From Chloroflexota bacterium (GTDB lineage: Bacteria > Chloroflexota > Dehalococcoidia > Lucifugimonadales > Lucifugimonadaceae): DNA of 34,365 bases. The notes beneath the pieces are model-generated. The model was not told the DNA's origin, did no database searches, and was given only the letters and a program-made list of their open reading frames with translations. Shown here piece by piece: positions 1 to 34,365 of the stretch. The first letter of the stretch is position 1. The number at the start of each line of letters is the position of its first letter. The position numbers and the translations under genes are program-made. The DNA lies in the NCBI GenBank assembly GCA_029262715.1, contig JAJCYX010000397.1, positions 1 through 34,365 of the forward strand. The letters run 5' to 3'.

Positions 1-224
1 ACCTTGAGGCCGGCGCTGTGGCTGTCAGGTCGGTGGAAAATGTCCGGGAAGCCAGCGTCTCCGACCAGAGCATGAGCCTGATCGTGGATGACGTACGAAA
101 TGTGCTCCCGGAGCTTCTCGCAGCGTTGACGAAAGCCGGAGTGCTGGTCCGCAGCATCGACGTTAGCGAGCCCGATCTTGAGGCTGTGTTCCTCCACCTG
201 ACAGGGAAGGCGCTCAGGGACTGA
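1..224 (+). CDS. ABC transporter ATP-binding protein, C-terminal fragment (5' end off-window)
   Basis: The frame is open from the window edge to TGA at 222-224. The tail ...SIDVSEPDLEAVFLHLTGK is typical of the C-terminus of ABC-2/DrrA-type ATPases. The stop overlaps the ATG of the next permease gene (TGATG). Confidence 0.7.
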   Translation, partial: LEAGAVAVRSVENVREASVSDQSMSLIVDDVRNVLPELLAALTKAGVLVRSIDVSEPDLEAVFLHLTGKALRD

Positions 225-1396
225 TGCTTCGTGTTGCCCTGGCGATAACGGCAAAGGACCTGAGGCAGCGCCTGCGTGACAGGTCGGCACTTGTTCTGGC
301 CCTTGTCGTGCCTCTCGCACTCACCTTCATCTTCGCCCAGAGTCTGAGCGGAATCAGCGGTGATGATTTCACATTTGAATATGCGCTGGTGGATCTTGAT
401 GGAGGTCCGGTGACCGAAGGATTCCGGGCGGGGCTGCAACAGCTCGAAGGTGCAGGTGTTGTTGAGCTGAGGTTCGAGGAGACACGCAGTGAAGGGTTGC
501 AACTGGCGGGCGACGGTGATGTTCAGGCGACATTTATCGTTCCAGACGGCTTCTCTAACGCCATCACTACCAACCAGACTGCCGGGATCGAGGTGATCGG
601 CAATGTCGATGAGCAGATCGCAACATCGGTCGCTCAGTCGATCGCTGAAGGTTTCATAAGCGAGGTCCGAGCCGTGCAGACGTCCGTCGGGACCGCTGCA
701 CTGAACCTGGGAGACGTGGATTTCGTCTCGCTTGCGGAGCGAGCAGAGATGTTCCCCGATCCGATCTTTGTCGAAGACGTTTCGGCATCACGCAAAGAGC
801 TTGATCTCAATACTTTTTACGCCGCGGGAATGGCGGTCTTCTTCCTCTTTTTCACCGTTCAGTTCGGCATCACCGGTGTGCTCGAAGAAAGGAAAGAGGG
901 CACGATGCGCCGTTTGCTTGCGGCACCCGCGCCGAAAGGTGCGATTCTGCTGGGGAAGCTGCTCACCGGCTTCATCCTGGGCATCGTCAGCATGGCAGTG
1001 CTGGCAACCGCCTCGACATACCTGCTGGACGCTGACTGGGGGAGCGCGGTCGGCGTTGGCATCTTGATAGTCATAGGTGTGATCGCCGCCGTTGCGATCA
1101 CCGCTCTGATCGCATCCTTCGCCAACACGCTGGAGCAGGCAGGAAGCGCGCAGTCGGTGGTGGCCCTGGTGTTCGGCATGCTCGGCGGGGCTTTCTTTCC
1201 CGTTGCCCAGGCAGGCGGCGTAATCCAGAAGCTCAGCCTGATCACCCCTCACGCCTGGTTCCTACGCGGCCTCAGCGACCTGCAAAGTGAAGGCGAGATC
1301 GTCGATATCTGGCCCTCTGTAGTTGCACTGCTCGTGTTCACCGTGGTGACCGGTTCACTTGCGGCTACCCGACTGGGAAAGACGGTGCGGCCTTGA
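224..1396 (+). CDS. ABC-2 type transporter permease
   Basis: 390 aa. One N-terminal TM helix, a large soluble loop, then a cluster of C-terminal TM helices. ITPHAWF motif near the end. Coupled to the upstream ATPase gene and the downstream paralog. Confidence 0.8.
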   Translation: MLRVALAITAKDLRQRLRDRSALVLALVVPLALTFIFAQSLSGISGDDFTFEYALVDLDGGPVTEGFRAGLQQLEGAGVVELRFEETRSEGLQLAGDGDVQATFIVPDGFSNAITTNQTAGIEVIGNVDEQIATSVAQSIAEGFISEVRAVQTSVGTAALNLGDVDFVSLAERAEMFPDPIFVEDVSASRKELDLNTFYAAGMAVFFLFFTVQFGITGVLEERKEGTMRRLLAAPAPKGAILLGKLLTGFILGIVSMAVLATASTYLLDADWGSAVGVGILIVIGVIAAVAITALIASFANTLEQAGSAQSVVALVFGMLGGAFFPVAQAGGVIQKLSLITPHAWFLRGLSDLQSEGEIVDIWPSVVALLVFTVVTGSLAATRLGKTVRP

Positions 1397-2553
1397 AGTC
1401 GATCATCATCGCCGGTTACAACCTGCGTCGCCTGTTCAGAGACAGGTCGAACATCTTCTTCGTCATCATCCTGCCGATGATGCTGATCCTGCTGATCGGT
1501 TCGGTTTTTGGCGGAGGCTTCACCCCGGAAGTGGCCGTCTTCGATGCGTCTGACGATCCACGAAGCCGAAATATTGTCACTGCACTCCGGGAAGTGGAAG
1601 ACATAAAGATAAAAATTGTCTGGAGCGAAGACGATGTGGTTGATGCGGTGAGCCGGGGCGAGGTGCAGGCGGGTCTCGTGATTCCGTCGGGTATAACGAC
1701 ACAGGCTGAAGGAGGCCAGCCTGTCGCTGTCCGGTACTTCGGCAGGCAGGACACCCTGGCGCCGCAGTTACGGTCCACCGTGAACGCCATTGTGGCGCGT
1801 GAGAGCGCGGTGCTGCGTGCAGCGCTGTTTACGCAGAGTGAAGCCGGAACTCCGCTCGACGAGGCGACGCAACAGGCAGAGATCGTTCTTCAGAGCCTGC
1901 CCGAGCTGACCGTGGTTCTCAGTACCGTCGGTGAGGACCTGATAACTGATACAGACGGTTTCGATGCGAGCGCATCGGCAGAACTTTTGTTGTTCGTGTT
2001 CCTGACATCACTTACCGGTTCAGTGGCGCTGATCGAGACGCGAAACCTCGGGATCTCGAGGCGAATGCTTTCGACGCCCACCTCGGCACGCGCCTTGCTG
2101 TTTGGCGAAGCGCTCGGGCGGTACTCGGTCGGCCTGCTACAGGGGCTGATCATCATGGGAGGCTCCGCACTGCTGTTCGGGGTGGGTTGGGGGAACCCGG
2201 TCGCTGCGGTGCTGATCATGCTGCTGTTTGCGTTGGTGGGCGCGGGAGCGGGCATGCTGGTTGGAAGCGTGTTGACGAGCGAACAGCAGGCGCTTTCGGT
2301 GGGACTTCTGGTTGGGCTCGGCGGCGCGGCGATCGGTGGGAGCATGGTGCCGCTGGAGATCTTCCCAGACGTACTCCGAACTATTGCTCACGTGACCCCA
2401 CACGCCTGGGGTAACGACGCGTTCGCAACGCTTTTGCAGGATGGCGGTGGCGTTGCGGACATTGGGAAGGAACTTGGGATCCTGGCTGCCTACGCCGCAG
2501 GTCTGCTCCTGATATCAAGCTGGCTGTTCAGGCGGAAGATCACAGCCGGTTGA
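1393..2553 (+). CDS. ABC-2 type transporter permease (paralog of the previous gene)
   Basis: 386 aa with the same topology as the preceding permease and a VTPHAWG motif. TTG start overlaps the upstream stop (TTGA). Confidence 0.8.
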   Translation: MKSIIIAGYNLRRLFRDRSNIFFVIILPMMLILLIGSVFGGGFTPEVAVFDASDDPRSRNIVTALREVEDIKIKIVWSEDDVVDAVSRGEVQAGLVIPSGITTQAEGGQPVAVRYFGRQDTLAPQLRSTVNAIVARESAVLRAALFTQSEAGTPLDEATQQAEIVLQSLPELTVVLSTVGEDLITDTDGFDASASAELLLFVFLTSLTGSVALIETRNLGISRRMLSTPTSARALLFGEALGRYSVGLLQGLIIMGGSALLFGVGWGNPVAAVLIMLLFALVGAGAGMLVGSVLTSEQQALSVGLLVGLGGAAIGGSMVPLEIFPDVLRTIAHVTPHAWGNDAFATLLQDGGGVADIGKELGILAAYAAGLLLISSWLFRRKITAG

Positions 2554-2559
2554 GTTTTC

Positions 2560-3723
2560 TCACTTCAGGTAGTCCAATGCGGACCGCACGAATATCTCGG
2601 TTCCAATCGGCAGGCAGTCTTCGTCGAAATCGAATCTCGCGTTGTGGTGGCCTTCCGTGCCCTCCTTCGCCGCGCCGAGCAGGAAGTAGGTTCCGGGGAT
2701 TCGGTTCAGGAACTCTGCCATGTCATCGCCAACGCTCACCGGCGGCGACTCGTCCACGCTCTCCTCACCTGCAACCTGCGCCGCAATCCCGGAGACCCAA
2801 TTCGCCACACCCGGGTTGTTGATCACCGGCGGTGCGCCGTACAGGTGTTCGAGGCTGGCAGTCCCTCGCATGGCTGATGCAACGTTGGCGGTGATGCGAC
2901 GCAGCGAGTCGAATATCTGCTCCCGCACTTCCGGTATGTATGCCCTAACAGTTCCCTCCACGACCACATTGTCTGCGATCACGTTCGGAGCGCTACCGCC
3001 GTGTATCTGGCCGAACGTGACCACGCCCATCTCGTTCGGTGACAACTCCCGGCTGACGATGGTCTGCGCTGTCGAAACGATCTGCGCCGCCATCGCCACA
3101 GGATCAACGGTCATGTGCGGCATGGCGCCGTGTCCGCCTTTCCCGGTGACCTCAATGCGAATGGCGTCTGCGCTGGCAAAAACGGTGCCGCGGTTGACTC
3201 CGACGAACCCGGTTGGCAACTGATTCCAGAGGTGTGTGCCGATCACGCGGTCGGACTGCCAACGGTCGAAAAGGCCGTCCTGCTCCATGGCAAGTGCGCC
3301 GGTGACGATTTCCTCAGCGGGTTGAAATGCGAAAACCACCCGGCCTTTGAGCCGGTCCTTCATGGGTGCCAGCAACTCGGCGGCCGCGACGGCCATCGTT
3401 ATGTGCCCGTCGTGACCGCATGCGTGCATCACACCGTTCTCGGATGCGAACTCCAGCCCGGTTTTTTCGATCACCGGCAGTCCGTCGATATCAGCCCTGA
3501 CCATGAGCGAGGGACCGTCGGATGAGCCGTTCAAGACACCAACCACGCCGGTCTGACCGATTCCGGTGTGAACCTCTAGCCCGGCCGCTTTAAGCCGGTC
3601 GGCAATATAGGCCGCTGTGGCGGTCTCTTTGAAGCCGGTCTCAGGCATGGCATGCAGCTTGCGCCGCATCGCAACGATGTCTGTGAGCTTGCTCTGGACG
3701 GACTCTCGAACTGGATCAGGCAT
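2560..3723 (-). CDS. M20/M20D family amidohydrolase (N-acyl-amino-acid / hippurate hydrolase-like)
   Basis: Motifs MRRKLHAMPETGF, HACGHDGH, FQPAEE and GGHGAMPH are typical of M20D peptidases. I place the start at the internal ATG (MPDPVRES...) because the longer ORF-track extension to 3849 runs through an intergenic repeat arm. Confidence 0.85.
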   Translation of the reverse strand: MPDPVRESVQSKLTDIVAMRRKLHAMPETGFKETATAAYIADRLKAAGLEVHTGIGQTGVVGVLNGSSDGPSLMVRADIDGLPVIEKTGLEFASENGVMHACGHDGHITMAVAAAELLAPMKDRLKGRVVFAFQPAEEIVTGALAMEQDGLFDRWQSDRVIGTHLWNQLPTGFVGVNRGTVFASADAIRIEVTGKGGHGAMPHMTVDPVAMAAQIVSTAQTIVSRELSPNEMGVVTFGQIHGGSAPNVIADNVVVEGTVRAYIPEVREQIFDSLRRITANVASAMRGTASLEHLYGAPPVINNPGVANWVSGIAAQVAGEESVDESPPVSVGDDMAEFLNRIPGTYFLLGAAKEGTEGHHNARFDFDEDCLPIGTEIFVRSALDYLK

Positions 3724-3783
3724 GTGCAGGTCTCCGTGGAGTTGTGAATCTCCCTCACTCTTGATGGGAGAGGGTGAAGATTT

Positions 3784-4130
3784 GTCATCCCGACCATCGC
3801 GGAGGGATCTTACCGTACAACGTGAGATCACCAACACACTCTGAATCAATCCGTTCGGCTTCGCTCAGGACAAAGTCGGCTCTGCCGACAAGATCGTTAG
3901 AAGCTGTGTGGAGGCGGTAAATCTACCTCCCAGATTCAGGTGCCCTCTGGGCGCGAGTCAGAGGGTGGGTCGCCCGTGCAAGTGAGTCACGTTGGTCTTT
4001 CGAGCCGAAACGACCTTCTCCTAAATTGGGAGAGGCGATTGGGCGAATTTTCATCGAAGCCAACTTAATCCAGAATCTCTCAGTTGGCCTCATGAATACG
4101 GTCAGATCCCTCCGCTTTGGTCGGGATGAC
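3784..4130. repeat. Composite hairpin-rich intergenic repeat with terminal inverted arms (MITE/REP-like), copy 1
   Basis: GTCATCCCGACCATCGCGGAGGGATCT (3784-3810) is 25/27 complementary to AGATCCCTCCGCTTTGGTCGGGATGAC (4104-4130). The internal sub-motifs from 3960 on recur in the same order at 7905-8145. Confidence 0.5.
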
Positions 4131-4189
4131 ACGGCTATCGGTCTCTGGTAGCCGGAGTCTAGCACCGGCTGCTGTTAAACTCCGGCCGC

Positions 4190-4846
4190 ATGAGCCGGTC
4201 TCTCCCTTTATTCCCCCTGGACATGGTCCTGTTCCCTGGCGCAGTAGCGGCGCTCCAGATATTCGAGCCGCGTTACCGGGAGATGCTGCGGGACTGCATG
4301 GCCGACGACCGCAGGTTCGGCATCGTCCTGATCAAGAGCGGCACAGACACAGGACCCACGGCCGAGCCATTCAAGGTCGGCACAGTTGCGCACATCACCG
4401 AAATAGGAGCGCCGCGTCGTGGCGCCATTCCAATCACAGTCGTCGGAGAGTCCCGCTTTCGTTTGATCGAGGAGAGCCGGGTCAGGCCCTACCTGAGCGC
4501 AACGGTGGATGTGCTGGAAGACGACCCTGAGGACATGGCGTCGGACGAGATCGCGTTGGCGTCGCATGATTCAACACGCCGGTATCTCGGAACGTTGCTG
4601 GCCTCGCAGGGCGTCTACAGGGCTGAGCCCGAAATCCCGGCCGATCCGGTGAAGTTGTCGTACTACATGGGGATGATTGCGACATCTGCATCGAACCGGT
4701 CTTTACAGAGGTTGCTCGAGCCGGAGCGGCTGGGCGACAGGCTGCAGGCGGGAATTGCGATGCTGGAGGAGGAGGCGGACCGCCTGCGAGAGGCGTTCAT
4801 GCGGTCCGGTCCGGGAAGAGAGAGGTCGCTGTTTTCGAGTAATTGA
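4190..4846 (+). CDS. LON peptidase N-terminal (substrate-binding) domain protein
   Basis: LPLFPLDMVLFPGAVAALQIFEPRYREML is the canonical start of the Lon N-terminal / PUA-like domain. 218 aa, with no ATPase or protease domain. Confidence 0.8.
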   Translation: MSRSLPLFPLDMVLFPGAVAALQIFEPRYREMLRDCMADDRRFGIVLIKSGTDTGPTAEPFKVGTVAHITEIGAPRRGAIPITVVGESRFRLIEESRVRPYLSATVDVLEDDPEDMASDEIALASHDSTRRYLGTLLASQGVYRAEPEIPADPVKLSYYMGMIATSASNRSLQRLLEPERLGDRLQAGIAMLEEEADRLREAFMRSGPGRERSLFSSN

Positions 4847-4870
4847 CGCTGGAGGGAGATTACGTTGGCG

Positions 4871-5371
4871 ATGTATCACGAGCCCGGCGAACTGGTTGTG
4901 CTCCGCAACTACCATCCTGATCTGGGTACCGAACGAGGCTCGGTTGCCAGGGTCGTCGAGGACAGCAGCGAGCGGACCGTTCTCTACATCGCCGCCGGTA
5001 GCGGTTACAAGCAGGTGATCTGGACGGGCAATGCGCCGCCTGAGGCAAGCCAGGTCGGCAAGTTCCGGGATGGTGTTTGGTCTCGCTACAGCGTGCTGCG
5101 AATCATGTATCCCGGCGTCCCGTACTCAATCTGGAAGATGTGGCGCGCGGACGATGGCAGCTTCGTCCGCTGGTACGTGAACCTCGAATCGCCCTTTGAG
5201 CGGGCTCAGTACGGCTTCGATGTGATCGATTACGAGCTCGACATCGTCGTAAATCCTGATTGGACCGGGGAGTGGAAGGACGAGGACGCCCTTGCGAGGC
5301 TGGTTGAGGTCGGTGTGTTCAACAGGGATCAGTCGACAGATTTCAAGCAGTACGGGCTGGGTGCCCTGTAA
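4871..5371 (+). CDS. DUF402 domain protein (FomD / nucleoside di/triphosphatase-like)
   Basis: RWYVNLESPF...VIDYELDIVVNPDW..WKDEDAL matches the DUF402 core. The ATG at 4871 is preferred over the TTG at 4865. Confidence 0.7.
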   Translation: MYHEPGELVVLRNYHPDLGTERGSVARVVEDSSERTVLYIAAGSGYKQVIWTGNAPPEASQVGKFRDGVWSRYSVLRIMYPGVPYSIWKMWRADDGSFVRWYVNLESPFERAQYGFDVIDYELDIVVNPDWTGEWKDEDALARLVEVGVFNRDQSTDFKQYGLGAL

Positions 5372-5546
5372 AGAGTGGAGAATCGTTCCGAGCCGTTTAA
5401 TGAGCCGTGGCCCGAGTGGCGGCCAGACCCGTCCTGGGGACCGCTGAAGATGCCGGAAGACGAATCACGGTTAATCTGAGATAAAGAGCGGGCGCCGGCA
5501 TGATGATGACAGCGCCCGCAACCGGTCAGATTCCAATAAGTCGAAC

Positions 5547-6575
5547 CTACGTTGCGTAGTTGCCTTCTCTGGCTGCGGCGTTTGCCCTGCCCCGCTCCTG
5601 GAACGCTGCCTGTGCTGCCGGGATGTTCTCCGGATTGCCTGCCCACGCCTTCTGCGGTGCAGCCTGCAGACCGCGGCCGTACGAGTAAGTGAGTTGCCAG
5701 GGAGCGCCGTGCGCCTTGCCATACTTTGCGATGGCGTCGAGGTTCACCGTGGCTTCTTCGTCACCCTGTCCACCGGACAGGAATGCGATTCCCGGCACTG
5801 CGGCCGGTACCGTGCGAAGGAAGCAATTTACTGTTAGCTCGGCGACCTCAGCCGCGCTCGCCCGGTTTGCAGCGTCCTTGCCTGAGAGAACCATATTTGG
5901 CTTTAGAACAATGCCCTCAAGCGAGACTCGATGGCTGAGCAGCTCATCGAACGTTCGACGCAGCGTTAGCTCCGTTACCTCGTGGCAACGGTCGATCGAG
6001 TGGTCGCCGTCCATCAGCACCTCGGGTTCCACTATCGGGACCAGGCCTGCTTCCTGCGCCAGGGCAGCGTAGCGTGCCAACGCATGAGCATTGGTGTCGA
6101 TGGCGCAGTCCGTCGGGATATCTTTGCCAATGTTGATGACGGCGCGCCACTTGGTAAATCTTGCGCCCTGCTCGCGATAGGTGTTCAGCCGGTCTCGAAG
6201 GCCGTCGAGACCTTCCGTGATCACTTCGCCCGGAGCGCCCGCCAGCGCGTGGGTGCTCTTGTCAACCTTGACGCCGGGAATTACGCCTTTTCGGTTGAGC
6301 ATCTCGACAAAGCTCGTGCCATCGCCTGATTTCTGTGCCAGCGTTTCTTCGAAGAGGATCACACCGCTGATATAGTCGCCTATGTCCGATGTCGAAAAGA
6401 GAGCGCCACGATACTGCTTTCGGTTCTCTTCCGTGTTCTCGACACCGATAGCGTCGAACCGCTTCGCAATGGTGCCCGTGCTCTCATCAGCCGCAAGGAT
6501 TCCCTTGCCAGGCTGCACCATGGCAGCAGCGGTCTCGTGAAGGGATGTGGCGGGAGCTACCGTTTCTGTAGCCAT
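5547..6575 (-). CDS. fba: Fructose-bisphosphate aldolase, class I
   Basis: 342 aa. GKGILAADESTGTIAKRFD, LEGIVLKPNMV (Schiff-base Lys region) and the C-terminal ...YAT are hallmarks of eukaryote-type class I aldolase. Confidence 0.9.
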   Translation of the reverse strand: MATETVAPATSLHETAAAMVQPGKGILAADESTGTIAKRFDAIGVENTEENRKQYRGALFSTSDIGDYISGVILFEETLAQKSGDGTSFVEMLNRKGVIPGVKVDKSTHALAGAPGEVITEGLDGLRDRLNTYREQGARFTKWRAVINIGKDIPTDCAIDTNAHALARYAALAQEAGLVPIVEPEVLMDGDHSIDRCHEVTELTLRRTFDELLSHRVSLEGIVLKPNMVLSGKDAANRASAAEVAELTVNCFLRTVPAAVPGIAFLSGGQGDEEATVNLDAIAKYGKAHGAPWQLTYSYGRGLQAAPQKAWAGNPENIPAAQAAFQERGRANAAAREGNYAT

Positions 6576-6846
6576 TTGATATGTCCTCCGTCCGATGGAA
6601 GGCCGTGCGATGCACTGGCAAGAGTACCCACAGTGTTATGGGATAATTGTTCCCAAAGATTAGGCCAACTGCCGTCTGCGGACAATGCCCAATTACCCGA
6701 TCTGTTCGCACCATCGGGCTAATCTCATGTTGTACTTACGGTTCACCCACCGGTAACCGCCTGTAACGTGATATGTACGTGTAGTCGCGTAACCTGATCG
6801 CCTGATTTGACCGATTTGAGGCCGATTTCGAGTTAGGGAAGAGAAG

Positions 6847-7827
6847 ATGCCGCAGAGAACGTTGACCATCACCCAGTTCATTCTCGAACGAGAGCGTGAC
6901 CATCCACAGGCGACGGGCGATTTCACGGCGCTACTGAACGCCATTGCACTGGCCGGCAAGCGCATATCTGTGGATGTGAACCGCGCCGGGCTGACTGACA
7001 TCATCGGTCGCACCGGCGAGATTAACGTTCAGGACGAACAGGTCCAGAAGCTGGACACAATCGCCAATACCCAGTTTGTCACTGCGCTGACGCCAACTGG
7101 TCTTGTCTGCGCTATCGGCTCGGAAGAGGTAGAAGAACCGATCCCGATTGAGCACGGCGAGGATGGCCGTTACGTGGTCCTCTTTGATCCTCTTGATGGC
7201 TCGTCGAACATCGATGTCGCCGCGCCGATTGGGACAATCTTCTCCATCTATCGCCGAAAGACAGCTCCCGGATCAGGCTCGAACGCGCTGGAGGACATGC
7301 TCCAGCCGGGACGTGATCTTGAAGCTGCCGGATACGTGCTCTACGGCTCTTCGACCATGATGGCTTACTCGACCGGTTCGGGCGTTCACCTGTTTACGCT
7401 CGACCCAGCGATTGGCGAATTTATCCTGACCGACTCCGACCTGAGGGACGATGGAGGGGCGAAGGTCTATTCGACGAACGAAGGGAATTCGTCTCGTTGG
7501 AACCAGGTTGACATCGACTGGGTGGGACAATTGAAATCCGAGGGTTACTCGGCCCGCTACATCGGGGCGCTGGTGGCCGATTTTCACCGCAACCTGCTGC
7601 GTGGAGGGATCTTCGCCTATCCGGGAGACAGCAAGTCGCCAAACGGCAAGCTGCGTTTGCTGTACGAGGCGGCACCGCTCTCCTTTGTGATCGAGCAGGC
7701 AGGCGGCAAAGCGACAGACGGCAGGCAGCGCATCCTGGACATCGTTCCAACTGAGCTTCACCAGCGGACACCGCTCTACATCGGTAGCGCGAATGAGGTA
7801 GACCGAATCCTGGCAATGCGGTCGTAG
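6847..7827 (+). CDS. fbp: Fructose-1,6-bisphosphatase, class 1
   Basis: 326 aa. TLTQFILE...ATGDFTALL, FDPLDGSSNID, GKLRLLYEAAP and the EQAGG motif. Divergent from fba. Confidence 0.9.
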   Translation: MPQRTLTITQFILERERDHPQATGDFTALLNAIALAGKRISVDVNRAGLTDIIGRTGEINVQDEQVQKLDTIANTQFVTALTPTGLVCAIGSEEVEEPIPIEHGEDGRYVVLFDPLDGSSNIDVAAPIGTIFSIYRRKTAPGSGSNALEDMLQPGRDLEAAGYVLYGSSTMMAYSTGSGVHLFTLDPAIGEFILTDSDLRDDGGAKVYSTNEGNSSRWNQVDIDWVGQLKSEGYSARYIGALVADFHRNLLRGGIFAYPGDSKSPNGKLRLLYEAAPLSFVIEQAGGKATDGRQRILDIVPTELHQRTPLYIGSANEVDRILAMRS

Positions 7828-7833
7828 GCTGCG

Positions 7834-7863
7834 AATTCGAGGAAGGTTGTCGGTGCTCGAATT
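7834..7863 (+). terminator. Possible hairpin terminator downstream of fbp
   Basis: AATTCGAG (7834-7841) pairs with CTCGAATT (7856-7863) around a 14-nt loop, followed by a weak T-containing tract (GTTCGTTCGG). Confidence 0.3.
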
Positions 7864-7904
7864 GTTCGTTCGGCGGATTTTCCCTCACTGCCAGGGAGGG
7901 AGTT

Positions 7905-8145
7905 AGAGGGTGGGTTGCTCAGTCTATGAGATCAACTTGATCTTCGGCACGAAACGACCCTCACCCTGACCCTCTCCCAATCTGGGAGAGAGGATAGCTG
8001 TCACGACGGACGGTTCTGTCATTCTGAACTTGATTCAGAATCTCTCGGGCGAGCCTGCATAAACGGTAGAGTGGTTCGCATATTGCTCGAAAGAGCCGGC
8101 TCAGTGTTGTGCCCAGTAAGATCTCTCCGCTACGGTCGAGATGAC
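7905..8145. repeat. Composite hairpin-rich intergenic repeat, copy 2
   Basis: It has the same order of sub-motifs as 3960-4130: AGAGGGTGGGT; CGAAACGACC..CTCTCCCAATCTGGGAGAG (palindromic); GTCATTCTGAACTTGATTCAGAATCTC (8018-8044); AGATCTCTCCGCTACGGTCGAGATGAC (8119-8145). Confidence 0.55.
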
Positions 8146-8214
8146 AAACGTGGCCGCATCACAAACCCGGTTCAAGATGACCGAACGTTATCCACTGACA
8201 ATTGAGGAACATCT

Positions 8215-9198
8215 ATGACGATCGTTGCGCTGCTGGCCAACCTGACCACGTCCGAACATCGCGGTCGCTGGGAACTGATGCAGAATCTGGCGCCGGAGGG
8301 CATCGAGACACGGCTGATCAATCCGACTCTGTCCCGTGGTGAGTTGATCGAGGCTCTGCAGGGCATCAGTGCAGTGATTCCGTGGCTGGCGAGGGTCCCG
8401 GTCGACCTGGCGAGCGAGTGCAAGGACCTCAGGCTGGTTCAGCTGCTCACCGCCGGTTTCGACATCGTGGACGTCGGTGGGCTGGGTGAGCTTGGCATCA
8501 AGGTGGCGAACAACGGCGGCTCCAACGCCATCTCAGTCTCTGAACATGCGATGTCGCTGATGCTGTCGGTCTACCGACGCCTCATGGACTCGTGGGAAAA
8601 CACTCGAAAGGGGAACTGGCGGGACGGTATTGACCAGTTGCCTTTCCGGAGCGAGATCAACGGGAAGACGGTTGGGATAATCGGATTCGGGAACATCGGC
8701 AGACAGGTCGCACGGCGGCTCCAGGGCTGGGACGTGGAGCTGCTGTATCACGATGTGGTCGAGCTGATGCCGGGGCGGGATGCCGAGCTTGGCGCGGTAG
8801 CAACGCCGCTGGACGAGCTGCTGACGCGGTCTGACATCGTGACGGCGCATGTGCCGCTGAACAGCTCAACCCGCGGCATGTTCAGCGATCGAGAGTTTGG
8901 CCTGATGAAGAAGAGCGCTTTATTCATCAACACCTGTCGCGGTCCGGTCCACGATGAGGCGGCGCTTATTAAGGCGCTGCAGGCCGGTGAGATCGCCGGA
9001 GCAGGGCTGGATGTGCTTGAGAAGGAGCCGACCGACCCGTCGAACCCGCTGCTTCACATGGAGAACGTGGTGGTCACGCCGCACTGGGCCGGTGGAACGG
9101 CCGAGGGCAACGAACGGGCGCTGCGTTTCGCAATGTCCAACTTTCAGCGCCTGGCAGAGGACAGAAAACTGCTGTCCGTTGTTGAGCCGGTGGAGTAG
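8215..9198 (+). CDS. D-isomer-specific 2-hydroxyacid dehydrogenase family protein (NAD-binding)
   Basis: GKTVGIIGFGNIGRQVARRL Rossmann motif, the catalytic region ...INTCRGPVHDEAAL... and VVVTPHWAG. GAGGA RBS 7 nt upstream of the ATG. Confidence 0.85.
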   Translation: MTIVALLANLTTSEHRGRWELMQNLAPEGIETRLINPTLSRGELIEALQGISAVIPWLARVPVDLASECKDLRLVQLLTAGFDIVDVGGLGELGIKVANNGGSNAISVSEHAMSLMLSVYRRLMDSWENTRKGNWRDGIDQLPFRSEINGKTVGIIGFGNIGRQVARRLQGWDVELLYHDVVELMPGRDAELGAVATPLDELLTRSDIVTAHVPLNSSTRGMFSDREFGLMKKSALFINTCRGPVHDEAALIKALQAGEIAGAGLDVLEKEPTDPSNPLLHMENVVVTPHWAGGTAEGNERALRFAMSNFQRLAEDRKLLSVVEPVE

Positions 9199-9207
9199 GA
9201 AAGTTTT

Positions 9208-9234
9208 GTCATTCTGAACTTGATTCAGAATCTC
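9208..9234. repeat. Solo 27-nt hairpin repeat between convergent genes (possible bidirectional terminator)
   Basis: GTCATTCTGAACTTGATTCAGAATCTC is identical to 8018-8044. It has an 8-bp stem (ATTCTGAA/TTCAGAAT) and a 5-nt loop. Confidence 0.6.
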
Positions 9235-9302
9235 CTTGAGACCGGTTCACGGGAGATGCTGAATCAAGTTCGGAATGACGAGCCGCCTATCGCGACGCCC
9301 CT

Positions 9303-10076
9303 TTACTGCGCCGTATACCCGCCGTCCACTACCAGGGTTGTTCCGGTGACGAACGACGCTTCGTCTGATGCCAGGAAGAGCGCCGCGTTTGCGATCTCGA
9401 TCGGTTCGCCCAGCCTGCCCATCGGGTGAAGCGCCTCTATCCTGGCCTTTGTGTCTGCATCTTCTGTCAAAGACGTGGTCAGAGCCGTATAGGCGAAGCC
9501 CGGGCAGAGCGCGTTTACTCGAACACCGGTCCGTGCGAACGCTACGCCCATGTCCCGCGTCATCTGGACGATTCCGCCCTTCGAGTGGGGATACGGATTG
9601 AAACCGTCGCTCAGCCCGTGGCCGTGCGTATAGCCGACCAGACCGATGATCGACGCCAGGTTGACTATTGCGCCACTGCCCTGCTCTTTCATCTTTGCGC
9701 TGGCGTAGTAGGACATCAGCATGCTGCCCTTGAGGTTTACGTCGATAACGCGGTCCCATTTCTCGTCGAACGGAACGTCTGCGGAGACGTAGCGAGGCGT
9801 GATGCCGGCGCTGTTTACCAGGATGTCGACGGCGCCGAAACGATCCGTGGTCTCGGCGACCATGCGTTCGCAGTCCGCCTTGCTGGTGACATCTCCGGTG
9901 ATTGCAAGCGCATCTCCTCCGGCCCCGGTGACGGTCGCTGCGGTCCTCACGGCACCGTCTTCGCTGATATCTGCGGCGGCGATGCGAGCGCCTTCTTCTG
10001 CGAAGCGCGTTGCGCACACCTCGCCGATGCCTGATGCCGAGCCGGTGATGAGCGCGACCTTGCCGTCGAGCCTCAT
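9303..10076 (-). CDS. SDR family oxidoreductase (3-oxoacyl-ACP reductase-like)
   Basis: KVALITGSASGIGE (TGxxxGIG), NSAG, YxxxK (YYASAK) and a C-terminal GTTLVVDGGYTA. Confidence 0.9.
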   Translation of the reverse strand: MRLDGKVALITGSASGIGEVCATRFAEEGARIAAADISEDGAVRTAATVTGAGGDALAITGDVTSKADCERMVAETTDRFGAVDILVNSAGITPRYVSADVPFDEKWDRVIDVNLKGSMLMSYYASAKMKEQGSGAIVNLASIIGLVGYTHGHGLSDGFNPYPHSKGGIVQMTRDMGVAFARTGVRVNALCPGFAYTALTTSLTEDADTKARIEALHPMGRLGEPIEIANAALFLASDEASFVTGTTLVVDGGYTAQ

Positions 10077-10274
10077 GGGAGTCTCCTGTTTTCGAGTTGA
10101 GTGATTGGTGATGGCATCGTAGGCATGGCGTGGGCGGCGGTCAATTGGGTGATGGGCTTCCAGAGCGAAACATTAGCGAAGTCGAATGATCTCTCGCGTA
10201 TCGCTCCGCTCAGGGAACGCCGTTTCGCTCAAGGACGGCATATCGCACCGCAAACCCTCTACAATTCATGCGTC

Positions 10275-10859
10275 ATGCCAAACATCTCAGCAGCAGAGCG
10301 AAGACGCAGGCGTCGAAAACGGGGTAGCGTACCGGCTCCCCCGGCAACCACTCAGCCCGCCATTTCAGCCGCAAACGACGATGGGCGACAGCCGGCGACA
10401 GTTCACCCGATCGATATCGCGTCGCCGCTCAAGCGGCTCTATGCGTTCGGCATCGATGCTCTCATCATCTACTCGATCATCATCTTCACGAAGCGGGTTT
10501 TCGGTGACGCCGTCTGGACGACTGACGCAGCGCCGCAGGACATCTTCATCCTCTTCGGCTATTTCGTTCTGCCAACCGGATTTTTCGGCCGGACGCCGGG
10601 GAAATGGGTCGCCGGACTGCGTGTGGTGGACACCGAGGGGCACAATCCGGGCATCGCTCTTGCGATTCCGCGTGAGATGGTCGGCCGGTTCGTGGCGACG
10701 ATCGCGGCAGGAATCGGGCTCGCATGGTCTGTGTTCGACCCGAAGCGACAGGGTTGGCACGACAAGATCGCCGGGACGCTGGTGATCAACACGCCAAACT
10801 CCGGCGGCATCGGTTTTATTCGCCGTTGGTTCAAGATCGAGAAGGCCGAAACCGGGTAA
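10275..10859 (+). CDS. RDD family membrane protein
   Basis: LKRLYAFGIDALIIY..., GRTPGKWVAGLRVVD and RQGWHDKIAGTLVI form the RDD signature. The start is set at the ATG at 10275 (MPNISAAERRRRRR...); the ORF-track start at 10101 would overlap the divergent SDR promoter region. Confidence 0.75.
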   Translation: MPNISAAERRRRRRKRGSVPAPPATTQPAISAANDDGRQPATVHPIDIASPLKRLYAFGIDALIIYSIIIFTKRVFGDAVWTTDAAPQDIFILFGYFVLPTGFFGRTPGKWVAGLRVVDTEGHNPGIALAIPREMVGRFVATIAAGIGLAWSVFDPKRQGWHDKIAGTLVINTPNSGGIGFIRRWFKIEKAETG

Positions 10860-10894
10860 GCGGTTGAACCCACTGGCTGCATGATCCTCGCTCA

Positions 10895-12121
10895 GTGGCA
10901 CTGCGTAATGCTATGACCTCTCCACAGGGCCCGAATCCGCCTCTCAGCGGCGTCCGCATCATCACCATCTCGCAGTTTGGCGCGGGGCCGTTCGGCACGA
11001 TGATGCTTGCCGATCTGGGTGCGGACGTGATCAAGATCGAAGACCCGAGTTCCGACGGGGATATCTCTCGCTACGTGCCTCCCGGAGCAGAAGACGGCGA
11101 CTCGCTCTACTTCCAGTCGTTCAACCGCGGCAAGCGGTCTGTGCTGCTTGACCTGCGGAAAGAGCGCGGCAGGCAGGTCTTCGAGCAAATGGTGACGAAG
11201 TGCGACGCTGTGTTCAACAATTTACGCGGTGATCTGACAGAGCGGCTCGGGCTGACATATGACGCCCTGAAGCACCTGAACCGGGCGGTCGTCACTTGCT
11301 CGCTCTCTGGCTACGGCCGGACCGGGCCGAGGGCATCTGAGCCCGGATATGACGCCCTGGTCCAAGCCTATGCGGGTTATATGTCACTCACAGGCGGGCC
11401 GGACGATCCGCCGACTCGCAGCGGCGTTTCACTGATCGATTTCGCCGGAGGATTCGCCGGTGCGCTGGGGATGGTTTCGGCGCTACTCGAGGCACAGAGA
11501 ACCGGTATTGGCCGGGATGTTGACGTGGCGCTGCTCGACACCGGCATTTCGATGCTGACGTACCTGGCGGCTTGGAAGCTGAATTCTGACTGGACGCCTG
11601 AACGCATGGAAAACTCGGCCCACCAGACGATCGTGCCGGCGCAGAATTTTCGAACTGCTGACGGATGGATATCTGTCTTCTGTGCCAAGGAGGTCTTCTG
11701 GACGCGATTGGCGGATGGGCTGGGACTTGGCGAACTGAAAGACGATTCTCGATTCAGTACGTTTGCAGACAGATACAGGAACCGTGGCGAGCTGCTGCCG
11801 ATGTTGGAGAACGTGTTTGCGACTCGGACGACGGCGGATTGGCTGGAGCGCCTCGATGGTATCCCCGCCGCGCCGGTAAACAGCCTTGAAGCTGCGCTGG
11901 ACGATGCGCAGGTGGCGGCACGGGGGATGGTTATCGAGGCCGATCACGACCGTTTTGGCAAGCTGAGGCAGGTTGGCTCGCCATTCAGGACCAGCGGCGT
12001 GCACGATGATGTGAGGCGCGCTCCGGCCCTGGGCGAGCACACGGAGGAGGTTTTACGCGATCTGCTTGGCTACTCGGCGGCTGAGATAGCGTCGCTGAGG
12101 GATGAGGGCGTCTTCGGATAG
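10895..12121 (+). CDS. CoA-transferase family III (CaiB/BaiF-like)
   Basis: GVRIITISQFGAGPFGTMMLADLGADVIKIE is the family III N-terminal signature; 408 aa. GTG at 10895, with an alternative ATG at 10913. Confidence 0.85.
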   Translation: MALRNAMTSPQGPNPPLSGVRIITISQFGAGPFGTMMLADLGADVIKIEDPSSDGDISRYVPPGAEDGDSLYFQSFNRGKRSVLLDLRKERGRQVFEQMVTKCDAVFNNLRGDLTERLGLTYDALKHLNRAVVTCSLSGYGRTGPRASEPGYDALVQAYAGYMSLTGGPDDPPTRSGVSLIDFAGGFAGALGMVSALLEAQRTGIGRDVDVALLDTGISMLTYLAAWKLNSDWTPERMENSAHQTIVPAQNFRTADGWISVFCAKEVFWTRLADGLGLGELKDDSRFSTFADRYRNRGELLPMLENVFATRTTADWLERLDGIPAAPVNSLEAALDDAQVAARGMVIEADHDRFGKLRQVGSPFRTSGVHDDVRRAPALGEHTEEVLRDLLGYSAAEIASLRDEGVFG

Positions 12122-12384
12122 TTTGGACTGCGAGCGTTTCTCTTCCTGATCTGGTAGCGGCGTTTGATTCCGGCCAGTTAGGGGAATTGGCGCTCGCCGA
12201 TTCTTGCCTGCCATTCGTCTGAAATCCCGGAGAGTGCAGGAAAACCGGTGGAGAGTCGGGCGTTACCTGCTTATCATTAAACGACTGAGATGCCGCACAC
12301 AGATGACCTGCCCTCGCATTGGCGGGCCAGACCCGTCTGCCGCCACGCCGTGTGTGACCGGCTCCGGTATCGACGAGACAGCGT

Positions 12385-12460
12385 GCCCCCGTAGCTCAGA
12401 GGACAGAGCAGGTGCCTTCTAAGCACTTGGCCGCAGGTTCGAATCCTGCCGGGGGTACCA
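12385..12460 (+). tRNA. tRNA-Arg (anticodon TCT), CCA encoded
   Basis: Manual cloverleaf: acceptor GCCCCCG/CGGGGGT (G1-U72 wobble), D arm GCTC-AGAGGACA-GAGC, anticodon arm GGTGC-CTTCTAA-GCACT, T arm GCAGG-TTCGAAT-CCTGC, then A-CCA. Confidence 0.9.
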
Positions 12461-12585
12461 AATACACCGTTCCAAGTTCAGAATGTACGCTTCAAGGCCG
12501 TCCTATGCCCTGATACGGCGCTTGCACACCGCATTCCGACAAGATAATATGTCACTTGCCAGAGTAAATAACTAGGGAGTGCGAT

Positions 12586-13611
12586 ATGACTACCCAGGTT
12601 CGGTCTGCTTTGCGTGCGCTTGAGACTGGCGGCGATGTGATGGAGAACGGTGAGGCGTGGTTCGCCGCGCTTCGAGCGTCCGGGAAATCTCCCGCCACGA
12701 TCAAGACGTATTCGGCATCGGTGAAGTCGATGGACACGTTCTTGCGTTCGAAGGGAATGCCACGGAATGTCGAGCACCTCAAGCGAGAGCACGTACAGGC
12801 GTTCATCGAATCGCTGCTCTCACCGCCCAAGAACTCCACTGCCAGCGTCCGTGATCGTGCATTGCGCCGGTTCTTCAAGTGGTTGCTGGCCGAGGGGATG
12901 ATTGAATCAGACCCGATGGCGAACATGGACCGCATCAAGGTCGGTGACTTCATCAAGGACGTGTACGACGATGAAGAACTCCGGCGCATGACGGGCCACA
13001 TAGCGAATGATGGTTCATTCCTTGGCGTCCGTGATCTCGCACTCGTGCGGCTGCTGGTGACGCTAGGCGTGCGTGCCAGTGAACTATCTGACCTTGCTCT
13101 GGACCGTGAGGGCTATGAAGCGCTATTGAAGCGCAAGACTGGAGCTAAGCCATCCGGGTTCGTTGACTGGGACGGCGGTGGCATTGCCCTGCTCAAGACG
13201 AAGGGCCGGACTGCGCGTGTGCTCAAGGTCACGCCACGCGCATGGCGGACACTCAAGAAATACCTGTCCGTCCGCATGGAGCGAAAGCTCGCTAACAGCG
13301 ATTGGTTGTGGCTATCTTCATCAGGCAGGCGGATCACAGCGGACCCTGGTCGCATGACGTATGCCGGTCTGTTTCAGGCCATGAAACGACGCTGTAGGGC
13401 CGCGCGGGTGGAGTTCCGGGGGCTGCACAGTTTCAGGCACACATACGTCAGTGGGAGCCTTGCTCAAGGAGTTACCGGCCAGACCATTGCCCTGCGTGCC
13501 GGATGGAGTGAGAAGTCTTCTTCGCAGATGTTGGCACGTTACTCCCGTGCAAGGGCGGAAGAGATCGCCAACGATGAGGCGATGGCCGCTGGCTTCGGTG
13601 ATGACTACTAA
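12586..13611 (+). CDS. Tyrosine-type site-specific recombinase / phage integrase
   Basis: 341 aa. N-terminal SAM-like core-binding domain (...TIKTYSASVKSMDTFL...) and a catalytic domain with ...GVRASEL..., HSFRHTYVS (HxxR) and LARYS (the catalytic Tyr region). Confidence 0.9.
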   Translation: MTTQVRSALRALETGGDVMENGEAWFAALRASGKSPATIKTYSASVKSMDTFLRSKGMPRNVEHLKREHVQAFIESLLSPPKNSTASVRDRALRRFFKWLLAEGMIESDPMANMDRIKVGDFIKDVYDDEELRRMTGHIANDGSFLGVRDLALVRLLVTLGVRASELSDLALDREGYEALLKRKTGAKPSGFVDWDGGGIALLKTKGRTARVLKVTPRAWRTLKKYLSVRMERKLANSDWLWLSSSGRRITADPGRMTYAGLFQAMKRRCRAARVEFRGLHSFRHTYVSGSLAQGVTGQTIALRAGWSEKSSSQMLARYSRARAEEIANDEAMAAGFGDDY

Positions 13612-14332
13612 ACCGCGGTTCCCTGGCCATCTCCGATCTAAGGCCGCACACGCGGGAACGGCTCTATGTCTGCTACTAGACAGGTACATGCAGCACGAGC
13701 CGTTCCGGGTTGACTTCATGCGCTCCAAACCGCGAGATGGTAGGGCGCTCGCTGAACGGTGGAACCTTGACCGTGTTGGCGTCTTGAAGGACAGGAACTA
13801 CTTTCGGATCGAACTTGCCCTGTCTCTTCCCGAAGCGCTGCGCCTTCCGGTCTACAGCACGGCGTCCTATGCCATGCCCGCAGGCTTTAGGGACAATGGC
13901 GCCACACCGATTGCACAGTACGTGTCGCCTTTGCTCCAGCACTTCAACCGGAAATCCGGTGAGGGCTTCGATTGGGGGTGGAACCTAGAATACGATGAGT
14001 GCCTAGCAGACTTCCGCCAGCGAATCATGAACGATCTAGGTATTTGCGACGTTCGCACGCTTCCATCAACAATCCGTGAGCAGCTATGGGCGCTCCCGGA
14101 TGAGGCACGTCGCCACGGGTGGGAGTTGATCGACCGGCGATCGGCCCAGTGCAGACAGGCAGGGTGGCTATTTCAGCGTCTGGCCCCATCCCCAAAAGGC
14201 TTCCGCAGAATCGCGGAGTATGACCCTTCACTGCCAGACGTTGCCACTGTGAGCCGGTCGGTTCGGTTGCTCGTCGAACTGCTCAGGGTTGACCTGCCCG
14301 TGCTCAAACCGGGCCGTCCAAAAGCGTCCTGA
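13601..14332 (+). CDS. Hypothetical protein (island-borne)
   Basis: Long ORF in the same direction as the integrase gene. The ATG at 13601 overlaps the integrase stop by 11 nt; the ORF-track start at 13451 lies inside the integrase gene. No family recognised. Confidence 0.45.
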   Translation: MTTKPRFPGHLRSKAAHAGTALCLLLDRYMQHEPFRVDFMRSKPRDGRALAERWNLDRVGVLKDRNYFRIELALSLPEALRLPVYSTASYAMPAGFRDNGATPIAQYVSPLLQHFNRKSGEGFDWGWNLEYDECLADFRQRIMNDLGICDVRTLPSTIREQLWALPDEARRHGWELIDRRSAQCRQAGWLFQRLAPSPKGFRRIAEYDPSLPDVATVSRSVRLLVELLRVDLPVLKPGRPKAS

Positions 14333-14387
14333 GTTTCCATCCCAAAACACATTCATTCGGCTTTGCTTGGGGTGAAATGCTCAATGC

Positions 14388-14663
14388 ATGAGCCGTACAA
14401 CGCAGCCTGAGCAAACCGATTCTTTCCGCAGATTGCGCACCAGCATTGCGGCGTTGACGCGTTGGGTCGCGCTGTCTGATGCGGAGCGGTCTGAGGCCAC
14501 GAAGCCAGCACGTCAGGCGTTCAACCTGAAGCTGATTCAGAAGATCGATCCGGACGGCAAGATGTCCGACGCTGAACTTGCTCGGCGCGTCCGTCAGGCT
14601 CGGACGCTGCATTTCAAGAAACTGGCGTTGAAGCGGTGGGGGAAGGTGAAGGGAAGTCGCTGA
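14388..14663 (+). CDS. Hypothetical small basic protein (island-borne)
   Basis: 91 aa, Arg/Lys-rich C-terminus (LHFKKLALKRWGKVKGSR). It resembles small basic proteins often seen next to integrases in integrative elements, from memory only. Confidence 0.45.
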   Translation: MSRTTQPEQTDSFRRLRTSIAALTRWVALSDAERSEATKPARQAFNLKLIQKIDPDGKMSDAELARRVRQARTLHFKKLALKRWGKVKGSR

Positions 14664-14678
14664 CTTCGGCGACAGCTT

Positions 14679-14990
14679 ATGCCTGAGTATCCGACCGGCA
14701 GCACAAACCCGATGCCCGAATCCATGATGCGAAAGGGGAATGAAATGGGAGTTGAAGTTATCGACCGTCTGTATACGGCAGATGCGCTGGCATGGGGTCT
14801 GCGCCAGAACCCGCCCATCGTTGATGCGCAGAAGGCGAGAGCGCGCTACGCACTCACTGAAGAAGGTTCACCACGGTTCCGGGCCTTCGAAGAGGCGCAT
14901 GAGGACGAATCAAGTGCCGCGGCCAAGTTCAAGGCTCAGCACGGCGAAGTCTGCTCTACCTGCAACGGCACAGGGCTGGTGCGGTCATGA
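14679..14990 (+). CDS. Hypothetical protein with C-terminal CxxCxGxG motif
   Basis: 103 aa. The C-terminal CSTCNGTG matches a single DnaJ-type zinc-finger repeat. An alternative start lies at the internal ATG (MGVEVIDR...). Confidence 0.4.
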   Translation: MPEYPTGSTNPMPESMMRKGNEMGVEVIDRLYTADALAWGLRQNPPIVDAQKARARYALTEEGSPRFRAFEEAHEDESSAAAKFKAQHGEVCSTCNGTGLVRS

Positions 14991-15220
14991 AGACGCTCAG
15001 AACCAAATTCAACGCAACCCCACAAGTGGCCTTGAGCGCGCGGAGCGGTACGCGCCGATCACGCACCGGATTGACCGTACCAATGAAGTTCCGAGGTTCC
15101 TCACTGTCACGCCAGAGGGCGTCCAGGTCGCGGCCTGAACTGGTCGCGATAAGTAAGAAGCGCGCAACCGCCCGTCGTCAGTCGCCAAACTATCTACTGG
15201 CGGTTGCGCCAGATCAGTGA
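14987..15220 (+). CDS. Possible small Arg-rich ORF (weak)
   Basis: ATGA overlap with the upstream stop suggests coupling. The composition is unusual and another frame (14740..15138) is also open. Confidence 0.2.
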   Translation: MKTLRTKFNATPQVALSARSGTRRSRTGLTVPMKFRGSSLSRQRASRSRPELVAISKKRATARRQSPNYLLAVAPDQ

Positions 15221-15893
15221 AGTGAATATTACTAATCTGAACGAAACGAAGAGCGATTCCCGGCGGACTGCGGTTTCTGCGCTGTTTCTGATGGACGCGC
15301 TGCGTGGCAGCTTGCCTGACAGTCATTTCCTGAACGTGTCTCGCTTCATCAACGGGTCACCCGTCTCCATCTGTGCAGGGACACCGCAATTACCGGCCGC
15401 CGCCCGTTGGATTGGTGAAAGTGAATCTGACACCTACATCTGTCTCTCACTTCTAGACGAACGCCTGCACCGGAAGCAGCGCATAAGTGAAGACCGCGTT
15501 ACGGGATTGCTGGGCTTTGCGATGGACTTCGATGCAGTGACGCCTTATCGCAAACGCTTCGACATCTTCGAGCATGTGGACCAGGCAATTGAGGCGGTCA
15601 AAGAGTTGCCGGTGCAACCGCGCTTAATCATCAAGACTGGCGGCGGGATTCAACCCGTCTGGCTCTTCAAGGAACCTTGGATGTTGAAGACCGATGCAGA
15701 CCGGGCCGCGGCCAAAGGAAGGAGCAGAAAGCTTCAGGACGCGGTGAGGCGGATAGTCCATGCGCGGTTCAACGTGGTCCTGGACTCCACTGCTGACCTG
15801 GCAAGGCTCGTACGCGCTCCCGGCTCTCTGAACTGCAAGACCAACCCGCCTGTTGAGGTTGAAGTCGTCTTCGGCACCGGGGATTACCTGTGA
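15204..15893 (+). CDS. Archaeo-eukaryotic-type primase-polymerase (AEP prim-pol) domain protein
   Basis: Motif I DxD (GFAMDFD), motif II-like TGGGIQPVWLF, motif III region VLDSTADLARLVRAPGSLNCK. The stop overlaps the start of the helicase gene (GTGATGG). Confidence 0.65.
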   Translation: MRQISEVNITNLNETKSDSRRTAVSALFLMDALRGSLPDSHFLNVSRFINGSPVSICAGTPQLPAAARWIGESESDTYICLSLLDERLHRKQRISEDRVTGLLGFAMDFDAVTPYRKRFDIFEHVDQAIEAVKELPVQPRLIIKTGGGIQPVWLFKEPWMLKTDADRAAAKGRSRKLQDAVRRIVHARFNVVLDSTADLARLVRAPGSLNCKTNPPVEVEVVFGTGDYL

Positions 15894-17530
15894 TGGCAGA
15901 GCCAACAAGCGTTGATGCTGCGCTCGACCAGTTCACGGTTGCGGCAGAGGGTCTGCCAGAAGTGCCGAAAACCACGGCGAACGGCGCTGGCTCCGGTCGG
16001 AACGATGAACTGGCACGCACCGCCGGACATCTTGCGCGGCAGGGCTTGACCAATGAGCAGATAAGGGCTGGCGTGCTGGAAAAGAACGCGCAGTTTAACG
16101 ACCCGCTGCTTGAGGATGAAGTCGAGCGCACAGTGCTCCGGTCGGCTGAGAAGTGGGCGCAGCCTGCTGAACGGTACACCGTGCCGGAGCATATCGAGGA
16201 CTCAGACATCGGCAACGCTATGGCGTACGCGCAGTACGTCGCCGGTCTACTCCTGTGGGATGGCGTCAATCACCAGTGGTGGTGGTGGCACGGCCACAAG
16301 TGGACCCCTGACACCGACCGGCGATATGAGCTGTACTTGAAACCCATCATCGACCGGTTGTTTCAGCAGGGCGCTTTGATGGAAGGCGACCGCCGTGACC
16401 GGCGCATGAAGTTCCTCTCCTCTCGGCTAAGGTCCCGGCAGGCACAGCTAGCCATGATCGAGGGAGCTAAGCCATACCTGCCGGTCTCACCTACTGAGTT
16501 CGACGCCAACCCGTACTCATTCGCATTCAGCAATGGCGTACTGGACCTGTTGAACGGTGAGTTCAAGCCGCCGGACGCGGCGAACATGAACAGCAAGGCG
16601 GCAGGTTACGACTATGACCCGGACGCTGACTGCCCGCGGTGGCTCGCGTTCCTTGACGAGATATTCCAAGGCGACGCAACGTTCATACGCGACCTTCAGC
16701 TAATCATGGGCGAGTCCCTGTCCGGCGATACAGGGAAGTCCCTGTTCATCATCTTCTGGGGTGAAGGCGCAAACGGCAAGTCAACTGTGCTCAAGGTGCA
16801 TGGCAGGCTGCTCGGCGACTATGCCGTCCACACGAAGTCGAGCGTGTTCGCCGCCCGTGACTCAGCGAACGTCAAGGGCTGGGATGTTCACCCGCTAGTG
16901 GGCGCGCGCCTTGTCACGGCGATTGAGGCAGACGCCACCAAGTACCTGAACGAATCCACGGTCAAGAACATGACCGGCGATGACCGGATGCGCGCCGAGA
17001 AGAAGTACGGGATGTCATTCGAGTTTGAGCCGACGTGGTTGCCGGTCATGGCGACGAACTCCAAGCCACGGACCCGAGGCGCAAATGAGGCTCTATGGCG
17101 TCGGCTGAGGCTACTTGAGTTCAACTACCAGATCCCTGAAGCCAGCCGGATGAAGGGCTACGCTGACCGCTACCTGTTGCCTGAACTGCCCGGAATCTTC
17201 AACTGGGCATGGCAGGGCTTCCGTTCAATCCAGGACGCGGGCGGAGTGGTCCAGTTCTCAGACCGGGTGACGGTTGCCACTGATCAGTACCGCCAGAGCC
17301 AGGACGTGCTCGGCGAGTGGCTGGACCAGCGCGCGGAAACAAACGCGGAAAGCCGCGTGCCGCTCAAGGATGCTTTCGCCAGCTACAGGGATTTCAGCGG
17401 CGACGCTGACTATGTGCTCGGCAAGCGCGCCTTCACCGAAGCGATGGAGGAACGGGGCTTCCGAACCGTCGTGGGGAAGGCAAAAGCACGGTTCGTGACA
17501 GGGTTGAGTCTGACGGAGGGTGTATTTTGA
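15890..17530 (+). CDS. Phage/plasmid primase P4-family C-terminal protein (PriCT-1 + D5_N + SF3 helicase)
   Basis: 546 aa. PriCT-like GRNDELARTAGHLARQGLTNEQI, D5_N-like middle region, Walker A in FIIFWGEGANGKST (GxxxNGKS/T, typical of P4/D5 SF3 helicases), then a Walker B and sensor region. Confidence 0.88.
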   Translation: MMAEPTSVDAALDQFTVAAEGLPEVPKTTANGAGSGRNDELARTAGHLARQGLTNEQIRAGVLEKNAQFNDPLLEDEVERTVLRSAEKWAQPAERYTVPEHIEDSDIGNAMAYAQYVAGLLLWDGVNHQWWWWHGHKWTPDTDRRYELYLKPIIDRLFQQGALMEGDRRDRRMKFLSSRLRSRQAQLAMIEGAKPYLPVSPTEFDANPYSFAFSNGVLDLLNGEFKPPDAANMNSKAAGYDYDPDADCPRWLAFLDEIFQGDATFIRDLQLIMGESLSGDTGKSLFIIFWGEGANGKSTVLKVHGRLLGDYAVHTKSSVFAARDSANVKGWDVHPLVGARLVTAIEADATKYLNESTVKNMTGDDRMRAEKKYGMSFEFEPTWLPVMATNSKPRTRGANEALWRRLRLLEFNYQIPEASRMKGYADRYLLPELPGIFNWAWQGFRSIQDAGGVVQFSDRVTVATDQYRQSQDVLGEWLDQRAETNAESRVPLKDAFASYRDFSGDADYVLGKRAFTEAMEERGFRTVVGKAKARFVTGLSLTEGVF

Positions 17531-17646
17531 GCGGCCTTTTTGAGTTCAAGGGTGTATTTCGGAACCAATACTCAAGAACTTTTCCCATGCGCACACGCGA
17601 AAAGAACTTCTTGGAATGTAGTTCCCAAAGTACACAAATACACCCT
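17518..17646. repeat. Repeated 11-mer AGGGTGTATTT (two direct, one inverted) just after the helicase gene
   Basis: GGGTGTATTT occurs at 17518-17527 and 17550-17559. The inverse AAATACACCCT occurs at 17636-17646. A 10/11 match (AAATACACCGT) directly follows the tRNA CCA end at 12461-12471. Confidence 0.6.
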
Positions 17647-18044
17647 GACTGGTGGACTGAAACACGCTCCAATCCTGACCGTGGCACTGGCCGCAACACA
17701 ACAATAGGTAGGCCGCAGTTATCTGTTCGGATGGCGAGAGCTTCCAACTTGGCCGACTCGCCAGGACAGGCCAAATTACCTGTTCGGAGCGAAGATGCTG
17801 ACTGGAAGCTGATTGTGTCCGTGATTTGGACTAATCCGAAAAATATGCAGAGATGGCCGCAGGGGTCTTCAAATCCGCCCATACCAAACTGCCGGCCATG
17901 CCGAACTGTTGGCGCAAGGCGGAGCCTCCGCGCTATGTGCTAGTAGCGAGGGGCAGGCCGGGACTGGCTGTGCTCCGGCCTGCCCACCGCCGGTGGCGAG
18001 CGCGTGACCGGTAAAAATCCGATTCTGTGGCGAGGTTGTAAGTC

Positions 18045-18515
18045 ATGCCTGAGAAAGTAACGCAGGCGATCAAACGAGATCATCGCGGGCGGTTCATGAA
18101 AGGTGGCGCTGTTGCCAATCCGGGCGGTCGGCCTCGGCACAGGGGGTTGAGTGCTCGCATCCGCGATATCACAAAAGATGGGAAGAGCATCACGGATTTC
18201 CTGATGTCTGTGCTCGACGGTACTCACGAGGACATGCCTGCTAAGAAAAGTGAGCGTATGGAGTTACGCTGGCGTGCGGCGCAGGAGCTGTCGAATCGTG
18301 GTTGGGGATTGCCCACGGAGACGCTGCAGGTTGAGGGTGGCGAGGTTGGTGGGCTAGCTATCCATCGATTTGAGGAGCGGCTGGTGACTCCCGATCGGCT
18401 GCGGGAGGTATCTCAGACCCTATTGGAGATCTTGCCCGTCGCTCCGGCTGCCGACGAGAGTTCTGCGCTCGTTGAGGCTGAGTGGGTGCTGGAGCCGCCG
18501 GAGGGCGACGAATAG
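18045..18515 (+). CDS. Phage-related small protein, possible small terminase / DUF5681-like
   Basis: 156 aa. An N-terminal ...GRFMKGGAVANPGGRPR... (GNPGGRP-type motif) followed by ...RWRAAQELSNRGWGLP... is a pattern I associate with phage small-terminase-like proteins. Not verified by search. Confidence 0.45.
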   Translation: MPEKVTQAIKRDHRGRFMKGGAVANPGGRPRHRGLSARIRDITKDGKSITDFLMSVLDGTHEDMPAKKSERMELRWRAAQELSNRGWGLPTETLQVEGGEVGGLAIHRFEERLVTPDRLREVSQTLLEILPVAPAADESSALVEAEWVLEPPEGDE

Positions 18516-18572
18516 GGCGAGGGCGGCGATGGATGACTTGCGGGCGCTGGAGTGCCCTTGGTGCGGCTCTGA

Positions 18573-19240
18573 CCGGAACCGCGTCTCGAAGAGATCGACG
18601 AGCATGAAGTCCATCGACCAGCCTTCATTGGGACCGGTCGCCTCCAGCCGTTCAACGCGCCTCTTGCAACTGACGCGCCGCCGTGGTTTCTTTGGTCTCA
18701 TGGAGAGGCGTTCCTCACGATAGAGCCGGTAGACCCGCTTGTGGTTGATCTCCCAACCCTCGCGCCTTAGAAGGACGTGGATCCGACGTTAGCCGTAGCT
18801 GACCTTGGCATAAGCCAGGTCCCTGATCCGTAGCCTGAGCAAGGCCTGCTCATCAGCTCTGCTTCTGTACCTCTTGCTTGCCCTGCTGAAGTTGAGAAGA
18901 CGGCATGCACGCCGTTCGCTCACGTCGAAGCCGACCTGGAGGTGGTCACAGAGTTGTCTGTCCTGAGCAGGCCTCAGAGTTTTTTTCGGATGACGTCCTG
19001 CAACATCTCCTTGTCCAGGGAGCGATCAGCGACCAGCTGCTTGAGCTTCCTGTTCTCTTCCTCGAGCTAACGGAGACGTCTGAGCTCTGCGACTCCCATG
19101 CCGGCGAACTTCTTCTTCCAGCGGTAGAACGTCACGCCCGTGACGCCCATCTTCCGGCACACTTCCTGAACCGGCATGCCGCTCTCTGCCTGCCGCAGGG
19201 CGAAGGCGATCTGCTCCTGCGTATACCTCGTTCTCTTCAC
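18573..19240 (-). pseudogene. IS3-family transposase OrfAB, disrupted
   Basis: Manual translation from the GTG at 19240: MKRTRYTQEQIAFALRQAESGMPVQEVCRKMGVTGVTFYRWKKKFAGMGVAELRRLR-stop-LEEENRKLKQL..., with an in-frame TAG at 19067-19069. The -1 frame continues ...RACRLLNFSRASKRYRS...SYG-stop-RRIHVLLRREGWEINHKRVYRLYREE..., with TAA at 18789-18791. The rve core is missing. Confidence 0.8.
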
Positions 19241-19319
19241 GGAATGACTCTCTTTCTTGAGGCCGAATCATCCCGGAAAACTATCACTTATGCCGGCGCG
19301 GTTTTCGGGGGGAAGGTCA
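18573..19319 (-). mobile_element. IS3-family (IS407-like) insertion sequence fragment, 3'-truncated
   Basis: The IR-like end TGACCTTCCCCCCGAAAACC (reverse complement ending at 19319) resembles the IS407-group IR TGACCTGCCCC. The orfA/orfB arrangement has an A7 slippery run (18980-18986). The transposase is cut off shortly after the ...PNEGWSMDFM... motif. Confidence 0.8.
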
Positions 19320-19666
19320 CCGGGTTTTCAAATTTGGTACTTCGATACGGATGTCATATAGCACAGTTCTCCGAAGGTCCACGATCTGTTCCTCAAAACG
19401 AGAACTGCCGGACAACGCTTGTTACTTTAGCGTTGCCCGGCTCAGACCTCGGCGTGGATCCTTAAGAATGGTGAACTGCTGCGTTGTCGCCAGTTCTGAT
19501 CACTCACTTGTCTAGGGCAATCAGCGCCTCCCGTGCCCGGCCAAGGATCTGTTCGGCGTGGCGAACTTCATCCTTGGTTTCCGCCGGCAAACGAATTTCA
19601 GTCGACGGGTTTACATCTGCTCGACGGGCAGCAGGAGACGTGTGCCCCTAAGTTCAACTTGTTCCG

Positions 19667-20206
19667 CTATCGAATGGGCGCGATCACTCCGTTGGGCGGA
19701 ACATCGCCGGTGAGTTCGACTGATTCTGCATCTATGCTCGTGATTGATCTCCCGAGCGGAACATCACCGGTGAGTTCGACTGATTCTGCATCTATGCTCG
19801 TGATTGATCTCCCGAGCGGAACATCACCAGTGAGTTCGACTGATTCTGCATCTATGCTCGTGATTGATCTCTCGAGCGGAACATCGCCGGTGAGTTCGAC
19901 TGATTCTGCATCTATGCTCGTCATTGATCTCCCGAGCGGAACATCGCCGGTGAGTTCGACTGATTCTGCATCTATGCTCGTGATCGTTACCTTCGGAGCA
20001 ACCCCGGAGGCGAACCCCACCGCCCCGACGATTACACCAGCCATGACGACGAAAACTACTGCCACCGCCGCTATCGCCAGCGTGTGCCTTTTTAGGAATC
20101 GAACTGGTGCCGACGTGCGATTGCCCTGTGATTGATACGCTGACGCTTCTCTTTCCTCTGCCTGGGCCTGCATTTCAATAAGTCCGATGGAAGACAATTT
20201 GGCCAC
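19667..20206 (-). CDS. Membrane-anchored protein made of five tandem 20-aa repeats (possibly a truncated gene)
   Basis: 179 aa: a charged N-terminus, one TM helix (TLAIAAVAVVFVVMAGVIVGAVGF), then five copies of TSIDAESVELTGDVP(L/P)xRS. The ORF ends 12 codons after the last repeat. Confidence 0.55.
   Translation of the reverse strand: MAKLSSIGLIEMQAQAEEREASAYQSQGNRTSAPVRFLKRHTLAIAAVAVVFVVMAGVIVGAVGFASGVAPKVTITSIDAESVELTGDVPLGRSMTSIDAESVELTGDVPLERSITSIDAESVELTGDVPLGRSITSIDAESVELTGDVPLGRSITSIDAESVELTGDVPPNGVIAPIR
19696..19986. repeat. 60-bp tandem repeat, about 5 near-identical copies
   Basis: The period is exactly 60 nt (each copy aligns with one 60-nt sequence line, 19681-19980). There are only 1-2 substitutions per copy (e.g. 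ACATCGCCGG / ACATCACCGG / ACATCACCAG). Confidence 0.95.
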
Positions 20207-20474
20207 CTCCTTGGGTGCTTGCGATCGAGGTCCGATGTGGACTTGTCGCAGTCTCGATCAGAAGCGAGTCCGGCCTATGATTTCTGGATGACAACTGGAT
20301 GAAATGACGATTACGGGGCGGTCCAGTTCACCTCGCCACAGCAAAGAGATCGGTCAAGATACGACCATCCGGTGACCGTACTCGGGCCGCCCAGGTGTTC
20401 CCACTGGGGGCGAAGTACTGCACCCGTTGTGGAGATGAAGAGGGACGTTCTTGGACTAATCAGTGACGGAAGGC

Positions 20475-20564
20475 ATGAAAGTTAGTTTCTTCCGCGCATT
20501 TGGAAACTGGGTGAGCAACGTGCTGAAGCATCAGCCTTCACCTCATGTGGGGCCGCCGTATTAA
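20475..20564 (+). CDS. Short ORF (29 aa), outlying member of the GNW...HQP.P..PPY-stop family
   Basis: MKVSFFRAFGNWVSNVLKHQPSPHVGPPY-TAA aligns codon for codon with the tails at 31212-31286 and 32083-32157. A GGAAGG purine run lies just upstream of the ATG. Confidence 0.45.
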   Translation: MKVSFFRAFGNWVSNVLKHQPSPHVGPPY

Positions 20565-20628
20565 CGTTTAGCAATAAGGACTGTTCCAGCGGAGGTCCGC
20601 GTTACGTGCTCCCCGGACAGGCGATCCG

Positions 20629-20916
20629 GTGAGAGTGGTTCTGTCAGAACTCGTTGCGAGTGACGGTGATCTGGAAAGCCGATATAACAACAACACACGC
20701 TTCTTCGTAAAAGACGGGACGCTGATAAGGACCGGCGGAACTAGTATCTCGGATCTAGACGTCGTTCTAACCAACACTCAGCCGATAGACGTTCAGTCAG
20801 GGGCAATTCGAGTTAGACGTCCGACTAGTTTCACTGACGCGGATGTGACGGTCGCAGCCGGTGCGGAGTCCGTATCTCTTCAGGCGATCACTCGTTCAAC
20901 GGCACCTTTTCGGTAA
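20629..20916 (+). CDS. Hypothetical protein (weak)
   Basis: 95-aa ORF with a GTG start, immediately downstream of the short ORF. No recognisable motifs. Confidence 0.25.
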   Translation: MRVVLSELVASDGDLESRYNNNTRFFVKDGTLIRTGGTSISDLDVVLTNTQPIDVQSGAIRVRRPTSFTDADVTVAAGAESVSLQAITRSTAPFR

Positions 20917-21323
20917 GCGGCGACGGAACGGTGCTCGACTGAATCTGCGATTTGACGGAATGGCGACGCGACGGCGCAAAACCTTATCTTGAGCCTCATA
21001 CACGATCTTCTGACCGCAGCTGCCGGTAACAGTAGGCAGCTCGTAGCGACCAGCGATCAAGTAGAGTCCTCCATGGAGTAGTCTCTGACCACAGGCCGAG
21101 TTGGTTAAAGGGAATTCTCATGTTCGGCCATTGGCAACTCTCCACAATCACATTCTGATCCGAAATGCGAACCGGGCAATCAGAAGAGGGTAACCTGTGT
21201 GTTAATGCGGGATCGCATGTTATTGCATTGTTCGGTGTCACCGCCCTGTAGAATTTGGTTCACGTCGCTTGCGGGGAGTCCAGGAGTGGTACTTTGCGAG
21301 ATGCCATAGCGTACTTTGTTGTA

Positions 21324-22031
21324 ATGACCGATCCACCAAGTGCATCCACTTGGCGACTCTACTCTTCCGATCCTCAGAGAAGTTATCTGATCGGGCGAGA
21401 CCCAGATCTCGATATCGTCGTGGGCGCGGTGGACGGATCACCGATTTCCCGTAAACACGCGGAGATTGTCGTTCGGGGACGAGAATCCTTTTTGACCGAT
21501 TTGAACAGCACCAACGGCACCGAGCTGAACGGCAGGCAGCTCGTTCCGGGGAGACGTAATGTTCTTGAAGATGGAGCCGAGATCTCGTTCGCTGGCGGAT
21601 TTATTTCCGCACTTTTTCAAATAGAGCAGGAGAATAATACGGTCAGGATAGGTCATTCGGAGAGGAAAATACTCGGTGGCGGACAGCGAAATAATCAATC
21701 AACTGTATCACGCGGTTTGTTGCTCATCACCAACGAACGCAGGATCGTTATAGACGGTATTCCTCAACCCGACCTCAGCGATCAAGAATGGAATTTACTG
21801 AGCTGCCTGTATGAACGTGCAGGTACGACCTGCACTTACGGACAATTATTAAAGGCCGTGTGGAGTCAATCATATGGATACAGCAACAATAACATTGCCG
21901 CCTTAGTAAGACGCATTCGATCTCGCCTGACAACGGGAAACTGGTCCCTGATCAACATCAGGAATGTCGGCTATCGCCTTGAGCCGTTCATTATTTCATC
22001 GGATGCCAATCACGATCCGCCGGATGTCTAA
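21324..22031 (+). CDS. FHA domain + OmpR/PhoB-type winged-helix DNA-binding protein
   Basis: FHA: YLIGRDPDLDIVV...ISRKHAEIVVRG..FLTDLNSTNGTELNG. C-terminal Trans_reg_C: LSDQEWNLLSCLYERAG..CTYGQLLKAVW.....NNNIAALVRRIRSRL......IRNVGYRLEP. Alternative starts are TTG 21294 (AGGAG 7 nt upstream) and TTG 21255. Confidence 0.85.
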   Translation: MTDPPSASTWRLYSSDPQRSYLIGRDPDLDIVVGAVDGSPISRKHAEIVVRGRESFLTDLNSTNGTELNGRQLVPGRRNVLEDGAEISFAGGFISALFQIEQENNTVRIGHSERKILGGGQRNNQSTVSRGLLLITNERRIVIDGIPQPDLSDQEWNLLSCLYERAGTTCTYGQLLKAVWSQSYGYSNNNIAALVRRIRSRLTTGNWSLINIRNVGYRLEPFIISSDANHDPPDV

Positions 22032-22068
22032 ATTCCGCGGGTAACGCAAACACATGTATACCAATGTT

Positions 22069-22109
22069 GATGGCCGTCAGGGCCACACCCCACGTCGAGT
22101 ACGGCCATC
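22069..22109. terminator. Inverted repeat between convergent genes (possible bidirectional terminator)
   Basis: GATGGCCGT (22069-22077) and ACGGCCATC (22101-22109) form a perfect 9-bp stem, but the loop is long (23 nt) and there is no clear U-tract. Confidence 0.3.
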
Positions 22110-22134
22110 TGTCCTGTCGAACAGCGTTCTTCTG

Positions 22135-25100
22135 TCATGCCTTCAATATCTCCCGCTTTGCCAGCACACGCTCAAGCAGCGGCTTCATACCCAGTTCGGT
22201 GGCGATGGCGATGGCTTCGTCTTGCAGTTCGGTGGCATTTTCACGGTCGCCGGGGGCGTTTCGGTCAAGAAGAAAATCAGAGTAGTCGGCACAGGTCCAG
22301 GCCATTTCGGGACGATAACCTGAAGTTTCTCCGAATTCAATACTTTTTTCGTAATAATCGGCGGCTTCATCGGGATTGCCCATTAGGGCATTCGCAAGTC
22401 CAGCAACTCGGTAGTAGCCACTACCTAGACGATTCCAAAATGTATCAGAATGTTTTTCAATACTGTGAAAATGTCTAGATGCGGAAGCAGCGTCGTTTAA
22501 ACTCACAGCTAGATGACAAGCCTGCAATTTTCTTAGCGTTTTTACCTCACGCTCCATATTGACTGACGTTATACTGTGTTCCACCATGCGCAAAGTTTCC
22601 TCCATGTCATAGTCGATTCCATGTGTTCGATAAATGTGGGCAAACGTGCCGGCAAACATCATGTGGAAATTAAACGTATGTTTTAGTTTCTCCGCATTTT
22701 CTTTTAGTGACTCTATATCGCCGAGTTCATTGGCTACAGCTATTTGAACCACCAACGCCCTGGGTTCGTCCGGGCTAACTGCTAAAGCTGCACGTATGTC
22801 ATCGGTCGCTCCATGCCAGTCACCAAGATTTGATCTTAGTTGTGCCCGGTTGCTATAAGCCCACGCAAGAGCATGATTGCTTCTAAGACGGTTGGCGGCT
22901 TGAACTCCGTTGTCACAAACGGATTCTGCTTCCAGAGGTAAACCTATCGAAGTAAGATGTAGCGCAGTGTAGTCATAAGCGGCCAGTTTTAGCGATAAAT
23001 CCTCACTTCGGTCTGCTAGTTGTATGACTTCCGAGAGTATTTTGTTTGTTTCGTCAACTGAAAACTCCATGTGTTGCGCTAATAGTTGGGCCGTCAGTGC
23101 ATTTAACAATTGGTCATTATCATTATCAGCTCTGGCAATTGCGACCGCCTCGGCCGCTGCTGTGATATCAATTATTCCTAATTCCATCGATTTGAATAAT
23201 GCTAAATTTGATAGCAAACGACCTCTAAACGATGAGTTCTTCGGAGTGATAGCAATTGCTTGTTGGTACATATCTGACATACCCTCTGTTCCGTGGAAAT
23301 GAGGAAATGGAGCGATTGCGACTTTGACGGCGTCTTCAATATCGCCGTTTTGAAGAAACCAATAAAAAGCATCTTGGTACAACTTTGCCGATGCAGATAA
23401 ATCCGTTCGTTTCGCTGTCGCAGCCTTGGCCCTTGCCAACAATGCGGTCATCTTTGCCCACATTTCGTCTTTTATGTTGTGCCTCTCAAGTGCCGACGTT
23501 AAATAACCAAAGGCTCTGTCATAAGCGTGAGAGTCGAGTGCCTGTTGACCCGCGGCTACGTGATACTCGATCAACTTCTTCGTCCCCAGCACTGTCTCAG
23601 CTTCGGCGAAATGCTCAGCCAGCTCAGCGGCGTGATCTTCGGCATCATCCCCGTAATAGTCTTCAAGAGCCTCGGCGATCCGGGCGTGCATTCTGACCGC
23701 ACGGGTATGTGAAAGCTCCTGTGTCAGGGTGTCCTGCATCTGAGCGTGGGTGAACTGGTAGAAGCCGACATCTTCTTTCAACTCCTCGATGATGCGGGCA
23801 GAAAGAGCTTCATCCATCGCATCGAGAAGTTGACTATCCGTCGTGTCCTCGGCCAGTATCTTCAGTACGTCGAACTGGAACTGCCTCCCGATTACAGCGG
23901 CTATCGTCAGCACCTCGTTGCACCGCTCGGAGAGACGGTCAAGCCTTCGGCCAATGACTTCTCGCACACTCTCGGGTATCCGTATCTCCCACGAGGTTGT
24001 TCCACCCTTCGATGACTGGCCGGAGGTGATGTCCCCCTCCTGTATGAGCAGGCGCACAGTCTCGGTAACGAACAGTGGGTTACCTTCGGTCTGCTGAAAG
24101 ACGGTCTCCACGAGCGCAGGGGGTGGGGTGATACCTGCCGCTATCTCGATAAAGCGCCGCACATCGTGCTTTTGCAGTCCCCTGAGGACTACCCGCTCGA
24201 ACAGCCGCTCCCTAGAAAGGTCACCAAGGGTGACAGAAAGCGGATGTCTCCTGTTCAGCTCTATGTCCCGGTAGTTGCCAATGATGAGGATTCGGGAGTT
24301 GGCAAGCTCCCTTGCCACGAACTCCAGCAGCACAAGTGACGGCTTGTCCGCCCAGTGCAGGTCTTCCAGCATCAGCACGAGCGGCGTGGAAGATGCTGTG
24401 TTCTTTAGAAATGTAGCTATGGAGTCGAAGAGTCTGAACCTTGCTGACTCAGGGTCTTCTATCATCACCGCCTGCGGTATGTCAGGGAGCTTCTCCTTCA
24501 CGTCTGAAACCACCTCGGCGATGACAGAGGCGGTGGAGCCCATCTGGTTACGAAGCGACCGAGGCTCTGTTGCCGCTACATGAGAACGGATAGCCTGCAA
24601 CCACGGCCAGTACGGAGGCGCTCCTCCCGACTCGTAACTGCGACCCCAGAGCACTTGTGCTCCGCGCATCCCGGCATACGTCGCAAGCTCCTGTGCGGTG
24701 CGGGTTTTGCCGATGCCCGGCTCTCCGACCAGCGTCAGAAGCCTGCCTTTGCCCGAGAGAACCTCCTCGAAGACAGCCTTCAGCTGGTCCATCTCCCTCT
24801 GCCTGCCGACAAAGACTCCGCCCGCCATGGAATCGAGGGAGCCTTTGTTCTCCGCCGATTCTTCCACAGCAGACAGGTCTACCGACTGCAAAACAGTGAG
24901 CACTTCATCCGCGGACTCCGGTCTCTCTGCCGGGTCCTTGGCCAGCAGCCGCATGATCAGGGATTCGAGCGTCTTCGGCATCGACTGGTTGTGCCAACTA
25001 GGAGCTACAGGAGGGGTGTTGACGTGCTGGGAGATGATGGCGATGTCGTCGTCGCCCATGAACGGAGGCCTGCCTGTGCTCATCTCGTAGAGCATAGCGC

Positions 25101-25968
25101 CCAGCGAGTAGAGGTCAGCTCTTGGTGTGACCTCTCCACCTGTCGCCTGTTCAGGTGGCATGTAGTTGACGGTGCCAACCATCACCTTCTCGACGGTGAG
25201 GCGTGAGCGGTCTGTAGCTACGGCCTCACCGAAGTCCCCGATCTTTGCCGCTCCGTCCTCGTCCATCCAGATGTTGCTGGGCTTGAGGTCGCGGTGGACG
25301 ATGCCCTTGCCGTGGGCGAATGAGAGTCCCTGCGCGGTCTGGGTGGCAATGCGGATTGCATCTGCAAGATCGAGCGGGCCATCTGCGTCTTCGATCAGGT
25401 CTTCCACATCTCCTCCGCCCATGAGCGGCTGCACCATGAATGGCTGTGGCGTTCCGTCTTCTGCGGGCTCTTCGCCGAGGTCGTAGATCGGCATGATGCA
25501 GGGATGGGTTCCCATCCTGCCCATAGCCTGCGCCTCTCTCCTGACCCGCTCTCTTCCCGTCTCGTCGAGTCCGTCTGTCTTGATGAGCGCAAACGCCACG
25601 TCGCGGTCCAGCGTGTTGTCATGTGCGAGATACACCTTCTTCTTGCCACCTTCACCGAGGAGCTTGCTAACGGTGTAACGGCCTGAGGCGAAGGAGGTGG
25701 GTTGGTCGGTTGGAACGCTGGGATCGCTGGGATCGCTGGCTACGATATCTGGCAAGTCAGTTTCTATGGGCTGCCCAGCCGACCCAGTCCAGGCCGACAT
25801 GGCTTTGTCGGCCATCAACTTGAATGAACGAGCGTCTTCGTTCTCAGAATCAAGTGCTAAAGCGCCGGCCACAAACTCCAGCACCCTGTTCCAGTCACCT
25901 GATCTGGTAGCTTCCTCCGCCTGATCGAGGAGAGTGTCTATCTGTCGCTGCACACGCTCACTTGGCAT
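22135..25968 (-). CDS. Ser/Thr protein kinase - AAA (AAA_16/STAND-like) ATPase - TPR protein, paralog A
   Basis: Kinase: GEGGKKKVY, VAFALIK, HRDLKPSN, DFG, MPPE. NTPase: Walker A GEPGIGKT and Walker B LVLMLEDLHWAD. Long helical/TPR C-terminus. The start is set at MPSERVQR..., homologous to the paralog B start; the ORF-track start at 26010 adds 14 aa with no counterpart in B. Confidence 0.9.
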   Translation of the reverse strand: MPSERVQRQIDTLLDQAEEATRSGDWNRVLEFVAGALALDSENEDARSFKLMADKAMSAWTGSAGQPIETDLPDIVASDPSDPSVPTDQPTSFASGRYTVSKLLGEGGKKKVYLAHDNTLDRDVAFALIKTDGLDETGRERVRREAQAMGRMGTHPCIMPIYDLGEEPAEDGTPQPFMVQPLMGGGDVEDLIEDADGPLDLADAIRIATQTAQGLSFAHGKGIVHRDLKPSNIWMDEDGAAKIGDFGEAVATDRSRLTVEKVMVGTVNYMPPEQATGGEVTPRADLYSLGAMLYEMSTGRPPFMGDDDIAIISQHVNTPPVAPSWHNQSMPKTLESLIMRLLAKDPAERPESADEVLTVLQSVDLSAVEESAENKGSLDSMAGGVFVGRQREMDQLKAVFEEVLSGKGRLLTLVGEPGIGKTRTAQELATYAGMRGAQVLWGRSYESGGAPPYWPWLQAIRSHVAATEPRSLRNQMGSTASVIAEVVSDVKEKLPDIPQAVMIEDPESARFRLFDSIATFLKNTASSTPLVLMLEDLHWADKPSLVLLEFVARELANSRILIIGNYRDIELNRRHPLSVTLGDLSRERLFERVVLRGLQKHDVRRFIEIAAGITPPPALVETVFQQTEGNPLFVTETVRLLIQEGDITSGQSSKGGTTSWEIRIPESVREVIGRRLDRLSERCNEVLTIAAVIGRQFQFDVLKILAEDTTDSQLLDAMDEALSARIIEELKEDVGFYQFTHAQMQDTLTQELSHTRAVRMHARIAEALEDYYGDDAEDHAAELAEHFAEAETVLGTKKLIEYHVAAGQQALDSHAYDRAFGYLTSALERHNIKDEMWAKMTALLARAKAATAKRTDLSASAKLYQDAFYWFLQNGDIEDAVKVAIAPFPHFHGTEGMSDMYQQAIAITPKNSSFRGRLLSNLALFKSMELGIIDITAAAEAVAIARADNDNDQLLNALTAQLLAQHMEFSVDETNKILSEVIQLADRSEDLSLKLAAYDYTALHLTSIGLPLEAESVCDNGVQAANRLRSNHALAWAYSNRAQLRSNLGDWHGATDDIRAALAVSPDEPRALVVQIAVANELGDIESLKENAEKLKHTFNFHMMFAGTFAHIYRTHGIDYDMEETLRMVEHSITSVNMEREVKTLRKLQACHLAVSLNDAASASRHFHSIEKHSDTFWNRLGSGYYRVAGLANALMGNPDEAADYYEKSIEFGETSGYRPEMAWTCADYSDFLLDRNAPGDRENATELQDEAIAIATELGMKPLLERVLAKREILKA

Positions 25969-26030
25969 AGTCGCGGCATGATACGCGAAGTCAGGTGGTG
26001 TGCGTGCCATCTATCGGCACATGAGAATAT

Positions 26031-26096
26031 GTCGTCACACTCGTCATCCTGTCATTGCCAACTTGAACTCAGAATGACGACATGACGACTGTGACA
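26031..26096. repeat. Palindromic ~60-65 bp intergenic repeat, copy 1
   Basis: GTCGTCACACTCGTCATCCTGTCATTGCCAACTTGAACTCAGAATGACGACATGACGACTGTGAC. Nested inverted arms are TCGTCAT/ATGACGA and GTCATT/AATGAC. Confidence 0.7.
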
Positions 26097-26182
26097 AGTT
26101 GTTTCAACTCCTGTATGTGTCGGACAATTCAGGTCGGCCCAGTTCAAATCGTCGCCGCACTAGGACGCTCCAGTGTAAACAG

Positions 26183-26242
26183 GTCGTCACACTCGTCACC
26201 TTGTCACTCCCAATCTCAGTTCAGAATGACGACATGACGACT
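26183..26242. repeat. Palindromic ~60-65 bp intergenic repeat, copy 2
   Basis: GTCGTCACACTCGTCACCTTGTCACTCCCAATCTCAGTTCAGAATGACGACATGACGACTT. It is a direct copy of 26031-26096 with a divergent centre. Confidence 0.7.
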
Positions 26243-26314
26243 TATATGCGCCTTCAGTATGTCCCACTCCTGCGGATTCATCTGCCGCTATGCCAAATAC
26301 ACATGCAGAGTGCG

Positions 26315-26938
26315 CTACTGGGACATTGCCCGACCGTCCCACTCATCTAGAGGGTTTACAAGCGCTTTCCAGTTGGTAATAAGCTCACGGTTTTCCAAAC
26401 CGCCTCGGCCTGTTATCCAGAGAAGAGTCTCCCATCTCGGTGTATCGAGTGGTGACCACGGAAAGAGACGACGCAATATCCGATCGCACAAGTCCTCGGG
26501 AGGCGAGATCGAAACACTCAGACCCCGTAAAACATCATGCCCGTGGAGTAATACTTCGTTACATCCCATCGCTAAATAACCCTCTGGATCGGGAGAGCCC
26601 CAGGGATGCCATCCTCTAGCATCGGTGGGCGAACCATTGAAAACACATGCCAGAAGCTCTGCATTGAGTGAGAGAAGTCGAAGTGACTCGTTCACTTCAA
26701 GCTGGACAACAGAAAAGAAGGACGGCTTCGATTTGATCTGATCCCGATTTGCAAGGATTGTTGCATACCAAGCGAAGCCGTATACCAAATGGCCTAATGT
26801 GTGCCGCCTAGTCCAATCCATACCTGTGGGTTTGCCGTCCCAATCTTCAACTGTCTGACCTGACAAGGCATTAACGACATGTTCGGTCGATAACCTAATG
26901 TCGCTGACGGAAACGGGCTCACGGATTTCAGCGTTCAT
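26315..26938 (-). CDS. DinB / MDMPI_N-like (mycothiol maleylpyruvate isomerase N-terminal domain family) protein
   Basis: 207 aa. N-terminal ...DWDGKPTGMDWTRRHTLGHLV... resembles the DinB_2/MDMPI_N helix with its metal-binding His. ...WETLLWITGRGG sits near the C-terminus. The start overlaps the kinase B stop (ATGA at 26935-26938). Confidence 0.5.
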   Translation of the reverse strand: MNAEIREPVSVSDIRLSTEHVVNALSGQTVEDWDGKPTGMDWTRRHTLGHLVYGFAWYATILANRDQIKSKPSFFSVVQLEVNESLRLLSLNAELLACVFNGSPTDARGWHPWGSPDPEGYLAMGCNEVLLHGHDVLRGLSVSISPPEDLCDRILRRLFPWSPLDTPRWETLLWITGRGGLENRELITNWKALVNPLDEWDGRAMSQ

Positions 26939-29900
26939 GCCTTCAATATCTCCCGCTTAGCTAGCACTCGCTCCAGCAATGGCTTCATGCCCAGTTCTGT
27001 AGCGATGGCGATGGCTTCGTCCTGCAACTCGATGGCCTTTTCACGGTCACCGGGGGCGCTGCGGTCAAGGAGCATTTCGGAGTAGTCGGAGCAGGTTCGC
27101 CCCTGTTCCGGGCCAAAACCGCATGCTCGGCAGTGCGTTAGCGCAGCTTCAAAATGATCGTAAGCCTTTGAATAATCACCAAGTGCACTTGCGAACTCTC
27201 CCAGGATTCGCTCGTCGTGTTCGTAAAGGCCGGGTACGCCAGAAACGAGAAATCCCGGTGTCGTCAATCGCTCGAGCTCTGAATATTGTTCCTGCACTAC
27301 TTTCTTGTCGTCTGCCTTTATGGCAAGTCGCCCGAGAGCAATATGCATCACTTTCCTGACGCTCGGAGGCGTGCTCGTCCGTTCTCTAAGCGCAGTCTTA
27401 AGATCGCTCATCCAACCCTGACTGTCGGGCAATTCGTTGACTAGAGACCTTAAGTCCCACAACGTCGGCCCCACCCAGAACCAGTAACGTAATGATGAGT
27501 CTTGGGTACGGTACAGATAGTCTCTGGCAGACTCAAAATCGCCTGTCGAGTATTCGATCAAAGCCCTCGATGATAGATTTCGAGCGTGATTGGGTTGCGC
27601 CTCGATTGCCTTGTCGCTATACCGCCGAGCCGCGTCCCACTGACCGGTTTCCATTTCTATCAGCTGGCTGTAAAAACCGGCATCAGAAATCCAGAATCGA
27701 GAATTCAGTTTGTCGGCCATGGACCTCGCCTGGCTTGCATGTTGGCGGGATTCGGAAAGCTGGCCCATGCCCATGAGCATGCCCGCAGCGTATTGGTGAG
27801 CTCGGATAGTCGCTCCGATATTGTTCGTGTCTGACGCCAGCTCAGCTGCGCGTAATGACTGTTCGTAGCGAGCATCATTATTCAGGTGATACCCGTTAAT
27901 GCTGGCGGAGACCACGAGTGTTCTGAGTTCAAGGTCACTGTCTGATTCGCGAGCGGCGATAGCCAAAGCGGTGTCCAAGACTTCGAGGCCTTGTTCTCCG
28001 TTGCTGCGCTCCTCAAACAAAAACTCGCCGTATTTCGTCAGCAATCTGCCTGCTTCCTGCGAATTCTCCTGAACCAGTTTCATAGCTTCTTCGAGCAGAG
28101 AAACTACACCCGTCAGTCCGGTGAAATTAGGAATGTCGGTCAAGGCTACGTACAGTGCTTTTTGGGTTTGTCCTGCATCCATGTAACTATCGAAAGCTTG
28201 ACGTAACGAAGCGACTGCACTCGACATCGATTCGCGTTCGGATGTGGCGATCTCACAGCGAGCAAGACCATGAAGTGCTTCAGCCTTCGTGACGGCATCC
28301 AATGTTTCTCCGGCCGCTTTTATCACACGCAAGAATTGCCGCTGAGCGCTCTCATATGCGAATCCGCTGAGCGCTGCATGTCCAGCATTCAATCCGTATC
28401 TGACCAACCCTTCTGGCCCCAACACCGTTTCGGCCTCTGCAAAGTGCTCAACTAGTTCAGCGGCATTCTCGTCGGCTGCATCTCCGTAGTATTCTTCGAG
28501 GGCTTCGGAGATGCGGGCGTGGAGCCTAACTCGGCGTGTAAGTGATAGTTCCTCTGTCAGCGTCTCCTGCATTGAGGCGTGTGTAAATTGGTAGAGACCA
28601 ACCTCGTCCAACTCCTCGATAACCCTGGCCGAAAAAGCGTCGTCGATGGCATCGAGCATCTGGCCGTCTGTCGTGTCCTCCATCAGCATTTTCAGCACAT
28701 CGAACCGGAACTGGCGGCCAATGACGGCAGCAATCGTCAGCACCTCATTACAACGCTCAGACAGCCGGTCGAGACGCCTGCCGATGACCTCTCGCACACC
28801 CTCAGGTATTCGTATCTCCCATGATGTTGTCCCGCCCTCCGTCTTCCGACCGGACGCAATGTCTCCCTCCTGTATCAGGAGCCGCACGGTCTCGGTGACG
28901 AACAGCGGATTGCCCTCGGTCTGCTGAAACACGGTGTCGACAAGCGCAGGTGGGGGAGTGATGCCCGCAGCAATCTCGATAAACCGTGCAACGTCGTGCT
29001 TCTGCAGCCCTCTGAGCAGGATGCGGTCGAACAGCCTCTCCCTGGTCAGGTCTCCGAGCGTCACAGAAAGCGGGTGCCTGCGATTGAGCTCTATGTCACG
29101 ATAGTTGCCGACAATCAGGATCTTCGAGTTGGCAAGCTCCCTGGCAACGAACTCCAGCAGCATCAAGCTCGGCTTGTCCGCCCAGTGCAGGTCTTCCAGC
29201 ATGAGCACGAGCGGAGTGGAAGAAGATGCCTGCTTCAGGAAGGTGGCTATCGCGTCGAAGAGCCTGAAGCGCGCTGACTCCGGGTCGTCGATCGGCATCG
29301 GCTCAGGCAGACCAGGAAGCTTCTCCTTCACGTCTGTCACCACCTCTGCGATGACAGAAGCGGTGGATCCCATGTCCCCTCTCAGGGACTCAGCGGAGGC
29401 CGAGGAGACGTGGCTGCGCATCGCCTGCACCCAGGGCCAGTACGGCGGCGCGCCTCCAGACTCGTAGCTGCGGCCCCACAGCACCTGCGCCCCGCGCATC
29501 GCTGCATACGTGGCGAGCTCCTGCGCGGTACGAGTTTTGCCGATGCCGGGCTCACCAACCAGGGTGACCATGCGTCCGTGTCCGGACAGCACCTCCTCAA
29601 AGGCTGCCTTTAGCTGGTCCATCTCTTTGTGGCGGCCGACGAAGACGCCGCCTGCCATCGAGTCGAGACTCGTCTCTCTTCCCTCGGACTGTTCAACTGC
29701 AGACAGATCGATACCACTTAGAGCCGAAAGCACTTCATCCGCCGACTCCGGCCTTTCAGCGGGGTCCTTGGCGAGAAGCCGCAGTATCAGAGAGTCGAGC
29801 GTCTTCGGAATAGATGAGTTGTGCCATGATGGCGCGACAGGCGGGGTATTGATGTGCTGAGAGATGATTCCTATTTCATCATCAGACATGAACGGGACGC

Positions 29901-30759
29901 GGCCTGTGCACATCTCGTAGAGCGTCGCTCCCAGCGAGTAGAGGTCTGCCATCGGAGTCACTTCTCCGCCAGTAGCCTGCTCCGGTGGCATGTAGTTGAC
30001 CGTGCCGACCATCACCTTCTCTACCGTGAGGCGTGAGCGGTCTATCGCAACCGCTAGTCCGAAGTCACCGATCTTTGCTGCACCGTCTTCATCAAGCCAG
30101 ACGTTGCCTGGCTTCAGGTCCCTGTGGACGATGCCCTTGCCGTGGGCAAAGCCAAGGCCCTGTGCCGTCTGGGTTGCGATGCGGATAGCGTCTTCAAGAG
30201 GTAGTGGCCCGTCCGCGTTTTCGATGAGTTCTTCAACATCACCGCCACCCATGAGAGGCTGAACCATGAACGGCTGCCCGGCTTCGTCACCGAGGTCGTA
30301 GATTGGCATGATGCAGGGGTGTGTTCCCATGCGACCCATGGCCTGAGCCTCACGCTTGACCCGCTCACGTGAGGTTTCGTCGAGTCCCTCTGTCTTGATT
30401 AGCGCGAAGGCAACGTCTCTATCGAGCGTGTTGTCGTGGGCTAGGTAGACGCGCTTCTTGCCGCCTTCACCGAGAAACTTTGAGACGGTGTAGCGACCTG
30501 AGGCAAAGGACTTGGGGGTGACCGATGTATCAGCCGCATGATCGGTCTTCGCTGGAGGGTTCGGATCACCACCTGATTCAGCAGAGCCAAGCCAGCGGTT
30601 GGCGGCAGTTAGGTACGCTGTGGCCTCCGCGTTGTCGGTATCGACATCGAGCACGCTCTCAGCAAGATTCCTGACAGATCCCCAGTCACGATCAGCTTCA
30701 GCCTGATCAATCTCATCAAGCAGCCGGTCTATCCGTCTCTGCACACGCTCACTTGGCAT
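26935..30759 (-). CDS. Ser/Thr protein kinase - AAA (AAA_16/STAND-like) ATPase - TPR protein, paralog B
   Basis: 1274 aa with the same motifs as paralog A (HRDLKPGN, DFGLAV, GEPGIGKT, LVLMLEDLHWAD). The last ~40 aa are almost identical to those of A (...ELQDEAIAIATELGMKPLLERVLAKREILKA). Confidence 0.9.
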   Translation of the reverse strand: MPSERVQRRIDRLLDEIDQAEADRDWGSVRNLAESVLDVDTDNAEATAYLTAANRWLGSAESGGDPNPPAKTDHAADTSVTPKSFASGRYTVSKFLGEGGKKRVYLAHDNTLDRDVAFALIKTEGLDETSRERVKREAQAMGRMGTHPCIMPIYDLGDEAGQPFMVQPLMGGGDVEELIENADGPLPLEDAIRIATQTAQGLGFAHGKGIVHRDLKPGNVWLDEDGAAKIGDFGLAVAIDRSRLTVEKVMVGTVNYMPPEQATGGEVTPMADLYSLGATLYEMCTGRVPFMSDDEIGIISQHINTPPVAPSWHNSSIPKTLDSLILRLLAKDPAERPESADEVLSALSGIDLSAVEQSEGRETSLDSMAGGVFVGRHKEMDQLKAAFEEVLSGHGRMVTLVGEPGIGKTRTAQELATYAAMRGAQVLWGRSYESGGAPPYWPWVQAMRSHVSSASAESLRGDMGSTASVIAEVVTDVKEKLPGLPEPMPIDDPESARFRLFDAIATFLKQASSSTPLVLMLEDLHWADKPSLMLLEFVARELANSKILIVGNYRDIELNRRHPLSVTLGDLTRERLFDRILLRGLQKHDVARFIEIAAGITPPPALVDTVFQQTEGNPLFVTETVRLLIQEGDIASGRKTEGGTTSWEIRIPEGVREVIGRRLDRLSERCNEVLTIAAVIGRQFRFDVLKMLMEDTTDGQMLDAIDDAFSARVIEELDEVGLYQFTHASMQETLTEELSLTRRVRLHARISEALEEYYGDAADENAAELVEHFAEAETVLGPEGLVRYGLNAGHAALSGFAYESAQRQFLRVIKAAGETLDAVTKAEALHGLARCEIATSERESMSSAVASLRQAFDSYMDAGQTQKALYVALTDIPNFTGLTGVVSLLEEAMKLVQENSQEAGRLLTKYGEFLFEERSNGEQGLEVLDTALAIAARESDSDLELRTLVVSASINGYHLNNDARYEQSLRAAELASDTNNIGATIRAHQYAAGMLMGMGQLSESRQHASQARSMADKLNSRFWISDAGFYSQLIEMETGQWDAARRYSDKAIEAQPNHARNLSSRALIEYSTGDFESARDYLYRTQDSSLRYWFWVGPTLWDLRSLVNELPDSQGWMSDLKTALRERTSTPPSVRKVMHIALGRLAIKADDKKVVQEQYSELERLTTPGFLVSGVPGLYEHDERILGEFASALGDYSKAYDHFEAALTHCRACGFGPEQGRTCSDYSEMLLDRSAPGDREKAIELQDEAIAIATELGMKPLLERVLAKREILKA

Positions 30760-30962
30760 AGTGGCTGCATGTTATCGCAACGGGTATAGGCAACCTGAGA
30801 TTTGCACTTTGAGCCGTCACGACCTCCCCGTATTAGATGGAAGTAATCTCAGTTAAGTAGTAGGCGGGGGTGGCATTCTCGGCGGCAGGCTAAGGGGAGT
30901 TACCTGTCGGCCCATGACACGCCTTTTCGAGGTCTGACCCGTCCAGCGCGAACATTCCGTTC

Positions 30963-31286
30963 ATGGAGAAGATGTGGCGGTGTGCGGTGTGTGCAGGTGA
31001 TAGCCGCTCCTACTCGAATGGAGTGCAGTGGGAGTTCGCGCCGGTGAAGCACTCGGAACGCCGCGTCCTGGCTCACCTGCTGGAGTTCCACGACATCTCG
31101 CCCCTTGACCTGAAGTCGGCCAGACTGGTCGAGAGCGACTACTCAGGTGGATTGAGCATCGGAAGCCGCGTACTAGCAATGTGGTCTCGCTCAGACGCGA
31201 CGGGAGACGATATGCACCGCTCCGGCAACTGGCTTAGCGATGTGGTGCGGCATCAACCGAAGCCGCAGGGTAGACCGCCGTATTGA
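30963..31286 (+). CDS. Small Cys/His-containing protein with conserved proline-rich C-terminal tail (may be two in-frame units)
   Basis: 107 aa. N-terminal WRCAVC...H......HLLEFH (possible zinc-binding), with a paralog at the window end. The last 24 codons (31212-31286, MHRSGNWLSDVVRHQPKPQGRPPY) have their own GGGAG RBS 5 nt upstream and match the short-ORF family. Confidence 0.5.
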   Translation: MEKMWRCAVCAGDSRSYSNGVQWEFAPVKHSERRVLAHLLEFHDISPLDLKSARLVESDYSGGLSIGSRVLAMWSRSDATGDDMHRSGNWLSDVVRHQPKPQGRPPY

Positions 31287-31538
31287 CCTGCGCCCCGATG
31301 CCGAACGATTTGCTCGTACACCGCCGCCGTAGGATGAACGGGCATGACCAGTCCGAGTGAGTCGATGGCCGACGCCCTGACGACCGGGGCGGATGCAGGC
31401 GTTCGATGCCAACGAGTTCTCAGTCGTGACGACATCCCCGAACTCAACAGCATCAAAGCGCCCGCATCAGCCGCGAAAGGCTGGCCCTGATCTCCGCCCG
31501 GCGATTCTCAGCTGTGGCTGCCGGGTCAAAGGTCCTGA

Positions 31539-31907
31539 CTACTTTTTCGGGTTTCCAAGAAAGAAACGGTTCGGATTACACTCGTGGCCAGGCGATTCGC
31601 CCAGTATGTCCATCGCTTCCTGCGCGCTGACGCCCGCAAAGTTCTTTACGAGCACGAGGAACGTGCCGTATGACTGGGCTTGTGTCGGTTCTTCGGCTTC
31701 GATCAGGTCGTTCAAACCCGAGAACGAACAGATAGACGCCGCCCCGTCTCCGGTCCAGAAGCCATCAATGGGGGTGGTCCCACCTTCTGCGCCTCCCGGC
31801 CCGGGCGGTCCTTTCACCTCGCCAGCAGATGCCGTGGCTGATGTCACGTAACCGACAGCCAGCACCAGAGCAAGTGCGGCAAGCAGGGGAAGATAGATAC
31901 GCTTCAT
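31539..31907 (-). CDS. Small secreted protein (signal peptide), unknown family
   Basis: MKRIYLPLLAALALVLAVGYVTSATASA|GE is a Sec-type signal peptide with an AxA site. AGGAG RBS ~7 nt upstream. Two Cys in the mature part. Confidence 0.6.
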   Translation of the reverse strand: MKRIYLPLLAALALVLAVGYVTSATASAGEVKGPPGPGGAEGGTTPIDGFWTGDGAASICSFSGLNDLIEAEEPTQAQSYGTFLVLVKNFAGVSAQEAMDILGESPGHECNPNRFFLGNPKK

Positions 31908-32082
31908 GACTCTCTCCTATCGATATGACTTTGGTCATCGTGCCGGGAGCGAGCAGATTCTATGTCGCCGGTCCGGTATTGGGCAATGTATGAGGCTCTC
32001 GGCATTGACGTTGATAACTCCAGAATCTCTTTGCCCAGGATGGCCGCCAAGTAGACGTGTTCAACTTCCACTCTCTCTCACA

Positions 32083-32157
32083 ATGAACCCGGTCGGATAC
32101 TGGCTATGCGACGTTCCGAAGCACCAGCCGAAGCCGCAGGGTAGGCCGCCGTATTAG
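32083..32157 (+). CDS. Short ORF (24 aa) of the GxW...HQPKPQGRPPY-stop family
   Basis: MNPVGYWLCDVPKHQPKPQGRPPY-TAG has the same length and register as 31212-31286. Similarity to that copy starts at the ATG and is absent upstream. No obvious SD. Confidence 0.4.
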   Translation: MNPVGYWLCDVPKHQPKPQGRPPY

Positions 32158-32218
32158 TGGGCGGCAGGCACACGGAGCCGGTGCTGAGGGCGGTTGAAGT
32201 GGATACCTAATCTGCCAT

Positions 32219-32482
32219 ATGTGCAGGATGATGTTTCGGTTGTCACGAACTCATCAGAGCCAAGCACGACCCATAATCTCAAATATGCAGCAACACAACC
32301 GCACCGCCGGGGAGCATAGGTTCTCGACGGAACTTGAGTTTCTGGGTGAGACGCGTCAACTAAATGCTGAGTCCTTGAACAACCGCATTGAGGAGATGCG
32401 CGTGGCTTTGGATGATGCTGAGCGTTCTACACGCACTCTTCTGGCGTTAACACGATTGGCATTTCTCGAACTTGGTGAGTGA
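32219..32482 (+). CDS. Hypothetical helical protein (weak)
   Basis: 87-aa ORF, predicted helical (..NRIEEMRVALDDAERSTRTLLAL..). It ends 3 nt into the degenerate tail copy at 32479-32529, which lies in another frame. Confidence 0.3.
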   Translation: MCRMMFRLSRTHQSQARPIISNMQQHNRTAGEHRFSTELEFLGETRQLNAESLNNRIEEMRVALDDAERSTRTLLALTRLAFLELGE

Positions 32483-32529
32483 ACAGAAACCTGCCGATAA
32501 ACCAGCCGCAGGGCAGGCCACCGTACTAG
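32479..32529 (+). pseudogene. Degenerate copy of the short-ORF tail (..LPINQPQGRPPY-stop)
   Basis: CCG CAG GGC AGG CCA CCG TAC TAG keeps PQGRPPY-stop through three synonymous changes. One CCGAAG unit is missing, and only 16 codons are open (GTG at 32479). Confidence 0.45.
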
Positions 32530-32591
32530 ACGCGCAAGACCCGCCGCACAGCGCGACGGGCCTAACTACCAAGAATCATGAAGATTCGAGA

Positions 32592-33212
32592 TTACTTCTC
32601 GCCTTTTTCGACCTTCCACGTCGTTTCGGCATTACCCTTCTTGTTGCCCTCTGAGTCGTATTCCGTGTAGGTGACCTTGTACTCCTCAAAGTTGTTGGCG
32701 ATGGTCACCGTCGGCGGGCCTTCGGTGGCAGTACCGCTCACTTCCCAACTCGTGATCTGCACGTTCTTAAGTTCGTACTTGAGGTACGTTGCCCTAGAAC
32801 CTCCGTAATTAGCGGTCTGCTCGATTTCCAGTTTTGGAATAACTTCGCCCATGTTGAGTTTTTCGAGCAACTTCACGGTCGATTTTTCATATTCCATTGT
32901 TAGGCGCATGTCCTCGACGATGACGCTGCCTCTTCGTCGAGACTGGCCCGTTGCTCCACCGCCGGGCTTGTTTGATCCCCAATCAATCGAAAGTATGTCA
33001 ATCCACTTGTCGTGGTTTGCGTCTTGGGATTCGCCATCGATCCCATCGTACTTGGCGAAATAGTTCTCTCCGCTTAGTGATGGCTGTGGCACTTCATCTG
33101 ATTGTGTTCGGGGTGCTGCTTCAACTGACGAGTTAAACGCAGCGGTCAAACCTATAGTGCTGACGGCAACTAAAACCATTACACCAATGGCAATCCTGAG
33201 ATGCCTGGGCAT
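32592..33212 (-). CDS. Hcp (type VI secretion tube protein / PF05638-like) homolog with N-terminal Sec-type signal peptide
   Basis: YFAKYDGIDGESQDANHDKWIDILSIDWGSNKPG aligns with the Hcp N-terminus (MFIKIGDVKGESKD..H..EIDVLAWSWG). It continues through ...VEDMRLTMEYEKSTVKLLEKLNMGEVIPKLEIE... and ...NVQITSWEVSG.....TVTIANNFEEYKVTY. It is preceded by MPRHLRIAIGVMVLVAVSTIGLTAAFNSSVEA|AP. GAGGA RBS. Confidence 0.85.
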   Translation of the reverse strand: MPRHLRIAIGVMVLVAVSTIGLTAAFNSSVEAAPRTQSDEVPQPSLSGENYFAKYDGIDGESQDANHDKWIDILSIDWGSNKPGGGATGQSRRRGSVIVEDMRLTMEYEKSTVKLLEKLNMGEVIPKLEIEQTANYGGSRATYLKYELKNVQITSWEVSGTATEGPPTVTIANNFEEYKVTYTEYDSEGNKKGNAETTWKVEKGEK

Positions 33213-33328
33213 TTCCGTCCTCTTCGTAATTAGCCTGTTTCGTCATTGCATGCAGAGTAAGGGAAGACGTGGAGACTCACCGTTAAGAATCGGTGAATAG
33301 TAGTTTGAAAGAAGTGTGAAGTATTTAT

Positions 33329-33373
33329 TGAACTGCGAACCGTCGGCCGAAACCGCAGGGTAGGCCGCTGTAA
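33329..33373 (+). repeat. Degenerate remnant of the short-ORF tail (..PKPQGRPL-stop)
   Basis: CCG AAA CCG CAG GGT AGG CCG CTG TAA matches the family core. There is no start codon, and the upstream part (TTGAACTGCGAACCG) is out of frame relative to the WLCDV region. Confidence 0.5.
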
Positions 33374-33446
33374 TGAGACGCGAAAACCGCCCCGGTTAAA
33401 AACCGAGGCAGCTTAACAATCATCGACTAATAGGGCTATCCATCGA

Positions 33447-33773
33447 CTAACCTGGCCAGATTGGTGAGAAGTCGGGATTGCCACCTGGTCCTGCATTAGG
33501 ATTGCCGGGACCTTCAGGGTTCAATGCGTTGGCATTGGCATGAACGCCCGCCTGGTTGTTCCCTGGCAGCAATGACGTTCCGGCAGGAGGCCCGATATCC
33601 TGGACGCCGTTGTCACCGTTGTGGTCATCGGCGTTAATGACTCCATCACCGACGATTGGGCACAAAAATGCCGTATCCACACCGTTGTCTGCGTCAGCCG
33701 ACGCCATCACGGTACCGCCAAGCATAGCTGCTGCGAATGCGGCAGCGACAATAAGTACTCGTAACTTGACCAT
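33447..33773 (-). CDS. Small secreted Gly/Asn/Pro-rich protein (signal peptide), unknown family
   Basis: MVKLRVLIVAAAFAAAMLGGTVMASA|DA is a signal peptide. AAGAGGAG RBS 6 nt upstream. The mature part has low complexity (GPGNPNAGPGGNP). Confidence 0.55.
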   Translation of the reverse strand: MVKLRVLIVAAAFAAAMLGGTVMASADADNGVDTAFLCPIVGDGVINADDHNGDNGVQDIGPPAGTSLLPGNNQAGVHANANALNPEGPGNPNAGPGGNPDFSPIWPG

Positions 33774-33963
33774 GGGCTACTCCTCTTGGTTGACCGCTCC
33801 GGATTTCAGAACGGTGTTTGCAGCACCATAGGACCAAATTGTTACAAATCTCTTACATACCGCAGGTTGCCTTCGCAATGCAGATGTCGGCGGGCACGAA
33901 CGTGAGCGGTAAGTGAGGAACGCTGCGAACTGATGGTTCCTCACAGATTCATCACGCCAAACT

Positions 33964-34004
33964 CCCTTGTCTCTCCTTGTGTCTCCTTGTGTCTCCTTGT
34001 GTCT
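33964..34004. repeat. 10-bp tandem repeat GTCTCCTTGT (about 4 units)
   Basis: 33981-34000 holds two perfect units, flanked by 9/10 and 7/10 units plus a partial unit. On the minus strand it reads ACAAGGAGAC, repeated AAGGAG Shine-Dalgarno-like cores. Confidence 0.85.
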
Positions 34005-34149
34005 GATTATGTTGGATGGTTACAGGGATAAAAGAACTGGCTTAAAACCCAGTAACCTAAAAACCCTGGAAGTTGAGGACAAAAAAACCTCAACTAAAAG
34101 CTTCATCGGTGATTTACAACCACCAAACAAAGATGAAGTAAGAACAAGC

Positions 34150-34365
34150 ATGCGACTTTCAGTTGGGGGCTTTTCGCGTCCGCATGACATAGAGACCGCG
34201 GTCCTGCTTCATCTGCGCAACCATCCCTCTCATGCGAGGGATGCTGGTGTGCAGGCGGTATGTGGAAGTGATTCCCGCTCCTACTCGAACGGAGTGCAAT
34301 GGGAGTTCGCGCCAGTGAAGCACTCGGAACGCCGCGTTCTGGCTCACTTGCTGGAGTTCCACGAC
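34150..34365 (+). CDS. Paralog of the 30963..31286 small protein, partial (3' end off-window; start uncertain)
   Basis: 34276-34365 differs from 31005-31094 at 5 of 90 nt, all synonymous in this frame (SYSNGVQWEFAPVKHSERRVLAHLLEFHD). The frame is open back to the ATG at 34150 (GTG at 34249 is also possible). A 2-nt indel relative to copy 1 removes the CxxC. Confidence 0.4.
   Translation, partial: MRLSVGGFSRPHDIETAVLLHLRNHPSHARDAGVQAVCGSDSRSYSNGVQWEFAPVKHSERRVLAHLLEFHD

Follow-up and report, generated by a model that had tools for sequence, protein, structure and literature searches.

In integrons (attI and attC sites, integrase IntI), short cassettes, most of them with one gene, are lined up in arrays; each carries a copy of the site at its end, and their order varies between genomes. 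The attC sites are imperfect inverted repeats that form a hairpin on one strand, and the IntI gene adjoins the array together with attI and the promoter Pc. Larger islands reside in the 3' ends of protein-coding genes, such as SGI1 in trmE and the MGIs in yicC; the att site overlaps the last codons, duplication keeps the gene intact, and tandem arrays occur. Islands of this type span 15 to 50 kb, carry their own integrase, and have repeats of 18 to 30 bp. A yicC-targeting island, GI21, is mentioned in the abstract of PMC8978831. In Dehalococcoides (Chloroflexota), ssrA-specific islands lie in tandem downstream of a single gene, bounded by its 3' end and 20-bp direct repeats; they target the tmRNA gene and are kilobases long, sixteen carry a serine recombinase (DsiB) module, and some without an integration module have been proposed as cis-mobilizable (McMurdie et al. 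2011, PMC3146451). The tycheposons of Prochlorococcus are integrase-defined (937 integrase-carrying elements), target tRNA genes, and carry small adaptive gene sets; repeated integration at the same site pushes older elements inward, scattering partial copies of the target gene and degenerate remnants (bioRxiv 10.1101/2020.12.28.424599).

The locus described here lies in a stretch of 34,365 nucleotides, hereafter the window, within an island that has a primase and an integrase adjoining tRNA-Arg. It consists of a gene for a 107-residue Cys/His protein (the anchor gene), copies of the last 24 codons of that gene, and a series of small modules, as follows.

30963-31286, plus strand: anchor gene, ORF for the 107-residue Cys/His protein; the repeated unit (here c1) makes up its last 24 codons
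31212-31286, plus strand: copy c1, translated tail of the anchor gene, reads MHRSGNWLSDVVRHQPKPQGRPPY-stop
31287-32157: module A, with a gene for a secreted 122-residue protein (31539-31907, minus strand); its far end is c2
32083-32157, plus strand: copy c2, full-length stand-alone unit with an intact ORF, reads MNPVGYWLCDVPKHQPKPQGRPPY-stop
32158-32529: module B, with an ORF of 87 codons (32219-32482, plus strand); its far end is the partial copy c3
32490-32529, plus strand: copy c3, partial unit without the 5' half; the frame 32479-32529 reads VNRNLPINQPQGRPPY-stop
32530-33376: module C, with a terminator hairpin and an Hcp-family gene (32592-33212, minus strand) plus the region upstream of it; the far end of the module is c4
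33336-33376, plus strand: copy c4, partial unit; the frame 33329-33373 reads stop-TANRRPKPQGRPL-stop
33377-34365: module D, with a gene for a secreted 108-residue protein (33447-33773, minus strand); a second Cys/His gene starts within it
20475-20564, plus strand: copy c5, intact ORF of 29 codons, reads MKVSFFRAFGNWVSNVLKHQPSPHVGPPY-stop

By analogy, the closest described arrangement appears to be the serial build-up of islands behind a gene's 3' end, here with promoter-bearing single-gene modules that have no recombinase. As in such islands, the borders consist of the target 3' end and direct repeats, and occupancy and order vary between related genomes; in the DNA covered, a cognate integrase was found neither in the modules nor beside the arrays. 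The likeness to the ssrA islands lies in the shared phylum, the tandem stacking behind the 3' end of a gene, and the use of copies of that end as borders, whereas here the target is coding sequence at the end of a small protein gene and the units measure 0.37 to 0.87 kb, hold one gene each, and have no linked recombinase. Partial copies of the target gene are left in the island as in tycheposons, but the modules have no integrase and the site is protein-coding. Unlike islands of the SGI1/MGI type, the units are smaller than a kilobase and the repeat extends up to 75 bp.

The preliminary description had listed five copies of a 24-codon proline-tailed unit, all of which were recovered in place. 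Three are full 75-nt units (31212-31286, 32083-32157, and 20490-20564) and two are partial (32490-32529 and 33336-33376); in a repeat search of the window they fell into families D7, D9, and D10. A degenerate DNA pattern derived from the peptide matched exactly the three full copies, with 0 matches expected from 100 shuffles. An nhmmer profile run on the window returned the full copies at E = 1e-19 to 1e-23, c4 at 5e-6, and c3 at 2e-3, and no further match below E = 1. The copies are far beyond chance. The peptide consensus is G-x-W-x2-[DN]-V-x2-H-Q-P-x-P-x3-P-P-Y, in which G5, W7, and V11 are invariant and H14, P16, P23, and Y24 nearly so. The most divergent full-length unit, c5, lies 269 nt from the start of a divergent gene for a 179-residue repeat protein (19667-20206, minus strand). 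The similarity had been said to begin exactly at the ATG, which does not always apply: the alignment with the unit on contig L008 extends approximately 8 nt upstream and replaces Met by Thr, and the distant homologue on L011 has Val in place of Met. The reported lack of a hairpin in the shared DNA was borne out, as DNA folding (both strands of c1, c2, and c5, plus strand of c3 and c4) gave z-scores between -1.55 and +0.41, no better than shuffled sequence, and no common stem. Consistently, Rfam at gathering thresholds yielded only tRNA-Arg in the window and no RNA family over the repeats. The repeat is no RNA or DNA structural element.

The anchor gene ends in c1, fused in frame as had been described. 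Its product has only three relatives among 5.8 billion proteins and no match in Pfam, PHROGs, PADLOC, or, by sequence search, the PDB; an AlphaFold2 model reached a mean pLDDT of 42. Orthologues are found on L001, L002, L004, and L007 with 78 to 89% nucleotide identity, and the homology starts 10 to 50 nt upstream of the start codon and stops at the stop codon. A second Cys/His gene in the window begins at approximately 34249 and runs past the window end (family D8, 91% identity to 30984-31094), and the metagenome-assembled genome (MAG) OFTM297, also from the Chloroflexota, likewise has two. A GGGAG proposed as c1's own ribosome-binding site consists of Gly-Asp codons and reads GGGGA in L002 and GGGCA in L007; it is therefore not a conserved ribosome-binding site.

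The fused tail is translated and under selection. Over all pairs among the five Cys/His-fused tails, summed differences at the three codon positions number 21:28:94 (10:14:51 in the 5' half and 11:14:43 in the 3' half), and 40 differing codons are synonymous vs 14 non-synonymous, i.e., a synonymous share of 74%. Because these orthologous tails vary mainly at third positions, the coding signature noted earlier is genuine, and the five tails bear out its reading as peptide-level selection. The codon counts between c1 and c2 were also reproduced (8 synonymous or stop-for-stop vs 7 non-synonymous differences overall, 8 vs 4 from Gly5 onward). Judged from these comparisons, the 24-codon unit appears to be a genuine, selected C-terminus of a lineage-restricted Cys/His protein. 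For c2, the differences from the fused tails are 29:20:28 in the 5' half (no bias) and 3:5:20 in the 3' half; the latter holds four synonymous changes relative to c1 (one of them stop-for-stop), three of which are alleles found in other fused tails. No Shine-Dalgarno sequence was found for c2. Among themselves, the stand-alone units differ by 42:26:64, and the full-length ones have a synonymous share of 38%, vs 74% in the fused tails and approximately 16% expected under neutrality. Strong purifying selection seems confined to the fused tails.

Of the nine units that stand apart from a Cys/His gene, seven are disrupted as ORFs, and their 3' core DNA is nonetheless retained. Specifically, L001b has a +1 frameshift, L009a and L004b have lost the stop codon, and c3, c4, L004b, and L009b have neither the N-terminal half nor the start codon. 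In c3, an in-frame deletion of 6 nt is accompanied by three third-position changes, whereas the frame of c4 (PKPQGRPL-stop) opens with a stop codon and carries a Pro-to-Leu exchange; in c4 and L009b, PP has become PL or RL. Start, frame, and stop are hence not conserved across the unfused copies, most of which have decayed. Three of the five full-length stand-alone units (c2, c5, and the unit on L008, an ORF of 45 codons with a good Shine-Dalgarno sequence, GGAGGAG, and a terminator) are intact, which counts against their being mere scars.

The modules measure 0.37 to 0.87 kb with a single gene each, and c1 to c4 lie as direct repeats at their borders. Module A has a promoter-like site (31986-31957), and the first 38 nt of module B (32163-32200) recur on L009 directly behind a degenerate tail copy. 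The product of the gene in module C carries a signal peptide and matches Pfam T6SS_HCP with E = 1e-26; modules A, B, and D gave no match in Pfam, PHROGs, or PADLOC. The Hcp module (32504-33372) corresponds to positions 787-1657 of L004 in MAG OFTM297 at 79 to 87% identity. While it is third in the window, it is first in OFTM297, directly behind the Cys/His gene. In both genomes, it is bounded by tail copies: the homology begins just past the left copy and stops at the "GTA" of the right copies, c4 and L004b. Going by the alignments of this one module in two genomes, it has been relocated between them with breakpoints at tail copies. A partial tail copy placed behind a gene or module is also seen in unrelated contigs (L004b, 1621-1662; L009b, 929-962), and each of the five fused copies has different DNA directly behind its stop codon.

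Elsewhere (L012 to L015), the cargo genes have homologues that are not accompanied by the repeat. For the 122-residue protein, the homologue on L015 (76% identical) shares only the gene and approximately 50 nt upstream, and its flanks contain no tail repeat. Since the Hcp and 122-residue homologues occur without it, the repeat does not belong to the control regions of those genes, and a function as their regulatory element was rejected. A promoter motif common to L001 and L008, GTGGGTACTAT, was not found in the part of the window concerned.

The family is tiny and extremely rare. Carriers amount to one of 185,579 species-representative genomes plus a few short contigs, and all data are metagenome assemblies of one narrow lineage. 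Across species-representative genomes, JGI metagenomes, and viral contigs, the degenerate DNA pattern retrieved only MAG OFTM297 and one chance match in Bacteroides (L003, L006). Among 1.84 billion representative proteins, a profile search returned four true matches, the three others being low-complexity and false.

We consider it probable, though well short of certain, that the tail serves both as a selected C-terminus and as the junction for stacked modules, and that the additional copies are boundary duplicates. Of the options in the preliminary description, the third, by which the unit is the replaced 3' terminus of a gene targeted by insertion, comes close to the comparative data. The tail DNA, above all its last 26 to 37 bp (ending in GCCGAAGCCGCAGGGTAGGCCGCCGTA), would double as the site at which small gene modules stack in tandem, each being self-contained, with its own promoter and terminator and one gene (usually for a secreted protein and on the opposite strand). 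A module would leave as a circle formed by recombination between its two flanking tail copies and would enter at any tail by Campbell-type integration, the same event in reverse. In this process, the gene-proximal copy would remain complete and translated, while the module-borne copy, full or 5'-truncated, would land at the far side of the module. Copies c2, c3, and c4, and probably c5, would then be boundary duplicates that are not needed as genes themselves, and their coding appearance would be inherited from fused tails. The exchange may be of the RecA type, acting on 26 to 75 bp, or be carried out by a recombinase acting in trans. Besides the intact ORFs and the synonymous share of the full-length stand-alone units, two observations count against the junction reading. 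No recombinase was detected in any module or beside any array (Pfam on the ORFs around the array; L001, L004, L008, and L009), the only integrase in the window (12586-13611) lying beside the tRNA, 18 kb from the array; and the conserved core, in which GCCGC-N7-GCCGC is a direct repeat, is not dyad-symmetric and so differs from the cores of classical tyrosine and serine recombinases. For the tRNA-Arg island itself, a search for attR found no second copy of the tRNA 3' end in the window.

The lack of a recombinase and of dyad symmetry would fit decay of paralogues, in which the Cys/His gene and a divergently transcribed partner were duplicated in tandem, the Cys/His body of some duplicates was deleted or overwritten to leave 3' stubs, and the modules were shuffled by ordinary homologous or illegitimate recombination with no dedicated junction function. 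The two Cys/His genes each in the window and in OFTM297, together with two kinase paralogues, are in keeping with this, as are stand-alone copies with the seemingly ancestral residues V4 and K13, which are also present in the distant homologue on L011. In addition, L001b sits behind an ORF of 58 codons with an in-frame, collinear 12-nt match (LEFH) to the Cys/His gene, suggesting that this ORF is a rotted paralogue; BLASTP of the 87- and 58-codon ORFs against the Cys/His protein gave nothing significant, which leaves the 12-nt match as the sole link for the latter. Decay should, however, leave random pieces, yet all of the at least nine remnants are 3' ends, five of them just the last 26 to 40 nt; upstream of c2, c3, c4, and c5, there are no 5' or internal Cys/His remnants, and the edges of module C are clean at tail copies in two genomes. 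We regard this account as rather unlikely. An integron-type system with single-stranded, folded sites and a dedicated integrase is brought to mind by short one-gene modules between repeated elements of 26 to 75 bp, all in the same orientation. It is highly improbable, as there is no IntI-like gene beside the array, the repeats fold on neither strand (z near 0, contradicting an attC-type fold), the modules bring promoters and terminators of their own, their genes mostly point toward the anchor gene in antisense orientation, and the site lies inside an ORF.

A micropeptide or portable C-terminal module, with the 24 residues as the selected product either alone (c2, c5) or fused (to the Cys/His domain or, in L008, to a 20-residue acidic head) and acting, e.g., in binding, degradation, or at the ribosome, would account for the intact ORFs of c2, c5, and L008, the expression signals of the latter, the conserved residues, the retention of frame and stop position at 63 to 79% nucleotide identity, and the synonymous share above the neutral expectation. 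That residual signal can, however, stem from an earlier fused period; the ORF is disrupted in two of the five full-length stand-alone units, none of the four partial ones has a start codon, and c2 has no ribosome-binding site. The weak residual constraint on the full-length units makes such a role possible but unlikely, and as an explanation of the whole family we hold it to be quite improbable. The breakage of most unfused copies, which the preliminary description itself had named as grounds for refutation, speaks against a set of free small peptides or of arrest leaders; behind most units the next genes are convergent and hence beyond regulation by a leader peptide, and only four carriers among the representative proteins do not fit a widespread portable tag. 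Modification or export genes were not found by the units, whose neighbors are secreted-protein genes in convergent orientation, STAND kinases, and a DinB-like gene. Improbable to a similar, slightly greater degree is a new Chloroflexota cassette platform with the approximately 75-bp tail of a putative zinc-binding protein as attachment site for promoter-bearing modules, which would need neither integron integrase nor folded attC but a recombinase of an unrecognized kind, conceivably the Cys/His protein or a factor recruited by it.

The case also carries a warning for genome scanning: repeat copies can owe a clean synonymous-substitution signature to the gene they derive from, and finding one is no proof that every copy is itself a gene. 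If the reading of the tail as a module junction holds, tandem accretion at a 3' end would here be scaled down to single-gene modules with their own promoter and no recombinase, and the attachment site would be a protein-coding tail that is also bound by peptide-level selection. It would then offer an uncultivated Chloroflexota lineage one means of shuffling its small repertoire of secreted proteins.

The window holds five copies of the 24-codon, 75-nt tail unit. A repeat search placed 31212-31284, 32083-32155, and 20490-20562 in one 73-nt family, and the last 26 to 37 nt of these three grouped with 32504-32529 and 33336-33376 into two further families. When the peptide was back-translated into a degenerate DNA pattern, this pattern matched exactly the three full copies, with 0 matches expected from shuffles, and an nhmmer profile recovered the full copies with E values of 1e-19 to 1e-23 and the partial copies c4 and c3 with E values of 5e-6 and 2e-3, respectively, with no further match in the window at E < 1. 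These searches confirmed the existence and positions of the repeats reported in the preliminary description, whose translations and synonymous-codon count also proved correct on recheck.

Copies of the tail unit in the window
31212-31286 (+), c1: full; final 24 codons of the 107-aa ORF 30963-31286, the Cys/His gene
32083-32157, c2: full
32490-32529, c3: partial; sole candidate start is a GTG that overlaps the stop of the 87-aa ORF ahead of it
33336-33376, c4: partial; first codon is a stop, start codon absent
20490-20564, c5: full

In a search of 5.8 billion clustered proteins, the Cys/His protein had only three relatives, and it has none in Pfam, PHROG, PADLOC, or PDB; its AlphaFold2 model is unreliable (pLDDT of 42). 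A tail-only profile search of 1.84 billion representative proteins yielded three additional carriers. Pattern scans of one genome for each of 185,579 species found the unit only in the Chloroflexota MAG OFTM297, on two contigs (L001 and L004), and gave no genuine match in JGI metagenomes and viral contigs. Among five fused tails (window, L001, L002, L004, and L007), summed pairwise differences by codon position were 10:14:51 for the 5′ half of the unit and 11:14:43 for the 3′ half, with 40 synonymous and 14 non-synonymous differing codons. Therefore, within the Cys/His protein the tail is translated and subject to purifying selection, and, judged from these sequences, it is selection on the fused tail from which the previously noted coding signature stems. 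The GGGAG ribosome-binding site proposed ahead of Met84 corresponds to Gly-Asp codons and is not conserved; the Met84 position itself is occupied by Thr in contig L008 and by Val in L011.

Nine unfused copies were evaluated as ORFs, while the 45-aa ORF of L008, which has a good Shine-Dalgarno sequence and a terminator, was kept apart as a tail on a different N-terminal part.

State of the unfused tail copies (L001b, L004b, and L009a, L009b, and L009z lie on L001, L004, and L009)
c2: ORF intact, no Shine-Dalgarno sequence
c5: ORF intact
L001b: +1 frameshift
L009a: stop lost; H14L, P18L
c3: lacks the 5′ half and a start codon
c4: lacks the 5′ half and a start codon; PP to PL
L004b: lacks the 5′ half, a start codon, and the stop
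L009b: lacks the 5′ half and a start codon; PP to RL
L009z: heavily degenerate

Seven of the nine are thus broken, a pattern that the preliminary description had itself named as refuting its reading; the interpretation as a free-peptide family is largely unsupported. Compared with the fused tails, c2 shows no codon bias in its 5′ half (29:20:28 by codon position) and a biased 3′ half (3:5:20); the 3′-half differences are mostly alleles that also segregate among the fused tails, so the synonymous pattern of c2 is inherited. The full-length stand-alone units (c2, c5, L008, L009a, and L001b) have V4, L12, and K13 in common and differ among themselves by 42:26:64, their synonymous share being 38%, versus a neutral expectation of ~16% and 74% for fused tails. 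Full-length stand-alone units may still be, or may once have been, under weak peptide-level constraint.

From 31287 to 34365, the window can be read as short modules stacked one behind another, each with a tail copy closing its right edge.

Modules of the stack
Module A: minus-strand gene for a 122-aa secreted protein, with promoter-like site; closed by c2
Module B: 87-aa ORF; closed by c3
Module C: terminator, minus-strand signal-peptide Hcp-family gene, and its upstream region; closed by c4
Module D: minus-strand gene for a 108-aa secreted protein, then a second Cys/His gene (start ~34249, continuing past the window end); closing copy beyond the window

The decisive comparison, and the single one of a module across genomes, is that of module C, for which window positions 32504-33372 match 787-1657 of L004 from MAG OFTM297 with 79 to 87% identity. 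The module lies third in the window versus directly behind the Cys/His gene in OFTM297; similarity starts just past the stop codon of the preceding tail copy, whichever that is, and stops at the GTA of the closing copy (c4, L004b). Consistently, each of the five fused copies has different DNA 3′ of its stop codon. In L009, a full unit is followed by an ORF for a 171-aa membrane protein and then by a partial unit (PKPQGRRLY*), and the first 38 nt of module B recur there directly 3′ of another, very degenerate tail copy. In other organisms, the homologues of the Hcp gene (L012 to L014) and the 122-aa gene (L015) have only the gene and 15 to 50 nt of upstream sequence in common, and their flanks contain no tail repeat; the repeat therefore does not belong to the regulatory DNA of these genes.

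The Hcp (type VI secretion tube) family protein (32592-33212, minus strand) carries an N-terminal signal peptide, and its Chloroflexota contig shows no further T6SS genes; the protein has 763 relatives at E <= 1e-20, versions with a signal peptide and shorter ones being widespread. In module D, the spacer of 460 nt that separates the 108-aa gene from the second Cys/His gene contains a short tandem repeat, CTCCTTGTGT(C) x3 (~33966-34000). By eye, a direct repeat, CATCACAGATTCCTGTTAT, flanks a gene pair in L011 (36-60 and 1049-1073), a distant Cys/His-like gene with a lipoprotein gene convergent to it, and may be another module border. A motif, GTGGGTACTAT…(about 30 nt)…GTACCC(C), is common to L001 (15575-15631) and L008 (410-460 and 1286-1342), in promoter-side regions adjoining tail-bearing ORFs and kinase genes; the corresponding part of the window lacks this motif.

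Among the roles initially considered, which included a portable C-terminal tag, the best fit is a 3′ end duplicated from an insertion target gene. Most likely, we infer, a circular module with a full or partial tail copy would recombine with the resident tail, so that the gene regains a complete, translated tail and the module-borne copy comes to lie at the far end of the module. Repeated integration would build an array, and exchange between two copies would release a module. This mechanism would explain why all copies point the same way, why only 3′ ends are retained, why module C has clean edges, and why internal copies have decayed. The main rival, in which the stubs are rotted paralogues of the Cys/His gene, draws on the 58-aa ORF ahead of L001b, which has a 12-nt in-frame match (LEFH) to that gene, but leaves the survival of 3′ ends alone unexplained, and the DNA ahead of c2 to c5 yielded no 5′ or internal Cys/His fragments.

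For integration of circular modules, the agent could be RecA-type exchange on 26 to 75 bp of homology or a recombinase encoded elsewhere. No recombinase adjoins any tail array in the window or the comparison contigs; the sole integrase in the window (12586-13611) adjoins tRNA-Arg, with a primase-helicase set, 18 kb upstream of the array. Folding of both strands of c1, c2, and c5 and of the plus strand of c3 and c4 gave nothing better than shuffled sequence, and tRNA-Arg is the only Rfam family in the window, which excludes an attC-like site or structured RNA at the copies. The conserved core lacks dyad symmetry and contains a direct repeat, GCCGC-N7-GCCGC. Since tests for both intI and attC were negative, the array is not an integron.

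Other features of the window
12385-17943: tRNA-Arg(tct), directly followed by tyrosine integrase (12586-13611), primase-polymerase (15204-15893), and D5_N/DUF5906 helicase (15890-17530); resembles an integrative element; the tRNA 3′ end is not repeated elsewhere in the window
19067-19240 (-): 57-aa ORF resembling, by eye in translation, the N-terminal helix-turn-helix part of an IS3-family transposase; apparent fragment
19674-20044, inside minus-strand ORF 19667-20206: five tandem 60-nt repeats (88 to 100% identity, with a degenerate fifth copy) encoding 20-aa units (…SIDAESVELTGDVPLGRSIT…) of a 179-aa membrane-anchored protein
22135-26010 (-) and 26935-30759 (-): paralogous STAND-type genes (1291 and 1274 aa; Ser/Thr kinase, AAA_16, TPR), 76 to 82% nucleotide identity, 4830 nt apart with a DinB/MDMPI-like gene in between; kinase domain matches PADLOC PD-T4-6 models; third orthologue in MAG OFTM297
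26026-26090 and 26178-26242: 65-nt direct repeat (…GTCGTCACACTCGTCA…GAATGACGACATGACGACT) just upstream of the first kinase gene; conserved in OFTM297 (L001 11600-11697), there downstream of the kinase gene
8018-8047, 9208-9235, and 9252-9279: ~30-nt palindromic repeat (GTCATTCTGAACTTGATTCAGAATCTC), common to OFTM297 (L001 20216-20246); resembles a REP or MITE-type element
3783-3817, 4097-4131, and 8116-8148: second repeat family (TGTCATCCCGACCATCGCGGAGGGATCTTACCGTA)

The closest described case is the tandem ssrA-specific islands of Dehalococcoides, of the same phylum; ssrA itself and 20-bp repeats of the ssrA 3′ end delimit them, and for some that lack an integration module, mobilization in cis has been proposed (PMC3146451). 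In tycheposons, partial copies of the tRNA target are left behind (bioRxiv 10.1101/2020.12.28.424599), just as the tail array retains partial copies of its target. In contrast to both, the site here is a protein-coding tail, the repeat reaches 75 bp, and each unit is a single gene with its own promoter, spans less than 1 kb, and carries no integrase. This probable protein-coding-tail form of 3′-end accretion is seen in a tiny family, with one cross-genome module comparison and no recombinase at the arrays.

What the first reader, a model, noticed from the sequence alone, without database searches (positions are those of the whole stretch)
32592..33212. Hcp (T6SS tube / phage tail-tube fold) homolog carrying a Sec-type signal peptide, with no T6SS genes nearby
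The mature region aligns along its whole length with canonical Hcp: F.K.DGI.GES.D..H..WI.ILS..WG, an EYEKST.KL segment matching DKASP.L, and ...NVQITSWEVSG... then ..F.EYKVTY. The protein begins with a ~33-aa cleavable-looking signal peptide (RHLR n-region, hydrophobic core, VEA|AP), followed by a short linker. Canonical Hcp is cytoplasmic and is exported by the T6SS itself. Here no TssB/C, VgrG, baseplate or ClpV genes are in the window. The neighbours are other small signal-peptide proteins and the short-ORF modules. A Sec-exported Hcp ring could act as an extracellular or periplasmic carrier/chaperone for small proteins, or could have a new structural role.
Basis: partly seen in the sequence, partly recalled or inferred. 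Interest (0 to 1): 0.7.

Follow-up and report, generated by a model that had tools for sequence, protein, structure and literature searches.

The report
Secreted Hcp protein without any T6SS
This gene encodes a close copy of Hcp, the tube protein of the bacterial type VI secretion "nano-syringe", that has gained an ordinary export signal; many microbes that are not known to have that machine, including archaea, carry similar signal-bearing copies, which suggests an undescribed role for Hcp outside the syringe.

Summary
ORF 32592-33212 (-) encodes a 206-aa protein. Residues 52-182 cover the whole Pfam Hcp model (E=1.4e-26), and the AF2 model has the Hcp fold (TM up to 0.84 against solved Hcps).

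Residues 1-32 form a textbook Sec signal peptide: MPRHLR, a 20-residue hydrophobic core, then VEA|AP. It sits behind a conserved Shine-Dalgarno sequence and is conserved under purifying selection in the nearest relative, a Chloroflexota MAG.

No T6SS gene lies in the window, nor within 10 kb of hcp in the 15 signal-bearing loci examined (less where contigs are short).

The feature is not a one-off:
- 37 of the 120 closest protein clusters carry signal peptides of several unrelated types.
- They occur in Chloroflexota/Dehalococcoidia, Acidimicrobiia, Nitrosopumilaceae archaea and some diderms.
- They are interleaved in a rough tree with 159-aa canonical Hcps, some of which sit in complete Planctomycete T6SS clusters.
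- Secretion-tagged proteins with exactly six tandem Hcp domains also exist.

The most likely reading is a horizontally acquired Hcp repurposed as a Sec-exported, ring-forming extracytoplasmic protein that works without a T6SS. Its function is unknown, and no conserved partner gene was found. Eight full-text searches found no description of it. I class it as a new variant of a known kind.

The parts
32592..33212 (-). hcp-like gene, 206 codons plus stop: signal peptide, linker and Hcp domain
   Evidence: ORF list. PF05638 E=1.4e-26. 89% aa identity over the full length to Chloroflexota MAG locus L007.
33218..33222 (-). Shine-Dalgarno GAGGA, 5 nt upstream of ATG1
   Evidence: The upstream sequence is GAAGAGGACGGAA|ATG in the window and AAGGAGGATGAAT|ATG in L007.
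33117..33212 (-). Codons 1-32: Sec-type signal peptide (n-region MPRHLR, h-region I7-F26, c-region NSSVEA; predicted cleavage A32|A33)
   Evidence: Hydropathy and the -3/-1 rule. Against L007: 14 identical, 10 synonymous-only and 9 nonsynonymous codons, nearly all conservative. The (V/A)-E-A|A-P site recurs in homologues.
33063..33116 (-). Codons 33-50: Pro/Ser/Glu-rich linker (APRTQSDEVPQPSLSGEN), predicted disordered
   Evidence: pLDDT is below 50 for residues 20-47. Length and sequence vary among homologues, and the linker is absent from diderm-type and archaeal forms.
32667..33059 (-). Codons 52-182: Hcp (TssD) beta-barrel domain; the last strands run on to codon 206
   Evidence: Pfam match to profile positions 1-129/129. 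Foldseek TM 0.81-0.84 to 8yun/4tv4/3v4h. Against L007 (codons 51-206): 96 identical, 53 synonymous and 7 nonsynonymous codons.
32506..32525 (+). Copy of a 20-nt repeated motif (CCGCAGGGCAGGCCACCGTA), 67 nt beyond the hcp stop codon
   Evidence: Four copies lie on the + strand of the window against 0 expected. The same motif flanks hcp on both sides in L007.
33353..33372 (+). Copy of the same motif, 141 nt upstream of the hcp start
   Evidence: The window/L007 nucleotide alignment (79% over 874 columns) starts and ends at these motif copies.

Best explanation
The gene encodes a bona fide Hcp-fold protein that is made as a precursor and targeted to the Sec translocon by a cleavable N-terminal signal peptide. 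Signal peptidase I would cut it after Ala32. That releases a mature protein of about 174 aa outside the cytoplasmic membrane: a flexible 18-residue linker followed by the Hcp barrel.

The host is most likely a Chloroflexota bacterium, a lineage generally regarded as monoderm and in which, to my knowledge, no T6SS has been described (not checked here). The protein therefore acts independently of a T6SS.

The mature domain is 85-90% identical to canonical 159-162-aa Hcps of Gammaproteobacteria and 70-75% identical to Hcps inside complete Planctomycete T6SS clusters. It keeps all their conserved columns. I therefore infer that it still assembles into the hexameric ring and works as an extracytoplasmic ring or scaffold that binds something in its lumen or on its faces.

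The gene was probably acquired horizontally from a T6SS-bearing diderm and then fitted with an export signal. That step appears to have happened repeatedly in other lineages.

Shown:
- the Hcp family and fold;
- a translated, conserved signal-peptide-like N-terminus;
- absence of nearby T6SS genes;
- polyphyly and breadth of the signal-bearing forms;
- strong purifying selection.

Inferred:
- actual export and cleavage;
- ring assembly;
- direction of transfer;
- extracellular function.
For: Family and fold.

Signal peptide:
- Tripartite anatomy.
- Conserved Shine-Dalgarno sequence at ATG1 and none at the internal GTG41.
- Codons 1-33 against L007 show 10 synonymous-only and 9 nonsynonymous changes, nearly all conservative, so the segment is translated and constrained.
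- Relatives P0002-P0005, P0007, P0036 and others keep the segment and the (V/A)EA|AP site.
- Canonical homologues instead hit a stop or have no hydrophobic stretch a few codons upstream of MAVFAKYDG.

Breadth:
- 37 of the 120 nearest 90%-identity clusters carry a hydrophobic N-terminal extension.
- 82 of the best 150 50%-identity representatives do so as well.
- The extensions fall into many unrelated sequence groups.

Taxa:
- Chloroflexota and Dehalococcoidia, including a single 3.27-Mb contig.
- Acidimicrobiia.
- Nitrosopumilaceae: three MAG contigs, one with the signal peptide read in full, at 32% GC.
- Some diderms.

Relation to real T6SS Hcps:
- 159-aa relatives lie within TssC-ImpE-TssE-TssF-TssG-ClpV-Hcp-VgrG clusters.
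- In an NJ tree the signal-bearing clades are interleaved with canonical ones.

No T6SS genes lie within 10 kb of hcp in any of the 15 signal-bearing loci (less where contigs are short), nor in the window.

Selection on the Hcp domain is strong: 53 synonymous against 7 nonsynonymous codon differences to L007. The conserved columns are the same in signal-bearing and canonical forms, including the long loop PGGGATGQSRRRG.

Indirect support for exported rings: about two dozen proteins carry exactly six tandem PF05638 domains, some behind a Planctomycete extracellular motif or a hydrophobic N-terminus.
Against: - No dedicated signal-peptide predictor could be run. A 20-residue h-region is long enough to act as an uncleaved signal anchor.
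- Export, cleavage and oligomerisation are all untested. No multimer prediction was possible.
- The window's taxon is inferred only from its nearest hcp relative, a MAG labelled Chloroflexota. No marker gene was placed.
- The rest of the genome could not be scanned for a T6SS or other contractile system.
- No conserved partner gene was found, so there is no positive clue to what the ring binds.
- The loop at residues 157-163 (NASGNDE) is at least 90% conserved at most positions in canonical forms but free to vary in signal-bearing forms. At least one interaction surface has therefore changed.
- The profile used included signal-peptide columns, which favours signal-bearing forms in the ranking.
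Confidence: 0.7

Rival explanations
1. The hydrophobic N-terminus is an uncleaved signal anchor. The Hcp domain is displayed on the outer face of the cytoplasmic membrane, tethered by the 18-residue linker, rather than released.
For: The h-region is 20 residues long, which is TM-helix length. A flexible Pro/Ser/Glu linker follows it in the Chloroflexota and Acidimicrobiia forms, as in tethered surface proteins. The positive n-region predicts an N-in, C-out topology.
Against: A helix-breaking N/S/P stretch and a conserved (V/A)-E-A|A-P site with small or neutral -1/-3 residues follow the h-region in many homologues. In diderm and archaeal forms a short classical signal peptide ends in AxA directly before the first Hcp strand, so cleavage would recreate the canonical Hcp N-terminus. 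Signal peptides of monoderm bacteria are typically long (general knowledge).
Confidence: 0.15
2. The contig belongs to a diderm bacterium, or to a genome that has a T6SS elsewhere. The protein is a periplasmic accessory or variant Hcp linked to that system, or MAG binning has misled the taxonomic picture.
For: The window's taxon was not verified independently. Signal-bearing Hcps also occur in contigs binned to Proteobacteria and Acidobacteriota-like diderms (L019, L036-L039). The closest canonical relatives are orphan hcp genes far from any cluster, so distance from a cluster alone proves little.
Against: A signal-bearing Hcp lies on a single 3.27-Mb Dehalococcoidia contig, where binning error does not apply. 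Three separate Nitrosopumilaceae MAG contigs at 32-33% GC carry the gene; the signal peptide is seen in L029, while L031 and L040 are cut at the contig end. As far as I know, T6SS tubes assemble in the cytoplasm, so a Sec-exported subunit could not join one.
Confidence: 0.08
3. Annotation artefact or decaying gene. Either the true start is internal and gives a cytoplasmic Hcp with a short N-terminal extension, or the gene is a non-functional remnant of a transfer.
For: An in-frame GTG exists at codon 41. Many close homologues are 159 aa with no extension.
Against: No Shine-Dalgarno sequence precedes GTG41, while a strong conserved one precedes ATG1. The extension stays open and keeps signal-peptide character in L007 and P0002-P0007, with synonymous changes. 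The ratio of 53 synonymous to 7 nonsynonymous codon differences excludes a decaying gene. Dozens of unrelated, well-formed signal peptides on homologues cannot arise by chance.
Confidence: 0.04

Closest known systems
Canonical Hcp / TssD, the T6SS inner-tube protein (PF05638; e.g. P. aeruginosa Hcp1 1Y12, Y. pestis 3V4H, E. tarda EvpC 3EAA)
   Same: Same Pfam family over the full model and the same beta-barrel fold. The mature part is 70-75% identical to Hcps encoded inside complete Planctomycete T6SS clusters and 85-90% identical to orphan gammaproteobacterial Hcps. The same columns are conserved.
   Different: Canonical Hcp has no signal peptide, assembles in the cytoplasm and leaves the cell only by T6SS firing (general knowledge of the system). 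Here there is a Sec signal peptide and a linker, no T6SS gene in 34 kb, and a probable monoderm host. The score is below the TIGR03344 cut-off. The NASGNDE loop that is conserved in canonical forms is relaxed.
Hcp-domain proteins with a PEP-CTERM sorting signal (mentioned only as excluded data in Howard et al. 2021, mBio, PMC8262886)
   Same: These are Hcp-domain proteins that must pass through Sec, since PEP-CTERM proteins are exported and processed by exosortase. This shows that exported Hcp domains have been seen before.
   Different: Those carry a C-terminal PEP-CTERM anchor and come from diderms. They were removed from the analysis, not studied. The window protein ends ...TWKVEKGEK, with no PEP-CTERM, LPXTG or lipobox.
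Specialised ('evolved') Hcps with C-terminal toxin domains (Hcp-ET)
   Same: Both are Hcp cores with an added extension that changes how the protein is used.
   Different: Evolved Hcps are extended at the C-terminus with effector domains and are still fired by a T6SS. Here the addition is an N-terminal export signal and there is no effector domain.
Tail-tube proteins of phages and extracellular contractile injection systems (T4 gp19 / Afp1-type)
   Same: They are related tube-forming beta-barrel folds, and such systems do occur in Actinobacteria, Chloroflexi and archaea (general knowledge).
   Different: The window protein matches Hcp (PF05638) specifically. No sheath, baseplate or spike gene is nearby. 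Those tube proteins also lack signal peptides.

Membership tests
Hcp / TssD family (PF05638) | Sequence match to the family HMM above its curated threshold, over the full model | tested here: met
   93.7 bits against a 23.5 cut-off, E=1.4e-26, profile positions 1-129 of 129.
Hcp / TssD family (PF05638) | Hcp beta-barrel fold | tested here: met
   AF2 domain pLDDT about 80-90. Foldseek probability 1.00 and TMt 0.81-0.84 to 8yun, 4tv4 and 3v4h.
Hcp / TssD family (PF05638) | Assembly into hexameric rings | not testable with these tools
   No multimer prediction was available. Ring assembly is inferred from 70-90% identity to canonical Hcps and shared conserved columns.
Functional T6SS tube subunit (TssD, TIGR03344) | Score above the NCBIfam TIGR03344 cut-off | tested here: not met
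   35.6 bits against a 58.9 cut-off.
Functional T6SS tube subunit (TssD, TIGR03344) | Cytoplasmic protein without a signal peptide | tested here: not met
   A tripartite signal peptide spans residues 1-32. It is conserved in relatives and sits behind a conserved Shine-Dalgarno sequence.
Functional T6SS tube subunit (TssD, TIGR03344) | Genetic association with T6SS core genes (TssB/C, E, F, G, K, M, ClpV, VgrG) | tested here: not met
   None in the 34-kb window, nor within 10 kb of hcp in 15 signal-bearing loci (less where contigs are short). Positive controls L002, L013, L018, L021 and L023 show full clusters. The whole genome could not be scanned.
Sec (SPase I) signal peptide | Positively charged n-region, hydrophobic h-region, and a c-region with small or neutral residues at -1 and -3 | tested here: met
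   MPRHLR, then I7-F26 (KD 2.34), then NSS-V-E-A|AP. The same layout appears in 37 of the 120 nearest clusters.
Sec (SPase I) signal peptide | Prediction by a trained classifier (SignalP or DeepTMHMM), or experimental cleavage | not testable with these tools
Tat signal peptide | Twin-arginine motif S/T-R-R-x-F-L-K before the h-region | tested here: not met
   The window protein has R3 and R6, not adjacent arginines. The Acidimicrobiia relatives do have T-R-R-G-I-A-I.
PEP-CTERM / sortase / lipoprotein anchoring | C-terminal PEP-CTERM or LPXTG motif, or an N-terminal lipobox cysteine | tested here: not met
   The protein has no cysteine and ends ...TWKVEKGEK.

The most novel reading that the evidence does not exclude
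Exported Hcp is a distinct, widespread, T6SS-independent protein class. Hcp genes have been captured repeatedly by horizontal transfer from T6SS-bearing diderms into lineages in which no T6SS has been described, as far as I know (Chloroflexota, Acidimicrobiia, ammonia-oxidising archaea). Each time they were fitted with a Sec or Tat signal. The ring then works outside the cell, either as a scaffold or as a mimic that soaks up Hcp-binding effectors of neighbouring T6SS attackers. Single-chain proteins with six tandem Hcp domains behind secretion motifs would be the covalent version of the same extracellular ring.
Probability: 0.3. Interest if true: 0.85.

Novelty: new variant of a known kind. 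Interest (0 to 1): 0.72.

Why it matters
Hcp is the textbook marker of T6SS activity, and its lack of a signal peptide is part of the system's definition. A large, conserved set of Hcps routed through Sec or Tat would matter for three reasons.
- It would show that the Hcp ring has a second life outside the contractile machine, including in monoderm bacteria and archaea, which are not expected to be able to build a T6SS.
- Metagenomic counts of "T6SS genes" based on PF05638 would be inflated by proteins that have nothing to do with a T6SS.
- It would give a natural system for asking what an Hcp ring binds when it is not a tube subunit.

The six-domain single-chain versions would be ready-made pseudo-hexamers of interest for protein engineering.

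Tried and rejected
- Conserved partner genes. An all-against-all comparison of ORFs within 5 kb of 15 signal-bearing hcp loci found no shared neighbour apart from hcp itself. The idea that the neighbours are cargo is therefore not supported.
- Integron-like cassette. hcp and the neighbouring secreted-protein genes are separated by a repeated 20-37-nt motif. That motif has no inverted-repeat partner and no conserved secondary structure, and no Rfam family matches it. It is absent from the other close relatives L043 and L044. In three copies it is simply the 3' end of a small + strand ORF (...HQPKPQGRPPY*). I rejected the attC-like reading and left the motif unexplained.
- Genomic-island boundary. 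The 3' end of the tRNA at 12385-12457 has no second copy in the window.
- Promoter and terminator scan around hcp: matches at chance level.
- AF2 of the six-domain protein P0126 without an alignment: pLDDT 28.5, uninformative.
- Look-up of the window's own Hcp in the contig index: not on record, so there is no sample information.
- GC content as a transfer signal. hcp is 50.7% GC against 57% for the window, but hcp is also below its surroundings in most other loci examined, including a canonical gammaproteobacterial one. This is not diagnostic.
- Literature. Eight full-text searches found no paper on signal-peptide Hcp, Hcp in Chloroflexi or archaea, or tandem Hcp domains. The only relevant item was the PEP-CTERM exclusion note.
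- T6SS threonine-phosphorylation pathway. I considered that the nearby FHA and Ser/Thr-kinase genes could be its regulators. I did not pursue this, because they are STAND-type kinase-AAA-TPR proteins and an FHA plus OmpR-type DNA-binding (Trans_reg_C) regulator.

Full report
**1. The observation**

Every quoted motif is present.

Pfam PF05638 (T6SS_HCP) matches at E=1.4e-26 (93.7 bits, cut-off 23.5), with residues 52-182 covering profile positions 1-129 of 129. The NCBIfam TssD model TIGR03344 matches only below its cut-off, at 35.6 against 58.9 bits.

A profile of the family finds solved Hcp1/EvpC structures at E~1e-21. An AF2 model built on a 29-sequence alignment has pLDDT of about 80-90 through most of residues 50-200 and below 50 for residues 9-47. 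Foldseek places it on Hcp crystal structures with probability 1.00 and target-normalised TM 0.81-0.84 (8yun, 4tv4, 3v4h). The Hcp assignment is therefore secure.

**2. The N-terminal 50 residues**

- The n-region is MPRHLR.
- An uncharged run spans I7-F26 with mean Kyte-Doolittle hydropathy 2.34. No other 19-residue window of the protein exceeds 0.32.
- The c-region is NSSVEA|AP, with Val at -3 and Ala at -1.
- A Pro/Ser/Glu-rich linker follows (APRTQSDEVPQPSLSGEN) before the first Hcp strand, YFAKYDG.
- A GAGGA Shine-Dalgarno sequence lies 5 nt before ATG1. The only internal candidate start, GTG41, has none.

Against the closest relative (L007, a MAG labelled Chloroflexota, 89% aa identity over the full length), the codon differences are:

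| Region | Identical | Synonymous only | Nonsynonymous |
|---|---|---|---|
| Codons 1-33 (signal peptide) | 14 | 10 | 9 (nearly all conservative) |
| Hcp domain | 96 | 53 | 7 |

L007 has AAGGAGGA before the same ATG. The extension is therefore translated and constrained, and the gene is under strong purifying selection.

No trained signal-peptide predictor was available, so "Sec-type, cleaved after A32" is a rule-based inference.

**3. Relatives**

The protein search returned 754 homologues. Of the 120 closest 90%-identity clusters:
- 81 start canonically (MAVFAKYDG..., 158-162 aa);
- 37 carry an N-terminal extension with an uncharged run of at least 16 residues, usually ending in an AxA-like site.

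Several extension types are unrelated in sequence:
- the window's type and the MRTYVKL...PVEA|AP type, both followed by a linker;
- an Acidimicrobiia type with a Tat-like TTTATRRGIAIG n-region and a long linker;
- a type fused directly to the first strand, MTNKTILISGMILGAILITGFSIPDASA|AV;
- short classical diderm signal peptides such as MKTLLMAVLALGLAWSAAPTVEA|AG.

In the direct fusions, cleavage would recreate the canonical Hcp N-terminus.

A scan of one genome per species, with the upstream frames read, assigns the forms as follows:
- Signal-bearing forms occur in Chloroflexota (L007), in a Dehalococcoidia MAG that is a single 3.27-Mb contig (L012 = P0054), in several Acidimicrobiia MAGs, and in Nitrosopumilaceae MAGs. 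L029 has locus GC 32% and its neighbours are other secreted proteins.
- They also occur in some contigs labelled delta-proteobacterium, Proteobacteria, Sphingomonadales and Polarisedimenticolaceae.
- Canonical forms occur in Planctomycetes, Gammaproteobacteria and some Acidimicrobiia.

The canonical Planctomycete forms lie inside complete clusters in the order TssC, ImpE, TssE, TssF, TssG, ClpV, Hcp, VgrG, DUF2169, PAAR-like. This shows that the subfamily does include working T6SS tube proteins.

No signal-bearing locus, and not the window, has any of these genes within 10 kb of hcp (less where contigs are short). In a neighbour-joining tree of the mature domains, the signal-bearing clades are interleaved with canonical clades. 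Together with the unrelated signal sequences (73 similarity groups among 123 extensions, an overestimate of independent events), this indicates repeated gain.

A full-library HMM search found 7,793 proteins at E<=0.001. Among the best 150 50%-identity representatives there were 82 single-domain proteins with signal-peptide-like extensions, plus several shorter ones my filter missed, against 17 canonical starts. The profile included signal-peptide columns, so this ranking favours such forms.

**4. What stays the same and what changes**

Signal-bearing and canonical sets conserve the same columns, including the long loop PGGGATGQSRRRG. The one consistent difference is the loop at residues 157-163. 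It reads NASGNDE and is at least 90% conserved at most positions in canonical forms, but it varies in signal-bearing forms.

I read this as retention of the fold and ring-building surfaces, with relaxation of one surface needed only inside a T6SS. This is inference, because I could not map the loop on a ring.

**5. Genomic setting**

- The first 12 kb of the window hold housekeeping genes: ABC-2 permeases, an M20 peptidase, class I aldolase, FBPase, dehydrogenases and a CoA-transferase.
- A tRNA at 12385-12457 is followed by a tyrosine integrase (12586-13611) and a D5_N/PriCT primase (15890-17530). The right-hand part of the window therefore begins as an integrative element. Its far end was not found.
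- Beyond it lie an FHA plus OmpR-type regulator and two paralogous 1,274- and 1,291-aa Ser/Thr-kinase-AAA-TPR (STAND) proteins with a DinB-like gene between them.
- A 3.6-kb stretch follows in which minus-strand genes for small secreted proteins (31539-31907, hcp, 33447-33773) alternate with plus-strand small ORFs and a repeated motif.

The hcp segment 32504-33372 aligns with L007 at 79% nucleotide identity, and the alignment ends at the motif copies on both sides. The two genomes otherwise share only the small ORF 30963-31286, at 95% aa identity. This looks like a movable module, but I could not identify a mechanism.

**6. Explanation**

The best-supported reading is an Hcp acquired from a T6SS-bearing diderm, fitted with a Sec signal peptide, and exported by a host that to my knowledge has no T6SS. 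There it most likely still forms rings and acts as an extracytoplasmic scaffold or binding protein.

An untested indication that exported Hcp works as a ring comes from an unexpected side result. The representative library holds about two dozen proteins of 1,000-2,164 aa with exactly six tandem PF05638 domains. Pfam confirms six in P0121, P0123, P0126 and P0128, and seven in P0130. Many start with the Planctomycete extracellular motif (PF07595 in P0128), and two (P0130, P0255) start with a hydrophobic N-terminus. Six domains per chain is what a covalent Hcp hexamer would need. An AF2 run on one of them without an alignment failed (pLDDT 28.5).

What the ring binds is unknown, since no neighbour is conserved. 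The main rival is membrane tethering by an uncleaved anchor. Mis-binning or a distant T6SS, and a start-codon artefact, are less likely (see the rival explanations).

**7. Comparison with what is known**

The protein is a member of the Hcp Pfam family by sequence and fold. It fails three features that define a working TssD: no signal peptide, linkage to T6SS genes, and the TIGR03344 threshold.

Eight full-text searches found no description of signal-peptide Hcps, of Hcp in Chloroflexi, Actinobacteria or archaea, or of tandem Hcp proteins. [quoted passage not shown] Exported Hcp domains have therefore been seen and set aside. The library searched is incomplete, so prior description elsewhere cannot be excluded.

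**8. Verdict**

I class this as a new variant of a known kind: the Hcp fold with a different export route and a T6SS-independent context. It is widespread and apparently unstudied. Interest 0.72.

Noticed in passing
Not in the window: proteins P0121-P0130, P0132, P0137, P0139, P0148 and others: About two dozen proteins of 1,000-2,164 aa carry exactly six tandem PF05638 Hcp domains in one chain (seven in P0130). Many start with the Planctomycete extracellular motif (RRRLFLEQLEARRLLA; PF07595 hit in P0128), and two (P0130, P0255) start with a hydrophobic signal-like N-terminus. They may be single-chain pseudo-hexameric exported Hcp rings. No paper was found on them.
   Followed up: partly
window 30963-31286 (+), 31906-32157 (+), 34255-34365 (+, cut by the window end); L007 10689-11009: A family of small + strand ORFs with a CxxC...HxxxxH N-terminal part and a shared C-terminus NW(L)SDV..(R/K)HQPKPQGRPPY*. 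The copy at 34255-34365 differs from 30984-31094 only by synonymous changes where I compared codons by eye. The L007 homologue is 95% identical in protein. No Pfam match. Each lies tail-to-tail with a gene for a small secreted protein.
   Followed up: partly
window 31263-31282, 32134-32153, 32506-32525, 33353-33372 (all +); degenerate copy near 20539: The 20-nt core CCGCAGGGTAGGCCGCCGTA occurs four times against 0 expected, within a 26-73-nt repeat. In three places it is the 3' end of the small ORFs above. In two it is an orphan remnant flanking hcp. It has no conserved structure and no Rfam match. It flanks hcp in L007 too, but not in L043 or L044.
   Followed up: partly
window 12385-17943: A tRNA (12385-12457) is followed directly by a tyrosine integrase (12586-13611), unannotated ORFs and a D5_N/PriCT primase-helicase-like protein (15890-17530). 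This looks like an integrative element inserted at a tRNA. No second copy of the tRNA 3' end is in the window.
   Followed up: partly
window 22135-26010 (-) and 26935-30759 (-): Two paralogous giant Ser/Thr-kinase-AAA_16-TPR (STAND) proteins of 1,291 and 1,274 aa. They are 76-83% identical in DNA over long aligned blocks at a spacing of about 4.8 kb, with a DinB/MDMPI-like gene (26315-26938) between them. An FHA plus Trans_reg_C regulator lies at 21255-22031.
   Followed up: no
window 19674-20044: Five tandem copies of a 60-nt unit (88-91% identical, the last 64%) inside ORF 19533-20135. That ORF has only a weak AMIN-domain hit.
   Followed up: no
window 33965-34004: A 10-nt unit (CCTTGTGTCT) repeated four times in the intergenic region upstream of the secreted-protein gene 33447-33773.
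   Followed up: no
L042 4414-4917 and 10001-10660 (Acidimicrobiaceae MAG CAMYIJ01): Two hcp genes lie 5 kb apart in one actinobacterial contig. One is 219 aa with a Tat-like signal. The other is 167 aa and begins within the linker-like region without a hydrophobic segment. No T6SS genes are nearby. Other Acidimicrobiia MAGs hold canonical-start hcp genes (L014, L015, L024, L032, L034, L035) with no T6SS gene found in the flanks.
   Followed up: partly
L029 9914-10459; L031; L040 (Nitrosopumilaceae MAGs): An Hcp gene with an archaeal-looking signal peptide lies on 32-33% GC contigs of ammonia-oxidising archaea, next to other secreted proteins. The gene's own GC is 35-40%, so it is largely ameliorated.
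   Followed up: partly
L006/L010 98-3738 (Gammaproteobacteria MAG): A canonical orphan hcp, 87% identical to the window's mature part, sits directly after a Ser/Thr kinase (Pkinase-HDOD) and a small FHA protein. This resembles the T6SS threonine-phosphorylation regulators, yet no T6SS genes are within the available flanks (about 3 kb upstream, 10 kb downstream).
   Followed up: no
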